Both the position numbers and the translations under genes were made by a program. Positions 1 to 64,000 of a DNA stretch of 64,000 nt are shown here, piece after piece. This stretch comes from Synergistales bacterium. GTDB taxonomy: Bacteria > Synergistota > Synergistia > Synergistales > JAFGMB01. The stretch covers positions 2,884,784-2,948,783 of the forward strand of contig OY762654.1 of NCBI GenBank assembly GCA_963666205.1, written 5' to 3'. Each line of letters begins with the position of its first letter. Position 1 is the stretch's first letter. The notes beneath the pieces were generated by a model, which did no database searches, was not told where the DNA came from, and was given only the letters and a program-made list of their open reading frames with translations.

Positions 1-39
1 AAAAAGAGACAGGATATAATATATCCTGTCTCTTTTTTT
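1..39. terminator. Intrinsic, probably bidirectional terminator downstream of nifJ
   Basis: Perfect 17-bp inverted repeat AAAAAGAGACAGGATAT-aat-ATATCCTGTCTCTTTTT with A/T tracts, about 30 nt past the nifJ stop. Confidence 0.85.
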
Positions 40-69
40 ATTCAAAGATTTCTAAAAAACAGAGGAAAG

Positions 70-3636
<3,567 letters not shown>

Positions 3637-3965
3637 TTATTCTCATTCATGGGACTTATTGTTCCTGAATGAGTTTGTGCCTAAATTATCAAATGGAACC
3701 TAAAAGATATTAAAGATGATGATATTACAATGCTATCGAGTGTGTCAATTTGTTGCATAAAATATACAATAATATTAAGGAAAAAAGTATAAAATTAGTC
3801 GGAAATTAATGTTATGCTTGCAATATATCATCTGCAATATTATGATTTACCCTCACTCTTTCCATTATACTCATTAATCAGTTCTCTTTCTCGAAATCTT
3901 TTTCTATACACAATAATGAAAAGAGTGGGAGATAAACATTTATTCTACTGAGTGGAGGAGATACA

Positions 3966-4907
3966 ATGCTCCCTGGAATGGAACAAATAATTTTAAGTCC
4001 TGAAAAAAGCCCTCTTCCATTGGAAATATCCGACTGGTTAAATAGACCTGTATTGCTGGAGATAGGTTTTGGCAATGGAGAATTCCCAGTCCATTTAGCC
4101 AGATCCAGACCAGAAGATATTGTGGTTGGAATTGAAGTATCTCTTACATGTGTTATGAAAGCTGCAAGGAGGGCTATTCGAGAGGGAGTGGGTAATGTCC
4201 ATTTCATTATGGGGGATGCAAGGTTTCTTCTCAGAGAATGTTTTCCAGATATGTCTCTGGATGTAGTATACATGAATTTCCCCTGTCCTTGGCCCAAGAG
4301 CCGTCATGCCAAGAGAAGGGTTACGAATCCATCCTTTGCCGATGCCCTTGCATCTGTGCTGAAGATGGGAGGTTATTATGAACTTGTAACAGATGAAGAG
4401 TGGTATGCTCACGAAGTTGGAGACATTCTCGGATCCCATCCTTCAATGAGGCTGGAAAGATATACAGTCAATCCAGCACGTCCAGTAACAACAAAGTATG
4501 AGCGTAAATGGATGGAGATGGGTAAGGATATTCATCTTGTGCGGATCGAAAAAATAAAAAACTTTACCATTGAACGTGTTTTATCGGAGGTCGATGCCGA
4601 AATGCACCTTAAAGCCCATATCAAGGATCTAAACCTTGCAAAGCTAAGGAACCTGTTTAATCACGAAGGTGGCAATAAATATAGTCATTGGATTTTCAAG
4701 GACTCCTTTTCCAATGGACAAGGAGTCTATCTGATCGAGATTATTGTTTCTGATGAAAGTTTTGAGCAGAAATTCTTCATAAGGATTGCGGAAAGTGGGG
4801 AGGGCGTTATCTTTAAACTGGCTGAAACAGGGTCTCCCTTCAGGACCCCTGCAGTCAGGGGGGCGCTTCATGATTTATGTGACAGATTGAGAACTGAATC
4901 GGAATAA
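3966..4907 (+). CDS. trmB: tRNA (guanine-N7)-methyltransferase with C-terminal extension
   Basis: LEIGFGNGEF, NFPCPWPKSRHAKRR, TD, TKYERKW motifs; GGAGG RBS. Confidence 0.92.
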   Translation: MLPGMEQIILSPEKSPLPLEISDWLNRPVLLEIGFGNGEFPVHLARSRPEDIVVGIEVSLTCVMKAARRAIREGVGNVHFIMGDARFLLRECFPDMSLDVVYMNFPCPWPKSRHAKRRVTNPSFADALASVLKMGGYYELVTDEEWYAHEVGDILGSHPSMRLERYTVNPARPVTTKYERKWMEMGKDIHLVRIEKIKNFTIERVLSEVDAEMHLKAHIKDLNLAKLRNLFNHEGGNKYSHWIFKDSFSNGQGVYLIEIIVSDESFEQKFFIRIAESGEGVIFKLAETGSPFRTPAVRGALHDLCDRLRTESE

Positions 4908-5305
4908 TGAAGAGCTTACCTGTTTCTTTCTCGATAGAGCCTATAGGAATAGTAAGATCCGAAGTCGAAAAGACTCATCTTCCGGAATATTTCCATGGTA
5001 GAACATGTTACATTGAGATCTATCCTGAATTTGAAGAAGCATTGGATGGAATAGAACATGAAGAATTTATTCTTGTTCTATTCTACTTCCATAAATCTGA
5101 AGGGTATCCATTGAAAGTCCACCCCAGAGGAGATCCTGAAAGACCACTCAGAGGTGTCTTTGCGACCTGTTCTCCAAAAAGGCCTAATTTTATCGGGGTA
5201 ACCAGATGCAGGCTTATAAATAGAAGAGGCATTTTCCTGGAGGTTAAGGATCTTGATGCTTTAAATGGGACTCCGATTATTGATATCAAACCCTACCGGT
5301 TATAG
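4907..5305 (+). CDS. trmO: tRNA m6t6A37 methyltransferase TrmO/TsaA family
   Basis: PIGIVRS, GVFATCSPKRPNFIG, LDALNGTPIIDIKPY. Confidence 0.88.
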   Translation: MKSLPVSFSIEPIGIVRSEVEKTHLPEYFHGRTCYIEIYPEFEEALDGIEHEEFILVLFYFHKSEGYPLKVHPRGDPERPLRGVFATCSPKRPNFIGVTRCRLINRRGIFLEVKDLDALNGTPIIDIKPYRL

Positions 5306-5373
5306 TCTTGCTACACTATAATCAGGATAGATACACATATTATCAAATATTTTATTGATCGGAGAAGAGAGAT

Positions 5374-5910
5374 ATGAAGGAAGTGCGTCCTACGTCCGGG
5401 AAAGTGCTCCAGGCTCTTTTCAATATGATCGGTCCTTTGAAGGATAAGTCTTTCCTTGACCTTTTTTCTGGTACCGGCAGAGTAGCATTGGAGGCATGGA
5501 AAAGAAATGCTGAAAATGTTGTAGCAGTGGAACTGTTAAGAAATCGGAGTTCATTGATAAAATCGCCAAATCTTTCCGGGGATGGACGCAAATTTATTGT
5601 ACTTTCCATGGATGTCCGACGTGCAGTTAAATTTCTTATCCGGAAAGGTTTTGCCTTTGATATTGTTTTTGCTGATCCGCCTTATAATGCTGGATGGCCT
5701 GATAAGATACTGGAAATAGTCATTAATAATCCGGACCTGCTTCTTAAGGACGGACAATTGTTCCTGGAGCATACAGTAAGAGAACCTCTCGCTGAGATAG
5801 GGAAAGGCTGGATTCTATCAGACCAGAGAAGATACGGAGATACTTTTCTGTCGATAATTTCCAGAAAAGAAGAGAGTATCGGGGGTGACATAGATGAAAC
5901 GTCAGATTAA
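5374..5910 (+). CDS. rsmD: 16S rRNA m2G966 methyltransferase
   Basis: VRPTS, FLDLFSGTG, FADPPY, RRYGDT; directly upstream of coaD. Confidence 0.9.
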   Translation: MKEVRPTSGKVLQALFNMIGPLKDKSFLDLFSGTGRVALEAWKRNAENVVAVELLRNRSSLIKSPNLSGDGRKFIVLSMDVRRAVKFLIRKGFAFDIVFADPPYNAGWPDKILEIVINNPDLLLKDGQLFLEHTVREPLAEIGKGWILSDQRRYGDTFLSIISRKEESIGGDIDETSD

Positions 5911-6397
5911 GGCTGTTTACCCAGGCTCATTTGATCCTATAACCAATGGACACATCTACATAGCAGAAAGGGCTGCCGCCCTTTTTGATGAACTCGTTGT
6001 CTCTGTTCTCCTGAATCCCCAGAAACAGGCAACCTTCAGCATTGAAGATCGGCGTGCTATGGCCAGAGAAGCCTTGAGCCACCTGCCTAACGTAAAAGTG
6101 AATTCCTTTACCGGACTACTTGTTGATTTTCTTCGCAGGGAACACAGCCGGATAATAATCAGAGGACTGAGAGCACTTTCGGACTTTGAATATGAATTCC
6201 AGCTTGCACTTATGAACAGACAATTGGCACCCGACATAGAAACCCTTTTTATCGTAACAGATGCTAAATATTCTTATCTTTCCAGTAGAGCTGTCAAGGA
6301 GATCTTCCATTTTGGGGGTCCTGTTCAGGACATGGTTCCTCCAGGTGTATACAGACGGCTGAGAGAACGGTTTGCCAGGAGGTCCATCACACCATGA
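5894..6397 (+). CDS. coaD: Pantetheine-phosphate adenylyltransferase
   Basis: YPGSFDPITNGH, IIRGLRALSDFEYE, LSSRAVKE. Confidence 0.97.
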   Translation: MKRQIKAVYPGSFDPITNGHIYIAERAAALFDELVVSVLLNPQKQATFSIEDRRAMAREALSHLPNVKVNSFTGLLVDFLRREHSRIIIRGLRALSDFEYEFQLALMNRQLAPDIETLFIVTDAKYSYLSSRAVKEIFHFGGPVQDMVPPGVYRRLRERFARRSITP

Positions 6398-7595
6398 GGG
6401 GAATTCTTTTCTTTTCATGTTCTGAAACAGGTGATTCAATCAGCAATTCCCATATTGCCCCTGCTCTATGTTCAATATCCATCATTTTTCTTGCGTAGGG
6501 AGAGTATGGGGCGGAGGCCCTTGTTATCACCGGGAGGGTTGCTGTTTCCCTCATTTTCCTTATCATTGCCTTTCCTCTCTTGTTTGCACCAAGTATGCGG
6601 ATATATGCAGGTCCCAGTTTCTGGAAGGAACGGTTATCCCAATGATCTATACCAAGAAGGATATGTATGAGATTTCTTTGCACTCTCCCCCTGGGATATC
6701 TTCTGGAAATACAGGAATTGACTAATTCCTCCCAACTGGTTGCGTTTGGCGCCATTTTCTTAAATAAATTTTCTATCCCCTCGGAAATCTCTGCATAACC
6801 ACCAAGAGAGCCAGATTCAGACCGGAGAATGGTTGTTTTTAAAATGCGCCAGAAAATATCCATGCTAAGCAGAGCTCGGCCTGATAAAATGTTTTGAGTA
6901 AACAAATCTCTGGTCTGGCGAGGAATGGATTCGCTTGCCAGCTGGATCTGGCCTTTCCGAATTGCTGTACGGATGGATGTGGCGCTGGAAATAGGGCCTT
7001 GTAAATTCTCTTCGTGATAACCACTCGAGATCCTTTTTACTGGGATAACCTTGAGGGAATAACTGGATTCGCGTATTCTTTTTACGTAGGAGAGAGCAAG
7101 ACTATTATTGGGTCTGTTAAGGAAATCTGCAGCACCAGGCACCAGTTCTTCCAGACTTTTAGCCCTTGCTTCAACAAAAGAAAAACCCATATTCAGAAAA
7201 GATCGTAAAAGAAACTTGAAAGGTTCGGGTTCCTGAATTAAAATGTCGGAGATTGTGTTTACAAGAATGGTGGGAGTTTCCATGCCGAAAGAAACATATT
7301 CAACAATCCCTGTGCTTTTAAGCAGATCTATTGCTGCATTAGCGAAGACTCCTGCATTATGACACGAATAGACAGTCGGAAGTTCTATTACAAGATCTGC
7401 TCCGGCCAGAAGTGCCATTTCTGAGCGGGTCCATTTATCCAGAAAAGCAGGTTCTCCTCTTTGGACGAAGTGAGAGGACAGGACAATAACTATGTCATGA
7501 GATCCGGAAAGTTCTCTGCTTTGCTGTATGTGATGAAGGTGTCCATTATGGAGAGGGTTATATTCAGCAACGATGCCAATTGCTTTTTCTGACAA
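6387..7595 (-). CDS. tmcAL: tRNA(Met) cytidine acetate ligase (YlbM/DUF795)
   Basis: GIVAEYNPLHNGH, FVQRGEPA, GADLVIELP, PNNSLALSY, SATSIR; start moved to TTG 7595 behind AGGAG. Confidence 0.9.
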   Translation of the reverse strand: MSEKAIGIVAEYNPLHNGHLHHIQQSRELSGSHDIVIVLSSHFVQRGEPAFLDKWTRSEMALLAGADLVIELPTVYSCHNAGVFANAAIDLLKSTGIVEYVSFGMETPTILVNTISDILIQEPEPFKFLLRSFLNMGFSFVEARAKSLEELVPGAADFLNRPNNSLALSYVKRIRESSYSLKVIPVKRISSGYHEENLQGPISSATSIRTAIRKGQIQLASESIPRQTRDLFTQNILSGRALLSMDIFWRILKTTILRSESGSLGGYAEISEGIENLFKKMAPNATSWEELVNSCISRRYPRGRVQRNLIHILLGIDHWDNRSFQKLGPAYIRILGANKRGKAMIRKMRETATLPVITRASAPYSPYARKMMDIEHRAGAIWELLIESPVSEHEKKRIPLMV

Positions 7596-7702
7596 TTTCC
7601 TTCTCCTTTCCAGTTTGCAGAAACATGGGTTTCTGTAGAGATACGTCGTTGAAATCATAAAGGTCAAGTAGATTTAGGTCAAATATAGGGAGGCTCTATA
7701 AA

Positions 7703-8905
7703 ATGAAAGTTCTTGTTCTTAACTGTGGAAGTTCATCACTGAAATATCAGCTTTTTGATATGGAAACCGAGCAGCCAATGGCTAAAGGGCTAGTGGAAAG
7801 AATCGGGATCGATGGTTCAAGGATCAAGCATACCAAGTTGGGCAGTGACAGTGTGACGAAAAATGTAGATATTGCAAATCATAAGGTAGCAATAAAACTT
7901 GTTCTTGAAGAACTTCTTGATGACAAAGTTGGTGTTATTAAAAGTCTGGATGAGCTTACTGCAGTTGGTCACAGGGTCGTTCATGGAGGAGAAAAATTTG
8001 CCTGTTCCGTTATGATCGACAAGGATGTAATAGATGCCCTGGAGGAATGTGTTCCCCTTGCTCCGTTACACAATCCTGCGAATCTTATGGGAATTGAAGC
8101 TATGGTGGATGTCCTTCCTGATGTTCCCCAGGTAGGAGTATTCGATACTGCATTTCACCAGACAATGCCCGATTACGCATATATGTATGGAGTACCCTAC
8201 CATTACTATGAAACATACAGGGTGAGGAGATATGGTTTTCATGGAACAAGTCATTTCTATGTTGCAAACAGGGCAGCTTCCATCATAGGTAAACCAGTAG
8301 AAGACCTCAAGATAGTTACCTGCCATCTCGGAAATGGAAGTTCTATTTCTGCAGTTGATGGAGGGAAATCAGTGGATACGAGTATGGGCTTTACGCCTGT
8401 TCCCGGTGTAATAATGGGGACAAGATGTGGAGATCTGGATCCCCTCCTTATAACTTTCCTTGCCGAGCAGGATGGTATAGATCCTAAAGCTATGAGCCAT
8501 ATACTCAATAAAGAAAGTGGCATATTGGGTATTTCAGGAGTAAGCAGCGATCTTCGCGATGTCGAAGAAGCTGCTGAAAAGGGGAATATCAGAGCCGAAC
8601 TTGCCGAAAAAATGCTTTATTACGGAATCAGAAAATATATTGGAGCCTATGCTGCAGCAATGGGTGGTTTAGATGCAATAGTATTTACGGCCGGCATAGG
8701 AGAGAACAGTATTTCTGCAAGGGCCAGAGTGTGCCAGGGTCTTGAATTCCTTGGAGCAGAAATTGATATTGAAAAGAATAATGTTCGCGGGAAAGAAACC
8801 TTCATAAGTACAGATGAGTCAAAGGTCAAGATTATGGTTATCCCGACTAATGAGGAACTTGTAATTGCAAGAGATACAAAAAAGATTGTTTCAGAAACAA
8901 AATAA
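7703..8905 (+). CDS. ackA: Acetate kinase
   Basis: VLNCGSSSLKY, GHRVVHGG, APLHNP, CHLGNG, FTAGIGEN, PTNEE. Confidence 0.97.
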   Translation: MKVLVLNCGSSSLKYQLFDMETEQPMAKGLVERIGIDGSRIKHTKLGSDSVTKNVDIANHKVAIKLVLEELLDDKVGVIKSLDELTAVGHRVVHGGEKFACSVMIDKDVIDALEECVPLAPLHNPANLMGIEAMVDVLPDVPQVGVFDTAFHQTMPDYAYMYGVPYHYYETYRVRRYGFHGTSHFYVANRAASIIGKPVEDLKIVTCHLGNGSSISAVDGGKSVDTSMGFTPVPGVIMGTRCGDLDPLLITFLAEQDGIDPKAMSHILNKESGILGISGVSSDLRDVEEAAEKGNIRAELAEKMLYYGIRKYIGAYAAAMGGLDAIVFTAGIGENSISARARVCQGLEFLGAEIDIEKNNVRGKETFISTDESKVKIMVIPTNEELVIARDTKKIVSETK

Positions 8906-8934
8906 ACCATTTGCCCTTGATGAGGGGTGTTATT

Positions 8935-9507
8935 ATGGCAATAACAGAAATGCCAGACGAATGGAGTTTTTTCCTTAACCTTCCAGATCCCGAAGAAAGT
9001 GGAGTAATTGAAAAATCCTGGGAAATCCAGATATTGTCCGAATTAGCTTATCTGGGACAGGATTACAGGTTTCTGGAACCACTGAAAGTTGATGTTAGAG
9101 GGAGCTGGACTAGACCTGATTTTTATGTTGAAATATGGGTCGCTACAAAGGTCGAAGTCCCATGTTCAAGGTGTCTTGATCCAGCAGGAGTTGCAATTAA
9201 GGAGAAATTCAGTTATCTTTATGGTCTGTCTTCTAAAAACGATTCTTCCGAGCGTTTTGATGGACATGGAGATGATAGTTTTATTTGTGTCGATTCATGG
9301 GGGGCTTATCTGGATATAACATCCCAGATATGGGATTCTTTTATATTGAGTCTCCCGGGGAAGGTGCTTTGTAAAGAGGATTGTCACGGTATTTGCCCGG
9401 TTTGCGGAGTTAACCTTAACAGTGGATCATGCAATTGTATCAGGAAAGAAGTTGATCCAAGATTTGAGATTTTAAAGAACATCGAGCAGGATGATACAGG
9501 AAAATAG
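8935..9507 (+). CDS. yceD: DUF177/YceD family protein
   Basis: CSRC, LCKEDCHGICPVCG, DPRF; immediately upstream of rpmF. Confidence 0.85.
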   Translation: MAITEMPDEWSFFLNLPDPEESGVIEKSWEIQILSELAYLGQDYRFLEPLKVDVRGSWTRPDFYVEIWVATKVEVPCSRCLDPAGVAIKEKFSYLYGLSSKNDSSERFDGHGDDSFICVDSWGAYLDITSQIWDSFILSLPGKVLCKEDCHGICPVCGVNLNSGSCNCIRKEVDPRFEILKNIEQDDTGK

Positions 9508-9528
9508 GCGGTAAAGGAGGGAATAGCA

Positions 9529-9726
9529 ATGGCAGTGCCAAAAAGTAGGGTTTCTCATGCCCGTAGTCATAAAAGGAAATCACAGTGGCTAGGTTCAGCG
9601 ACGGCTCCTCAGATGACGACCTGTTCTCATTGTGGAGAAGTTATCGTGAATTACCACGCTTGCCCTGAATGTGGCTTTTATAAGGGCAGGAAAGTAGTCC
9701 AGACAAAAGAGGCAGAAGAAGAGTAA
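9529..9726 (+). CDS. rpmF: 50S ribosomal protein L32 (zinc-ribbon form)
   Basis: MAVPKSRVS, CSHC...HACPECGFY. Confidence 0.96.
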   Translation: MAVPKSRVSHARSHKRKSQWLGSATAPQMTTCSHCGEVIVNYHACPECGFYKGRKVVQTKEAEEE

Positions 9727-9778
9727 TCTTCAGATGTGCTTAAGGAATAATGAGGTTTGGATCTTATATGGATCTTGC

Positions 9779-9815
9779 AAACTGGGGGGCTTTAAGCCCC
9801 TCAGTTTTGTTTTTA
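9779..9815 (+). terminator. Intrinsic terminator after rpmF
   Basis: AAACTGGGGGGC-tttaa-GCCCCTCAGTTT followed by a T-rich tail. Confidence 0.8.
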
Positions 9816-9826
9816 GTTTCTCCCCC

Positions 9827-9855
9827 TTGACCATTCCCTGAAAAATAATTATACT
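9827..9855 (+). promoter_or_regulatory. Sigma70-type promoter of the fapR operon
   Basis: TTGACC-17 bp-TATACT. Confidence 0.8.
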
Positions 9856-9877
9856 CACCATGTCTTTGGAGCTGATA

Positions 9878-9894
9878 TTAATAGCAGGTACTAA
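9878..9894. promoter_or_regulatory. FapR operator
   Basis: TTAATAGCAGGTACTAA, 15/17 match to the Bacillus FapR box TTAGTATCAGGTACTAA (recalled); lies between promoter and fapR RBS. Confidence 0.85.
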
Positions 9895-9911
9895 AAGGGG
9901 AGCTGTTCAAA

Positions 9912-10505
9912 ATCCGTTCACTTAATAAAAGAGCCAGGCAACAGAAGTTACAGAAACTGATAAGACAGAACCCGCTTTTTACAGATAAAGAACTTTCCGA
10001 AAATCTCGGAGCAAGTCTTGGTACTGTTCGTCTTGATAGAGCACTTATGGGTATCCCAGAGCTTCGGGAACGTATGCGCCTTATGGCTCAAAAAGCAACG
10101 AGCAAGCTCAGGTCACTGAAGCAGGAAGAAGTGACAGGAGAGCTTCTGGAGTTGGAGCCTAATAAATGGGCTCTTTCCATGCTTCAAACAAAAAAGGATA
10201 TGGTCTTCAGGCATACCGATCTTATATGGGATCATTATATATATGCCCATGCCAGCTCTCTTGCCATTGCTGTGATAGAAGCGGATATGGTAATAGTCAC
10301 TTCAATGAGGGGAAGATTTAAATCCCATGCCAAGGTTGGAGATATACTTACTGCCAGAGCAAAAGTCGGAATACATAAGGGTAACAGGTATATCGTGAGT
10401 GTGCGTACAAAGGTCAGTAATGAAGAAATCTTTGTCGGAAGATTTATAGTCAGTTCTGTATATCCTGAAGAACAAAATACCTTGGAGGGGAGTGTGCGCT
10501 TTTGA
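9912..10505 (+). CDS. fapR: Fatty acid biosynthesis regulator FapR (non-canonical start inferred)
   Basis: Frame open upstream of ATG 10047 and encodes the HTH (RSLNKRARQQKLQ..NPLFTDKELSENLGASLGTVRLDR), then IPELRER and a hot-dog domain; precedes plsX. Confidence 0.88.
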   Translation: MRSLNKRARQQKLQKLIRQNPLFTDKELSENLGASLGTVRLDRALMGIPELRERMRLMAQKATSKLRSLKQEEVTGELLELEPNKWALSMLQTKKDMVFRHTDLIWDHYIYAHASSLAIAVIEADMVIVTSMRGRFKSHAKVGDILTARAKVGIHKGNRYIVSVRTKVSNEEIFVGRFIVSSVYPEEQNTLEGSVRF

Positions 10506-11506
10506 TCTTGGCTCTTGATGCCATGGGTGGAGATCATGCTCCGAAAGAAACCTGTCTGGGTGCGATTGAAGCTTGTGAATTACATTCCGATCTGGAGGTC
10601 CTCCTGGTCGGTGATGAAAATCTTATAAAAAAAGAATTATCATCAGTTGAAAGAAAAGCTTTAAAAGGTTTACATGTTGTTCATGCGGAGGAATCAATTG
10701 GCATGAATGAGCTGCCTGCTGTAGCTATCAGGAAAAAAAGGCATTCAAGCTTGAGGGTAGCTATGCAGATGGTTCGTTCAGGAGAAGCACAGGGATGTGT
10801 TTCAGCAGGGAATACTGGTGCTATTGTTGCAGGAGGAGTTCTGGTCATAGGGCGAATACAGGGTATTGACAGGCCTGCCCTTGGTGTTGCTCTTCCAACC
10901 CTTAATAAGGATACCTTTCTTCTGGATGTAGGAGCCACAGTGCGATGCAAACCTGTAAACCTATACCAGTTTGCCCTGATGGGTGACTTTTATGCAAAAC
11001 ATATCCTGGGTGTCGATTCTCCCAATATTGCCCTTCTGTCCAATGGGACCGAAGAAATAAAGGGAGATGAAGTCGTTTCTGCTGCAAGGGATCTAATTAA
11101 GTCCAGTCTCTTAAACTTTTCCGGGTATCTCGAGGGAGATTCCATTCCCTTTAGTGTAGCGGATGTAGTTGTCTGTGATGGTTTTACGGGAAATGCTGTC
11201 CTGAAATTTGCAGAAGGCCTTGGACAGGCAATATATTCTATCCTTAAAGAGGAAATGGGGCATAGAGTTCTTCCCAAGGTAGGGATGATGTTCATGCTTC
11301 CAATGCTGAAAGATCTATGGACTCGTTTTGATTATGAAAAACGAGGAGGGACTCCTCTTCTTGGGGTTAATGGAGCCGTCATAAAAGCTCATGGAAGATC
11401 TAAATCTACTGCTATAAAGAGTGCTCTGAGTGTTGCGAGAAACTTCGTCCTACAACAGGGGGTAGAACTGATTAAACAAGAATTAGAGCAGGGAGGAGAA
11501 CGCTAA
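10502..11506 (+). CDS. plsX: Phosphate acyltransferase
   Basis: ALDAMGGDHAP, VSAGNTGA, VVVCDGFTGN, IKAHGRS. Confidence 0.96.
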   Translation: MILALDAMGGDHAPKETCLGAIEACELHSDLEVLLVGDENLIKKELSSVERKALKGLHVVHAEESIGMNELPAVAIRKKRHSSLRVAMQMVRSGEAQGCVSAGNTGAIVAGGVLVIGRIQGIDRPALGVALPTLNKDTFLLDVGATVRCKPVNLYQFALMGDFYAKHILGVDSPNIALLSNGTEEIKGDEVVSAARDLIKSSLLNFSGYLEGDSIPFSVADVVVCDGFTGNAVLKFAEGLGQAIYSILKEEMGHRVLPKVGMMFMLPMLKDLWTRFDYEKRGGTPLLGVNGAVIKAHGRSKSTAIKSALSVARNFVLQQGVELIKQELEQGGER

Positions 11507-12504
11507 TGGCTTTATTTTGCGGTAATTCTGTTTCAATAATCGGAACGGGAATCTATATTCCTGAAAAAGTTCTTACAAATAATGATCTGTCTAAAATGGT
11601 AGATACCAGTGATCAGTGGATAGTCGAGAGAACAGGAATCAAGGAACGCCATATTGCTTCTGACAATGAGATGACAAGTGATCTTGCATTGATGGCAGCA
11701 GAGTCAGCCCTTTTAGATGGGGGTATAGACAGGTCAGAAATAGATATGATCATCGTAGCCACTAATACTCCGGATACACTTTTCCCTGGGGTCGGGCCTA
11801 TTGTACAGGGAAAACTAGGAGCTTCAAATGCTGGCGCGTTTGACTTGCAGGCTGGTTGTACCAGTTGTATTTATGCATTAGCTGTTGGAGCCTCAGGAAT
11901 TGCTTCAGGAGTATGGGATAAGGTCCTTGTAATTGGAGCAGAGATACTTTCCCGTATTGTCAACTGGAAAGACAGGAATACCTGTGTCCTTTTTGGCGAT
12001 GGCGCCGGAGCTGTTATTCTTGGAAAATCTGATGGTATTTCCTCCAGATTTCTCGCTACAAGACTATGCTCTGATGGAGAAAAGTCTGAACTGATAACTC
12101 TTCCTGCAGGGCTGATTGCCAACCCTGCAAATCTGGAAACGCTGCAGAACAACCTGCATTATGTGCATATGAAAGGCAATGAGGTATTCAAATTTGTAAA
12201 TAGGGTTCTACCTCCGTTCATTACTGAATTGTGTGAGAATTCCGGGTTTTCAATTGAAGATATTGACTGGTGGATATTTCATCAGGCAAATCTTCGCATA
12301 ATGGAAAGTGTAATGAAAAGGCTCTCTGTACCTTCAGAAAAGGCTGTAATAGATCTTGACAGATACGGTAACACATCTGCCGCTTCGACACTGATAGCGC
12401 TTCATGAGGCAATGAAGGATGGACGTATCAAGCAGGGAGACAGAGTCCTTCTTACCAGTTTTGGAGCGGGAATGACATACGGCTCTTTGATCTATCAAGC
12501 TTGA
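11506..12504 (+). CDS. fabH: 3-oxoacyl-ACP synthase III
   Basis: DTSDQWIVERTGI, AGCTS, HQANLRI, GNTSAAS. Confidence 0.96.
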   Translation: MALFCGNSVSIIGTGIYIPEKVLTNNDLSKMVDTSDQWIVERTGIKERHIASDNEMTSDLALMAAESALLDGGIDRSEIDMIIVATNTPDTLFPGVGPIVQGKLGASNAGAFDLQAGCTSCIYALAVGASGIASGVWDKVLVIGAEILSRIVNWKDRNTCVLFGDGAGAVILGKSDGISSRFLATRLCSDGEKSELITLPAGLIANPANLETLQNNLHYVHMKGNEVFKFVNRVLPPFITELCENSGFSIEDIDWWIFHQANLRIMESVMKRLSVPSEKAVIDLDRYGNTSAASTLIALHEAMKDGRIKQGDRVLLTSFGAGMTYGSLIYQA

Positions 12505-12515
12505 GGTGATCATAA

Positions 12516-13466
12516 ATGTGGAATAACAGGGTAACCAGACTTCTTAATATAGAATATCCTTTGATTCAGGGAGGAATGGCATGGGTTGCTGATGCAATTC
12601 TAGCTGCTGCTGTAAGTAATGCAGGTGGTCTCGGAATTGTTGCTGCTGCTAATATGCCCCCGGAACTTCTTGATCTGCAACTGAAAAAAGTTAAGGAACT
12701 GACAGATAAACCCTTTGGTGTAAATATAATGCTTCTTTCTTCGACTGCTGATGATGCCATCGAACTGGCTTATCAACATAAAGTACCTGTAGTGACTACA
12801 GGGGCAGGAACACCAGGCAAGGTGATAGAAAGACTTAAACCAATCGGTACAACCGTAATACCTGTTGTGGCTTCTGTTGCCCTTGCTAAAAGAGCCCAAA
12901 AACAGGGAGCCGATGCTGTAGTTGCAGAAGGAACTGAAGCAGGTGGACATGTAGGAGAACTTACAACTATGGTCCTTGTTCCACAAATTGCAGATTCAGT
13001 GGATATACCTGTATTTGCCGCAGGTGGTATTGCAGATGGAAGAAGCCTTGTAGCTGCTTTTGCCCTAGGGGCAGAGGGAGTACAGATAGGCACCAGGCTG
13101 GCTTGTTGCTCCGAATCCAATATACATGAATCCTATAAACAGTCGATAGTATTGGCAAAAGACAGGAGTACTGTCGTTACGGGAAGATATACAGGACATC
13201 CTGTCAGATGTATCAGAAATAAACTAACTTCTGAACTTGAAAGAATGGAACGGGATAACGTTCCTGTCGAAGAATTTGAAAAACTTGGTAGTGGAAAACT
13301 ACGGGCTGCTGTTGTAGATGGTAACGTCATATGGGGTTCAATTATGGCTGGTCAATGTGCTGCCCTTGTAAAAGCTGTTCAGCCTGCTTCGGATATTATT
13401 AAGGAAATGTTCAATGAGGCAGATGCAGTAATCAATGAACTCTCTCGCATGTTTAGACATGTTTAG
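12516..13466 (+). CDS. fabK: Enoyl-ACP reductase II (FMN)
   Basis: PLIQGGMAWV, EAGGHVG, AAGGIADG; within the fab operon. Confidence 0.9.
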   Translation: MWNNRVTRLLNIEYPLIQGGMAWVADAILAAAVSNAGGLGIVAAANMPPELLDLQLKKVKELTDKPFGVNIMLLSSTADDAIELAYQHKVPVVTTGAGTPGKVIERLKPIGTTVIPVVASVALAKRAQKQGADAVVAEGTEAGGHVGELTTMVLVPQIADSVDIPVFAAGGIADGRSLVAAFALGAEGVQIGTRLACCSESNIHESYKQSIVLAKDRSTVVTGRYTGHPVRCIRNKLTSELERMERDNVPVEEFEKLGSGKLRAAVVDGNVIWGSIMAGQCAALVKAVQPASDIIKEMFNEADAVINELSRMFRHV

Positions 13467-13497
13467 AACTGTAAAATCTGGATCTGAGGTGAAAGAA

Positions 13498-14451
13498 TTG
13501 ACCTATGCAGTAGTCTTTCCCGGACAGGGAGCTCAGGAAGTAGGAATGGGCAAGACCCTCTATAATAATTTCGATGCTGCAAAGTCTGTTTTTGATTGTG
13601 CTGACGAAGCTCTTGGTTTTAAACTCAGCGATATTATTTTTGAAGGTCCGGAATCTGAATTACAGAAAACAGCCTATACTCAACCAGCCATCCTTACCAT
13701 GAGCATTGCTGTTTTGAGAACACTGACCATCAATATGGGTCTGAAGATAACTCCTGATTATATGGCAGGTCATAGCCTTGGCGAATATACTGCTCTTGTT
13801 GCCTCAGGTGCTCTTTCTCTTGAAGAAGGGGTCAGGCTTGTCCATTTAAGGGGAGAATTGATGCAGGAAGCTGTTCCCCTTGGAGAAGGTACAATGGCAG
13901 CCATATTGGGTCTTCCTTCTGAAGAAGTTATTTCCTTGTGCAATGAAGCATCCGGTAGTAAAGTCTGCCAGGCTGCGAATTTTAATTCTCCAGGTCAGAC
14001 AGTAATATCGGGACACAGGGAGGCTGTGGAAAAAGCCCTTACCATTGCAAAACAGAGGGGTGCCAAACTTGCCGTTATGCTGAAGGTAAGTGCTCCCTTT
14101 CATAGTCAGTTGTTAAAGTCGGTAGCTCCCAAACTCAGAGAAGCAGCAGGAAAATGTGCCTTGTCAAGGCCAGCCTGTCCAATCGTAGCCAATTTTTCTG
14201 CCAAAGCTGTACTGGATCGGGAGGAAATAATTCACGCATTGGCCGAGCAGACATATATGCCTGTTCTATGGTCGGATTCGATTTTTTATATGCGTGAAAA
14301 TGGTATAAAATCCTTTCTGGAGATAGGTCCAGGAAAAGTCCTTTCCGGACTGATAAAGAAAACAATAAAGGGTTCAAGAGTCCTGTCAGTTTCAGATACT
14401 GAATCCCTTGATTCTGTGTCTGATTTTTTAAAGGAGAGTGATCAGATTTGA
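13498..14451 (+). CDS. fabD: Malonyl-CoA:ACP transacylase
   Basis: FPGQGAQ, GHSLGEY, VSAPFHS, EIGPGKVL; TTG start behind GAGGTG. Confidence 0.95.
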   Translation: MTYAVVFPGQGAQEVGMGKTLYNNFDAAKSVFDCADEALGFKLSDIIFEGPESELQKTAYTQPAILTMSIAVLRTLTINMGLKITPDYMAGHSLGEYTALVASGALSLEEGVRLVHLRGELMQEAVPLGEGTMAAILGLPSEEVISLCNEASGSKVCQAANFNSPGQTVISGHREAVEKALTIAKQRGAKLAVMLKVSAPFHSQLLKSVAPKLREAAGKCALSRPACPIVANFSAKAVLDREEIIHALAEQTYMPVLWSDSIFYMRENGIKSFLEIGPGKVLSGLIKKTIKGSRVLSVSDTESLDSVSDFLKESDQI

Positions 14452-15194
14452 ATTCAAGGAGGAAGATCGCCCTTGTAACCGGATCAGGCAGAGGCATCGG
14501 ACGTGCTATAGCAATGGAACTTGCATTAAAAGGATATGGAGTAGCAGTGAACTACGCAAGAAGTGAAGCTCCGGCAATGGCATTATGCGAACAGATAGCG
14601 ATTCTCGGAGTACCTTCCATGCCTATACATGCAGATGTATCTGATCATGACTCAGTGAAGAAAATGTTCTCTGCTGTAAGGGATGAATTGGGTTCTGTGG
14701 ATATTCTTGTAAACAATGCCGGTATCACCAGGGATAGTCTTTTAATGAGGATGAAGGATGAAGACTGGGGTTCTGTGCTGGCTTCAAATCTCTCTTCCGC
14801 TTTTTACTGTTCCAAAGAAGCCATAAGACCTATGATGAAAGAGAAGTGGGGGAGGATAATTAATATATCGTCCGTTGTTGCTCTTACAGGTAATCCTGGA
14901 CAGGCTAATTATGTTGCTTCAAAAGCCGGGATCATTGGTTTAACAAAGACTCTGGCACGGGAATATGGATCAAAGGGAATAACAGTCAATGCTGTAGCTC
15001 CCGGTTTTATTGAAACTGATATGACCAGTATATTGAGTGATTCTGCCAGAGATGCAATGTTGCGTCAGATACCCCTGGAAAGGGCTGGTTTGCCCGTAGA
15101 TGTCGCTAAGCTGGTTGCTTTTCTTGCCTCTGAAGAGGCTGGTTATATATCTGGACAAGTTATTGCCGTAGACGGCGGAATGACTACGTGTTAA
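14448..15194 (+). CDS. fabG: 3-oxoacyl-ACP reductase
   Basis: [30 protein letters not shown]. Confidence 0.96.
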
Positions 15195-15219
15195 TAATTA
15201 CGGAGGGAGGTGAAGGAGA

Positions 15220-15471
15220 ATGAAAAAGGAAGAGCTTCTTGGAAGACTGAAAGAAATTATAATAGACAGGTTGGATGCTGAAGAGGATCAGATAGTTCCT
15301 GATGCCTCTTTTGTTGAGGATCTTGGTGCCGATTCCCTGGATATAGTTGAACTTATCATGGGTATCGAGGAGGAATTTGATATTGAAATACCCGACGAAG
15401 ATGCTGAAAAGCTTACAACCGTCGGAGAGGCTATGAATTACACATTCAACAAGCTTAATGTAGAGGAATAA
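15220..15471 (+). CDS. acpP: Acyl carrier protein
   Basis: [12 protein letters not shown] phosphopantetheine site. Confidence 0.97.
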
Positions 15472-15584
15472 TTAGAAATATCCTAAATTATGTGGTTTGA
15501 ATTCATGGGGGAGGCGGATTCTTCTCAGCCGCCATCCCCCTTAAGTAACTATTCTGGAGATAGGGTAAATACCCTTTTAGAGGA

Positions 15585-16832
15585 GTGACAAACTTGAGAA
15601 GAGTGGTCCTTACAGGTCTTGGAGTTGTAAGTCCAATAGGAAACGGCAAAGAAAATTACTGGCATGCTTTAAAAAATGGGGTAAATGGAGTTGCACCCAT
15701 TGCTCAGTTTGACGTAGAAGGATATCCAGTAACCTTTGGAGCAGAAGTGAAAGATTTCGACCCAACGATGTGGCTCGATAAAAAAGAGGCAAGACGATCC
15801 GACAAGGTTATACATTTTTCTGTAGCTGCTTCTTCAATGGCTGTTGATGACGCAGCCCTGGATGTAGAAAAACTGGATTCTTATAGATTTGGAGTTTACA
15901 TCGGAACAGGTCAGGGTGGAATAGAAACGAGTTACAATAATTTCCATACTCTTATGGAAAAAGGTCCTACAAGAGTGAGCCCGTTTTTTATTCCCATGAT
16001 GATAAGTAATATGTCTGCAGCATATGTTGCAATAAAACATCAGGCTAAGGGGCCATGTATGTGCATCGTTACTGCCTGTGCTACGGCAACAGATACCATC
16101 GGTCAAGCCTATCATACCATTGTGAGAGATGATGCTGACGTTATATTGGCTGGTGGTTCAGAGGCGGCCTTAAGATCCATAGGTATTGCCGGTTTCGCTG
16201 CTATGAAAGCTCTTTCCACCAGGAACGATGAACCTCACAGGGCATCCCGACCCTTTGATAAGGACAGGGATGGTTTTATTATGGGAGAAGGCGCAGGTGT
16301 CCTTGTCCTGGAAGAACTCGAACATGCACTGGCAAGAGGTGCCCATATCTATGCGGAGATAGTTGGATATGGATGCACCTGTGATGCAAGCCATATAACA
16401 GCTCCTGACCCCGGAGGAGAAGGCGCGGTAAGGGCTATCAGGCAATCCATGATCAAGGCCAATTGGAGGCCTGAAGATGTTGATTTAATTAATGCGCATG
16501 GAACATCTACTCCTCTTAATGACAAGATGGAATCTACTGCTATAAGGACTGTATTCGGAGAACATACAGATTCTTTGCTTATTAATTCCACGAAATCAAT
16601 GATAGGACATTGTCTCGGAGCTGCAGGAGCCCTGGAGACTATAGCCGCAATACAGTCGATAGAGGAAAGTTTTGTCCATCCTACCATTAATTATGAAAAT
16701 CCGGATCCTGATTGCAATATTCCAATTGTTGGGCAACATGGTGTAAACCAAGCTGTTTCACGTGTCCTGATTAACAGTTTTGGCTTTGGTGGCCATAATG
16801 GAGTACTTGCAATCCAGAAATATGAGGGATAA
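15585..16832 (+). CDS. fabF: 3-oxoacyl-ACP synthase II
   Basis: TACAT, NAHGTST, KSMIGHCLGAAG, NSFGFGG. Confidence 0.96.
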   Translation: MTNLRRVVLTGLGVVSPIGNGKENYWHALKNGVNGVAPIAQFDVEGYPVTFGAEVKDFDPTMWLDKKEARRSDKVIHFSVAASSMAVDDAALDVEKLDSYRFGVYIGTGQGGIETSYNNFHTLMEKGPTRVSPFFIPMMISNMSAAYVAIKHQAKGPCMCIVTACATATDTIGQAYHTIVRDDADVILAGGSEAALRSIGIAGFAAMKALSTRNDEPHRASRPFDKDRDGFIMGEGAGVLVLEELEHALARGAHIYAEIVGYGCTCDASHITAPDPGGEGAVRAIRQSMIKANWRPEDVDLINAHGTSTPLNDKMESTAIRTVFGEHTDSLLINSTKSMIGHCLGAAGALETIAAIQSIEESFVHPTINYENPDPDCNIPIVGQHGVNQAVSRVLINSFGFGGHNGVLAIQKYEG

Positions 16833-16837
16833 TACTC

Positions 16838-17557
16838 TTGCAGCAGAAAAAAATCGTTTGGTGGAATAAAGCCCTTTCACAATTTCAAAATAAAACAGGT
16901 TATTTCTTTAAAGATCTGTATTTGCTTGAACAGGCCCTGACTCACTCTTCCTATGCCCATGAGTCGGGGCTTTCTTCTTGTAATGAAAGGCTCGAGTTCC
17001 TGGGAGATTCAGTTCTAGAGCTTTGTGTTTCCCAGTTTCTTTATGAGTCATATCCTTTATCAGATGAAGGCAATCTTACAAGACTAAGATCTAATCTTGT
17101 CTGCAAATCGGCCCTTTCGAAATGGTCTTTGGAATTGGGGATTCCTGAATTACTGCGCTTGGGTAAAGGTCTTGCTCGAATAAGGAATAAAGATCCAGAG
17201 TCAAGAGTGATCAGGTCTCTAAGCGCGGATTCTCTTGAAGCCTTTCTAGGGGCTCTTTTCCTGGATGGTGGATATCCAGCTGCCTTTCCTTTGATAAAGA
17301 CATACATTTCTGATAGTTACAAGATACCTGATTCTGAAGTCTTTATTGATCCAAAATCCAGACTTCAGTTTTTAACCCAGGAAAGAGGTTGGGGAAAGCC
17401 TTCATACAGACTTGTAAATGTCAGCGGCGAAGATCACATGCCCTATTTCGAGATTCTAGTCAAGGTTGGAGATAATATAATAGGTACAGGAAAAGGACCT
17501 TCGAGAAAATCAGCAGAATTCAGGGCTGCTTCTGAAGGATTGAAACATCTTTTATAA
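16838..17557 (+). CDS. rnc: Ribonuclease III
   Basis: NERLEFLGDSVL signature; dsRBD DPKSRLQ...GKGPSRKSAE. Confidence 0.95.
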   Translation: MQQKKIVWWNKALSQFQNKTGYFFKDLYLLEQALTHSSYAHESGLSSCNERLEFLGDSVLELCVSQFLYESYPLSDEGNLTRLRSNLVCKSALSKWSLELGIPELLRLGKGLARIRNKDPESRVIRSLSADSLEAFLGALFLDGGYPAAFPLIKTYISDSYKIPDSEVFIDPKSRLQFLTQERGWGKPSYRLVNVSGEDHMPYFEILVKVGDNIIGTGKGPSRKSAEFRAASEGLKHLL

Positions 17558-17560
17558 ACA

Positions 17561-17598
17561 TGCAACCGGTTGCAACATAATTTGCCAATTGTTATAAT
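17561..17598 (+). promoter_or_regulatory. pyr operon promoter with overlapping LacI-type palindrome
   Basis: TTGCAA-17 bp-TATAAT with extended -10 TG; perfect palindrome TGCAACCGGTTGCA (17561-17574) overlaps the -35. Confidence 0.7.
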
Positions 17599-17708
17599 CC
17601 CCCTGGATTCATAAATTCGATGGACGTAAAAATATTTCAGATTCTTTGCAATAGTTAATCCGCACATGACCATATACTCGGGATATGATCTGTTTTTCAG
17701 GAGGTGAA

Positions 17709-18257
17709 ATGTTGAACTTCAACGAAAAAGCTCTTATTATGACTGCTGATGATATGGCCAGAATATTACGCAGGATAGCAATTGAAATAATAGAAAGAAA
17801 CAGAGGCTTGACTGGTATTGTTCTTCTCGGTATCCAACGCAGGGGAGTCCATCTAGCCAACAGATTGAAAAAGATATTTTCTGAAATGGAAAATATCAAA
17901 ATTCCTACAGGTGAACTTGATATAACCCTTTATCGGGATGATATTACCATGTTGAGCGAACAACCTGTCGTTCACAGCACATCTATACCTGTTGATATAG
18001 CGGGGAGAAAGCTGATTCTGGTTGATGATGTCATCTATACTGGACGAACTGTCAGAGCGGCTCTGGATGCTTTAATGGATCTTGGAAGACCTGAAAGTGT
18101 CCAACTTGTCGCTTTAACGGATAGAGGACACAGGGAACTGCCTATTCAACCGGACTACATAGGGAAAAAAATTCCAACTTCAAATGAAGAAATTATTCAG
18201 GTTATGGTGCTTGAACTTGATGGACAAGATAAAGTTCTTATTGTTGAAGGGCAATAG
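17709..18257 (+). CDS. pyrR: PyrR / uracil phosphoribosyltransferase
   Basis: GELDITLYRDD, LVDDVIYTGRTVRAA, DRGHRELP; GGAGGTG RBS. Confidence 0.94.
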   Translation: MLNFNEKALIMTADDMARILRRIAIEIIERNRGLTGIVLLGIQRRGVHLANRLKKIFSEMENIKIPTGELDITLYRDDITMLSEQPVVHSTSIPVDIAGRKLILVDDVIYTGRTVRAALDALMDLGRPESVQLVALTDRGHRELPIQPDYIGKKIPTSNEEIIQVMVLELDGQDKVLIVEGQ

Positions 18258-18293
18258 CGGACTTATATCTTATTTTGAAGGGAGAGAAACAAT

Positions 18294-19016
18294 TTGGCTG
18301 GAAAAGATTTACCCCTGATCCTGGCATTAGATACATCGAATATATCTGAAGCTGAGAATATTCTTGATGAAATAGGCGAAAATCTTAAATTTATCAAAAT
18401 TGGGCACCGACTTTTTGCTCAGGGTGGGAGTTCGTTTATTACCTCAACAATAAAAAAAGGTTTTGAAGTCTTTCTTGATCTTAAACTTCATGATATTCCC
18501 AATACTGTTAAAATTGCTCTTGAAGAATATCTGGATCTCGGGATATGGGCAATTACGTTACACACTGCAGGAGGGCAGCAAATGCTCGAATACGCAGTGG
18601 AAGTAAAGAAAAAACTTGGTTCTTGTACCAATATACTTGGAGTTACAGTTCTCACAAGTCATGATGAACAGTCCTGGGAAGGCGTAAATCCTGGATGTGG
18701 TATGAATGATGCTTTGATAGCAAGATCGAAAGCATGCAAGAATGCAGGCCTTGATGGACTTGTATGTTCCCCGGTCGATCTCCCTGTAATCATGAACTTT
18801 GCAGGAGCGGGACTGATGAAGGTAGTACCGGGAATCCGTTTGAATGCAGATATGGATGACCAGAAAAGGATAAATTCCCCCATTGATGCTATCAGGGGAG
18901 GAGCAGATTACATAGTTGTAGGAAGACCGATCCTTTCAGCTCCGGACAAAAGGGAAGCGGTCAAGATGATCGCAGATCAGATTCAGGAGGGACTTTTATG
19001 GAAAAACAGGCTTTAA
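18294..19016 (+). CDS. pyrF: Orotidine-5'-phosphate decarboxylase
   Basis: FLDLKLHDIPNTV, VTVLTS, VPGIR, VVGRPI. Confidence 0.95.
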   Translation: MAGKDLPLILALDTSNISEAENILDEIGENLKFIKIGHRLFAQGGSSFITSTIKKGFEVFLDLKLHDIPNTVKIALEEYLDLGIWAITLHTAGGQQMLEYAVEVKKKLGSCTNILGVTVLTSHDEQSWEGVNPGCGMNDALIARSKACKNAGLDGLVCSPVDLPVIMNFAGAGLMKVVPGIRLNADMDDQKRINSPIDAIRGGADYIVVGRPILSAPDKREAVKMIADQIQEGLLWKNRL

Positions 19017-19582
19017 ACGAAAAGCTGAAGGGCATGATGGTTAAAAGCGGGGCTTTACTGGAGGGTCATTTTCTTCTTTCTTCTGGCCTTCACAGTGGTA
19101 ATTACCTGCAGTGTGCCCTTATGCTAAGATTTCCTGAATATGCAGAATTCTGTGGAATAGCCCTTGGGAATAAACTTGCTGATCTAAAGCCTGATTTTAT
19201 TGTAGCTCCGGCAATGGGAGGTCTTATTATCGGTCATGAGGTTGCGCGATACCTCAAAATTCCCTTTCTTTTCTGTGAGCGGGAAGAAGGAGAAATGAAG
19301 TTGAGAAGATTTCCCTTTCCGTACGGTAAAAAAGCTGTGGTAATCGAAGACGTTATCACAACAGGCGGTTCAGCTAATGAAGTTGGTATACTGATGGAGG
19401 TAAATAAAGTCGAATGGGTATCCACTGCGTGTATTGTGAACAGAAGCAGTGGGAGAAATGTATTGCCTTCACATCCAGTTTCTCTGATGGATGTTTCATT
19501 CCCGACATACCAGCCATCAGAATGTCCCTATTGCCAAAAGGGGCTGGACCTGGTCAAACCAGGAAGCAGAAAAAAACCCTGA
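18998..19582 (+). CDS. pyrE: Orotate phosphoribosyltransferase
   Basis: GHFLLSSGLHS, IEDVITTGGS, KPGSR. Confidence 0.94.
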   Translation: MEKQALNEKLKGMMVKSGALLEGHFLLSSGLHSGNYLQCALMLRFPEYAEFCGIALGNKLADLKPDFIVAPAMGGLIIGHEVARYLKIPFLFCEREEGEMKLRRFPFPYGKKAVVIEDVITTGGSANEVGILMEVNKVEWVSTACIVNRSSGRNVLPSHPVSLMDVSFPTYQPSECPYCQKGLDLVKPGSRKKP

Positions 19583-19656
19583 TCTTTACGAGGTCCATCC
19601 AATTGTCTTTGAAAAAGGGCTTTATTCTTTTTCTTTCAAGAAAATGCAGGGAAAAA

Positions 19657-20565
19657 GTGTGCGAAATTATCCTTGGTATACTCTTTCTTTACATGGTTCT
19701 TGGAATTAATCCGAACCCTTGTTATCCTTCCGGGTTGGATATCTGGTGTACATCTCCGTGGATATCATTAATGGCTGATTTTATTGGCGGAATACATATC
19801 TCTGTCCATTCGATAGAGAACTGGGATGAAACTGGAGAAAAGGTCAATCTTCGGATGGTTGCAAATGAAGAGATTCCTCAGGATGCTATGATATTGGCAT
19901 TAGATCGTGTTCAGGCGGAAAAACTTGGTATATCCAACGATAATTTCCCGAATCTTAAAACCCTTTATACCCGGATCCCTGTCAGGTCAGAAATGTTACG
20001 ATCCCTGTATTATGACCCTTCAACTCTGCCTTTTCTTGCTCAAAGAGTAATGAATGTGCTATCAGGTTATGATCCAGTTCATTATTCCTATTTTCAAAGA
20101 CGACTTGCTGAATTTCAAACAAGACTCGACAGTACAGTTCTTGTAGGCAGAAAGCTTCTTATGGGTACCGATGTGATTTCTATCGGGATGGATGTTTCAC
20201 AGCTTATGGTAGCTGCAGGTTGTAATATACAACCCTTACCGGCCGATCTTATCCCTCCGCCTCCCCTTGAAAGTAAGGATAAAAAGAAAAATAAACAACA
20301 ATCAGATGATTTTAATCAAGCAATGGATAAGCTTATAAGCTATCTTCAGGAAGAGAGGCAAAAGGGTTCTATTACAGTTATGGATCCATGGACGCCACTA
20401 TATCTGAGGGAAAGACTTCTGGAAATCAAGACTGTGATAATGTTGCCGCGACCTTCTCTTGAAGCAGAATACATTCTATTTCTTAATGATCATTACCTGG
20501 CTTTATGGAATGGACTTCGCCTTCTGAATAATTCAAATGAGGGAAACGCTCAAAAGATAAGCTGA
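19657..20565 (+). CDS. Hypothetical exported protein, weak ZnuA/TroA-like solute-binding fold (start uncertain)
   Basis: Long ORF co-directional with the pyr genes; hydrophobic N-terminus; YYDP...LSGYDPVHYSYFQRRLAEF helix pattern. Confidence 0.6.
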   Translation: MCEIILGILFLYMVLGINPNPCYPSGLDIWCTSPWISLMADFIGGIHISVHSIENWDETGEKVNLRMVANEEIPQDAMILALDRVQAEKLGISNDNFPNLKTLYTRIPVRSEMLRSLYYDPSTLPFLAQRVMNVLSGYDPVHYSYFQRRLAEFQTRLDSTVLVGRKLLMGTDVISIGMDVSQLMVAAGCNIQPLPADLIPPPPLESKDKKKNKQQSDDFNQAMDKLISYLQEERQKGSITVMDPWTPLYLRERLLEIKTVIMLPRPSLEAEYILFLNDHYLALWNGLRLLNNSNEGNAQKIS

Positions 20566-20926
20566 GAGCACAATTTCCATTGTGCAGAATGTTGTATTTC
20601 TAGCGGCAACGTATTAAATAAATACTGACAATTCTGGACCTTTCATTATTCCGGTGCTGGACGCCATGTTTTAGAGACCTATTATCCATGGAAAAACCAG
20701 ACTGGGAGAACAGATATGCTATCTTTAGCATGCCGGTAACAAATAAATGCTAATGCATAGATACAAAGAACTGTTGTTAGTAGTTCCTTTTTCTGAAATC
20801 TTTCAGCAATTTCTTCCCGATAGAAGGATGGCACCAGTCCGGGAAAAAAGAGAAGATCCCCAGGATAAGCCAGGCATTGGCCCTCCGGTTCTGAGTCTGC
20901 TGTCTTTTATCATTACCTGAATACAT

Positions 20927-20956
20927 AAAAAACCCGTTGTCCAAAGACAACGGGTT
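20927..20956 (-). terminator. Intrinsic terminator downstream of selD
   Basis: AACCCGTTGTC-caaa-GACAACGGGTT with a U-tract on the minus strand. Confidence 0.8.
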
Positions 20957-20999
20957 GCAATTTCTGATAAAGTTAATTAATAGATTGACTTTGACGATA

Positions 21000-22046
21000 T
21001 CAGATACTATCAACCAACCTTATGAGACCTTTCCCTTTCGTAAAAATTCCTATTTTAGCTGATCGTTCGAATCCCGCCAGAAGGAGTCCTTCGAGGATCT
21101 TATGGAATCTATCTTCCGGTACAGCGAGAAGCAGTCCTCCGGAGGTCTGGGCATCAAAAATCATGTCGACAAGGGTTTCAGGATGGTTTTCCTTGTTAAT
21201 TACCTTATCCTCGTATTGTATTCTGTTGTTATATGTTCCTGCAGGAAGAAGTCCCATCTCTGCCAGTTCAACAGCACCAGGGAGAAGCGGTATGTTATTG
21301 ATATCAATAAGGAGATCCAATCCCCCCAAAGAAAGCATGTCAAGAGCATGACCTGCTAGTCCGAAGCCAGTGACATCAGTACATGCTGAAACAGCTGAGA
21401 GGAGTCTGTCTTCAAGGAGAACGGGGACATTATTGAGGGTTGACATCCAACGGATCGATTCTTCCGGCCCCCTGGGATCCTCCACCATGTCAGCCTTGAT
21501 AGCGGTCGATATTACTCCTGTACCGATGGGTTTTGTAAGTATAAGCACGTCACCCGGTTGTGCGCCTGTTACCTGCCACATATGGTTTCTCTGGACTTCT
21601 CCGAAAACTGCAAGACCGTATTTGGGTTCTTCGTCTTCAACACTATGGCCACCCATAAGAAATCCTCCAGCTTCTGAGACCTTCCTATGTCCTCCCTGAA
21701 GGATATTTTCAAGGACGGAAAGTTCGAGGGTCTTAACTGGAAAAGCCACAATGTTAAGAGCTATCATTGGTTTTCCGCCCATTGCAAAGACATCACTCAA
21801 AGCATTCGCAGCGGCTATTTCCCCCCATTTTCCTGGATCATCAACTATTGGTGTTACAAAATCAAGGGTTAATATTCCGACACGGTTCTCATCTATCAAC
21901 CACATGGCGGCATCTTCTCCGGATGCCCATGAACTGAGAAGCCTTCTATCCACAGGTTTAGGTAAGTGCTGTAAAACCTTTTCCAGGTCCGCCGGACCTA
22001 TTTTTGCTGCTCAGCCACTTGTCTTGGCCATTTCAGTTAAACGCAT
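21000..22046 (-). CDS. selD: Selenide, water dikinase (selenoprotein, Sec at codon 12)
   Basis: GGAGG RBS, then MRLTEMAKTSG-TGA-AAKIGPADL in frame with EDAA, LDFVTP, ALSDVFAMGG, GGHS, DVTGFGLAGH, DAQTSGGLL. Confidence 0.95.
21985..21999 (-). promoter_or_regulatory. Bacterial SECIS hairpin of selD
   Basis: AGGUCC-GGC-GGACCU stem-loop starting 11 nt 3' of the in-frame UGA (22011-22013). Confidence 0.75.
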
Positions 22047-22115
22047 GGTCAAAGCCTCCAATCCATGTACAAATTATCATAAGGATTATAACAGAAAGTG
22101 AAGGTTTAGTATTTG

Positions 22116-23117
22116 TTAAATATAAGGACGATGGACTATATCAGCTGCAGAAAAAGAGATCATCCTGTCATTGACCAATACTACGATTTCTCCTCCGGAT
22201 GTTATGTCGACCGCCTTTCCCCTGAATACATTATGACCTGTGATTATTTCAATATCTTTACCCAGGGTGGAGCAATTCTTCCTGTATTTATCCAATAATC
22301 CTTCCGGTCCGTTCTTCTCTATTTCTGCCATTTCAATGTGAAAATCTGAAGTGATCTTTCCTGCTAGTATTCCCCGGTCGGTTAGATTTCCAGTGATATT
22401 GTAAAGTGATGTGGCCTTTGAGCTTATATCTTCTGGATAAGAAGATATCTCAGAATTAACGTTGATTCCTATTCCTGTAACGGCAAAATGTATCCTGTCC
22501 GACTCGATTGAGGCTTCGGAAAGGATACCACACAATTTCTTTTCGTCATAAAGGATGTCATTAGGCCATTTTAATTGGCAATCAATCCCTGTAATTTCCT
22601 TTATGGAAGAGAGAATAGCCATTCCTGCAGCCAGGTTTATTAATTGAAGCATAGAGGGGTTCATCTGAGGAAAGAAAACGATAGACATGTAGATATTGCT
22701 GCCTGGTGGAGAATTCCATCGGCGTTCCATCCTTCCTCTCCCCAATGTTTGTTCTTCAGCAAGAACCACAGTTCCATTACTACAGCCTTTCCGGGCAAGT
22801 CCTTTGGCCATTATCTGTGTCGAATCTATACTTTTCAGAACATAGACTTCTTTGCCCCATGGATCTGATGGGTCGGTATTGACTGCTATCCATGTGGGAG
22901 AAAGGTCATATTGATTTGTCGGGACAAGGCTGTAACCCCTATTGGGTATGGAGATAATCTGGAATCCTTCCTCTCTCAGGGATTCTATGGATTTCCAAAT
23001 TGACTGACGACTTACGTTTACTTTCTCTGACAGATTTCCGCTGGAAACAAGTTTCTCAGCAGATTCCATAAGATTTTTCAGTATGGCAATCCTGGTGATG
23101 TTAGTTTTCAGAATCAC
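22116..23117 (-). CDS. birA: Bifunctional biotin ligase/repressor
   Basis: N-terminal HTH (VSRQSIWKSIESL), QTLGRGR, KWPND, KLCGIL, GIGIN. Confidence 0.94.
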   Translation of the reverse strand: MILKTNITRIAILKNLMESAEKLVSSGNLSEKVNVSRQSIWKSIESLREEGFQIISIPNRGYSLVPTNQYDLSPTWIAVNTDPSDPWGKEVYVLKSIDSTQIMAKGLARKGCSNGTVVLAEEQTLGRGRMERRWNSPPGSNIYMSIVFFPQMNPSMLQLINLAAGMAILSSIKEITGIDCQLKWPNDILYDEKKLCGILSEASIESDRIHFAVTGIGINVNSEISSYPEDISSKATSLYNITGNLTDRGILAGKITSDFHIEMAEIEKNGPEGLLDKYRKNCSTLGKDIEIITGHNVFRGKAVDITSGGEIVVLVNDRMISFSAADIVHRPYI

Positions 23118-23214
23118 TTATGGTTACTCCTCTCTGTGATGGCTTACCAACGATGATATAATGAAAAACCTGAAGGAACAATGTTTATGAAATACAACTT
23201 GGGAGGTTTATGAA

Positions 23215-24310
23215 ATGGGTAGCTTTGCAAATAATACTCTTTTGGAAGAACTGCATTCATCGTTGGATGAACTGCAGGACAGTCTTTGACCAGGAAAAGG
23301 ATAAATCGAAGGTAGAAAAACTGGAAAAGATGGTTTCGGAGCCAGGATTCTGGAATAAGGAAGAGGCACAGGACATTTCCAGAGAGCTTTCCCTGCTTCA
23401 GAATAAAATAGATGACTGCAATGATATTCTCAATGAGTTCCAGGAATTGGAGATACTTGCAGAAATGCTGGAAGAACAGGAAGATAACGAATTACAACTT
23501 GAGTTTGATCAACGGATCGGTATATTAATCAAAAGAGTAGAAGAGAAAAAACTGTTCCTCCTTTTAAAAGATGAGCATGATGAAAGAAACGCTATTCTAT
23601 CTATTCATGCAGGAGCAGGAGGTCTTGATTCTCAGGACTGGACGGAGATCCTGTATAGGATGTATCTGAGATGGGCCGAAAAAAGGAACTATAAAGTGAA
23701 AATACTTGACCTTATCCAGGATGAAGAAGCTGGGATCAAAAGCGTTACGCTTCTTGTAGAAGGTACAAATGCCCATGGGTTTCTGAAATCTGAAATGGGA
23801 GTTCATAGACTTGTAAGAATATCTCCATTTGATACGGCAAAAAGACGTCATACCAGTTTTGCTTCTGTGGATGTTTCTCCTGAACTTCCTGATGATGTAG
23901 AAGTTGATATACGGCCAGAAGACCTTAGAACTGATACCTTCAGGGCCAGCGGTGCCGGTGGTCAGCATGTTAATATGACCGATTCTGCAGTGAGGATAAC
24001 CCATCTTCCAACAGGCATAGTCGTAAGTTGTCAGAATGAAAGATCTCAGCATATGAATCGTCATATGGCAATGCAGATTCTCCGTTCCAGGCTTTACGAG
24101 CGGATCATGCAGGAAAGACAGAAGGAACTTGATCATATTCAGGGTGAGAAGAAGGGCATAAGTTGGGGAAGCCAGATAAGATCTTATGTTCTGCATCCCT
24201 ATACAATGGTTAAAGATCATAGAACCGGTATGGAGATCGGGAATGTACAGGGTGTGCTTGATGGAGATATTGACACTTTCATCATGGCATACTTGAGGTG
24301 GAAACTCTAG
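23215..24310 (+). CDS. prfB: Peptide chain release factor 2 with programmed +1 frameshift
   Basis: GGGAGG-8 nt-ATG 23215 reads to CTT TGA C (23284-23290); the +1 frame carries SPF and GGQ motifs. Confidence 0.93.
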
Positions 24311-24347
24311 TATGGGGGATATTCCCCAGTTGCAGAGGTGTAAAATT

Positions 24348-26147
24348 ATGAAACTTTTGAGAAATCTTTTTATTCTGATCTTCCTGGGCCTTGGGGTTGT
24401 TTCATTCCCTTTACGTGCTTACAGTTCATCCTTTATACCGTCGAAACCTGTCATGGGGGTACAAGATCTCAGACCGGGTATGAAGGGAGAGGCCCTTACT
24501 GTGATACAGGGACAAGAAATAGTATCTTTTCCTGTAGAGATAATCAGTGTAATTCCGAAAAAGGGTATTCCCAGAAATCTTGTAATGATAAAGGCAACTG
24601 GTCCGGTAATCGAGAAAACAGGTGGTATAGCATCAGGTATGAGCGGTAGTCCCGTATATATTCAGGGGAAACTTATTGGTGCTATCGGATATGGGTGGAA
24701 CTTTACCGAGCATGATCTTGGTCTGGTGACCCCTATAGAGGATATGGCCTCCATATGGGAATGGCCAGAAAGAGTTCCTGAATTCACCAGAACTGTTCAG
24801 TTACCAGCAAAAACAGAGAAAGGGAAGATGCAATCTGATCCATCAAGTGAAACAGAGAAAGAAACTTTCAGTGATAATTTACTGAAAGAAAGGGCGGCCC
24901 CCCTTATGGCTGATGGATTGAGCCCCAGATCTCTTGAAAATATTGGCAATCTGTTGCATCGGAATGTACTCGCTGTTGGAGGTTCGGGATCTACAGATCT
25001 TCCTGTGATATATAGCGCCTCAATATTTCCGGGACAGGCAATTGGAGTCCTTCTTGCATGGGGTGATGTGACCATGGGAGCGACAGGGACTATTACGTCC
25101 ATCTCCAGTGATGGACGTTTTGTCGGTTTTGCTCACCCTTTCCTGAACCGGGGAAATGTTGCTTATCCTCTTACAACAGCCTGGGTGCACAGTGTCGTAC
25201 CCAGTATTCAGGCACCTTTTAAGGTTGGAACTCCTCTTCAGATAATAGGATCTGTTACTCAGGACAGACCTCAAGCGATAGGTGGTCGCATAGGAGTATT
25301 TATGCCATCTGTAGATGCTTCTGTCAGCTTTTCTGATATGGATACAGGTTACAAATCAACAAGAAAGTTTCATGTGGTATATGATCCCTTTATGATCTCG
25401 GAAATTCTTCCTGAAATGGTTGCAGGGATAATTGATGAGACATGGGGGCGAAACGGAGAGGGTACAGCCAGGGTTAATCTGACGATAGAAGGTGGAGGAC
25501 TGCACAAGGGTTGGGAAAGATCTAATTATTTCTTTTCTGATAAAGACACAGTCAAGGAGTGTATAAAGGAAATCAGTGAGATCACCCGAATAATTTCCCT
25601 TAACCCTTTTCAGGAAATTGTCCCGTTGGGTATACACGTTGATGTAGAGTTAACCTCTCTGCCTAAGATCCTTTTTATAGAGAATCTCAATGTTGAGAAA
25701 AAGGAAGTTAAACCTGGAGACAAGGTTTCTGTAGAGGTAAAGTTGAGACCTTATAGAAAATCTCAGGTCTTGAAGAAGTATACACTGACTGTACCTGAAG
25801 ATGCTTTTGGACCCTGTGAAATCCTGGTCAGGGGAGGAGGCATAGCTGAATTGGGACAAGAGACTATTGCCCAGGGTTACCAGAGTATTTCTTCTTTTTC
25901 TCAGATGTTGAGGGAGATGAATGCAAAAGAGGCTAATAATGAAGTTATCCTTGAAATCCTGTGTGAAAAGAATCCAGTCTCTCAGTTAAAAGAACAAGAT
26001 GAAGAAGAGCTTCTGAGCGAAGTAAAGGCACGAAGAATAAAAGATGGAACATTGCGTGTCTTTAAATCCGATTACTATGTGGAAGGTCTTCTCAGAAAGA
26101 CAATATCTGTAAATACTTCCAAAGGAGCAACGGGGACTTCGCCCTGA
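24348..26147 (+). CDS. Exported SpoIVB-type (S55) peptidase domain protein
   Basis: Signal peptide; GGIASGMSGSPVYIQGKLIGA catalytic motif; FAHPF. Confidence 0.85.
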   Translation: MKLLRNLFILIFLGLGVVSFPLRAYSSSFIPSKPVMGVQDLRPGMKGEALTVIQGQEIVSFPVEIISVIPKKGIPRNLVMIKATGPVIEKTGGIASGMSGSPVYIQGKLIGAIGYGWNFTEHDLGLVTPIEDMASIWEWPERVPEFTRTVQLPAKTEKGKMQSDPSSETEKETFSDNLLKERAAPLMADGLSPRSLENIGNLLHRNVLAVGGSGSTDLPVIYSASIFPGQAIGVLLAWGDVTMGATGTITSISSDGRFVGFAHPFLNRGNVAYPLTTAWVHSVVPSIQAPFKVGTPLQIIGSVTQDRPQAIGGRIGVFMPSVDASVSFSDMDTGYKSTRKFHVVYDPFMISEILPEMVAGIIDETWGRNGEGTARVNLTIEGGGLHKGWERSNYFFSDKDTVKECIKEISEITRIISLNPFQEIVPLGIHVDVELTSLPKILFIENLNVEKKEVKPGDKVSVEVKLRPYRKSQVLKKYTLTVPEDAFGPCEILVRGGGIAELGQETIAQGYQSISSFSQMLREMNAKEANNEVILEILCEKNPVSQLKEQDEEELLSEVKARRIKDGTLRVFKSDYYVEGLLRKTISVNTSKGATGTSP

Positions 26148-26211
26148 TCTGATGAAGTTAACCGGAGTAGGGACTTTTTCATCCATATGATAAAGGAGTC
26201 ACAGATCTGTA

Positions 26212-26823
26212 ATGTTGATAACTATTGAAGGCATCGATGGAGCCGGGAAAAGTACCCAGGCTGAAAAAGCGTTTGTAGTGCTTAAAGATTCATTTGGCAG
26301 GGAAAATGTGATCTGGACAAGAGAACCTGGAGATTGGAATGGAGGTAATCTTTTAAGGGAACTCCTTCTAGAAAGAGAATTATCTCATCCCTTATCGGAA
26401 TTATTTCTTTTTCTTGTAGATAGATGTGAACATGTTTTAGAAGTTATTGTGCCTGCCATCAACGAAGGAAAGATAGTTTTATGTGAGAGATATACCGATT
26501 CTACCCTTGCTTATCAGGTATGGGGCAGAGGTTTACCTCTGGAAAGAATCGAAGATTTGTTCTTATGGTCGCAGTTTCCTGTTCCTGATCTGACTTTATG
26601 GCTGGATGTGCCCCTTGAAGAAGCGACCCAAAGGATCAACAGCAGGGGAAGATTGGACAGAATAGAGTCAGATGGTTTAGAATTCCTATCCAGAGTTCGT
26701 GACGGTTATTTGCATTTAAGAAACAGATTCCCTGACCGGATAAGAAGGGTGGATGCTTCAGGAAGTGTGAATGAAGTTTCTTGTATTATAAGGCAGGAAC
26801 TGAAGAGCTTTTTGAAGGTTTGA
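26212..26823 (+). CDS. tmk: Thymidylate kinase
   Basis: IEGIDGAGKST, TREPG, ERYTDSTLAYQ. Confidence 0.95.
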   Translation: MLITIEGIDGAGKSTQAEKAFVVLKDSFGRENVIWTREPGDWNGGNLLRELLLERELSHPLSELFLFLVDRCEHVLEVIVPAINEGKIVLCERYTDSTLAYQVWGRGLPLERIEDLFLWSQFPVPDLTLWLDVPLEEATQRINSRGRLDRIESDGLEFLSRVRDGYLHLRNRFPDRIRRVDASGSVNEVSCIIRQELKSFLKV

Positions 26824-26887
26824 TTGATGGCCTTATATTAGAAGGAAATACCTGGGCTCTTATTTCAAGCTTAGGCAGGGGGATCTA

Positions 26888-27661
26888 TTGGATAACAAGT
26901 TGGAAATAATCAGGGAAAGTAGAGCATGGAACGAAATATGTAAAGCATTGGATGACGGGAAAAGACCGCATTCTATTGTTTTTAAAGTAGATGAATCCCT
27001 CCATCAGGAGTGTTCCACACTTTTTTCAAAGGTCTTTCTGTGTCAAAATAGTATAGATATCAGTAGTCACAGTTCTAAAAGTAATGACATTGGAGGAGGG
27101 CCTCATCCCGATCTTATTCTTTCCGGGGATATAGGGTGTGCACCCGGCATAGAACGGTGCAGGGAAATAGCACGGGAATTATCGATAAAACCTTTGAGAG
27201 CCCCTGGTAGAGTCGCTGTTATTTTTTCTGCGGACAAGCTTTCCCTTCCTGCTTCCAATAGTCTTCTAAAAATAACAGAAGAACCCCCTGAAGGAGCGGT
27301 AATTATATTTATCTTGTCTCCTGACGGAAATCTCATCCCGACTTTGAGCAGCAGATCGTGGATCTTCTCTATATCACATGTTCCTGAAAAAATATCAATG
27401 CCCATCCCGGCAAGCGATACAGAATGGATGGAATGGCTTTCCCGGAATGATAAACGTAATGTGCAAGATCTAGTCGAAGATCTTGACAAATGGATAAACT
27501 ATTCTCTTCAGAGGAAAGAACATTTGCTTGCAGCTAAACTGGAAAGTCTCAAGATGATCGGATCTGGGAAAAAGCTGCCTAAAACCATGCTACAGGATCT
27601 TATTTTATTTGTTGTTAAGGAGGGTATACCCTTTGAGCATATACCTGGTGATTTTTGGTAA
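26888..27661 (+). CDS. holB: DNA polymerase III delta' subunit-like protein
   Basis: HPDL, ASNSLLKITEEPP, IPTLSSR; tmk-holB-ricT synteny. Confidence 0.75.
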   Translation: MDNKLEIIRESRAWNEICKALDDGKRPHSIVFKVDESLHQECSTLFSKVFLCQNSIDISSHSSKSNDIGGGPHPDLILSGDIGCAPGIERCREIARELSIKPLRAPGRVAVIFSADKLSLPASNSLLKITEEPPEGAVIIFILSPDGNLIPTLSSRSWIFSISHVPEKISMPIPASDTEWMEWLSRNDKRNVQDLVEDLDKWINYSLQRKEHLLAAKLESLKMIGSGKKLPKTMLQDLILFVVKEGIPFEHIPGDFW

Positions 27662-28931
27662 ACCAAGATATCTGGGTTTCCTGGAAATGTTGGAAACAAA
27701 CCCTGAAAAGGGAAGTTACATGTTGGTAGAATCCCTTAGAGGTGTGGAACTGGGGCTTGTGGCAGGTGTACTGACACAAGAGCAGCAGGCCAGGTTTCAG
27801 GCTTCATGTATTGAGGAGCCCCAGGAGGGGCAGCCAAGGGGTGGTGAACCCATGCTTCAGAATGTAACATTTGTAGCACTACCCGGCAAAGAAAACATGG
27901 AAGAACATAAGAAAAATCAGGAAGAAGAACAGCGGATCCTTCTGAAAGCAAGGGAAATACTTCGAAGTCATGACTTATCTATGAAACTGGTTGACGTTGA
28001 GTACATGCTTGATCGTAAAAAGTTATTCTTTTATTTTACCTCTGACCAGAGAGTTGATTTCAGAGCTTACGTCAGGGATCTCGCAAGGGAGTTTAAAACA
28101 AGGATAGAGTTGAGACAGATAGGAGTCAGAGATGAAGCAAAGGCTGTCAAAGGAATTGGTCCCTGTGGTCAGGTATGTTGTTGCAGTTATTGGCTTCATT
28201 CATTCACTCCAATTTGCATAAAAATGGTCAAAGAGCAGAACCTGGCCCTTAATCCTACCAAGATATCAGGGATCTGTGGTCGTCTGATGTGCTGTATGAG
28301 CTATGAACATCCCATGTACCAGGACCTTTGGTCCTCTCTTCCCAACCCTGGGACCAAGCTCAAGACACCAAAAGGAAATTATATATTGATTGGAGTAGAT
28401 CTTGACAAAAGTGCTGTGCGTGTTCGTTGTCCTGAGGGTCCAGAGGTACTTGTCGCGGTGAATGATTTTAGAGAATTCAGGGAATATATAATGAAGGGTC
28501 TGGTATGGGATAAGATGCTGAACGAGGATGTTAAACCTCCTCAAATGGAAGAGATATTTGACTTCGATACTCTCAAAGTCAGTACCGCTACGGAGAATAA
28601 AGATAAAAAATCCAGAGGAACTACCAGAAAACCTTATTCGAAAGATTCCAGAAAAGGCCCAGTCAAACTTGAAAAAGATCAAGTTCCCGGTGAAGGGGAT
28701 GGCACAGACCAGAAGCGGCCAGTAAAAACTCAACCGAAAAGAAGGAAAAGAAAGAAAAAGAGCAAATCTGACCAGAGCCAACCAAAAACTAATATTGACA
28801 ATGAAGGGCCAAGCTCTTCATCAAAGGAAAAACCACCCAGAAAGAAAAAAAATAATTCAAGGCGCAACAGACTTACCAGGTCCAATACGCCTGGTAAGTT
28901 AGAACAGAAGGACCAGGAAAAAGAAAAGTAA
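27633..28931 (+). CDS. ricT: PSP1/RicT (YaaT) family protein with Lys-rich tail
   Basis: RVDFRAYVRDLA, RIELRQIGVRDE, GPCGQVCCC, KISGICGRLMCC. Confidence 0.9.
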   Translation: MSIYLVIFGKPRYLGFLEMLETNPEKGSYMLVESLRGVELGLVAGVLTQEQQARFQASCIEEPQEGQPRGGEPMLQNVTFVALPGKENMEEHKKNQEEEQRILLKAREILRSHDLSMKLVDVEYMLDRKKLFFYFTSDQRVDFRAYVRDLAREFKTRIELRQIGVRDEAKAVKGIGPCGQVCCCSYWLHSFTPICIKMVKEQNLALNPTKISGICGRLMCCMSYEHPMYQDLWSSLPNPGTKLKTPKGNYILIGVDLDKSAVRVRCPEGPEVLVAVNDFREFREYIMKGLVWDKMLNEDVKPPQMEEIFDFDTLKVSTATENKDKKSRGTTRKPYSKDSRKGPVKLEKDQVPGEGDGTDQKRPVKTQPKRRKRKKKSKSDQSQPKTNIDNEGPSSSSKEKPPRKKKNNSRRNRLTRSNTPGKLEQKDQEKEK

Positions 28932-29007
28932 GAATAATTTATCTATCAGGATTACAATAATCAGCCTGACCTTCGCATTGATAGACGATCTGGAGGAATG
29001 ATCTTGT

Positions 29008-29943
29008 ATGTTCGCTAATTTAAAGGAGAAACTGTTTGGTGTCAAAAAAAACTGGAGTGGTGGCCTGGCATCTCTTTTTGATTCGAGTTCTGTAAATGAT
29101 GAATTCTGGGATGATCTCGAAGGGGTTCTTCTATCTGGAGATGTCAATATAGAGCTTGCTGAAGAAATGATATCTGATTTACAGATCTTTTGCAGAAAAA
29201 AGGGAGTTAAAAAAGCCGAAGAGCTTTTTTCGTATTTTGTAGATATCCTTGTTAATAAACTGGAAACGGTAGAGGGCATGGGTAAAGAAGTAACGCTCAC
29301 CGGCAGACCCTCAGTTATTATCCTTGTTGGCGTTAACGGTAGCGGGAAAACGACAACGGCAGGAAAGCTTGCAGGGAAGTTCAAGAAAGAAGGGAAAAAT
29401 GTAATATTTGCCGCTTCTGACACTTTCAGAGCTGCTGCTATCGACCAGTTGAAAGTCTGGGGTGAAATGACCGGTGTTAGAGTAGTGGCTCAAAAACAAG
29501 GAAGTGATTCCGCAGCAATAGCCTTTGATGCGATTAAGGCAGCGAAATCATCAGATGCTGACATCGTAATAGTAGATACAGCAGGAAGGCTTCATTCTAA
29601 ACATAACCTGATGGAAGAACTGGCTAAGATCTACAGGGTGATATCCCGGGAAGTACCTGAAGAAGACATTGATATCTTTCTGGTACTTGATGCTATCATG
29701 GGGCAAAATGGGTTCAGGCAGGCTGAGGCATTTAACGAGATTCTCAAACTTACAGGCGTTATTCTTTCAAAGTATGATAACACAGCTAAGGGAGGGATTA
29801 TCCTCACCATAGCAGGAAAACTGTCCCTGCCAGTCAGATATATTGGTCTTGGAGAGAGACAAGAAGATCTGAGTCCTTTTGATCCCAGGGAGTTTGTAGA
29901 GGCTCTTCTGAATCAGGATACGATAGAAAATTCCACTACATAG
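29008..29943 (+). CDS. ftsY: Signal recognition particle receptor
   Basis: GVNGSGKTTT, DTFRAAA, DTAGR, TAKGG. Confidence 0.96.
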   Translation: MFANLKEKLFGVKKNWSGGLASLFDSSSVNDEFWDDLEGVLLSGDVNIELAEEMISDLQIFCRKKGVKKAEELFSYFVDILVNKLETVEGMGKEVTLTGRPSVIILVGVNGSGKTTTAGKLAGKFKKEGKNVIFAASDTFRAAAIDQLKVWGEMTGVRVVAQKQGSDSAAIAFDAIKAAKSSDADIVIVDTAGRLHSKHNLMEELAKIYRVISREVPEEDIDIFLVLDAIMGQNGFRQAEAFNEILKLTGVILSKYDNTAKGGIILTIAGKLSLPVRYIGLGERQEDLSPFDPREFVEALLNQDTIENSTT

Positions 29944-29955
29944 AGGTGTGTTCTT

Positions 29956-30504
29956 TTGAATCTCATCCGCGAAGCTCCATCGGTGAAACTTATAGCGGGC
30001 CTTTTATATCCTGACCTGGACTGGTATGAATGGGCAATAAATTCGATGGTACAGTCATGGGGGGAGCCAGAAAGAATCAGTGACACTTTTCCCTTTGACC
30101 ATACCAATTATTATGATGAGATATCACCTAACCTTTTACGTTGTTTTATCTCTTTCCGTGGATTGAGACCAGCTGATCTACTTTCAGAATGGAAAAAAGC
30201 GAGTTGTAAGATAGAATCAAAAAGTTCAGAGAATAGACGTATAAATATTGACCCAGGTTATATTAATGGAGCGAGGCTTGTTCTTGCGTCTACGAAAGAC
30301 CATGCTCACCGTGTATACCTTGGAGACGGTATTTTTGCAGAAGTTACGATGAGGTACCGTTTTAAGAAATGGGTGCCCTTTGACTATACATTTCCGGATT
30401 TTTCCGCAGGAACCTATGATGAGTTTTTCACACAGGTAAGAGAAGACTGGTTACGGGATATTAACAAGGGAGGTACACCTTATGATCGAACGATACACAA
30501 CTGA
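29956..30504 (+). CDS. DUF4416 family protein
   Basis: TNYYDE, RINIDPGY, LASTKDHAHRVYLGDGIFAE, TFPDF. Confidence 0.75.
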   Translation: MNLIREAPSVKLIAGLLYPDLDWYEWAINSMVQSWGEPERISDTFPFDHTNYYDEISPNLLRCFISFRGLRPADLLSEWKKASCKIESKSSENRRINIDPGYINGARLVLASTKDHAHRVYLGDGIFAEVTMRYRFKKWVPFDYTFPDFSAGTYDEFFTQVREDWLRDINKGGTPYDRTIHN

Positions 30505-31777
30505 AACAATGGAAATGATCTGGTCTGACAATAATAAATACAAAGTCTGGCTTGATGTTGAAATAGCTGTCTGTAAAGCATGGTCTGAGAAGGGGATCAT
30601 CCCTGAAGATGCTGTTAAAGATATCGAAAATAATGGAACTTTCAGTGTGAAAAGAATAAATGAGATTGAAAATGAAGTTCATCATGATGTTATAGCTTTT
30701 GTAACCAATGTTGCGGAAAATGTTGGTTCCAATGGAAGATATATTCATCTTGGATTGACCAGTAGTGATGTAATTGATACAGCTTCTTCCATCATGCTTA
30801 AACAGAGCCTCGAGCATGTCATCTCAAAGCTGGAATCAACAAGTAAAGAACTGTTCGCGAAAGCAGAAAAATATAAATTCCTCCCTTGTGTAGGTAGAAC
30901 TCATGGGATTCATGCTGAACCTCTTACCTTCGGGCTTAAACTCTTAAGTTGGTATTCTCAGTTAAAACGTGACAGGAAAAGACTGATTGCCGCCCTTGAA
31001 GAAATATCCTATGGAAAACTTTCCGGAGCCGTAGGGACTTATGCTCACTGTCCACCGGATATAGAGAAAAGTGTATGCGACAGTCTTGGACTTAATCCTT
31101 GTCCCATAGCAACTCAGGTACTCCAGAGGGATAGACATGCTCAGGTCCTTTCTGCTATATCTCTTCTAGGCTGTTCAATAGAGAGGTTCGCTGTTGAAAT
31201 AAGGCATTTGCAAAGGACTGAGGTGCTCGAGGTCATGGAACCTTTTGGAAAGAAACAGAAAGGGTCATCAGCCATGCCTCATAAGAAAAATCCCATAATC
31301 TGCGAAAGACTGACCGGTATGTCCAGATTACTGAGAAGTTATTCTTCAGCTGCCATGGAAAACATAGCTTTATGGCATGAAAGAGATATCAGCCATTCTT
31401 CTGTTGAAAGGATCATCTGGCCCGATGCTTTTAACCTTATTGACTACATGTTGGATAAGTTTAGAAAGATTGTCAAAGATATGGTTGTACAGGAAGAACG
31501 TATGAAAAAGAATCTTGAAATGACCAAAGGGCTTGTATACAGTCAGCGAGTCCTCCTTCAGCTTGTAGAGCAGTTCCGCATGAAACGCGAAGATGCCTAT
31601 TCTGTGGTTCAGGATAATGCAATGAGATGCTGGGATGGAGATGATCATTTCCTTGATCTTCTCGCAAGTGATAAAAGACTTGCAGGATTAATTTCAAAAG
31701 AAGAACTTTCCAGTCTTTTCGACTATAATTACTATTATAGATACATTAATGAAATTTTTGACAGATTTTTGTTTTAG
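30482..31777 (+). CDS. purB: Adenylosuccinate lyase
   Basis: HDVIAF, GRTHGIHAEP, GSSAMPHKKNP, HERDISHSS. Confidence 0.96.
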   Translation: MIERYTTETMEMIWSDNNKYKVWLDVEIAVCKAWSEKGIIPEDAVKDIENNGTFSVKRINEIENEVHHDVIAFVTNVAENVGSNGRYIHLGLTSSDVIDTASSIMLKQSLEHVISKLESTSKELFAKAEKYKFLPCVGRTHGIHAEPLTFGLKLLSWYSQLKRDRKRLIAALEEISYGKLSGAVGTYAHCPPDIEKSVCDSLGLNPCPIATQVLQRDRHAQVLSAISLLGCSIERFAVEIRHLQRTEVLEVMEPFGKKQKGSSAMPHKKNPIICERLTGMSRLLRSYSSAAMENIALWHERDISHSSVERIIWPDAFNLIDYMLDKFRKIVKDMVVQEERMKKNLEMTKGLVYSQRVLLQLVEQFRMKREDAYSVVQDNAMRCWDGDDHFLDLLASDKRLAGLISKEELSSLFDYNYYYRYINEIFDRFLF

Positions 31778-31818
31778 AAGTCTTTAATGTAAAAGACCTT
31801 TGATATGGAGGTAATAAT

Positions 31819-32811
31819 ATGGCTGTCCCGGATAGAAATATGGCTCTTGAATTAGTTAGAGGAACTGAGGCTGCTGCTATGGCTGCAGGCAGATGGATGG
31901 GGCGTGGCGATAAGAACGCTGTAGATGGAGCAGCAGTTCATGCAATGCGCAATATGCTCAACAGCGTTGAGATGAATGGAGTAGTAGTGATAGGTGAAGG
32001 CGAAAAGGATAAGGCTCCAATGCTTTTTAATGGTGAAAAACTTGGAACGGGGGCCGCTCCAGATGTGGATATAGCAGTAGACCCCGTTGACGGGACTCGA
32101 TTGACTTCTCTTGGTCTGCCTGGAGCCATCAGTGTTGTCGCCTTAGCCGAAAAGGGAAGCATGTATAATCCCGGAAATATCTTTTACATGAACAAGATTG
32201 TTACTGGTCCAGAGGCAATAGATGCCATAGATATAGATGCACCTGTTGAAGAAAACATTTCCAAGGTAGCTAAACTGAAGGGCAAATCGATCGAGGATAT
32301 CACAGTTGTGGTTCTTGACAGACCAAGACACGAAGATCTTATTTCCGAAATTCGCCGAGTTGGAGCAAGGATAAAGCTTATACCTGATGGAGATGTGGCA
32401 GGAGCTCTTTTAACCTGTAAGGTTCAGGGTGGAACGGATCTTCTAATGGGAATAGGAGGGGCTCCAGAGGCAGTGATTACTGCTTGTGCCATAAAGGCTC
32501 TCGGGGGTAATATGCAGTGTAAACTCTGGGCAAGAGATGCAAGAGATGCTGCAAAAGCTAAAGAACAGGGGTTATCGCTGGACAAGATTCTAAGACTTAA
32601 CGATCTGGTGAGTAGCGACAATGTGTTTTTTGCAGCGACCGGTGTCACAGATGGAGAATTTCTAGAGGGAGTTCGATATCAGGGTTCTGTCATAAGAACA
32701 AGCTCTCTTGTTCTCAGGTCCAAATCTGGTACCATAAGATACGTAGAAGGGATACATAAACCAGCAAAACTCAAGGAGATCAGCGATATTGATTATAACA
32801 AGGGTCTTTAG
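31819..32811 (+). CDS. glpX: Class II fructose-1,6-bisphosphatase
   Basis: VVIGEGEKDKAPML, DPVDGT, DRPRH, DGDV, TGVTDG. Confidence 0.95.
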   Translation: MAVPDRNMALELVRGTEAAAMAAGRWMGRGDKNAVDGAAVHAMRNMLNSVEMNGVVVIGEGEKDKAPMLFNGEKLGTGAAPDVDIAVDPVDGTRLTSLGLPGAISVVALAEKGSMYNPGNIFYMNKIVTGPEAIDAIDIDAPVEENISKVAKLKGKSIEDITVVVLDRPRHEDLISEIRRVGARIKLIPDGDVAGALLTCKVQGGTDLLMGIGGAPEAVITACAIKALGGNMQCKLWARDARDAAKAKEQGLSLDKILRLNDLVSSDNVFFAATGVTDGEFLEGVRYQGSVIRTSSLVLRSKSGTIRYVEGIHKPAKLKEISDIDYNKGL

Positions 32812-33105
32812 ATATGGTCACTCCGTTTTTGATTCATTATATGATAAGCTGCAGAACTTCTTATTATCCGGAATAGCAGGGACTCCATCAACAGATTCAG
32901 GTTCTCCAGTCCTCCGCATAGTTTCCGAACTGGCGACAGTAAGCATATTTATAACAGGTCCTGTGAAGTAGTTCAAAGGAATAAATAGTAAAGGTTGTAT
33001 TAAGAAGTGAATTATAATGTGGACTTCGGGACAGCAGGAGAAGATAAAGATCCCTCAGGTTATAAATCTTTTATCAAGGGCTCTTTATCTTAGTCCAAAG
33101 ACAGT

Positions 33106-33137
33106 AAATAGAGAGGGCTTTCAGGCTCTCTCTATTT
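33106..33137. terminator. Bidirectional terminator between glpX and hypF
   Basis: AAATAGAGAGGGC-tttcag-GCTCTCTCTATTT between convergent genes. Confidence 0.75.
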
Positions 33138-33162
33138 GGACAATGCAGGTTTCCCGTTCAAT

Positions 33163-35433
33163 CTAACTGTGCCATTTCCCAGATGCTATTGCCGCTTGTC
33201 CTACTGATATGCACTCATCGTTTGGAGACAGGATATTATGGGTAAGGACATTGAACCCCAATCTTTCCAGAACCAAACAGGTGTTTTCCAGAAGTCTTCT
33301 GTTCTGCCACACTCCTCCCGATAGAGCTACAGTATTTATTCCGGTATCTCTTGATATCCTTTTACATATCTCGCCTATCGTAAATGCCAGTCCACAATGA
33401 AAACATCCCGATATATCGCTTACGGAAAGTGAATTAATATTACGGATGACCCAGGTTATTGCAGTTCGCCAGTCAAGTATATACTTTCCTTCAGATTCCA
33501 TTATTTCAAAGGGCATTATTCCTTTCCCTTCTGCTCTGGATTCCATTTCGGATGCTGCTTGTCCCTCATAGGATGCTCTGGTGCATATATTTAATATGGA
33601 GGAAACCCCATCAAATAACCTGCCTGCTGATGTTGTTACCGGAGAAGCCTTTAGAGTCTTCATCACTCCAGGGATTTTCTTTGTGTAATCAGGCCATAGT
33701 TCTTCTGCAAGACCTATGGTTTTATCAGCTCCGAAAGACTTATACAGAAGAGATAATCCGTATCTCCAGGGTTCTAATATTGAACGTTCTCCACCCGGAA
33801 GAGTCGATGGGAGAAGGTAGCCTGCTCTTGTAAATGCCAAGGTATCACCAATCAGGAATTCTCCGCCCCATATAGTACCATCTGAGCCATAGCCTGTTCC
33901 GTCGAATATTACTCCGATTACTTCTTCATAGTGTCTGTTTTCAGTCAGGCAAGCGGCAAGGTGGGCATGATGGTGTTGAACCCCTAGAGTATCAACAATT
34001 TCTTCAGCTATTTCCCTGGCAAGAATCGTCGATACATATTGAGGGTGCATGTCATGGGCCAGGTATTTGGGACGTAGATTATAGAGTCTGAGGAAGTGTT
34101 TTAGAGCTTTCTTGTAATAATTTATTGTGGGGAGTTCTTTAAGGTCACCCAGGTACTGACCAGGGAAAAGCATTTTATCCTGGGTGAGGGAAAAAGTAGC
34201 TTTCATTTCTGCTCCAGCGCCCAGGATTACAGGAGAATTCACAGGAATCCCCAGGGGTGCTGGGACGAAACCTCTGGATCTTCGAATAACTATGTGTTTC
34301 TTTTCCATGGATGCTATAACTGAATCATCTATAGGCATGTGGATATCTCTGTCATGCATAAGAAAAATATCTGCTATTCCACTCAAATCTCCCAATGCTT
34401 CTCTGTTATCTCCGATAATAGGAGAATCGCTTACGTTTGCGCTTGTCATTATGAGATATCCGAAATGAGCCATGATCAAGTGATGAAGTGGAGTGTAGGG
34501 TAACATGATCCCGAGACAGTTCTGGCCTGGGGCAACTTCTGCGGAAAGAGGTGTATCTTTTTTTCTGTTGCATAAAACTATGGGTCTTTTAGCGGACATC
34601 AGGATCTTTTTTGCATTATCTGAGAGATAAATTATTCTCTCTGCGTTTTCGATGTCTTTTACCATTAGAGCGAAGGGCTTTCTTCGTCTACCTTTACGTT
34701 TTCTGAGCCTTATTACCGCTTCATCATTCAATGGGTTACAGGCAAGATGAAATCCGCCCAGACCTTTTATTGCTGCAATATTCCCGGATTCAAGCATATC
34801 GCAGCAAATATTTATAGCCTCATTATTCCGAGAGATTAATTCTCCTTTATTGTTACATAGCCATAATCTGGGTCCGCATTGGAAACAAGCATTCGGCTGG
34901 GCATGATATCTTCTGTCAGCGGGATCGGTATATTCAGCCTGGCATTCTCTACACATATCAAAACTGCTCATTGTCGTCTTTGGTCGATCATAAGGAAGGT
35001 CTTTGATTATACTATATCTGGGACCGCAGTTAGTACAGTTGATAAAAGGATAGCCATATCTTCTGTTGTTCTTGTCGAACATCTCTTCAAGGCAGTCACT
35101 GCAGGTAGCAATGTCAGGTGGAATTAGAACTTTCTGTCTTTCCATACGAATACTTTTTTCTATCTGGAAAGATCTGATATAAGTGTTTTCTATTTGGCAG
35201 CTGGAAATCGTAACAATAGAAGATATTGTGGAGGCATCGGGATTCTCCGCCTGGAGTCTTGCAATATAGCTTTCGATGCTTGATTCCAGCCCCCTCAGGA
35301 CGATCTCAACTCCATCAGAAGTGTTCCTGACAGATCCGGAAAGTTCTAGTTCTGATGCCAGCCTGGAGCAGAAAGGGCGAAAACCTACGCCTTGAACAAT
35401 GCCTGTTACAAGAAGTCTTGTTTCATAAAACAT
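33163..35433 (-). CDS. hypF: Carbamoyltransferase HypF
   Basis: Acylphosphatase VQGVGFRP, zinc fingers CxxC..NCTNCGPRY / CRECQAEY..CFQCGP, QHHHAH, DGTGYG, SGGV. Confidence 0.95.
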   Translation of the reverse strand: MFYETRLLVTGIVQGVGFRPFCSRLASELELSGSVRNTSDGVEIVLRGLESSIESYIARLQAENPDASTISSIVTISSCQIENTYIRSFQIEKSIRMERQKVLIPPDIATCSDCLEEMFDKNNRRYGYPFINCTNCGPRYSIIKDLPYDRPKTTMSSFDMCRECQAEYTDPADRRYHAQPNACFQCGPRLWLCNNKGELISRNNEAINICCDMLESGNIAAIKGLGGFHLACNPLNDEAVIRLRKRKGRRRKPFALMVKDIENAERIIYLSDNAKKILMSAKRPIVLCNRKKDTPLSAEVAPGQNCLGIMLPYTPLHHLIMAHFGYLIMTSANVSDSPIIGDNREALGDLSGIADIFLMHDRDIHMPIDDSVIASMEKKHIVIRRSRGFVPAPLGIPVNSPVILGAGAEMKATFSLTQDKMLFPGQYLGDLKELPTINYYKKALKHFLRLYNLRPKYLAHDMHPQYVSTILAREIAEEIVDTLGVQHHHAHLAACLTENRHYEEVIGVIFDGTGYGSDGTIWGGEFLIGDTLAFTRAGYLLPSTLPGGERSILEPWRYGLSLLYKSFGADKTIGLAEELWPDYTKKIPGVMKTLKASPVTTSAGRLFDGVSSILNICTRASYEGQAASEMESRAEGKGIMPFEIMESEGKYILDWRTAITWVIRNINSLSVSDISGCFHCGLAFTIGEICKRISRDTGINTVALSGGVWQNRRLLENTCLVLERLGFNVLTHNILSPNDECISVGQAAIASGKWHS

Positions 35434-35515
35434 TGACAAACCTCCGATCTCAAGGCATTTTAGTTCAATATGAAGAAGTTAACAAGTCCATATGTATTCT
35501 GACAGGATGGTGATT

Positions 35516-36043
35516 ATGATAGCAGAAGAGAAGGGGAGTATATTTCTGATACACGGTTATGGGAAAGGAAAGACGACTTTTTCGCTCGGACTTCTCCTCA
35601 GATGGGTAGAAATGGGAAATAAAGTGGGGGTTATCCAGTTCATGAAGGGTTATCAGTATTCCGAATGTTCCTTTATAAGGGATCTTAAGGGAGTCTCTTT
35701 TTTCCAGACTGGCACTCCCTTATTTGTCAAGAAGGGATCTCCTTCTCGTGTAGATATCAATGAGGCAGAAAGAGGCCTCTTGATAGCGAAAGACCTTATA
35801 AAAGACCCTGGATATAATATGGTAATACTTGATGAGATAAATGTGGCTGCAGATTATGGACTCATTTGTGCAAAAGAGGTAGTATCTATCATTCAGGAAA
35901 GGATATCTCATTTAACAGTAGTACTCACAGGAAGGAATCCTCCTGAGATCTTTTTTCCAATTGCTGATATCACTATAGAAATGCAGGAAGTCAAACATCC
36001 CTTTACAAAGGGAACTGTGGCGAGGAAAGGCATTGATTATTAG
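35516..36043 (+). CDS. cobO: Cob(I)alamin adenosyltransferase, CobO/BtuR family
   Basis: GKGKTT, IQFMKG, ILDEIN, VLTGR, KHPF..G..ARKGIDY. Confidence 0.88.
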   Translation: MIAEEKGSIFLIHGYGKGKTTFSLGLLLRWVEMGNKVGVIQFMKGYQYSECSFIRDLKGVSFFQTGTPLFVKKGSPSRVDINEAERGLLIAKDLIKDPGYNMVILDEINVAADYGLICAKEVVSIIQERISHLTVVLTGRNPPEIFFPIADITIEMQEVKHPFTKGTVARKGIDY

Positions 36044-36064
36044 TTACTTGAAAGGCAGGATAAT

Positions 36065-38611
36065 ATGGATAAAGCACATGCAAGAAGTATAGATGAGTTT
36101 TCTCATATTCTGGAAGTTTCTCTGGAGAGCGGTCTTTCTGAGGTTCGCGCTGAAGAGCTCTTGCAGAAATATGGCAAAAATCTTCTACAGGAATTAAAAA
36201 CAGAATCCTGGATGAAGCTGCTTATCCGTCAGTTTCTTTCACCAATGATATACCTCCTTTCTGCTGCTGCCTCAATCAGTTTAGCCATGAAAGAGTATCT
36301 CGACGGTGGTGCCATATTTCTTGTTATTCTTATTAACGGACTTATTGGATTTTTCACTGAATATAGAGCTGAACGTTCACTTGAAGCCCTTAGATCAATG
36401 ACTTCCCCAAGTTCCAGAGTCCTTCGAAACAGCGAAATCAGACTTATAAAGTCTGAATATCTTGTTCCTGGTGATATCATCCTTCTGGAGGCAGGAGATA
36501 TCGTACCTGCTGATGCCAGACTATTTCGAGTCAATAATCTGGCAGTAAACGAAGCATCCCTTACGGGTGAGTCTCTTCCTGTAGAAAAAAAACTGGATCT
36601 ACTCCCCCCAAATATAAACCTTCCCGACAGAAGCAATTGTGTTTATGCTGGGACTGCTGTAGTCAAAGGCACAGCAAGAGGAATTGTTTTTGCAACCGCT
36701 ATGCAAACCGAGTTTGGGAAAATAGGAGAGATGCTCCAGAAAGTTGTAACAAATGCTACCCCGCTGGAAGAGAGGCTTGCGAGGTTCAGTCGTTTTCTAA
36801 TTTATGCCACTATGGGTATAGCCTTTGCTGTTATCACTCTCGGCATATTGCAGGGTAGGGGACTGGTCAAGATGATAGAAACCGGGATAGCTCTTGCAGT
36901 TGCCGCAGTTCCTGAAGGACTTCCTTTTGTAGCGACCATGACCCTTGCCATCGGGGTAAGGCGAATGGCAATGTTAAAGGCTCTTGTAAGAAACCTTTCC
37001 TCTGTAGAAACTCTTGGTTCTACAACTGTAATATGTACCGATAAAACAGGAACATTAACGATGAATGATATGAGTGTGCGATCTGTTTATGTTGACCATC
37101 CAGATGCTCTTACAAGACTTATCAAAACTGCAGTATTGTGTAATGACGGAGAAATCTCTGCAGATGGCGTTATAGGAGATCCAATGGATATAGCATTGTT
37201 AAGGTATGCATCTGAGATGGGTTATGATTATCGCCAAATAAGGACTTCCTTTATCAGGTTAAGTGAAGAACCTTTTGATTCTGGTACGAAGAGGATGATT
37301 ACCTACCATCAATCAGGGATAGCCCTTAAAGGGGCTCCTGAGACAGTTATCGATCTTGTAAGATGTTTCATATGTCCTGAAGGCGAAGTAAGGACTCTGT
37401 CCACTGAAGATCGGAGTAACTGGAAAGAAAAAGTAAATTCCATGGCTTCCAGAGGAATGAGGACTCTGGCTTTTGCCTGGGGTAAATCTCTTGATGAAAT
37501 GGTTCTTTATGGTCTGGCCGGCATCGATGATCCTCCCAGACCTGAAGTCCCGGAAGCAGTGAGAAGCTGTCTAGAAGCAGGCATGCATGTTGTTATGATA
37601 ACAGGAGACCATCTTGCAACAGCGAATTCCGTAGCTCGAGAAGTGGGTATCCTTGAAGATCGGCATGATTCATCTCTTCTTGGTTCAGATCTTGACCAAA
37701 TCGCAGAAGATGATCTGCCTTCTCGGATCAGGCATGTTGCTGTTGTGGCTAGAGTTTCCCCTGAAAACAAGCTTAAGATAGTCCAGGGACTTCAAAAAAA
37801 TGGTGAAGTTGTAGCAATGACTGGAGACGGAGTTAATGATGCTGTTGCTTTGAAACAGGCAGATGTTGGTATTTCCATGGGTATCCAGGGAACTGAAGTT
37901 AGTAAGGAAGCTTCCGATATTATCCTGCAGGATGACAGATTCCTTACTATTGTTCATGCAGTTTCGGAAGGAAGAAGGATCTTTGACAATATAAGGAAAG
38001 CCATATTATTTTTGCTTTGCTGTAATCTTAGTGAGGTGCTTACTGTGTTTCTAAGCATTCTCCTGAAATTCCCTTCTGTCCTGCTGCCTCTTCAAATACT
38101 ATGGATAAATCTGGCCACTGATGTTATACCTGCTCTTTCCCTTGCGCTTGATCCTGCAGAGCCTGATCTTATGAAACGTCCTCCCAAGAGCAGGAATGAA
38201 GAGATAATTACTAACAAACATAAGGTGCAGATCTTTATTTACGGTTCTCTTATGACTCTGGGTGTGCTGGGAGTGTATCTATGGTCTTTGGGAAACCATG
38301 CTGGTGAATTTAGCAGAGCAACTGAAATGGGATTCCATACTCTTGTAATATCGCAGCTTTTCTTCGTGATCAATGTGAGAAAAGACAGTATTATGAAAAG
38401 TCCCTCCCAGCTATGGTCAAATAGCTGGTTAATTGGTGGAATTCTTCTTTCACTTTTATTGCAGATTCTTATAACCTATATCCCTGTTTTCCAGGTTGTT
38501 CTGAAAATAGTACCTCTAGGTTTTAATGAATGGGCAGTTATATTCATGGGGGCGTTATTTCCTACAACTGTTGCCCAGTTGAAAAAGATCATTGAGGAAA
38601 AAATAGCATGA
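36065..38611 (+). CDS. Cation-transporting P-type ATPase (type IIA, Ca2+-like)
   Basis: TGES, VPEGL, DKTGTLT, KGAPE, TGDGVND, LWINLATD. Confidence 0.93.
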   Translation: MDKAHARSIDEFSHILEVSLESGLSEVRAEELLQKYGKNLLQELKTESWMKLLIRQFLSPMIYLLSAAASISLAMKEYLDGGAIFLVILINGLIGFFTEYRAERSLEALRSMTSPSSRVLRNSEIRLIKSEYLVPGDIILLEAGDIVPADARLFRVNNLAVNEASLTGESLPVEKKLDLLPPNINLPDRSNCVYAGTAVVKGTARGIVFATAMQTEFGKIGEMLQKVVTNATPLEERLARFSRFLIYATMGIAFAVITLGILQGRGLVKMIETGIALAVAAVPEGLPFVATMTLAIGVRRMAMLKALVRNLSSVETLGSTTVICTDKTGTLTMNDMSVRSVYVDHPDALTRLIKTAVLCNDGEISADGVIGDPMDIALLRYASEMGYDYRQIRTSFIRLSEEPFDSGTKRMITYHQSGIALKGAPETVIDLVRCFICPEGEVRTLSTEDRSNWKEKVNSMASRGMRTLAFAWGKSLDEMVLYGLAGIDDPPRPEVPEAVRSCLEAGMHVVMITGDHLATANSVAREVGILEDRHDSSLLGSDLDQIAEDDLPSRIRHVAVVARVSPENKLKIVQGLQKNGEVVAMTGDGVNDAVALKQADVGISMGIQGTEVSKEASDIILQDDRFLTIVHAVSEGRRIFDNIRKAILFLLCCNLSEVLTVFLSILLKFPSVLLPLQILWINLATDVIPALSLALDPAEPDLMKRPPKSRNEEIITNKHKVQIFIYGSLMTLGVLGVYLWSLGNHAGEFSRATEMGFHTLVISQLFFVINVRKDSIMKSPSQLWSNSWLIGGILLSLLLQILITYIPVFQVVLKIVPLGFNEWAVIFMGALFPTTVAQLKKIIEEKIA

Positions 38612-39669
38612 CCAGTGTTCTTGTCGGTATGAGTGGCGGACTTGATAGCTCTTTTGCAGCCTACCTGCTTAAAAAGAAGGGGCTGGATGTCCACGGTATT
38701 TTTTTCCGTATGGCAGGAGAAATAGACCATGCGAAACAAACGAAAGTTTCAAATATCTGTGCGATCCTAGACATCCCTCTGATTATCGAAGACTGCTCTG
38801 ATATCTTCCAATGGGCAGTTATCAAGCCTTTTATTGAGTCTTATTTAAAGGGCTTTACTCCCAATCCCTGTGTTATCTGTAATGCGGAAGTTAAATTTGA
38901 TCTGTTGTTTCGCTATGCCGACCAGAATGGAATAGATTTAGTCTCGAGCGGACATTATGCTAGACTTTCAGTTGATTTGGATGGATCTCGTTCTCTTTTA
39001 AGAGGTATAGATCCCTTGAAAGATCAGAGTTATATGTTATACAGGTTAAAACATGAGTGGTTCCAAAAGCTTGTTTTTCCTCTTGGATCGGTTCATAAAT
39101 CTGAGATAAAGGTCGTTTCAGAAAATATCTTTGGTGAATTACTGAAAAATGATAGAGAAAGCCAGGATATCTGTTTCTTGCAGGGTATTAGCCTCAGGGA
39201 ACTGTTACAGGATAAAGCAGGAACTATGTATGATTATACTGGACCTATAGTAGACACAAGAGGCAACATTCTTGGAGAACACCGGGGAGTTTACCGTTAT
39301 ACTGTTGGACAGAGACGGGGTCTGGCGCTACAGGGAGGGCCATGGTTCGTTATTTCTCTTGATCCCATCAACAAAAGGGTAATAGTCGGTAAGGAAAATG
39401 AACTTTTTCCCTCTATTATTAATTGCTCTTCTCCCGTATGGCATGATAAGGTATCTGTGGGAGACGAATTATTTGCACAACATAGATACAGGAGCAGTCC
39501 TGTCAGAATAAGGGTAACTTCAATCGAAAGAGATCAATTTATAATAGAGGCACTGGAAGCTATGAAAGCACCTGCTCCAGGTCAGTCGTTAGTCTTATAT
39601 TCCCAAGATAAAGTGGTTGGTGGGGGCACAATTCTGTCAACAAGGGAGGTTTTTAAATGTCAGCGATAG
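38608..39669 (+). CDS. mnmA: tRNA 2-thiouridylase
   Basis: GMSGGLDS, TPNPCVICN, SGHYA, KDQSY, ESQDICF, YTVGQRRG, PGQ. Confidence 0.94.
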   Translation: MTSVLVGMSGGLDSSFAAYLLKKKGLDVHGIFFRMAGEIDHAKQTKVSNICAILDIPLIIEDCSDIFQWAVIKPFIESYLKGFTPNPCVICNAEVKFDLLFRYADQNGIDLVSSGHYARLSVDLDGSRSLLRGIDPLKDQSYMLYRLKHEWFQKLVFPLGSVHKSEIKVVSENIFGELLKNDRESQDICFLQGISLRELLQDKAGTMYDYTGPIVDTRGNILGEHRGVYRYTVGQRRGLALQGGPWFVISLDPINKRVIVGKENELFPSIINCSSPVWHDKVSVGDELFAQHRYRSSPVRIRVTSIERDQFIIEALEAMKAPAPGQSLVLYSQDKVVGGGTILSTREVFKCQR

Positions 39670-42122
39670 TGGATACCGAATTAAACGTAAAGGATCTCAG
39701 GAAGCGACTGGATTGTTCTACCCTGGGTTTTGAAACAACAAAGGAACTTCCGGGACTTAAAGATTTTATAGGCCAGGAAAGAGCAGTCAAGGCGATGTCT
39801 TTTGGCCTGGCTGTGAATAGTAAAGGGTATAACATCTTTGTCCTCGGAGAACCTGGAAGTGGACGAACAACATATGCCCTGGACAGACTTGGTGAAGTGG
39901 CCAGGAATGTGCCGGCTCCTGATGACTGGGTTTATGTTTATAATTTCAATGATCCAGGAAAACCTATTGCAATGGAACTACCGGCAGGTAAGGGTAAGGA
40001 ACTGGAAACGACTTTTGGTTCCCTCCTGGATGAACTTAAAGTAACCATTAGTAAAGCTTTTGAAAAGAGCCAATATGAAGACGGAAAGGCTCAGCTTGTC
40101 AAGGGTTTCCAGGAGGATGTTAACCTCCTTATGGAAGAGGTCCGGAATTGGGCATCGGGTCTCGGTTTTTCTCTTAAAAGAACTCCTCAGGGTTTTGTCA
40201 ATATTCCCATGAAAGAAGAGATTAACGATGATGGAGAAAAGGTTTCCAGGGAAATACAGCAGGAAGAATTCGAAAACCTTTCCGAAGAGCAGCAAAAAGA
40301 ACTTCAGGAGAAATCCGAGCAGGTTTCCCTGAAAACACTTGAAGTTCTAAGAACAATTCGAGATAAGGAAAAATCTCTCAAAGAAAAGATCAATGAACTG
40401 GAAGCTGAGATCTGTAGGACAGCTATTACACCCTATCTTGAAGAAATAAAGGAGAAATACAAAAGTAATGAAAAACTATGTGAATGGATCGATTTCCTGA
40501 CTGAAGATATAGTAACCAATTTTAATGTTTTTGTTGCGGCTGCGAAAGACGAGTCAGCTGAGGTTGATTTCAGTCGTTACACGATCAACGTACTTGTGAG
40601 CAATGACCCTGATGTAGGGGCTCCCGTAATCTGGGCAACGAACCCTACTTATTATAACCTTAACGGTAAACTTGAATATGAGAGCAGGCAGGGTTATCTA
40701 TACACGGACTTCCGCAAGATCATGGCGGGTGACTTCCACCGTGCTAATGGAGGATATATTCTTCTTGATGCTGAAAAAGTTTTACGTAATTTCATGGCAT
40801 GGGAGGGACTTAAGCAGATTCTACGTACCGGGGAGATCAGGATAGAGAATCTTGGTGAACAGTATGGAGCCATCCCTGTTTCTTCGCTGAGACCTCAGCC
40901 AATTCCCATAAACGTAAAAGTTGTAATGGTAGGAACAAGATACCTTTACAGATTGCTTCAAATCTACGATCCAGAGTTTCAGAAGATATTCAAAATAAAG
41001 GCAGATTTTGATATTGACATGACAAGGACTCCCGAATCTGAAAAAGAAATGGCTCTTTTTGTTTCGAGTTTTATCGAAAAGGAACAGAATATAAAACCCT
41101 TTACTTGTGATGGAGTCGGAGAAGTTGTTGAATGGTCATGCCGTCTTGCAGATCATCAGAATCGAATGTCTACGCAGTTCAACAGGATAACAGAAGTAAT
41201 TGTTGAGGCATCAGCCTGGGCTGGGATGGATGGTGCTGACGTCGTTACATCTGATCATGTCTATAAGGCAATTCAGGAAAAAAGATTCCGTTCCAACCTG
41301 ATTCAGGAAAGAATTGATAGAGCTTTCCACGAAAATCTTATAAGAATAGACACTGAAGGTACCCGGATTGGTCAGATAAACGGTCTGGCTGTACTAAGCC
41401 TGGAAGACTATATGTTCGGCCATCCTTCCCGTATAACTGCCAATGTGTTTATGGGAAAAGAAGGGGTCGTAAATATAGAAAGAGAAGTAAAAATGGCTGG
41501 TCCTATTCATAATAAAGGATTACTCATTCTGAGCAGTTACCTTGGTAGCAAGTATGCTCAGGATATGCCTCTATCCCTTTCAGCGAGGATAGCTTTTGAA
41601 CAGAATTATGGAGGAATTGAGGGAGACAGTGCATCTTCAACTGAGCTGTATTGCCTTCTTTCTGCTCTTTCAGATGTACCTCTGAAGCAGTCCGTAGCCG
41701 TAACTGGTTCGGTTGACCAGTTTGGCAACATACAGCCTATTGGGGGAGTTAATGAGAAGATTGAAGGGTTTTTCCGCTTTTGTAAAGCAAGAGGTCTGAA
41801 GGGTGACCAAGGTGTTATGATACCCTGGCAGAATTGCATAAACCTCATGCTCAATAAGGAAGTAGTCAATGCAGTCGAAGAAGGGACTTTCCATGTATGG
41901 GCAATTAAGACCATTGATCAGGGTATTGAAATTCTTACTGATGTACCTGCAGGTGAAGCTGGCCCTGACGGGGTCTATCCGGAAGATTGCATTCATGGCA
42001 AGGTTAAAACCCGCCTTAAGAGCTGGTTAGATATATCTGTCAGCTTAACCAAGCAACTTGGAGGTAATAACGATTCCGGAAAAGCCGATAGTGAAAAGCC
42101 GGAACTGTACAGCAATGCGTAA
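39657..42122 (+). CDS. Lon-like (S16, LonC-type) protease
   Basis: FIGQERA, GEPGSGRTT, HRANGG, GQINGL, EGDSAS and GGVNEKIEGF Ser-Lys dyad. Confidence 0.9.
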   Translation: MSAIVDTELNVKDLRKRLDCSTLGFETTKELPGLKDFIGQERAVKAMSFGLAVNSKGYNIFVLGEPGSGRTTYALDRLGEVARNVPAPDDWVYVYNFNDPGKPIAMELPAGKGKELETTFGSLLDELKVTISKAFEKSQYEDGKAQLVKGFQEDVNLLMEEVRNWASGLGFSLKRTPQGFVNIPMKEEINDDGEKVSREIQQEEFENLSEEQQKELQEKSEQVSLKTLEVLRTIRDKEKSLKEKINELEAEICRTAITPYLEEIKEKYKSNEKLCEWIDFLTEDIVTNFNVFVAAAKDESAEVDFSRYTINVLVSNDPDVGAPVIWATNPTYYNLNGKLEYESRQGYLYTDFRKIMAGDFHRANGGYILLDAEKVLRNFMAWEGLKQILRTGEIRIENLGEQYGAIPVSSLRPQPIPINVKVVMVGTRYLYRLLQIYDPEFQKIFKIKADFDIDMTRTPESEKEMALFVSSFIEKEQNIKPFTCDGVGEVVEWSCRLADHQNRMSTQFNRITEVIVEASAWAGMDGADVVTSDHVYKAIQEKRFRSNLIQERIDRAFHENLIRIDTEGTRIGQINGLAVLSLEDYMFGHPSRITANVFMGKEGVVNIEREVKMAGPIHNKGLLILSSYLGSKYAQDMPLSLSARIAFEQNYGGIEGDSASSTELYCLLSALSDVPLKQSVAVTGSVDQFGNIQPIGGVNEKIEGFFRFCKARGLKGDQGVMIPWQNCINLMLNKEVVNAVEEGTFHVWAIKTIDQGIEILTDVPAGEAGPDGVYPEDCIHGKVKTRLKSWLDISVSLTKQLGGNNDSGKADSEKPELYSNA

Positions 42123-42855
42123 ACCAGTTAATTATTCGAACGATATAAAAAATGAGGTTCTATCCAAGGATCACAACATTAAAATAACTCTGGATATCCT
42201 TGAGAAAACCTGGGGAATGGAAAGTAACCCCCCTGATCTTGGACACGAGGACCCACTAGATGGACTGATATTGACTTTATTATCCCAAAATACTAATGAC
42301 AGGAACCGGGATATTGCTTTCTCAAGGCTTAAAGATGCTTATCAACAATGGGATGATGTTTATAAAGCAAGTCCAGAAGAGCTGGTTTATCTTATAAGAC
42401 CTGCTGGTTTGGCTAACATTAAAGCCAGGAGAATAAGATATATTCTTGAAATTATACTCGAGGAATTTGGTGAATTATCTTTAAAAATTCTTAAAAGAGC
42501 AAGCAGAGAAAGGGTCCAGTCTCTGCTTCAGCGGATGCCTGGAGTCGGTCCAAAGACGATAGCCTGTGTCCTTGTTTTTGAACTTGGAATACCGGCTTTC
42601 CCAGTAGATACTCATGTTTCTCGATTCTGCAGAAGAATAGGGTGGGTTGGCAGTAACCTTAAGCCAGAAGAGATCCAGCAGGTAATGGAAGGAATTATTG
42701 AGCCTTCGAGATTTCTGGGAGCCCATCTGAACATAATTTCACATGGAAGAGGTATATGTACAGCAAGGAAACCCAAATGTGAAAAATGTTCTCTTCGGCC
42801 CAGCTGCAACTATCATCGCAGAGAAAAAACATTACCTTACCAGAATAATGTTTAA
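42115..42855 (+). CDS. nth: Endonuclease III (HhH-GPD, 4Fe-4S)
   Basis: LSQNTND, MPGVGPKT, FPVDTHV, CTARKPKCEKCSLRPSC. Confidence 0.9.
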   Translation: MRKPVNYSNDIKNEVLSKDHNIKITLDILEKTWGMESNPPDLGHEDPLDGLILTLLSQNTNDRNRDIAFSRLKDAYQQWDDVYKASPEELVYLIRPAGLANIKARRIRYILEIILEEFGELSLKILKRASRERVQSLLQRMPGVGPKTIACVLVFELGIPAFPVDTHVSRFCRRIGWVGSNLKPEEIQQVMEGIIEPSRFLGAHLNIISHGRGICTARKPKCEKCSLRPSCNYHRREKTLPYQNNV

Positions 42856-42905
42856 ACACAACTAACGGCCCTTTATGACAGAAGGGCCGTTAGTTGTGTT
42901 TAAAC
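42850..42905. terminator. 24-bp perfect inverted repeat, probable bidirectional terminator
   Basis: GTTTAAACACAACTAACGGCCCTT-8 nt-AAGGGCCGTTAGTTGTGTTTAAAC between convergent nth and yerC-like genes. Confidence 0.8.
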
Positions 42906-42908
42906 CGT

Positions 42909-43196
42909 CTACTTCTTTAATCGCTCAAGTACGATCTTATACCCATCAGCGCCATATTCAAGGAATTTCTTGACCCTGCTTATTGTAGCGGTGCTGGCGC
43001 CTGTTTGCTGGGCTATCTGGGGATAGGTGTAGCCATCATCCAAAAGCCTTGCAACTTCAAGCCTCTGTGCGAGTGCTCGTATTTCGCCAATGGTGGCAAT
43101 ATCTTCAAGGAAACAGTAAACTTCCTCCGGGTTATCAAGGGCAAGTACAGCCCTTGAAAGTTGATCGGTAAGACGATCTTTCCATTTCTCCACCAT
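42909..43196 (-). CDS. YerC/YecD TrpR-related regulator
   Basis: FLEDIATIGE, QRLEVA, TY..I...TGASTATISRV, YG.DGY. Confidence 0.9.
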   Translation of the reverse strand: MVEKWKDRLTDQLSRAVLALDNPEEVYCFLEDIATIGEIRALAQRLEVARLLDDGYTYPQIAQQTGASTATISRVKKFLEYGADGYKIVLERLKK

Positions 43197-43333
43197 ATTT
43201 TTCACCCCTTCTGGAAAATACAACCTTAATCATTTAGCAAGATTGTAGCAGTAATATTTCCACAATGCAAGCCTGTAACAAATCATCTAAAAGAAGAGCT
43301 AAAGCGGCATGCCTATCCTTTGATCAATGATCA

Positions 43334-44446
43334 TCAAGCTATATCAAGATCATTGTCAAGAGTATGGTCATTTTTATTGACGAAATCAGATAGTCTTACC
43401 AGGACTTCCAGTATCAGACTCATATCTTCTTCTTTCCCGACAGATATCCTTAACCATGTTCCTGGATAAGCAGGCATATTAATATATTTGATATGGATTC
43501 CCTGATTTTCCATGCTTTGCCTGATAAGGTTCCGGTTAATACCTGTCTGAAGAAGAACAAAATTTGAGTTACTAGGGAAAGCCCGCCACCTGGAAATTCT
43601 GTTAACGGACGTAATGAACTTGTCCCTTATATACCTTATGGTGGAAACTCTGCTTTCCATCCATTCACTATAGGAGAGCATAATCCTCGCCACTTCCTGG
43701 GACAACACATTTACGTTATAAGGGCAACGTATTTCATTCACTTTGGACGCCACATCATCACTGCATATGGCATAACCCAATCGAACTCCGGCTAAACCCC
43801 ATGCCTTTGACAAGGTTTTTAAAATCACTGTCCTGTGAGGAATTGTTGTATTACTGATCTTTTTCAGATAATTGTGAGATGCGAATTCTCCGTATGCTTC
43901 GTCAATAACTGTTATACCTGGAGATAAATGCGTAACTTGATCGATAAATCCTGAAGATAGGGATAACCCTGTGGGATTGTTTGGGGAATCAATCAACACA
44001 AGAGAGGGGGATGAAGCTGATAGGGAATCAATAAAATCTTCTTCATCAAGAGAAAAGATGCCACCATTTAAAAGTATCGGGACTGTTCTCTGTTCTGCAT
44101 TATAAACTTTGGACAAATGGGAATATTCTGAAAAACTTGGATCCATTGTTAATACCGTATCCCCGGGTTTTACATAAGAGGCATACAATAGCCAGAGTAT
44201 TTCATCTCCACCATTCCCAACTACTATATTTTCAGGAGGGAATCCAGTTACAGAAGAAAGACATTCCCTTAACTTTCTATAGCTCGATTCTGGATATCTG
44301 TTGAGAAATAATTGGGGCAGGAGATCTCTTATCTCTTCCATCGGAGAAGGGGGCAGCGGAAAGGGGTTCTCATTCTTGTCAAGAAAGGTATTTTCTCCCA
44401 AATTGTCGAATGATTGGGGGTTTGTTAAAGTAGATTTAGATTTCAA
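43334..44446 (-). CDS. hisC: Histidinol-phosphate aminotransferase-like PLP enzyme
   Basis: LDKNENP, NRYP, GNGGDE, SPNNPTG, IDEAYGEF, TLSKAWGLAGVRLGY; TTG start behind GGAGG. Confidence 0.75.
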   Translation of the reverse strand: MKSKSTLTNPQSFDNLGENTFLDKNENPFPLPPSPMEEIRDLLPQLFLNRYPESSYRKLRECLSSVTGFPPENIVVGNGGDEILWLLYASYVKPGDTVLTMDPSFSEYSHLSKVYNAEQRTVPILLNGGIFSLDEEDFIDSLSASSPSLVLIDSPNNPTGLSLSSGFIDQVTHLSPGITVIDEAYGEFASHNYLKKISNTTIPHRTVILKTLSKAWGLAGVRLGYAICSDDVASKVNEIRCPYNVNVLSQEVARIMLSYSEWMESRVSTIRYIRDKFITSVNRISRWRAFPSNSNFVLLQTGINRNLIRQSMENQGIHIKYINMPAYPGTWLRISVGKEEDMSLILEVLVRLSDFVNKNDHTLDNDLDIA

Positions 44447-44656
44447 TATATAGCCTCCAGTCGCTCTGTTATGATGAAGTAGTGCATTGTATTTATTCTT
44501 TGGGGAGTTTAGCATGGTATCCCTGTGATGTCAAATCATTATGTTTCTATGAACAGAACCAGGGGTAATAGACACCAGTATTTCAGAATGATATTTTGCT
44601 TTTCCCTATGAAAACTAATATACTCATTATAATTCTGATTCAGTGGAGGTCTATTA

Positions 44657-44863
44657 ATGCCAATAGTTGAAATTCACCTTCTCAAGGGAAGGACCGTTGA
44701 AAAGAAAAGGGTGCTTATTTCTGAACTGACAAAAACAATATGTAGATGTCTTGAGGTCAGGCCAGAACAAGTCAGGATTCTAATAGATGAGATGGAACAT
44801 TCTAATTTCGCTATCGCCGGTGAATTAATAAGTGACAGTCATTCCGTTAAGAAAGATAAGTAA
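44657..44863 (+). CDS. 4-oxalocrotonate tautomerase family protein
   Basis: Pro-1 after Met (MPIVEI), GRT.EKK, VRILIDE, FAIAG; GGAGG RBS. Confidence 0.9.
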   Translation: MPIVEIHLLKGRTVEKKRVLISELTKTICRCLEVRPEQVRILIDEMEHSNFAIAGELISDSHSVKKDK

Positions 44864-44960
44864 GAACCTTATGCCTGATAATGTAGACAATCTTAAATAC
44901 TTTCCCTAAATGCTCTTTTTTGCTGAAGTCAAGGAAAAAATAAATATATTCCTTTTTTCC

Positions 44961-44989
44961 TTGACGGAATTGCTATTCATCCCTATAAT
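44961..44989 (+). promoter_or_regulatory. Sigma70 promoter of the tRNA cluster
   Basis: TTGACG-17 bp-TATAAT ending 12 nt before tRNA-Leu. Confidence 0.85.
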
Positions 44990-45001
44990 ATTTGAGCGCT
45001 G

Positions 45002-45088
45002 GCCGGGCTGGCGGAAGTGGTAGACGCACGGGACTTAAAATCCTGTGGACGAGAGTCCGTGCGGGTTCGAGTCCCGCGTCCGGCACCA
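45002..45088 (+). tRNA. tRNA-Leu(TAA)
   Basis: Cloverleaf; anticodon loop CTTAAAA; long variable arm; GTTCGAG T-loop; CCA end. Confidence 0.96.
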
Positions 45089-45107
45089 GTAGATTAATCT
45101 TTAATAT

Positions 45108-45185
<78 letters not shown>

Positions 45186-45187
45186 CT

Positions 45188-45264
45188 GGCGGTGTAGCTC
45201 AGTTGGCTAGAGCATACGGTTCATACCCGTAGTGTCACTGGTTCGATTCCAGTCACCGCCACCA
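45188..45264 (+). tRNA. Elongator tRNA-Met(CAT)
   Basis: GGCGGTG acceptor, TACGG-TTCATAC-CCGTA anticodon arm typical of Firmicute-like elongator Met; CCA end. Confidence 0.9.
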
Positions 45265-45276
45265 ATTGGAAAGATA

Positions 45277-45307
45277 AAGCCCTCACTTAATGTGGGGGCT
45301 TTTTTTT
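45277..45307 (+). terminator. Intrinsic terminator after the tRNAs
   Basis: AAGCCCTCAC-ttaat-GTGGGGGCTT followed by a T run. Confidence 0.85.
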
Positions 45308-45518
45308 CGAGAAATGTCCAGTAAGAGTTCCGGGGCTAGGTCATTTTATCCAGGTTGGAACAGGTATCTCTGGTATCAAGGGAATGACGAATCTTGTCTA
45401 AGCCGGTATTTACAGTTATAATACATGATCGTCAGTCAGAACCGAACTGATCTTTCAGGTCAGTTCCAATCTGGAGAGAGGTATATCCTCTCCCACTCCT
45501 TCAGAAAAGAGCGTCCAG

Positions 45519-46922
45519 ATGAGGAAAGATCATCTTACTTCAAAATCGTTGCCATTCAACCTTTCGAATTCCTTCCTTCGAAGAAAGTTTATGAATATCG
45601 GGATAAGGCAGGGTTGGTGGAGTGAAGATAAAACCATTGTTCTTGCGGTTTCCGGCGGAAGCGATTCTGTGGCTATGTTATGGTTTTTCAATGAATTCTG
45701 GACTGGAAAGATTGTTGTTGCCCACCTTGAGCATGGTATTAGAGGTGAGGATTCCAGAAACGATGCAGACTTTGTCAAATCTTTATGTACTTCATGGGGT
45801 CTTGATTGCGAAGTCGAACATCGATCTGTTCCCCATCTTAAGGCAAAGGGAGAGTCTACCGAAGAGGCTGCAAGAAGGGTCAGGTATGAATTTCTCTATT
45901 CTGTAATAGAGTCACATCAAGCATCGTTGATAGCTGTAGCTCATAATTCTGATGACCAGGCTGAAACAGTCATCCACAACATCACAAGAGGTACAGGTCC
46001 ATTTGGTCTGGTCGGGATCCCTGAAAAACGGGAACGGATAATCCGTCCTGTTATAGACTTTTACAGGGAAGAGTTAAGAGAAATACTGAGATCCAGGAAT
46101 ATAACATGGTGTGAAGACCTTACTAATAACGATATTGCCATGACTCGCAACAGAATAAGACATAAACTTTTACCCTGGATAGAGAAGAACATCAATGCTC
46201 AGGCAAAAAAACATATTATCGACCTTGCCGGTAATATGAGATTTTTCAGAGAACTCGAAGAAGATAGATCAGAATCTATTAGAATTTATCTCGAGAGAAA
46301 AATTCCTGGCAGCGTTTACAGTTTTGATCTTAACCGGGCCAGAAAACTCAAGAATGAGGATCTTGTTATATTTATCAGGTCGATTGGGAGAACTTTTGGT
46401 ATGACATGCCTGCCCAGAAAGAGACTGGAAAACCTGGTAACCCTTATCAGAGATTCAGGCCGATGGAGATTTCAATGGCAGGATTCAATTGAACTATGTG
46501 CTGGTAAGGGCTTTGTTGGTCTTGTCGATTCAGATATATTCAAGGAAAAACCGGCACTTTCCGTTACACTTCCTGAGGAAGAGTTCACAGGCGAATGTTT
46601 CTGGAATGGATGGAAGATAGAATGGGAAACCATTAAGCAAAAATTTGCAAATCCAGGTTCCGGCTGCAGACAGGCTATTATTCCTCTACCTGAACAGGTA
46701 TCCCTTCAAATTACCAGTCATGCTGAATTCTGTTCAGGCTCAGATTATCAGAGTATCCCCTGGTGGGCCCGGAATGCCTGGCCTGTTTTTTCCCTAGGAA
46801 GTAGAATATTCTGGTTTCCTTCACTGTCTGATAACGATAACTCCTGTCTGGTCAGTAAGGAGAAGACTGATATGTTACTACGAATTACAGTATTGCCTGT
46901 TACTTTGGCGGAAGGAGCTTGA
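45519..46922 (+). CDS. tilS: tRNA(Ile)-lysidine synthase (start uncertain)
   Basis: AVSGGSDS PP-loop, HLEHGIRG, EEAARRVRY, AHNSDDQAET, RNRIRH; tilS-hpt-ftsH synteny. Confidence 0.94.
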   Translation: MRKDHLTSKSLPFNLSNSFLRRKFMNIGIRQGWWSEDKTIVLAVSGGSDSVAMLWFFNEFWTGKIVVAHLEHGIRGEDSRNDADFVKSLCTSWGLDCEVEHRSVPHLKAKGESTEEAARRVRYEFLYSVIESHQASLIAVAHNSDDQAETVIHNITRGTGPFGLVGIPEKRERIIRPVIDFYREELREILRSRNITWCEDLTNNDIAMTRNRIRHKLLPWIEKNINAQAKKHIIDLAGNMRFFRELEEDRSESIRIYLERKIPGSVYSFDLNRARKLKNEDLVIFIRSIGRTFGMTCLPRKRLENLVTLIRDSGRWRFQWQDSIELCAGKGFVGLVDSDIFKEKPALSVTLPEEEFTGECFWNGWKIEWETIKQKFANPGSGCRQAIIPLPEQVSLQITSHAEFCSGSDYQSIPWWARNAWPVFSLGSRIFWFPSLSDNDNSCLVSKEKTDMLLRITVLPVTLAEGA

Positions 46923-46924
46923 GC

Positions 46925-47479
46925 ATGGATTATGTTCTGTCCAATGTACTTATAGGATCACAAGAGATTGAGGATCGGGTTAAAAGACTTGGGCTGGAAA
47001 TAAGTACTCTTTATAGAGGAGAGGACCTTGTCGTCATAGGCATACTTAAAGGTGCAGTTGTCTTCCTTTCCGATCTGGTTCGTTTTATAAACAAAGATGT
47101 AAAAGTAGTTCTTGATTTTATGGCTGTTTCTTCATATGGAGATTCTACGAGGACTTCCGGTATAGTGAAAATTATCAAGGATGTGGATGCCAGCATCAAG
47201 GATAAACATGTTTTGATTGTAGAGGATATAGTTGATACTGGACTTACACTGTCTTACCTGGTGAAATTATTTAAGGAACGTTCACCAAAAAGCGTGAAAG
47301 TATGTGTATTATTAGATAAAGTTGAAAAAAGGAAGATCAATGTTGAAGTTGATTTTAAAGGTTTTGAGATACCCGACGATTTTGTTGTAGGTTATGGTCT
47401 TGATTATGCTGGAATTTGGAGAAATCTTCCTGATATCTATCGTGTGGAAAAGTGTAACAATGAAATTCTGAAAGGATGA
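46925..47479 (+). CDS. hpt: Hypoxanthine phosphoribosyltransferase
   Basis: GILKGA, VSSYG, IVEDIVDTGLTL, FVVGYGLDY. Confidence 0.95.
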   Translation: MDYVLSNVLIGSQEIEDRVKRLGLEISTLYRGEDLVVIGILKGAVVFLSDLVRFINKDVKVVLDFMAVSSYGDSTRTSGIVKIIKDVDASIKDKHVLIVEDIVDTGLTLSYLVKLFKERSPKSVKVCVLLDKVEKRKINVEVDFKGFEIPDDFVVGYGLDYAGIWRNLPDIYRVEKCNNEILKG

Positions 47480-47493
47480 GAGGTGGCGATCAT

Positions 47494-49428
47494 TTGCGCC
47501 GTTTAGCTAAAAACTTAGGTCTGTACTTAATATTAATTGTTCTTGTAGTCAGTCTGGTTAACGTTTTTCTTTCTCCGACGGAGAATCCTCCTGATTCCCA
47601 GGTGATCAGTTACAGTCAGTTCCTTTCCGCTGTCGATACTGGTAAGGTTAACACTGTAAATATAAATGATTCAGTTATTCAGGGAGAATTCACAAGCGGA
47701 GAGACTTTTAAAACATATGTAGTTGGTGTGGGTGACCTGGCAAAGCAGATTGCGGATAAAGGGGTAGATGTTAAAGTTGAACCTCCACAGAAAACTCCAT
47801 GGTGGGCAGCGATCCTTTCGTCACTTTTCCCTACTCTTCTGCTGATAGGAGTGTGGATATTTTTCCTTTACCACATGCAGGGTGGTGGAGGAAAGGTAAT
47901 GAATTTTGCCAAGAGCAAAGCCAAACTTTTTCTGGACAATCGACCCAAGGTGACCTTTGATGATGTCGCTGGCTGTGATGAATCCAAAGAGGAATTGAGT
48001 GAGGTTATTCAATACCTCAGAGATCCCAGTAAGTTTGTCGCTCTTGGTGCCAGGGTTCCCAGAGGAGTTCTGTTGCTTGGCCCTCCTGGAACAGGTAAAA
48101 CCCTTCTCGCTCGTGCTTCAGCCGGAGAAGCAGATGTTCCCTTTTTCAGTGTCAGCGGTTCAGACTTTGTCGAGATGTTTGTTGGAGTAGGAGCTGCCAG
48201 GGTAAGAGACCTTTTTGAACAGGCAAGAAAATATCAGCCCTGTATAATCTTTATTGATGAAATGGATGCTGTAGGTAGACATCGCGGGGCAGGATTGGGA
48301 GGAGGGCATGATGAAAGGGAACAGACCCTGAATCAACTTCTTGTAGAGCTTGACGGTTTTGATGAAACAACAGGTATCATACTTATAGCTGCAACCAACA
48401 GACCGGATATCCTTGACCCTGCACTTCTGAGGCCAGGCCGATTTGACAGGCATATAGTTGTTGACAGGCCTGATGTCAAAGGGAGGGAAGCCATCCTGAA
48501 AGTTCATCTAAAAGATAAAAAGATTGCAGCTGACATTGATCTTGGTGTGATAGCAAGAAGAACTCCAGGTTTTGTAGGAGCGGATATTGCTAATCTCGTT
48601 AACGAGGCTGCTCTTCTTGCCGCCCGTCAAGGGAAACAGATCGTTGAAATGGATGATTTTGAAGAAGGTATCGATCGCGTTCTAGCTGGTCCCGAGAGAA
48701 AAAGCAGACTGATAAGTCCAAGAGAAAAAAATATTATTGCTTATCATGAAACAGGTCATGCCCTTGTTGCTAAACATCTTCCCGGTTCTGATCCAGTACA
48801 TAAGATCTCTATCATTCCTCGTGGCCACATGGCACTTGGTTATACCCTGCAGCTTCCGGAAGAAGACAGATTCCTTATGTCTAAACTTGAACTTGAAAAT
48901 AAGATCTGTATTCTTCTCGGTGGTCGAGTCGCCGAGGAACTTGAATTTGGAGATGTAACCACAGGTGCAGGGAATGACCTTGAGAGGGCTACCCAGATTG
49001 CTCGACAGATGGTTATGGAATTTGGGATGAGTGATCGCCTTGGCCTTGTTAAACTTGGTCACAAGCGTCAGGAGATATTCCTGGGCCGTGATATTGCCGA
49101 GGAACGAAATTACAGCGAAGAAATAGCCTATGCTATTGATCAGGAGATACGTAATATAATAGATTCCTGTTACAACAAAGTCCGTCAGATCTTAACAGAT
49201 AATTCAGAAGATCTGGCGAAAGTAGCAAAAACCTTACTTGAAAAAGAGGTAATTGAAGGCAAGGAACTTGATGCTATACTAGGGATGGAAGAAGAACTTC
49301 CAATAGTTGATGAATCGGAAACAGGGGAAAATGTTAACGAAAAAATCCCTGATACTGATATGGCGAATGAAACTTCTTTTGACACTCATAGCCTCCCAGG
49401 AGATAATCCCGATACCGTGCCAGCGTAA
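47494..49428 (+). CDS. ftsH: ATP-dependent zinc metalloprotease
   Basis: Two TM segments, [26 protein letters not shown]. Confidence 0.97.
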
Positions 49429-49480
49429 AAGAGTTGTATCTTATCCTCTCAAGCGAGAATGGGATTAGACATGTAGGATC

Positions 49481-49522
49481 AGGAGCGTCGAGGAATTCCT
49501 CTTCGCTCCTTGTTTATTTATT
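49481..49522 (+). terminator. Probable terminator after ftsH
   Basis: AGGAGCG..GAGG-aatt-CCTC..CGCTCCT followed by a T-rich tail. Confidence 0.6.
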
Positions 49523-49548
49523 ATGAACTATAAGAATTGGAGCATTAA

Positions 49549-51588
49549 ATGGACCGATTTGAACTCAAATCGAAATGGAATGCATCGGGAGATCAACCCG
49601 AGGCTATTAAAGATCTTCTTCAGGGTATCAGTTCCGGATACCAGTATCAGACTCTTCTTGGTGTTACTGGAAGCGGAAAAACCTTTACCATTGCAAATGT
49701 CATCCAGGATATCCAACGTCCCCTTCTTGTACTTGCCCATAATAAAACCCTTGCGGCACAGCTTTACAGTGAGTTCAAATCTTTCTTCCCTTTTAATTCA
49801 GTAAACTATTTCGTGAGTTATTATGATTACTACCAGCCAGAAGCATATGTTCCTTCCAGCGATGTTTATATTGAAAAGGATGCGTCCATAAATGAAAAGA
49901 TCGAAAAACTACGTCTTGCCACTACTAAATCACTTCTGGAGAGAAAAGATGTGATTGTTGTTGCAAGTGTTTCATGTATTTACGGTCTTGGTAAACGGCA
50001 AACTTATGAAGATGCTGTCTTTAGATTCCAAGTTGGAGATACTTTTGGCAGGCGCTCATTTATGGAGAAACTTGTACAGAATTACTATGAACGAAATGAT
50101 ATCAACCTTCAGCCGGGGAACTTCAGAGCGAGGGGCGATATCATTGAGATATTTCCGGCTTATAGTGATAATGCTTTAAGGATTTCATTTTTTGATGAAG
50201 AGATTGAAAGGATAGAAGAGATTGATCCCCTTCGTGGCAAATCAATTGAAGTAAAAGAAAAAGCTTCCATCTTTCCGGCACAACATTACGTTACAAATGA
50301 GAATGCTATAAGAGATGCTTTGATTAAAATTGAAGCTGAAATGGAAGAAACAGTCGAGAGGTTTCTTAGGTCTGGAAAATATCTGGAAGCACAAAGGATC
50401 AAAATGAGAACCAGATATGATATGGAGATGTTGTCCGAAGTCGGATACTGTTCCGGCATCGAGAACTATTCCCGTTTCCTTGATGGCAGGGGTCCTGGAG
50501 AGGCTCCAGGATCCCTGCTTGATTTTTTCCCGGAAGATTTCCTGATGGTTATCGATGAATCCCATATCACCATTCCTCAAATCAGGGGAATGTATAATGG
50601 AGATCGCGCCAGAAAATTGACGTTGGTTGAAAATGGATTCAGACTTCCTTCGTGTCTGGACAACAGGCCTTTAAACTGGGAAGAATTCAAGCAATATCTT
50701 AAGCAGGTTATTTTCGTTTCAGCTACACCAGGTGATTGGGAAAAGACTGTAAGTCAGAACATAGTAGAACAGATAGTCCGTCCCACGGGAGTTCTTGATC
50801 CGGAAGTTGAAATCTCTCCTGCCACAGGTCAGGTAGATGACCTTGTTCATAGACTCCGGATTATCGTAAAAAACGAACAGCGAGCCCTTGTTACCACTCT
50901 TACAAAAAGAGCCTCGGAGGATCTGGCAGAGTATCTGGCAGAGTTGGGTTTTAAGGTCAAATATATCCATTCGGAGCTCAATGCTTTTGAGAGAGCTGAA
51001 CTTCTCCAGGATCTACGCAAGGGAAACGTTTCTGTCCTTGTCGGGATAAACCTTCTCCGAGAAGGACTGGACCTTCCTGAAGTGGCTCTTGTAGCGATCC
51101 TTGATGCAGACAGGGAAGGGTTTCTTCGTTCCCACAGATCTCTCATTCAGATTATGGGAAGAGCTGCCAGAAATGTTTCTGGCATGGTCGTATTATATGC
51201 AGATGATATTACCGGGAGTATAAGAACTGCTATGGAAGAGACGCAACGTAGACGGTCCCTCCAGTTAAAGTATAATGAAGAACATAATATTATCCCCACC
51301 TCCATTTCCAAGGATATCATCAGCCTGCTTCCTGAGGATATTGTCAAGGAAATCCCATTTTCAAGCAGGGTCGCCAATGACGATGTTTCAAATGGACTAC
51401 CCGTAGAGATTCTTGAAGAAATGATGTGGAATTTCGTAGAGAAGCTTGATTTCGAAAAAGCCGCAAGGATAAGAGATCTTCTTGTCAGCAGAAATGGAGG
51501 AGAAGAACAGAGTGGAACGTTTCATAAGAATTCAGGGAGCAAGAGAACACAATCTCAAAAACATAAGCGTAAATATTCCAAAAGATAA
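49549..51588 (+). CDS. uvrB: Excinuclease ABC subunit B
   Basis: [28 protein letters not shown]-terminal [12 protein letters not shown]. Confidence 0.97.
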
Positions 51589-54334
51589 GTTTGTAGTGAT
51601 AACGGGTCCTTCTGGATCAGGAAAATCTTCTCTTGCTTTTGATACTCTTTACGCAGAGGGACAGAGAAGGTATGTTGAGTCACTTTCAGCATATGCTCGT
51701 CAGTTTCTGGGTGTTCAGGATAAACCGGATGTGGATGATATTTCCGGCCTTTCCCCCGCTATATCCATAGAACAGAAGGGGACTTCCCATAATCCCCGAT
51801 CAACAGTAGGTACTGTCACGGAAATATACGATCATCTTCGTCTCCTTTTCGGTCGAATCGGTATACCTCATTGTCCTTCATGTGGAATGCCTGTAATAAA
51901 ATATTCACTTGACGAGATCCTTGATGAACTCTACCGGAACTTCGAAGGCGAAAAGATAGAAATTCTGTCTCCCCAGGTCAGAGGAAAGAAGGGCGAGTTC
52001 AGGAATCTCTTTGCCAGGAATCGGGAACAGGGTTTTATGCGTATCAGAGTGGATGGTTCTGTTATGTGGCTGGAAGAAGATATACCTCTGGATAAGAACA
52101 AAAAACATAATATTGAGGTCATCGTAGATAGGCTTAAGGTTTTGCCTGAAAGGAAGAACAGAATAGCTGAAGCAGTGGAAACATCTCTTTCTTTAAGCGA
52201 AGGGTATGTGATGATCTGTGGTGAGTCTTCAGAGAGGATACTCACTGAAAATTATGTATGTCCTGAATGTGGTATATCACTCCCGGAAGTCGAACCCAGA
52301 CTTTTTTCATTCAACAGTCCTTACGGAGCTTGTCCTGACTGTTCAGGTCTCGGAAGTCACCAGTATTTTTCAGAAGAGTCGACGACAGATCCTCTGCGCT
52401 CAATATTTGAGGGTGCCCTGCTTCCCTGGAAGAAAAAACACTATATGATCAACAAGCTTGAGCGTTTTGCAGAATATAACAATTGGGATCTTTCGAAACA
52501 CTTTAAAGATCTTTCGCAAAGGGAAAAAGAATTTATTCTCTATGGTTCCGATCAAAGAATATCACTTGAATTCAGAGACAGGTCAAAGGTCAGGACCTAT
52601 ATGGGGAGATACGAGGGATTATTACCGTGGCTTGAGAGCCGATGGAGGGAAACTGATTCAGATAATGTTATTGATGACCTTTCCAAGTTCAGGGTTGAAG
52701 ATATATGTCAGAAATGCCACGGATTACGTCTCAGACCTGAAGCTCTTATGGTTAGAGTAGGGAAATATACAATGGGTGATCTGGTAGAAATTCCAGTTCA
52801 GGACCTTATAGCAATAGTTAACGGGATTAACCTCAGTGCTAAAGAAGATTCAATTGTCGGCCAGGTTATTGTGGAGTTGATGAAAAGGCTGAGTTTCCTC
52901 ATGGATGTGGGGGTGGGATACCTTTCACTCAACAGAAGAGCTGATTCCCTCAGTGGCGGAGAGAGTCAGAGAATCCGATTGGCCACCCAGATAGGTTCTA
53001 AGCTGACAGGCGTTATGTATGTCCTTGATGAACCTACAATTGGCCTTCATCCAAGAGATACGGACCGTTTACTAAAGACATTGTTGTCGATAAGAGATCT
53101 TGGAAATACTGTTATAGTGGTGGAACATGATCGTGATACTATGTGTAATGCTGATTTCTTAATTGAAATGGGACCTGAAGCTGGCGAAAAGGGTGGAGAA
53201 ATAATCCAGTCAGGAGATCTGGATCATATTACAACTGAGAGATCTCTGACTGCACCATTTCTTAAAGGCTACGCATCAGCAATAACTAAGACTCCAGCTA
53301 CTCCTCGAAAACCTGAGAGCTGGATAAAGGTGATCGGTGCCTGTCATAATAATCTGAAAAATATCAATGTAAATATACCGCTGGGTGTCCTTACATGTAT
53401 CAGCGGGGTTTCAGGTTCCGGCAAGAGTACTTTGACCCATCAGGTACTTTACAAGGGACTTAAACGGTCTCTTGATTCGGATTTTAGAGAGAGGCCCGGC
53501 AAATATCTGGGAATTGAAGGCTGGGAAGTACTGAAAAATGTAGTTCTTGTAGATCAGTCCCCTATAGGGAGAACTCCGAGGTCCAACCCTGCCACTTACA
53601 CGGGGGTATTTACTCTTATACGGGAGCTTTTTTCCAAAGTCCAGGAATCCCGAATGCGGGGTTATTCTCCTGGCCGGTTCAGTTTCAATATCAAAGGGGG
53701 AAGATGTGAAGCATGTGGCGGAGGAGGTTCTGTGAAAGTTTCCATGCTTTTCCTGCCCGATGTTTATGTTAAATGTGAGGTATGTGATGGAAAAAGGTAT
53801 AATAGCGAAACTCTTGAAGTACATTATAAAGGTAAAAATATTTCAGAAGTTCTTGATATGACTGTAGATGAAGCGAAGACCTTTTTTGAGGATATACCCC
53901 GTATCTCATCCAAACTTGCACTTTTGCAGGATGCTGGTCTTGGATATATTAAACTGGGGCAGTCTGCCCTAACTCTCAGTGGAGGAGAAGCTCAGAGGGT
54001 CAAACTGGGCAAGGAGTTGAGCAAACGCTTTACTGGTCACACCCTATATATCCTTGATGAACCTACTACAGGCCTCTTCTATACAGATGTCAGAAAACTA
54101 TTGAAAATACTGCATAAGATTGTTAACAAGGGTAATAGTGTTCTTGTAATAGAACATAACCTTGATGTTCTGGTTTCTTCAGATTACATAATCGATCTGG
54201 GACCTGAGGGTGGAGATAAAGGCGGAAGGGTAGTCTTCAATGGAACTCCTGATAATCTGCTAAAATCCCGGAAAGGTTACACTTCCCGCAGCCTGAAGGA
54301 GTATATGAAAGATACACAGCGGAAGGATAGGTGA
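51512..54334 (+). CDS. uvrA: Excinuclease ABC subunit A
   Basis: GAREHNLKN, two ABC domains ([21 protein letters not shown]), zinc fingers; GTG start inferred. Confidence 0.96.
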
Positions 54335-55110
54335 TTATCCTGGTAAATATAAAGAATCCAAGGAATGGAACGGAACTCTGCTGGGGTCGACAGCCCGTAC
54401 TGACATTACTTTCAGAGTTTCCTTCAAAATGTGTAAAAGTTCTGCTTTCAGAATCTGCAGACAAAACCTTTTCCCACAGAGTTGAGGAAATCACATCTGC
54501 AAAAAATATTGTCCTTGAAAAGGTTCACGCAGGTGTTCTTGAGAAACTTTCCAAAGGAGAAAACCATCAGGGTATAGTTGTGCGCATAGAAGCATTTGAA
54601 CCTATTGATCTTGATGATTTTATACATGGACTGGATCCTGCCAAACCCAGCATGTTAATAATTCTCGACCACATACAGGATCCCCATAACCTCGGTGCAA
54701 TTATCCGTAGTGCAGAAGCGGCTGGCGCTTCTGGAGTGATATTCCCAAGCAAACGTTCTTCATCACCTACGGGGACTGTAATCAAGATAAGTGCAGGTTC
54801 TGCATTAAGGGTTCCTCTTATATGTGTGGTGAATATCTCAAGGACTCTTCAACTTCTTCAGAAGGCCGGTTTCTGGATTGTAGGTCTTGATCACAAGGGA
54901 GAACGGGGAATATGGGAAGATGATATGCCATCAAGGCTTGGTCTCGTCGTAGGTTCTGAAGGTGAAGGATTATCCAGGCTTGCAGCTTCTAAATGTGATG
55001 AACTTAGAAGTATTCCTATGAGCGGGAAGACCGCATCTCTTAATGCAAGTGTAGCCGCTGCTATCGGGATGTATGAATGGACAAGGGAATTTATGGGTAA
55101 AATAACCTAA
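54331..55110 (+). CDS. rlmB: 23S rRNA Gm2251 methyltransferase (TrmH/SpoU family)
   Basis: HQGIV, QDPHNLGAIIRSA, VGSEGEG, IPM.G..ASLNASVA. Confidence 0.9.
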   Translation: MIILVNIKNPRNGTELCWGRQPVLTLLSEFPSKCVKVLLSESADKTFSHRVEEITSAKNIVLEKVHAGVLEKLSKGENHQGIVVRIEAFEPIDLDDFIHGLDPAKPSMLIILDHIQDPHNLGAIIRSAEAAGASGVIFPSKRSSSPTGTVIKISAGSALRVPLICVVNISRTLQLLQKAGFWIVGLDHKGERGIWEDDMPSRLGLVVGSEGEGLSRLAASKCDELRSIPMSGKTASLNASVAAAIGMYEWTREFMGKIT

Positions 55111-55167
55111 GAATCATTTTACCTGTGTTGAAACAATTCACTTTACTATCTGGATGGGGTGTGAAGA

Positions 55168-56019
55168 ATGGGAAATACAAAAAAAATGAAGATTGCAGTT
55201 CTAGGTGCTGGTATTATAGGATCTGCCATATGTAAGTGTCTCATATCCGAGGGATATGAAGTCACAGCTACCAGGAGAAAGCTGGAGAAGGGCCGATCGC
55301 TTGAGAAGATGGGCGTCAGGGTTATTTCTGATAACAGGCTTGCTGCTGAAGAGGCAGACCTTGTTTTGTTTACAGTAAAACCTTTTCAGGTAATACCATT
55401 AGCCCTTGAAGTATCTGAAGGAATAAGGGGTAAAATATGTATCTCAATGGCTGCAGCTCTGGAACTGTCTTTACTATGTAAGGTCCTGCCTGATGTGAAA
55501 TGGATCAGGGGGATGACAAATACATGTGCTATTGTGAAAAAAGCTTTTACTGTATACACGCCCTCCAAGAGTCTTTCCAATGATGACTTATCAATGGTTG
55601 ATGGTCTTCTGCAAACCATGGGGCTTGTTGAAATGGTTGAAGAAAGATTTATGGATCCGCTGACAGCTATGTCGGGATCTGGTCCTGCCTATATATACCT
55701 GGTTATTGAGGCTTTGACCTATGGAGGACTTCGTGTCGGCATTCCAAGGGATCTGGCTTGTAAAGCTGCAGCAAGTACTGCAATTGGTGCAGCAGAACTC
55801 CTTTTATCAGCCGATGTCCATCCGGCCGAACTAAGAGATCAGGTAGTAACCCCGGGAGGCACGACAATAGAAGGAATATACGAACTCGAAGACGCCCAGA
55901 TCAGGACAGCTTTTATGAGAGCTATCAGTGCTGCTACCGAGAGAGGGCATCAACTTGCCGAACAAGTTAGAAAACAGGCTTTACAGCAGATAAAGGATAG
56001 TGAGGAATCCAAAGAATGA
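55168..56019 (+). CDS. proC: Pyrroline-5-carboxylate reductase
   Basis: GAGIIG, VKP, SGSGPAY, VVTPGGTTI. Confidence 0.94.
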   Translation: MGNTKKMKIAVLGAGIIGSAICKCLISEGYEVTATRRKLEKGRSLEKMGVRVISDNRLAAEEADLVLFTVKPFQVIPLALEVSEGIRGKICISMAAALELSLLCKVLPDVKWIRGMTNTCAIVKKAFTVYTPSKSLSNDDLSMVDGLLQTMGLVEMVEERFMDPLTAMSGSGPAYIYLVIEALTYGGLRVGIPRDLACKAAASTAIGAAELLLSADVHPAELRDQVVTPGGTTIEGIYELEDAQIRTAFMRAISAATERGHQLAEQVRKQALQQIKDSEESKE

Positions 56020-56021
56020 TC

Positions 56022-56058
56022 AAAAGGAAGTGCCGTTATTCGGCACTTCCTTTTTTTT
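56022..56058 (+). terminator. Intrinsic terminator after proC
   Basis: AAAAGGAAGTGCCG-ttatt-CGGCACTTCC-T8. Confidence 0.9.
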
Positions 56059-56085
56059 CTTCTCTCCCAAAGTGCTTCAATTTTC

Positions 56086-56115
56086 TTGACAGAAAGATTC
56101 CTCTTGTTTTACAAT
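56086..56115 (+). promoter_or_regulatory. Candidate sigma70 promoter far upstream of the NSS transporter
   Basis: TTGACA-18 bp-TACAAT. Confidence 0.5.
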
Positions 56116-56933
56116 AATTTTCGTTTAAGCTGGTCTGCCCTACAATATTCACAAAAGTAGCAGCATATCCATTCTAAGCAGATTTTATCATTTCCATTTC
56201 CTCTTCACTGTTTGGACCAGCAAGTGAAATCAGAAAACCCATTCTTCTTTTCTTTTCATCTGTACAATTTTGCCTGTCTTTTCGAATATTAAGATTTTTT
56301 TGATCGTGTCCCTTTTCTGTTCAGGATTGTATCTAGTTTCTTCGGTTTGCTACTAATGTACATAAGTTTATAGTTAGCCGTGTTTCTAAAATATTCTTAT
56401 AAACAAGTTAACCAGTTGGACAGGCAAACCCCATATGTAATGACAGCCTGTGATATTTATTCAAAAAACAGAAAATTCTTTTCCTGGAAGTGAATCTCCT
56501 GTGTGTTTTAGTTGCAAGGGTGATGTGTTGAGTCTGCCGTGTAATCTCCTGAACACTCTGTCCTAAAGAAAGCAGCGCTCATCCCTTGATTTTCCTTGCA
56601 GGGATTATGATGAGAAATTATCGCTTTTACAGGATATAAACATGTTAAAAGGACAGAATATATGAGTATGTCATAGCAAAAGGAGATAGGGGTGCAGAAA
56701 ATATCTTGCCTTGTGAAGTGTCAATAAAGAGGCAACAGAGTTAATTCAGCGTTAAAAACAATGAAGAATATTAACATTCGTCCTTATTGTGGCCTTTTGC
56801 AATTTAACGCCTGGATAGGGTGGAGGTGATGGTGACCCAGAGATTAAACTGATCTTTCTGATGTTAGAGGTGGCTTCTATATGCAGTTTTAGGGGAATCT
56901 GTATAAAAAGAAGTAAAGGGGGCGTTATTATTT

Positions 56934-58409
56934 ATGAGTGGAAAGACTGCTAAGACGGAACAGTGGGGATCCCGAACTGGCCTTATTCTATCGGCAATAG
57001 GGATGGCGGTTGGTACTGGCAACATCTGGAGATTTCCCCGGGTTGCCGCAGCTAATGGAGGTGGCCCTTTCATAGTACTTTGTATTCTTGCATTGTTCCT
57101 CTGGGGTATTCCTATTATGATGGCCGAGGCTGTGCTGGGTAAGTCTACGAGGTTTGGAGTCATCGGTTCGTTCAAGAAATTCATTGGAGAGAAATATACG
57201 TGGATGGGCGGTATAGTAGCCTGGATATGTCTTTGTGTTACCTTTTATTATGCAGTAGTAGTGGGTTATTGCCTCCGCTATGCTGTCTACGCTTTTACCG
57301 GTGTTATAAAATCCGGTCTTGATACAGAACTTTTATGGACCACTTTCAGTAATAATCCAACTGATAAGATGGTCTTTCATGTTGTTGCCATGATCATTTG
57401 TACACTTGTCATCATGAAGGGTATTCAGACAGGTATTGAGAGGATAAACAAGATACTTATTCCTGCTCTTTTCATTTTACTTATAGTGTTAATGCTCCGT
57501 GCTATTACTCTTCCCGGCTCTTTGGCAGGTCTTGAGTACCTTTTCTCGCCAGCCAACATTAAACTGTTCGGAAGCGCCAAAGTCTGGCTCGAGGCTTTTA
57601 CCCAGATTGCCTGGTCCACCGGGGCAGGATGGGGCCTTATGCTTACTTACTTCGTTTATGTTAAGAACGAGGAAGATATATCTTTAAATGCTACTCTAGT
57701 CTGTTTTGCAGATACAAGCGCTGGTATGCTTGCCGCAATGGTTGTCATTCCTACGATCTTTGCTCTTTCACCCGATCCTGCTCCTATCCTTGCAGCCGGA
57801 AACAGTGGTATTACATTCATTCACCTTACAAGGCTTTTCACTACAATGCCAATGGGTCATCTTGCCGCAATTATGTTTTTCGTAGCCCTTTCTTTTGCCG
57901 CGCTTTCCTCACTCCTTTCAATGGTGGAACTCGGAGTGCGTTTGCTCCTTGATATGGGCTGGACACGTACCAAAGCGGCTCTTTTTGCAGGAGTGGCCAT
58001 TACAATTCTTGGTCTTCCTTCATCCTACAGCATGGCTTTCCAGGATAACCAGGACTGGGTATGGGGCGTTGGACTTCTTGCAAGCGGTGTCTTCATAACC
58101 ATCGCAATGATGAAATACGGGATCGGCAAAGTTTACGATGAACATATTGCCCCAACTTCAAACATAAATGCAAGATGGATATGGAACCTGCTTTACCTGA
58201 TTCCAGTTATCTTCGTTGTTCTGTTCAGCTGGTGGGTCTGGCAGGCAGCTACCTGGTATCCTGGCGAATGGATGAAATGGCTCCCGATTTCCAAGTATAC
58301 CTTTACTGTTGGGACAATGTTCTATCAGTGGATACCCTGTTTTGCTGTAATTATCCTGCTCAATAACTGGTTCAACAAAGTGATGAAATATCCTGCCGTG
58401 TTGGATTAA
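56934..58409 (+). CDS. Sodium-dependent amino-acid transporter, NSS/SNF family
   Basis: W.SR, AVGTGNIWRFP, NGGGPF, TFYYAVV, GIERINK, AALSS. Confidence 0.94.
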   Translation: MSGKTAKTEQWGSRTGLILSAIGMAVGTGNIWRFPRVAAANGGGPFIVLCILALFLWGIPIMMAEAVLGKSTRFGVIGSFKKFIGEKYTWMGGIVAWICLCVTFYYAVVVGYCLRYAVYAFTGVIKSGLDTELLWTTFSNNPTDKMVFHVVAMIICTLVIMKGIQTGIERINKILIPALFILLIVLMLRAITLPGSLAGLEYLFSPANIKLFGSAKVWLEAFTQIAWSTGAGWGLMLTYFVYVKNEEDISLNATLVCFADTSAGMLAAMVVIPTIFALSPDPAPILAAGNSGITFIHLTRLFTTMPMGHLAAIMFFVALSFAALSSLLSMVELGVRLLLDMGWTRTKAALFAGVAITILGLPSSYSMAFQDNQDWVWGVGLLASGVFITIAMMKYGIGKVYDEHIAPTSNINARWIWNLLYLIPVIFVVLFSWWVWQAATWYPGEWMKWLPISKYTFTVGTMFYQWIPCFAVIILLNNWFNKVMKYPAVLD

Positions 58410-58449
58410 CACTAATAAGTGTATCTAACACTGAAGAGGAGGAATGATT

Positions 58450-58545
58450 ATGTGGGTATTGTGGATGCTTGTTGTTCTAGGACTGGTCTGGGGCGGAACC
58501 GTTTGGTGTGTTAAGAAAACCATGGATGCAGAAGCTCAGAAATAG
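58450..58545 (+). CDS. MetS-type NSS transporter small subunit (31 aa)
   Basis: GAGGAGG RBS; MWVLWMLVVLGLVWGGTVWCVKKTMDAEAQK, one hydrophobic helix with VWGG, between transporter and terminator. Confidence 0.85.
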   Translation: MWVLWMLVVLGLVWGGTVWCVKKTMDAEAQK

Positions 58546-58567
58546 TATTAAATATATATTAATTAAT

Positions 58568-58599
58568 TCAAAGGGAGCGAGTTTTCTCGCTCCCTTTGA
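58568..58599 (+). terminator. Terminator after the transporter operon
   Basis: TCAAAGGGAGCGAG-tttt-CTCGCTCCCTTTGA 14-bp perfect stem. Confidence 0.8.
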
Positions 58600-58948
58600 C
58601 AAGGTATTCATACTCTTAATATATAATTAATAGGAAGAAATGTTCTATCCGTAATTAAATTGCTCTTTAATAAATTCTGTTCAGGAGAGGCGAATTACTC
58701 CGGAAGAAAGGAGATTTGCCAGCAGTTCCTTTACAACAAAAAATATCACCTGGAAAGTTTAGAACCTGTAAGCAATCCCTTGTCTGCTTATTGATTCTAT
58801 ACGGGAAGATAAGATATTCCGTATCAAAATCTCCGAAACAGAGTATTCTTTTCATTATCTGCTCAATCTGATAATGATAATTCCGTGCAAGTTTTGCGTA
58901 CAGAGTGAACGAGCGTGCTACGAACCGGTATTAGCTGTTTAATTAAAA

Positions 58949-58966
58949 ATGTGATTAATTTCACAT
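58949..58966. promoter_or_regulatory. Rex- or CRP/FNR-type operator upstream of proline racemase
   Basis: ATGTGA-TTAATT-TCACAT (TGTGA-N6-TCACA). Confidence 0.65.
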
Positions 58967-59020
58967 ATAGCGGTTCTTAATATTGCCTAATTAATGGACT
59001 ATCTATAAGGAGGGTCTGTG

Positions 59021-60028
59021 ATGGAGATAGAACGAGCTGTCGCTGTTATAGATACCCATACGGGTGGAGAACCTACCAGGATAATCATTGGTGGTGGTCC
59101 TTTTCTGAACGGTGAAACAGTAGCTGATAAATGGCTTGAATTCAAGGAGAAACACAATGATTTCAGAACCTTCGTTATGAGAGAGCCCAGGGGGCATAAC
59201 GATATGTTCGGTGCTCTTATTACGCCTCCAGAAAAGAGAGGTTCTCATTTTGGTGTTCTTTTTATGGATGCTGGTGGCAGTATTTCCATGTGTGGGCATG
59301 GTTCTATAGGGATGGCAAGGACTCTTGTTGAACTTGGAATGATCCACAAAACAGAGCCGACCACAACAGTTTTCCTTGATTCTCCGGCTGGACTCGTTCA
59401 ATTAGACGTAGAAGTTTCTCAAGGCCTGGTAGGGGACGTGACTATGAAGAATGTACCTGCTTTCCTGTATGAAGAGAATGTGGAAGTGGAAGTTCCTTCA
59501 TTGGGACGCAAGATCAAGATCGATATTGCGTTTGGAGGAAATTTCTTTGCCATTGTGCCAGCAGGGCAACTTGGAATGGACCTTATCGCACAGGAAACTC
59601 CGAAGTTGATCCCTCTGGGACTTGAGATAAGAGATGTGGTGAATCGAAAACTTAAAATCCAACATCCTGTCGAAACACATATTGATAAGGTAGAACTGAC
59701 AGAATTCAGTCTAGAGAGAGAAGGACTTCCGACAAAAAACCTGGTGGTATTTGGAGATGGAGCAGTGGACAGGTCTCCTTGCGGGACTGGAACCTGTGCC
59801 AAGATGGCTACCCTGGTTGCCAAAGGAAAACTCAAATACGGAGAAGAATTTATCCATGAAGGTGTTACCGGCAGTCATTTCAGGGGGACCACTGAGGCCG
59901 GTCCTGAAGTTGGGGTTTTTGGCACGGTCATACCTTATATCAGGAGTCGTTCGAACGTAACGGGGTTCAACTTTCTATTGAAACAGAAAGGTGATGACGT
60001 GGGAGACGGCTTTTTCCTGCCTCGCTAA
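59021..60028 (+). CDS. prdF: Proline racemase
   Basis: HTGGEPTR, EPRGHNDMFGA, MCGH and DRSPCGTGT Cys/Cys dyad; both specificity Phe residues of true racemases (DMFG, VVFG) retained. Confidence 0.88.
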   Translation: MEIERAVAVIDTHTGGEPTRIIIGGGPFLNGETVADKWLEFKEKHNDFRTFVMREPRGHNDMFGALITPPEKRGSHFGVLFMDAGGSISMCGHGSIGMARTLVELGMIHKTEPTTTVFLDSPAGLVQLDVEVSQGLVGDVTMKNVPAFLYEENVEVEVPSLGRKIKIDIAFGGNFFAIVPAGQLGMDLIAQETPKLIPLGLEIRDVVNRKLKIQHPVETHIDKVELTEFSLEREGLPTKNLVVFGDGAVDRSPCGTGTCAKMATLVAKGKLKYGEEFIHEGVTGSHFRGTTEAGPEVGVFGTVIPYIRSRSNVTGFNFLLKQKGDDVGDGFFLPR

Positions 60029-60185
60029 ACGTGCTTGACAAAAGGTAGTTTCTATAATATCTCGACCAAGGGATTGGGGGAATAGAAAAGATCTTATGAA
60101 AACAACATATTCCTAGGTAAGTTGTAGTGATCAAGGGGGAGTCGCTCAATTATGTCTGTTTTTTTCGGTGAAAGGAGTGAGTTAT

Positions 60186-60518
60186 TTGGGCTGGATCAAA
60201 GAACATCCTGTACTGGAGTTCAGTCACAAAAAGAAAGTCAAGTTTGTTTTTGATGGCAAAGATCTGGAAGGTTATGAGGGAGAACCTATTGCTGCCGCCC
60301 TTCATGCCAATGGTGTAACAACTTATCGCAAAACAAAGAGAATGGATAGAGACAGGGGATTCTTTTGTGCTATTGGAAAATGTTCCTCCTGCTTTATGGT
60401 TGTAGATGGAGTGCCCAATGTCCGTACATGTGTGACAGCCCTGAAAGAAGGCATGAACGTTGAAACCCAGCACGGAGATGGACAGGTAGCATTGCTGGAT
60501 GAAAGGAAAAGAAGGTGA
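60186..60518 (+). CDS. [2Fe-2S] subunit (N-terminal module of proline dehydrogenase/sarcosine oxidase alpha, HcnA-like)
   Basis: GEPIAAAL, RGFFCAIGKCSSC..VDGVPNVRTC; TTG start behind AGGAG. Confidence 0.88.
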   Translation: MGWIKEHPVLEFSHKKKVKFVFDGKDLEGYEGEPIAAALHANGVTTYRKTKRMDRDRGFFCAIGKCSSCFMVVDGVPNVRTCVTALKEGMNVETQHGDGQVALLDERKRR

Positions 60519-61627
60519 GTACCTTGCGTGAAACTGAACTTCTTGTCGTTGGTGGAGGTCCCGCTGGACTTTCTGCAGCAGTAGAAGCAGCTTCTCATGG
60601 TTGTGAAGTCATGGTCGTAGATAGTGACCTCGCATTAGGAGGGCAGTTGATCAAACAGACCCACAAGTTCTTTGGTTCAGAATCTGAAAGAGCTGGTACC
60701 CGGGGTTTCAAGATAGCTGAAATACTTTTGGATGAGCTTGACCAATTTAAAGGGAAGGTGGAAGTTCTCACAAACACTACAGCCGAAAGTTATTACAGAG
60801 GTGATGGTGTGGTTGGCTGTATGACCAATGAGGAGAATTACTGGTTGGTTAAGCCCAAAAAGATTGTGAATGCTACTGGTGCTTCAGAAAAGATCCTTCC
60901 TTTCCCTAATAATGATCTTCCAGGTGTCTATGGTGCAGGAGCGATCCAGACCCTTATGAATGTCTACGGGGTAGTGCCAGGTAAAAAAGTTCTTATGGTA
61001 GGAGCAGGTAATATCGGTCTTGTTGTTAGCTACCAGTTGCTTCAGGCAGGAGTTGATGTTGTTGGCATAGTGGAATTCTTACCAAACATCAGCGGTTATT
61101 GGGTACATGCAGCGAAGGTCAGACGTCTTGGAGTTCCTGTTCTCTTGAAGCATACCATAACAAGGGCAATTGGGGAAAACAAGGTTGAAGGAGCATATAT
61201 CCAGGCTGTAGACGACAATAATCAGTTAATGGGGGAACCCCAGAAGATAGATTGTGACATCATTTGTATGTCAGTGGGACTGTCTCCAACTGTAGACCTT
61301 TTATGGCAGGCTGGCTGCAAGATGATGTATGTCCCAGAACTTTGTGGCTATGTTGCACGAAGAGACAATCAGATGCGTACCAGTAATGCTGATATCTGGG
61401 CAGCTGGAGATGCACATGGTATAGAGGAAGCTTCTGCCGCTATGGTAGAAGGACGAATAGCTGGCCTTGGCGCGGCTCATTCACTTGACCATGTTGACAG
61501 AGTACAGTTTGGGGAAAGGCTTGGGATGTTCTGGCAGAGACTGGATAACCTGAGAGCTGGAGCAACAGGTGAAAAAATCCGTTGCGGCGTGGGTAAATGT
61601 ACCTGCCAGGCCTGGGAGGTGGATTAA
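60515..61627 (+). CDS. FAD/NAD(P)-dependent oxidoreductase (PdhA/HcnB-like)
   Basis: VVGGGPAGLSAA, GGQLIKQTHKFFG, ATGA.E, NNDLPGV, VGAGNIGL, AAGD. Confidence 0.9.
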   Translation: MSTLRETELLVVGGGPAGLSAAVEAASHGCEVMVVDSDLALGGQLIKQTHKFFGSESERAGTRGFKIAEILLDELDQFKGKVEVLTNTTAESYYRGDGVVGCMTNEENYWLVKPKKIVNATGASEKILPFPNNDLPGVYGAGAIQTLMNVYGVVPGKKVLMVGAGNIGLVVSYQLLQAGVDVVGIVEFLPNISGYWVHAAKVRRLGVPVLLKHTITRAIGENKVEGAYIQAVDDNNQLMGEPQKIDCDIICMSVGLSPTVDLLWQAGCKMMYVPELCGYVARRDNQMRTSNADIWAAGDAHGIEEASAAMVEGRIAGLGAAHSLDHVDRVQFGERLGMFWQRLDNLRAGATGEKIRCGVGKCTCQAWEVD

Positions 61628-61628
61628 C

Positions 61629-62138
61629 ATGACTAAAGATGAAAAACTATTCAACAGTGGAGTTCTGACCAAAAGTCGGCCAGGAGCAGAGTTACCTCCC
61701 ACAGAACTCTGGAAAAAGAAGAAAAATGGACTGGTTATTATAGAGTGTCCCCAGCAAATACCGTGCAATCCCTGTTACTCAAGTTGTCCTACAGGAGCAG
61801 TTCTTCCCTTCAATAAGATCATTGATGTTCCACGTATCGACTACACAAAGTGTATAGGCTGTTCGCTGTGTGTTGCTACTTGCCCCGGACTTGCCTGTTT
61901 CGTAGTGGATCTTACCTACGGTTCTGAAGAAGAAGCGTTGATGAAACTGCCCTACGAAATGCTGCCAAGACCGGAAAAGGGTGAACAGGTGCACTGTCTG
62001 AACAGGGTCGGCGAGATTGTTGCACAAGGAAAAGTAGTTGAGGTCAATGAACCAAGAAAGGATAGTACCCTGGTGGTTCACGTAGTAGTGCCTAATGATC
62101 TGGTTAATGAAATCAGAGCTGTCAGGGTGGTGAAATAA
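61629..62138 (+). CDS. Ferredoxin subunit with two [4Fe-4S]-type motifs (PdhF/gamma-like)
   Basis: ECPQQIPCNPCYSSCP and CIGCSLCVATCPGLA; LPYE.LPRP. Confidence 0.88.
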   Translation: MTKDEKLFNSGVLTKSRPGAELPPTELWKKKKNGLVIIECPQQIPCNPCYSSCPTGAVLPFNKIIDVPRIDYTKCIGCSLCVATCPGLACFVVDLTYGSEEEALMKLPYEMLPRPEKGEQVHCLNRVGEIVAQGKVVEVNEPRKDSTLVVHVVVPNDLVNEIRAVRVVK

Positions 62139-62140
62139 CT

Positions 62141-62476
62141 ATGGCTGGAATATGCTCGGAAAAAAGAAAACTTGATGAAGGTGATATTGTTATCTGTCGC
62201 TGTAAAGAGGTAACCCTTAAAGAAATCAGGGAATGGATAGCAAGGGGCTATGATACTTATGATGAGTTAAAACGGCTTACCGGAGTAGGAATGGGGCCCT
62301 GCCAGGGTAGAGGTTGCAGAGATATCGTTATGAAAGAGATTGCCAGGATGACTGGTAAGACCCTGGAAGAGATCGGAACTGGTACTTACAGACCACCTGT
62401 GAAACCAGTTAAACTTGGAACCCTTACAGAAGCGAACAAGGATGATCCCTGGAAAGGAAAGGTGGTGAGTCACTAA
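62141..62476 (+). CDS. BFD-like [2Fe-2S] subunit (PdhX/delta-like)
   Basis: ICRCKEVT, LKRLTGVGMGPCQGRGC, RPPVKPV. Confidence 0.88.
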   Translation: MAGICSEKRKLDEGDIVICRCKEVTLKEIREWIARGYDTYDELKRLTGVGMGPCQGRGCRDIVMKEIARMTGKTLEEIGTGTYRPPVKPVKLGTLTEANKDDPWKGKVVSH

Positions 62477-63624
62477 TGGCCTGGAAAACTGCAGATATTG
62501 TTGTAATTGGTGGAGGAGTACAGGGCTGTTCTTCGGCGTACCATCTTGCCAAGCTGGGTGTAAAAAACATAATAGTGGTAGAAAAGGGTAGCATATGTTC
62601 AGGTTCCAGCGGGAGGTGTGGAGCAGGTATAAGGGCCCAGTGGGGCACCGAGATGAACTGCCGTTTTGGAAAAGCCTGTCTTGAACGCTTCGAAAACCTT
62701 GAAGAAGAATTGGGAATGAACGTAGGTCTCGATCAGAGTGGATATCTAATGGTGGCATACAAGGATAGCGAATTTGACCAACTCAAGGAAAACATCAAGC
62801 TTCAAAACAGCCTTGGCATTGATTCTCGCGTTGTTTCGAAGGATGAAGCATACGAGATATGTCCGGGTCTATCCGCCGATGATGCTTTGGGTTTTACATT
62901 CTACCAAAGAGATGGTCATGCTGATCCTTTTTTCACAACTTTTGCCTTTATGGAAAGTGCTAAAAGGCTCGGAGTCGAGTTTCTCAAATTTACAGAAGTT
63001 ATAGATATCAAGGTCGAAAATGGTGCCGTTAAAACTGTAGTGACAGACAAAGGAGAAATAGACACACCAGTGGTGCTTAATGCTGCAGGCGGTTTCTTTC
63101 ATGACATAGCTGAAATGATAGACCTTGAATTACCTGTCCATTCCGAGAACCACGATATTCTTGTAACCGAACCAGTAGAACTTGGTGTTTGTCCTCCAAT
63201 GCTGATGAGCTTCAGTGGTAACTATTACTTGCAGCAGAGGCCCGATGGAACCATTGTCGGGGGTTGCAGTCCAGTAGGACATCCTATCGAATATGATCTG
63301 AGGAGCAATTTTTCTTTCCTTGAACATATGGCCAGTGTGTTTACCAAGCTTCTTCCAAGAACCAGGGATATAAGGGTGGTAAGGCAATGGGCCGGTCTGT
63401 ATAACATGAGTCTTGACTGCCAGCCAATAATGGGTGAAGCTGAGCATGTCAAGGGTTTCTACATGACCGGAGCTTTCTCTGGCCATGGTTTCATGTTTGC
63501 TCCTGTTACGGGTGAACTGGTAGCTCAACTAATAGTGAGAGGTAACACCGATATGCCAATAGATATGCTTCACTATCGTCGCTTTGCTGAAGGGAAACTC
63601 ATTATAGAACCTGCGGTGGTTTAG
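62476..63624 (+). CDS. FAD-dependent amino-acid dehydrogenase, DAO family (PdhB/sarcosine oxidase beta-like)
   Basis: VIGGGVQG, SGSSGRCGAGIRAQW, RQWAGLY, FSGHGFM, EPAVV. Confidence 0.9.
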   Translation: MAWKTADIVVIGGGVQGCSSAYHLAKLGVKNIIVVEKGSICSGSSGRCGAGIRAQWGTEMNCRFGKACLERFENLEEELGMNVGLDQSGYLMVAYKDSEFDQLKENIKLQNSLGIDSRVVSKDEAYEICPGLSADDALGFTFYQRDGHADPFFTTFAFMESAKRLGVEFLKFTEVIDIKVENGAVKTVVTDKGEIDTPVVLNAAGGFFHDIAEMIDLELPVHSENHDILVTEPVELGVCPPMLMSFSGNYYLQQRPDGTIVGGCSPVGHPIEYDLRSNFSFLEHMASVFTKLLPRTRDIRVVRQWAGLYNMSLDCQPIMGEAEHVKGFYMTGAFSGHGFMFAPVTGELVAQLIVRGNTDMPIDMLHYRRFAEGKLIIEPAVV

Positions 63625-63805
63625 GAGATCGTTAATTTTACCTGATTCTGTTTTTCTTCTCCAGGTTTCGAAAAGTTTTCTTTTGTGCAAATGTTCAAAA
63701 GAAAGGTTTTTACAGGGAAGGTCTGCCTGTCTTGTTCAAAATGTTCCAGGAGCATATGATTTTTTGTATTTCCTGACCTTCTCTGTTATCTTACTTTGAG
63801 TTAGT

Positions 63806-63856
63806 CCTCATAAAAGAAGATCTTTTCATGGGGGTTTGAGGTCTTCTTTTATGAGG
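63806..63856. repeat. 15-bp inverted repeat
   Basis: CCTCATAAAAGAAGA-21 nt-TCTTCTTTTATGAGG. Confidence 0.7.
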
Positions 63857-64000
63857 TTCCAGATTATGGTATTTACCCTGGAAAGAACCCGGTCCTGTAA
63901 AACATGATATACAGGGTAACGTCTGATTTATATTCAAATCTAGCCACTTATTTTTCAATACCCATGCAAGCTTCAGTAAAGATCTTAAAAGATCTTATGG

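Follow-up and report, generated by a model that had tools for sequence, protein, structure and literature searches.

A putative bacterial counterpart of the archaeal multi-subunit L-proline dehydrogenase, encoded downstream of a proline racemase in Synergistota

RESULTS

Three apparent transcription units

We analyzed a 64,000-nucleotide stretch of a Synergistales genome, referred to here as the window, and surveyed 80 related loci, mostly from Synergistota. The forward strand carries proC, a transporter gene followed by a small ORF, a racemase gene, and five dehydrogenase genes (Table 1). All ORFs named by the first-pass annotation are present, and their Pfam and NCBIfam domains agree with it. 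Among the five dehydrogenase genes (60168 to 63624), neighbors overlap or sit 1 to 2 nt apart.

Table 1. Features of the locus
Feature	Position	Strand	Support
proC, pyrroline-5-carboxylate reductase	55168-56019	+	TIGR00112, 226 bits (cutoff 196.75); PF14748 and PF03807
Intrinsic-terminator-like hairpin 3' of proC	56022-56054	+	14-pair stem, 7 GC pairs, then a T run
NSS (SNF) family sodium:solute symporter	56934-58409	+	PF00209, 3e-52; NF037979, 92.8 bits (cutoff 50)
33-aa hydrophobic single-helix ORF	58444-58545	+	Similar ORFs behind NSS genes
Perfect 14-bp hairpin 3' of the small ORF	58568-58599	+	MFE -30.1 kcal/mol, z -7.7
Proline racemase superfamily enzyme, Cys/Cys type	59018-60028	+	PF05544, 343 bits, 1.6e-102
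αN, Fer2_4 [2Fe-2S] protein, N-terminal piece of split alpha	60168-60518	+	PF13510, 5.2e-29
αC, FAD/NAD(P)H-binding, Pyr_redox_2 type	60515-61627	+	PF07992, 2.4e-36
γ, ferredoxin-like, two [4Fe-4S] motifs, C-terminal beta-barrel	61629-62138	+	Fer4 families, 1e-5 to 1e-6
δ, BFD-like [2Fe-2S] protein / SO_alpha_A3 (sarcosine-oxidase A3-domain)	62141-62476	+	PF17806, 5.2e-16; PF04324, 5.6e-12
β, DAO-family FAD subunit, predicted catalytic amino-acid dehydrogenase	62476-63624	+	PF01266, 1.2e-70

The first-pass annotation had grouped proC, the transporter, the racemase, and the dehydrogenase into one candidate system. However, strong hairpins divide the region. Because a terminator-like hairpin and a gap of roughly 900 bp lie behind proC, and a second hairpin lies behind the transporter and small ORF, the region reads as three transcription units: proC, the transporter/small-ORF pair, and the racemase with the dehydrogenase genes. 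The second hairpin folds better than all 200 shuffled sequences, and it is kept at the equivalent site of locus L001 with paired changes on both arms. It has no long T tail, and the terminator scan did not flag it; it is probably a terminator or a processing site. A terminator scan and fold check of the gap between the racemase gene and αN found no terminator and no unusual fold, and the racemase and dehydrogenase genes are probably cotranscribed.

The proposed coupling of proC to the dehydrogenase module was not borne out. A terminator lies between them, and proC adjoins the module in only 1 of the 80 related loci. It is an unrelated or just loosely related neighbor, probably a housekeeping gene.

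The NSS transporter has 4us3_A as its top solved relative (189.9 bits), and 5 of the 80 loci have a homologue next to the module. Judging by this context, its substrate may be proline or a related imino acid. A Pfam search with the 33-aa ORF gave nothing at E ≤ 10. In all six cases compared (the window, L001, L039, L040, L052, and L065), an ORF of this type (MWV..GG.GWC.KK) comes after the NSS gene. We regard it as a candidate small subunit of the transporter, presumably resembling those of the MetS type.

Five subunit genes with invariant cofactor ligands

The αN and αC proteins match residues 12 to 88 (E = 3e-6) and 110 to 277 (3.7e-14) of 1y56_A and together cover that chain, PH1363. PH1363 and PH1364 form the α4β4 L-proline dehydrogenase (L-ProDH) of Pyrococcus horikoshii (PMC4364671). 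On the soxA model, αN, αC, and δ align in that order, at 14-100, 169-483 (177.6 bits), and 520-601, within roughly its first 600 residues. In 57 of 57 pairs, a stop separates αN from αC, and alpha is divided in this way across the whole bacterial clade. No variation occurs in the predicted cluster ligands or in either dinucleotide motif: Cys67/72/75/88 of αN (57/57 rows), GGGPAG and GAGNIG of αC (17/17), Cys 40, 46, 49, 53, 75, 78, 81, and 85 of γ (17/17), and Cys19/21/54/59 of δ (20/20). The longest ORF for γ spans 61569 to 62138, and the ATG at 61629, right behind the alpha stop, is its likely start. The γ structure model has a pLDDT of 88.9; a Foldseek comparison with solved structures gave no match at E ≤ 0.001. 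Long relatives of β are natural δ-β fusions in five of five cases.

Among the solved chains compared, β is closest to 1y56_B, the PH1364 chain (278.4 bits, 8.6e-82), followed by 4pab_A (123.6) and SoxB (122.7). The same lineage, as well as L048 and L052, has a second β paralogue, 39% identical. Proteins of this family that are this similar can still have different substrates.

The racemase and its distribution

The racemase is most likely a proline racemase, judging by its residues and closest relatives. As the first-pass annotation had noted, it is a Cys/Cys enzyme with proline-type Phe residues: Cys92 and Cys255 are present, together with Phe64 and Phe245, so that sites 1 and 5 hold Phe as in ProR. 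All 20 aligned relatives share Cys92, Cys255, and Phe64, and at least 90% have Phe245. The racemase is 46 to 49% identical to Bacillota proteins named proline racemase. The best solved match is AsProR (7pb3, 333 bits), followed by 6j7c (275), Trypanosoma cruzi ProR (254), and the HypE-type 2azp (167). The score of 379 is below the NCBIfam ProR equivalog cutoff of 556.

Only 2 of 80 loci have a racemase gene close to the module (2/38 among those with a full 10 kb upstream). The adjacency is therefore not conserved, which is half of what the earlier annotation had said would count against its proposal. Racemase orthologues with 60 to 77% identity occur in other Synergistota whose module loci carry none. 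Given this distribution and the rarity of the adjacency, the coupling of racemase and module, which is lineage specific, may be incidental.

Neighbors of the module in related loci

Upstream sequence was sufficient to test the module in 58 loci, and it was intact in 54 of them. Locus L001 has two modules in tandem. Proline-linked neighbors occur in 20 of 80 loci: HypD in 13, OCD/mu-crystallin in 12, NSS in 5, ProR in 2, and proC in 1. All four HypD neighbors tested exceed the NF043068 cutoff. A 2-oxoacid:ferredoxin oxidoreductase lies 3' of the module in 31/80 loci and an AOR-family enzyme adjoins it in 11/80; both fit onward oxidation via glutamate with a ferredoxin link. We suggest that the HypD, OCD-like, AOR, and 2-oxoacid:ferredoxin oxidoreductase neighbors support a role of the module in proline/pyrroline-5-carboxylate (P5C) metabolism. 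Where both flanks are complete, 7 of 28 loci have neither a proline-linked neighbor nor a 2-oxoacid oxidoreductase.

DISCUSSION

Relation to archaeal enzymes

[quoted passage not shown] This is the order of the Thermococcus profundus enzyme and its P. horikoshii and Thermococcus litoralis homologues, the latter being OCC_00347, 342, 337, and 332 (PMC4364671). The likeness extends to an alpha with FAD and NAD(H) motifs, a ferredoxin-like γ, a small δ, and a β nearest to P. horikoshii PDH beta; it was drawn from the 1y56 chains and published gene order. Unlike the archaeal enzymes, this one has a bacterial host and an alpha divided into Fer2_4 and Pyr_redox_2 genes.

The novelty of joining a racemase to the dehydrogenase had been overstated. 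In T. litoralis, a Cys/Cys ProR is clustered with both L-ProDH types (Watanabe 2014, 2015; PMC4141209, PMC4364671), and several thermophilic archaea and bacteria have proline racemase-like genes in clusters with OCD-like LhpI (PMC4141209, PMC4364671). The T. litoralis cluster contains TlProR (OCC_00372), the two L-ProDH types, the Pyr2C reductase LhpI, and a T3LHyp dehydratase (Watanabe 2014, 2015). As there, the racemase-superfamily gene in the window stands beside heteromeric L-ProDH genes and a transporter, and Synergistota loci also include OCD-like genes and a PFL-like glycyl radical enzyme. In contrast, the window has neither an OCD-like nor a T3LHyp dehydratase gene, and few of the bacterial loci link a racemase to the module. 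The window racemase has Phe at site 5, whereas TlProR has Trp; a proline preference is therefore expected instead of the broad specificity of TlProR.

The module also resembles the FngB-type system in its logic: a DAO substrate flavoprotein is joined by a BFD-like [2Fe-2S] component, a flavoprotein of the Pyr_redox type handles NAD(H), and a small Fe-S subunit faces ferredoxin. The two share a thermodynamic problem, a mid-potential substrate unable to reduce NAD+ unaided. However, the module is not a member of this system. Here DAO and BFD are separate genes (relatives fuse them in the opposite order), there is an additional Fer2_4 protein, and αC is without Gln-Cys-Ile-His, a motif that all FngB are reported to have. 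A Pfam search of γ gave no DUF1667 match.

Predicted function and alternatives

We favor, with a probability of roughly 60%, the reading that the products of the five genes make up a single soluble flavoenzyme with several cofactors, equivalent in Synergistota to the archaeal αβγδ dye-linked L-ProDH, with a racemase encoded upstream. From the genes described above we infer its substrate and electron partners, the direction in which it runs, and what the racemase contributes. The β FAD would interconvert L-proline and P5C. The [2Fe-2S] clusters of δ and αN would carry electrons to the FAD/NAD(H) site of αC, and the two [4Fe-4S] clusters of γ would also carry electrons, to or from ferredoxin. 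By equilibrating D- and L-proline, the racemase would allow either imported isomer to reach an L-specific dehydrogenase. The transporter and small subunit, as a separate unit, may import the substrate.

The potential of the P5C/proline couple is about -120 mV, and proline oxidation by NAD+ alone is uphill. Because this is so and a named relative lacks cytochromes (PMC6025917), the oxidative direction needs a further acceptor. Electron bifurcation by the complex is speculation.

An unlikely alternative is that the complex works mainly in reverse, reducing P5C with electrons from NADH and/or ferredoxin. It would be an electron sink that uses P5C formed by HypD from hydroxyproline, or formed from glutamate, and the racemase would convert the L-proline to D-proline for a D-proline reductase whose genes lie elsewhere. 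Reducing P5C is downhill. The product of HypD is P5C, and clostridia pair HypD with proC (PMC6219649). Unlike that pair, the 13 HypD-linked loci show no proC match and have the five-gene complex as the neighbor of HypD. The window also carries selD (21000 to 21953), so the genome makes selenium compounds. However, the window has proC 4 kb upstream of the module and has no HypD. Its racemase adjoins a dehydrogenase, not a reductase as in clostridial PrdF/PrdAB. As the first-pass annotation had reported, prdAB is absent from the window: no PrdA- or PrdB-like match was found among its 52 ORFs of at least 90 aa, for 41 of which only matches at E ≤ 1e-20 were listed. The 2-oxoacid:ferredoxin oxidoreductase and AOR neighbors suit an oxidative route at least equally.

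HCN synthase HcnABC (HcnC) and Pseudomonas aeruginosa D-hydroxyproline dehydrogenase (LhpB) are three-component flavoenzymes with the opine oxidase-type domain set. On a model in which the complex is a D-isomer dehydrogenase of this kind, as in the Pseudomonas lhp system, it would oxidize D-proline or a D-hydroxyproline from the racemase to pyrroline-2-carboxylate (Pyr2C), from which an OCD-like or ProC-type reductase would regenerate L-proline. We consider this improbable. The make-up of opine oxidase is indeed similar: a DAO subunit (OoxB), a small Fer2_4 [2Fe-2S] protein 35% identical to αN, and OoxA, a Pyr_redox_2 protein with a BFD-like domain, which is 27% identical to αC and, over residues 392 to 472, 40% identical to δ. 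Here the racemase gene lies directly 5' of the module, and in 12 loci the module adjoins genes of the OCD/mu-crystallin family, to which Pyr2C reductases belong. Conversion of D-proline to Pyr2C has been raised for such clusters (PMC4141209). However, δ has its own gene instead of being fused to alpha, and the additional γ ferredoxin with two [4Fe-4S] motifs and the α-γ-δ-β order are features of archaeal L-ProDH. The β subunit is only 24% identical to OoxB and is far nearer to the L-ProDH chain than to the other solved chains compared. Moreover, 78 of 80 loci have no racemase, and HypD neighbors yield P5C, not Pyr2C.

It is similarly improbable that the substrate is another secondary or N-alkyl amino acid (pipecolate, hydroxyproline, or sarcosine) and that the neighbors form a broader imino-acid pathway. 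The archaeal α4β4 enzyme does act on L-pipecolate (PMC4141209), and the β paralogue suggests several substrates. Public annotations name β sarcosine oxidase subunit beta, and the soxB subfamily is its top NCBIfam model, at 186.9 against a cutoff of 529. However, every score against the models of heterotetrameric sarcosine oxidase (SoxABDG) falls far short of its curated cutoff, and trees place β in a clade apart from the SoxB of the sarcosine oxidase operon (plasmid SoxB, 30% identical). Pfam and NCBIfam searches found no folate-binding, GcvT-like C-terminal half of SoxA, no SoxD, and no SoxG at the locus, and the neighbors are specifically pyrroline-carboxylate enzymes. An oxidase role is also unlikely because the organism is a strict anaerobe.

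The L-proline dehydrogenase reading is the preferred one. A module of this kind is already known from archaea, and the Synergistota locus would be a bacterial member.

Gene content and transcription units

All genes from 55168 to 63624 lie on the plus strand, and we assigned their families with Pfam and NCBIfam (see the table). A first-pass annotation had read this region as a proline racemase coupled to an archaeal-type proline dehydrogenase, with a transporter and with ProC, which could complete a redox cycle. The genes that it listed are present as stated, by ORF, Pfam, and NCBIfam evidence. The five dehydrogenase genes, whose products we call aN, aC, gamma, delta, and beta, overlap or lie 1 to 2 nt apart.

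Genes of the proline-related region, in window coordinates
Feature	Position	Strand	Family evidence
proC	55168-56019	+	TIGR00112, 226 bits (cutoff, 196.75)
NSS/SNF transporter	56934-58409	+	PF00209
33-aa hydrophobic ORF, 3' of the transporter	58444-58545	+	
Proline-racemase-superfamily protein	59018-60028	+	PF05544, 343 bits
aN, Fer2_4 [2Fe-2S] protein, 116 aa	60168-60518	+	
aC, Pyr_redox_2 flavoprotein, 370 aa	60515-61627	+	
gamma, protein with two [4Fe-4S] motifs	longest ORF from 61569; ATG at 61629, directly after the preceding stop	+	
delta, BFD-like/SO_alpha_A3 protein, 111 aa	62141-62476	+	Pfam
beta, DAO-family flavoprotein	62476-63624	+	

A 14-pair terminator is located at the end of proC (56022 to 56054) and is followed by about 900 bp with no convincing gene. 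A perfect 14-bp hairpin (58568 to 58599; MFE, -30.1 kcal/mol; z, -7.7; 0 of 200 shuffles) lies 3' of the small ORF. An exact-sequence search of the related loci for this hairpin gave no match. Direct reading of the closest public locus (L001, from a MAG labelled Acetomicrobium hydrogeniformans; beta 99% identical, regional DNA about 89 to 91%) showed that the hairpin is retained there with both arms changed. We found no terminator-like site or unusual fold in the 139-nt interval between the racemase gene and aN. Because there is a terminator after proC, a hairpin after the small ORF, and neither between the racemase and aN, the region likely comprises three predicted transcription units: one ending in rlmB-proC, one of the NSS transporter and small ORF, and one of the racemase and the five-gene module. 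The proC gene is probably a bystander. An Rfam scan of 54000 to 64000 (E of ≤1) returned two chance-level matches, far under their gathering scores, and identified no riboswitch or leader in either the 900-bp or the 470-bp gap.

Conservation is poor in the interval separating proC from the transporter gene (window 56055 to 56933; L001, 2464 to 3449), which is 68% identical over about 500 nt, with flanks of about 90%. In L001 it is about 1 kb longer and carries transposase fragments (DUF772 and DDE_Tnp_1_6). It marks a plastic spot at which the transporter-racemase block may have been inserted. The transporter is an SNF-family permease gene followed by a gene for a single-helix peptide. All 6 of 6 cases compared retain this small ORF, which matched no family, MetS included.

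Elsewhere the window carries ordinary chromosomal genes, including PFOR, ackA, fab genes, selD, prfB, hypF, ftsH, uvrB, uvrA, and rlmB. No NCBIfam match to PrdA or PrdB was seen among the 52 ORFs of at least 90 aa within the 64 kb, for 41 of which matches were listed at an E of ≤1e-20. The presence of selD (selenide, water dikinase; 21000 to 21953, minus strand) indicates synthesis of selenocysteine or of some other selenium compound, which bears on possible selenoprotein reductases (PrdB and GrdB) elsewhere in the genome. Two plus-strand ORFs of 383 and 611 aa (19414 to 20565 and 24312 to 26147) matched no NCBIfam family at an E of ≤1e-20.

The module resembles the archaeal heteromeric L-proline dehydrogenase

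Among solved chains, beta best matched 1y56_B (278.4 bits; E = 8.6e-82), and the runners-up were dimethylglycine dehydrogenase (123.6 bits) and SoxB (122.7 bits). Archaeal alpha subunits of the PDH2 type are about 54 kDa, with FAD and NADH sites, and have NADH dehydrogenase activity. The companion chain 1y56_A was deposited as "hypothetical protein PH1363", and according to the available text of PMC4364671, PH1363/PH1364 is the alpha4beta4 L-proline dehydrogenase of Pyrococcus horikoshii. Residues 12 to 88 of 1y56_A were covered by aN and residues 110 to 277 by aC. Therefore, the archaeal alpha appears to be encoded here as two genes, which together span PH1363 and carry two dinucleotide motifs. 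Alpha was two genes in all 57 aN-aC pairs. In each of them the aN frame ends before or at the aC start, which makes the split a fixed trait rather than an artefact of sequencing.

The gene order alpha-gamma-delta-beta is that of OCC_00347, 342, 337, and 332 of Thermococcus litoralis. Together with the beta match, the ferredoxin-like gamma, and the small delta, this order supports the first-pass assignment to an archaeal-type L-proline dehydrogenase (L-ProDH). By homology, the module is a bacterial version of the known archaeal-type heteromeric enzyme with a fixed alpha split.

Sarcosine oxidase and the three-component enzymes of the opine oxidase, HCN synthase, and D-hydroxyproline dehydrogenase type share parts of this architecture. 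In an annotated octopine oxidase operon, the (2Fe-2S)-binding protein is 35% identical to aN, and successive parts of OoxA are 27% identical to aC and 40% identical to delta. The OoxB match to beta (24% identity, 76 bits) was weaker than that of a plasmid SoxB (30% identity) and far weaker than that of the proline dehydrogenase beta. The NCBIfam soxA model likewise aligned collinearly with aN (14 to 100), aC (169 to 483), and delta (520 to 601), but a heterotetrameric sarcosine oxidase was rejected, since these pieces scored 38.5, 177.6, and 41.8 bits versus 1164, and beta scored 186.9 bits with soxB versus a cutoff of 529.45; nor were a folate-binding C-terminal half of SoxA or SoxD or SoxG genes found at the window locus among ORFs and Pfam matches, with the plasmid sox operon as the comparison.

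A beta phylogeny had been proposed in the first-pass annotation as a check. Ours, built with FastTree and IQ-TREE, used SoxB and OoxB as named references, with OoxB as the outgroup. It set a beta clade apart from SoxB and OoxB. This clade holds both beta (beta1) and its paralogue beta2 from these bacteria (SH-like, 97; SH-aLRT, 90), with the SoxB-containing clade and OoxB outside. One beta relative, P0138, was rejected as the cluster representative of PH1364, having only 270 bits to 1y56_B.

Predicted cofactor sites and subunit partnering

The residues expected to hold cofactors are strictly conserved. The aN subunit kept its four Cys in 57 of 57 rows, delta its four in 20 of 20 rows (coverage of ≥85%), and gamma the eight Cys of its two [4Fe-4S] motifs in 17 of 17 rows. 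The GGGPAG and GAGNIG motifs of aC were present in 17 of 17 rows. Further invariant Cys were observed at aC positions 251 and 268 (58 of 58 rows) and beta positions 48 and 62 (81 of 81 rows); judging by conservation, these four might form an inter-subunit metal site.

The predicted model of gamma (pLDDT, 88.9) has a cluster-binding part and a beta-barrel. A Foldseek search of this model against the PDB gave no match at an E of ≤0.001, and an Atlas sequence search gave generic ferredoxin clusters alone, from Synergistota, Bacillota, and Archaea. In all five beta relatives of about 500 aa (P0126, P0139, P0147, P0184, and P0208), a delta-type BFD-like/SO_alpha_A3 domain is fused to the DAO domain. 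These natural fusions support the idea that delta and beta act together. Their domain order is the opposite of that in GlpA/FngA.

Distribution of the module

A database search found thousands of beta relatives. The initial 24-row query alignment was too diverse for a locus scan and was narrowed to a second alignment. Of the 565 relatives that were confirmed, we then scanned the best 80, each at least 54% identical to beta. The counts given here thus hold for beta's own clade. Synergistota taxa are named in 69 of these 80 locus titles; the remaining 11 carry the labels Bacillota/Firmicutes/Clostridia, Myxococcales, proteobacterium, or "bacterium".

Module integrity was scored on the 58 loci, among the best 80 of 565, with at least 2,400 nt upstream of beta. 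The order was kept in 54. The genes aN-aC-gamma-delta lie immediately 5' of beta in 52 loci, a beta2-type gene intervenes in 2 (L048 and L052), and one or more module matches are missing in 4. In L048 (2740 to 7218) and L052 (6637 to 11134), a single aN-aC-gamma-delta set precedes beta2-type and beta1-type genes, which suggests that one electron-transfer module serves two catalytic subunits.

Locus L001 (12024 to 15407) also contains a second, paralogous module in the order beta2-aN2-aC2-gamma2-delta2, which would begin near window coordinate 64500, just past the 3' end. Its beta2 shares 39% identity with beta1 and also best matches 1y56_B (203.7 bits), and aN2, aC2, gamma2, and delta2 are 64 to 70% identical to their counterparts. 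This arrangement is reminiscent of Thermococcus, in which two L-ProDH types lie in tandem.

The module is also present in six MAGs labelled Firmicutes, Bacillota, or Clostridia (L029, L032, L033, L034, L036, and L038), with beta 63 to 67% identical. The sister of the window beta is L029, joined by L034 when the larger tree is used, and not the Acetomicrobium sp. locus L031. This placement suggests either gene transfer or mis-binning.

The racemase

The best solved relatives of the racemase are AsProR (7pb3, 333 bits), 6j7c (275 bits), and Trypanosoma cruzi ProR (254 bits); HypE-type and dehydratase-type solved entries reached at most 185 bits. The catalytic pair, Cys92 (MCGH) and Cys255 (DRSPCGTG), is invariant in 20 of 20 rows. 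For substrate preference, the available text of Watanabe 2015 (PMC4364671) gives Phe at both ligand site 1 and ligand site 5, versus Trp in TlProR and Cys/Tyr in HypE. Here site 1 is Phe64 (20 of 20 rows) and site 5 is Phe245 (at least 90% of rows). The first-pass description of a Cys/Cys racemase with proline-specific Phe residues is supported by these conserved positions. In 6j7c, site 5 is Trp, the TlProR residue that was shown to confer hydroxyproline use (available text of PMC4364671).

The protein missed the cutoff of the ProR equivalog model NF010576 (379 versus 556 bits). ProR was nevertheless the best of six superfamily models, HypE scoring 281.5 versus 376 and T3LHyp dehydratase 272.7 versus 540. 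NCBI names the Synergistota relatives "proline racemase family protein", in agreement with the sub-cutoff score. The best reading of the sequence is a probable proline-preferring racemase.

Neighbours of the module

To survey neighbours, we used tblastn (E of ≤1e-10; coverage of ≥50%) on the best 80 of 565 loci. Two of these 80 fetched loci held a ProR-superfamily gene, namely, L001, which is the window's own lineage, and L039, where it is on the opposite strand about 5.6 kb upstream. The same two-locus count applies to the 38 loci having the full 10 kb upstream (2 of 38). The proC gene was found in 1 of the best 80 of 565 loci. Racemase orthologues with 60 to 77% identity occur in other Synergistota, including Thermovirgaceae, in which the module loci lack the racemase. 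The rare linkage and the orthologues away from the module indicate that the adjacency is a local arrangement and not a conserved unit. The first-pass interpretation is thus partly supported: the homologies favour the archaeal-type enzyme, and the survey does not favour a conserved link to the racemase.

Other neighbours were more frequent. Among the best 80 of 565 loci, a glycyl radical enzyme with its activase occurred in 13, an OCD/mu-crystallin gene in 12, an AOR-family gene in 11, and an NSS transporter in 5. In 31 of these 80, beta is directly followed by the three genes of a 2-oxoacid:ferredoxin oxidoreductase. The oxidoreductase alpha of L005 (11525 to 14087) scored 567 bits versus 411 with NF006412 and fell under the 2-oxoglutarate synthase cutoff. 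Within the 28 loci with complete flanks, 11 have a proline-linked neighbour, a further 10 have a 2-oxoacid oxidoreductase, and 7 have neither. All four glycyl radical enzymes tested exceeded the curated cutoff for HypD, trans-4-hydroxy-L-proline dehydratase (1,141 to 1,189 versus 1,100 bits).

The OCD family includes pyrroline-2-carboxylate (Pyr2C) reductases. The product of HypD is pyrroline-5-carboxylate (P5C), according to the available text of PMC6219649. Therefore, the neighbours point to pyrroline-carboxylate/proline chemistry, in agreement with the beta homology. One same-strand array, L045 (10001 to 17270), reads module, AOR-family gene, HypD activase, HypD; the same array is found in L049, L057, L060, L062, L066, L067, L069, and L078. 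These arrays often have an OCD-like gene upstream, on the opposite strand. Speculatively, the AOR could be a glutamate-semialdehyde:ferredoxin oxidoreductase.

Direction of catalysis and possible electron bifurcation

We infer that beta would oxidize L-proline to P5C, or reduce P5C. Electrons would travel by way of the [2Fe-2S] clusters to the flavoprotein that binds NAD(H), and by way of gamma to ferredoxin. The potential of the P5C/proline couple is about -120 mV. Proline oxidation with NAD+ alone as the acceptor is uphill. A. hydrogeniformans lacks cytochromes of the b and c types and respires neither sulfate nor nitrate (PMC6025917). The same uphill problem is solved for glycerol-3-phosphate by FngABC of Pyrococcus furiosus, which co-oxidizes reduced ferredoxin; its three parts are a DAO+BFD flavoprotein, a flavoprotein of the Pyr_redox type, and a small subunit with Fe-S (available text of Schut, Poole and Adams, PMC13689815).

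The module has the same kinds of parts, and ferredoxin-reducing enzymes adjoin it in many genomes. We rejected membership in the FngABC family itself on three features, using criteria from the available text of PMC13689815. Unlike in Fng, beta and delta are separate genes here. A QC.H or Q[CS]IH motif was not found in aC, and gamma gave no DUF1667 match at an E of ≤10.

By analogy with FngABC, the complex might be an electron-bifurcating (confurcating), ferredoxin-dependent NAD+:L-proline oxidoreductase, a reading that we consider unlikely, at about one chance in five. Under such bifurcation, the uphill step from proline to P5C with NAD+ as the acceptor would be pulled by the oxidation of reduced ferredoxin. 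In the opposite direction, NADH-driven reduction of P5C would drive ferredoxin reduction. Reduced ferredoxin would be supplied in many Synergistota by the adjoining 2-oxoacid:ferredoxin oxidoreductase or AOR, and the complex would be related to the newly described FngABC family only distantly, with its parts put together in another way. Our literature search found no paper proposing bifurcation for an L-ProDH.

Discussion

Synergistota are amino-acid fermenters that are often found in anaerobic digesters and in the waters of oil fields. We know of no physiological electron acceptor for the archaeal "dye-linked" proline dehydrogenases, which have been known for two decades. Public labels call the catalytic subunit sarcosine oxidase beta or a generic FAD oxidoreductase. 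The module places a conserved bacterial version of the archaeal dye-linked enzyme in amino-acid-fermenting Synergistota.

The coupling of racemase and dehydrogenase mostly repeats what Thermococcus litoralis already shows. In that species, a Cys/Cys racemase is clustered with L-ProDH genes of both heteromeric types, with an OCD-like Pyr2C reductase, and with transporters (available text of Watanabe et al. 2014, PMC4141209, and 2015, PMC4364671). The same portions of PMC4141209 and PMC4364671 describe a proline-racemase-like gene in such clusters of several thermophilic archaea and bacteria, with PFL-like genes nearby, and note that a Thermovirga lienii OCD-like protein is close to the archaeal one, suggesting gene transfer. 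HypD was recorded in Synergistetes by Huang et al. 2018 (PMC6219649), the available text of which does not mention the module. Bacterial clusters are drawn in Fig. 1D of PMC4141209; in the text that our literature search covered, we found no paper treating the Synergistota module as a proline dehydrogenase.

The HypD, OCD-like, AOR, and 2-oxoacid:ferredoxin oxidoreductase neighbours sketch a putative anaerobic route linking hydroxyproline, proline, P5C, and glutamate. Bifurcation, if true, would account for the missing physiological acceptor of the archaeal enzymes. Members of the Acetomicrobium group, to which the window belongs, can be cultured, and the predicted complex is soluble and of a size that allows expression. 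Together these make a practical system in which to test ferredoxin-coupled proline oxidation in strict anaerobes. The main value of the finding is therefore the conserved Synergistota module with its HypD, AOR, and 2-oxoacid oxidoreductase neighbours, and a cultivable system in which to seek the electron acceptor.
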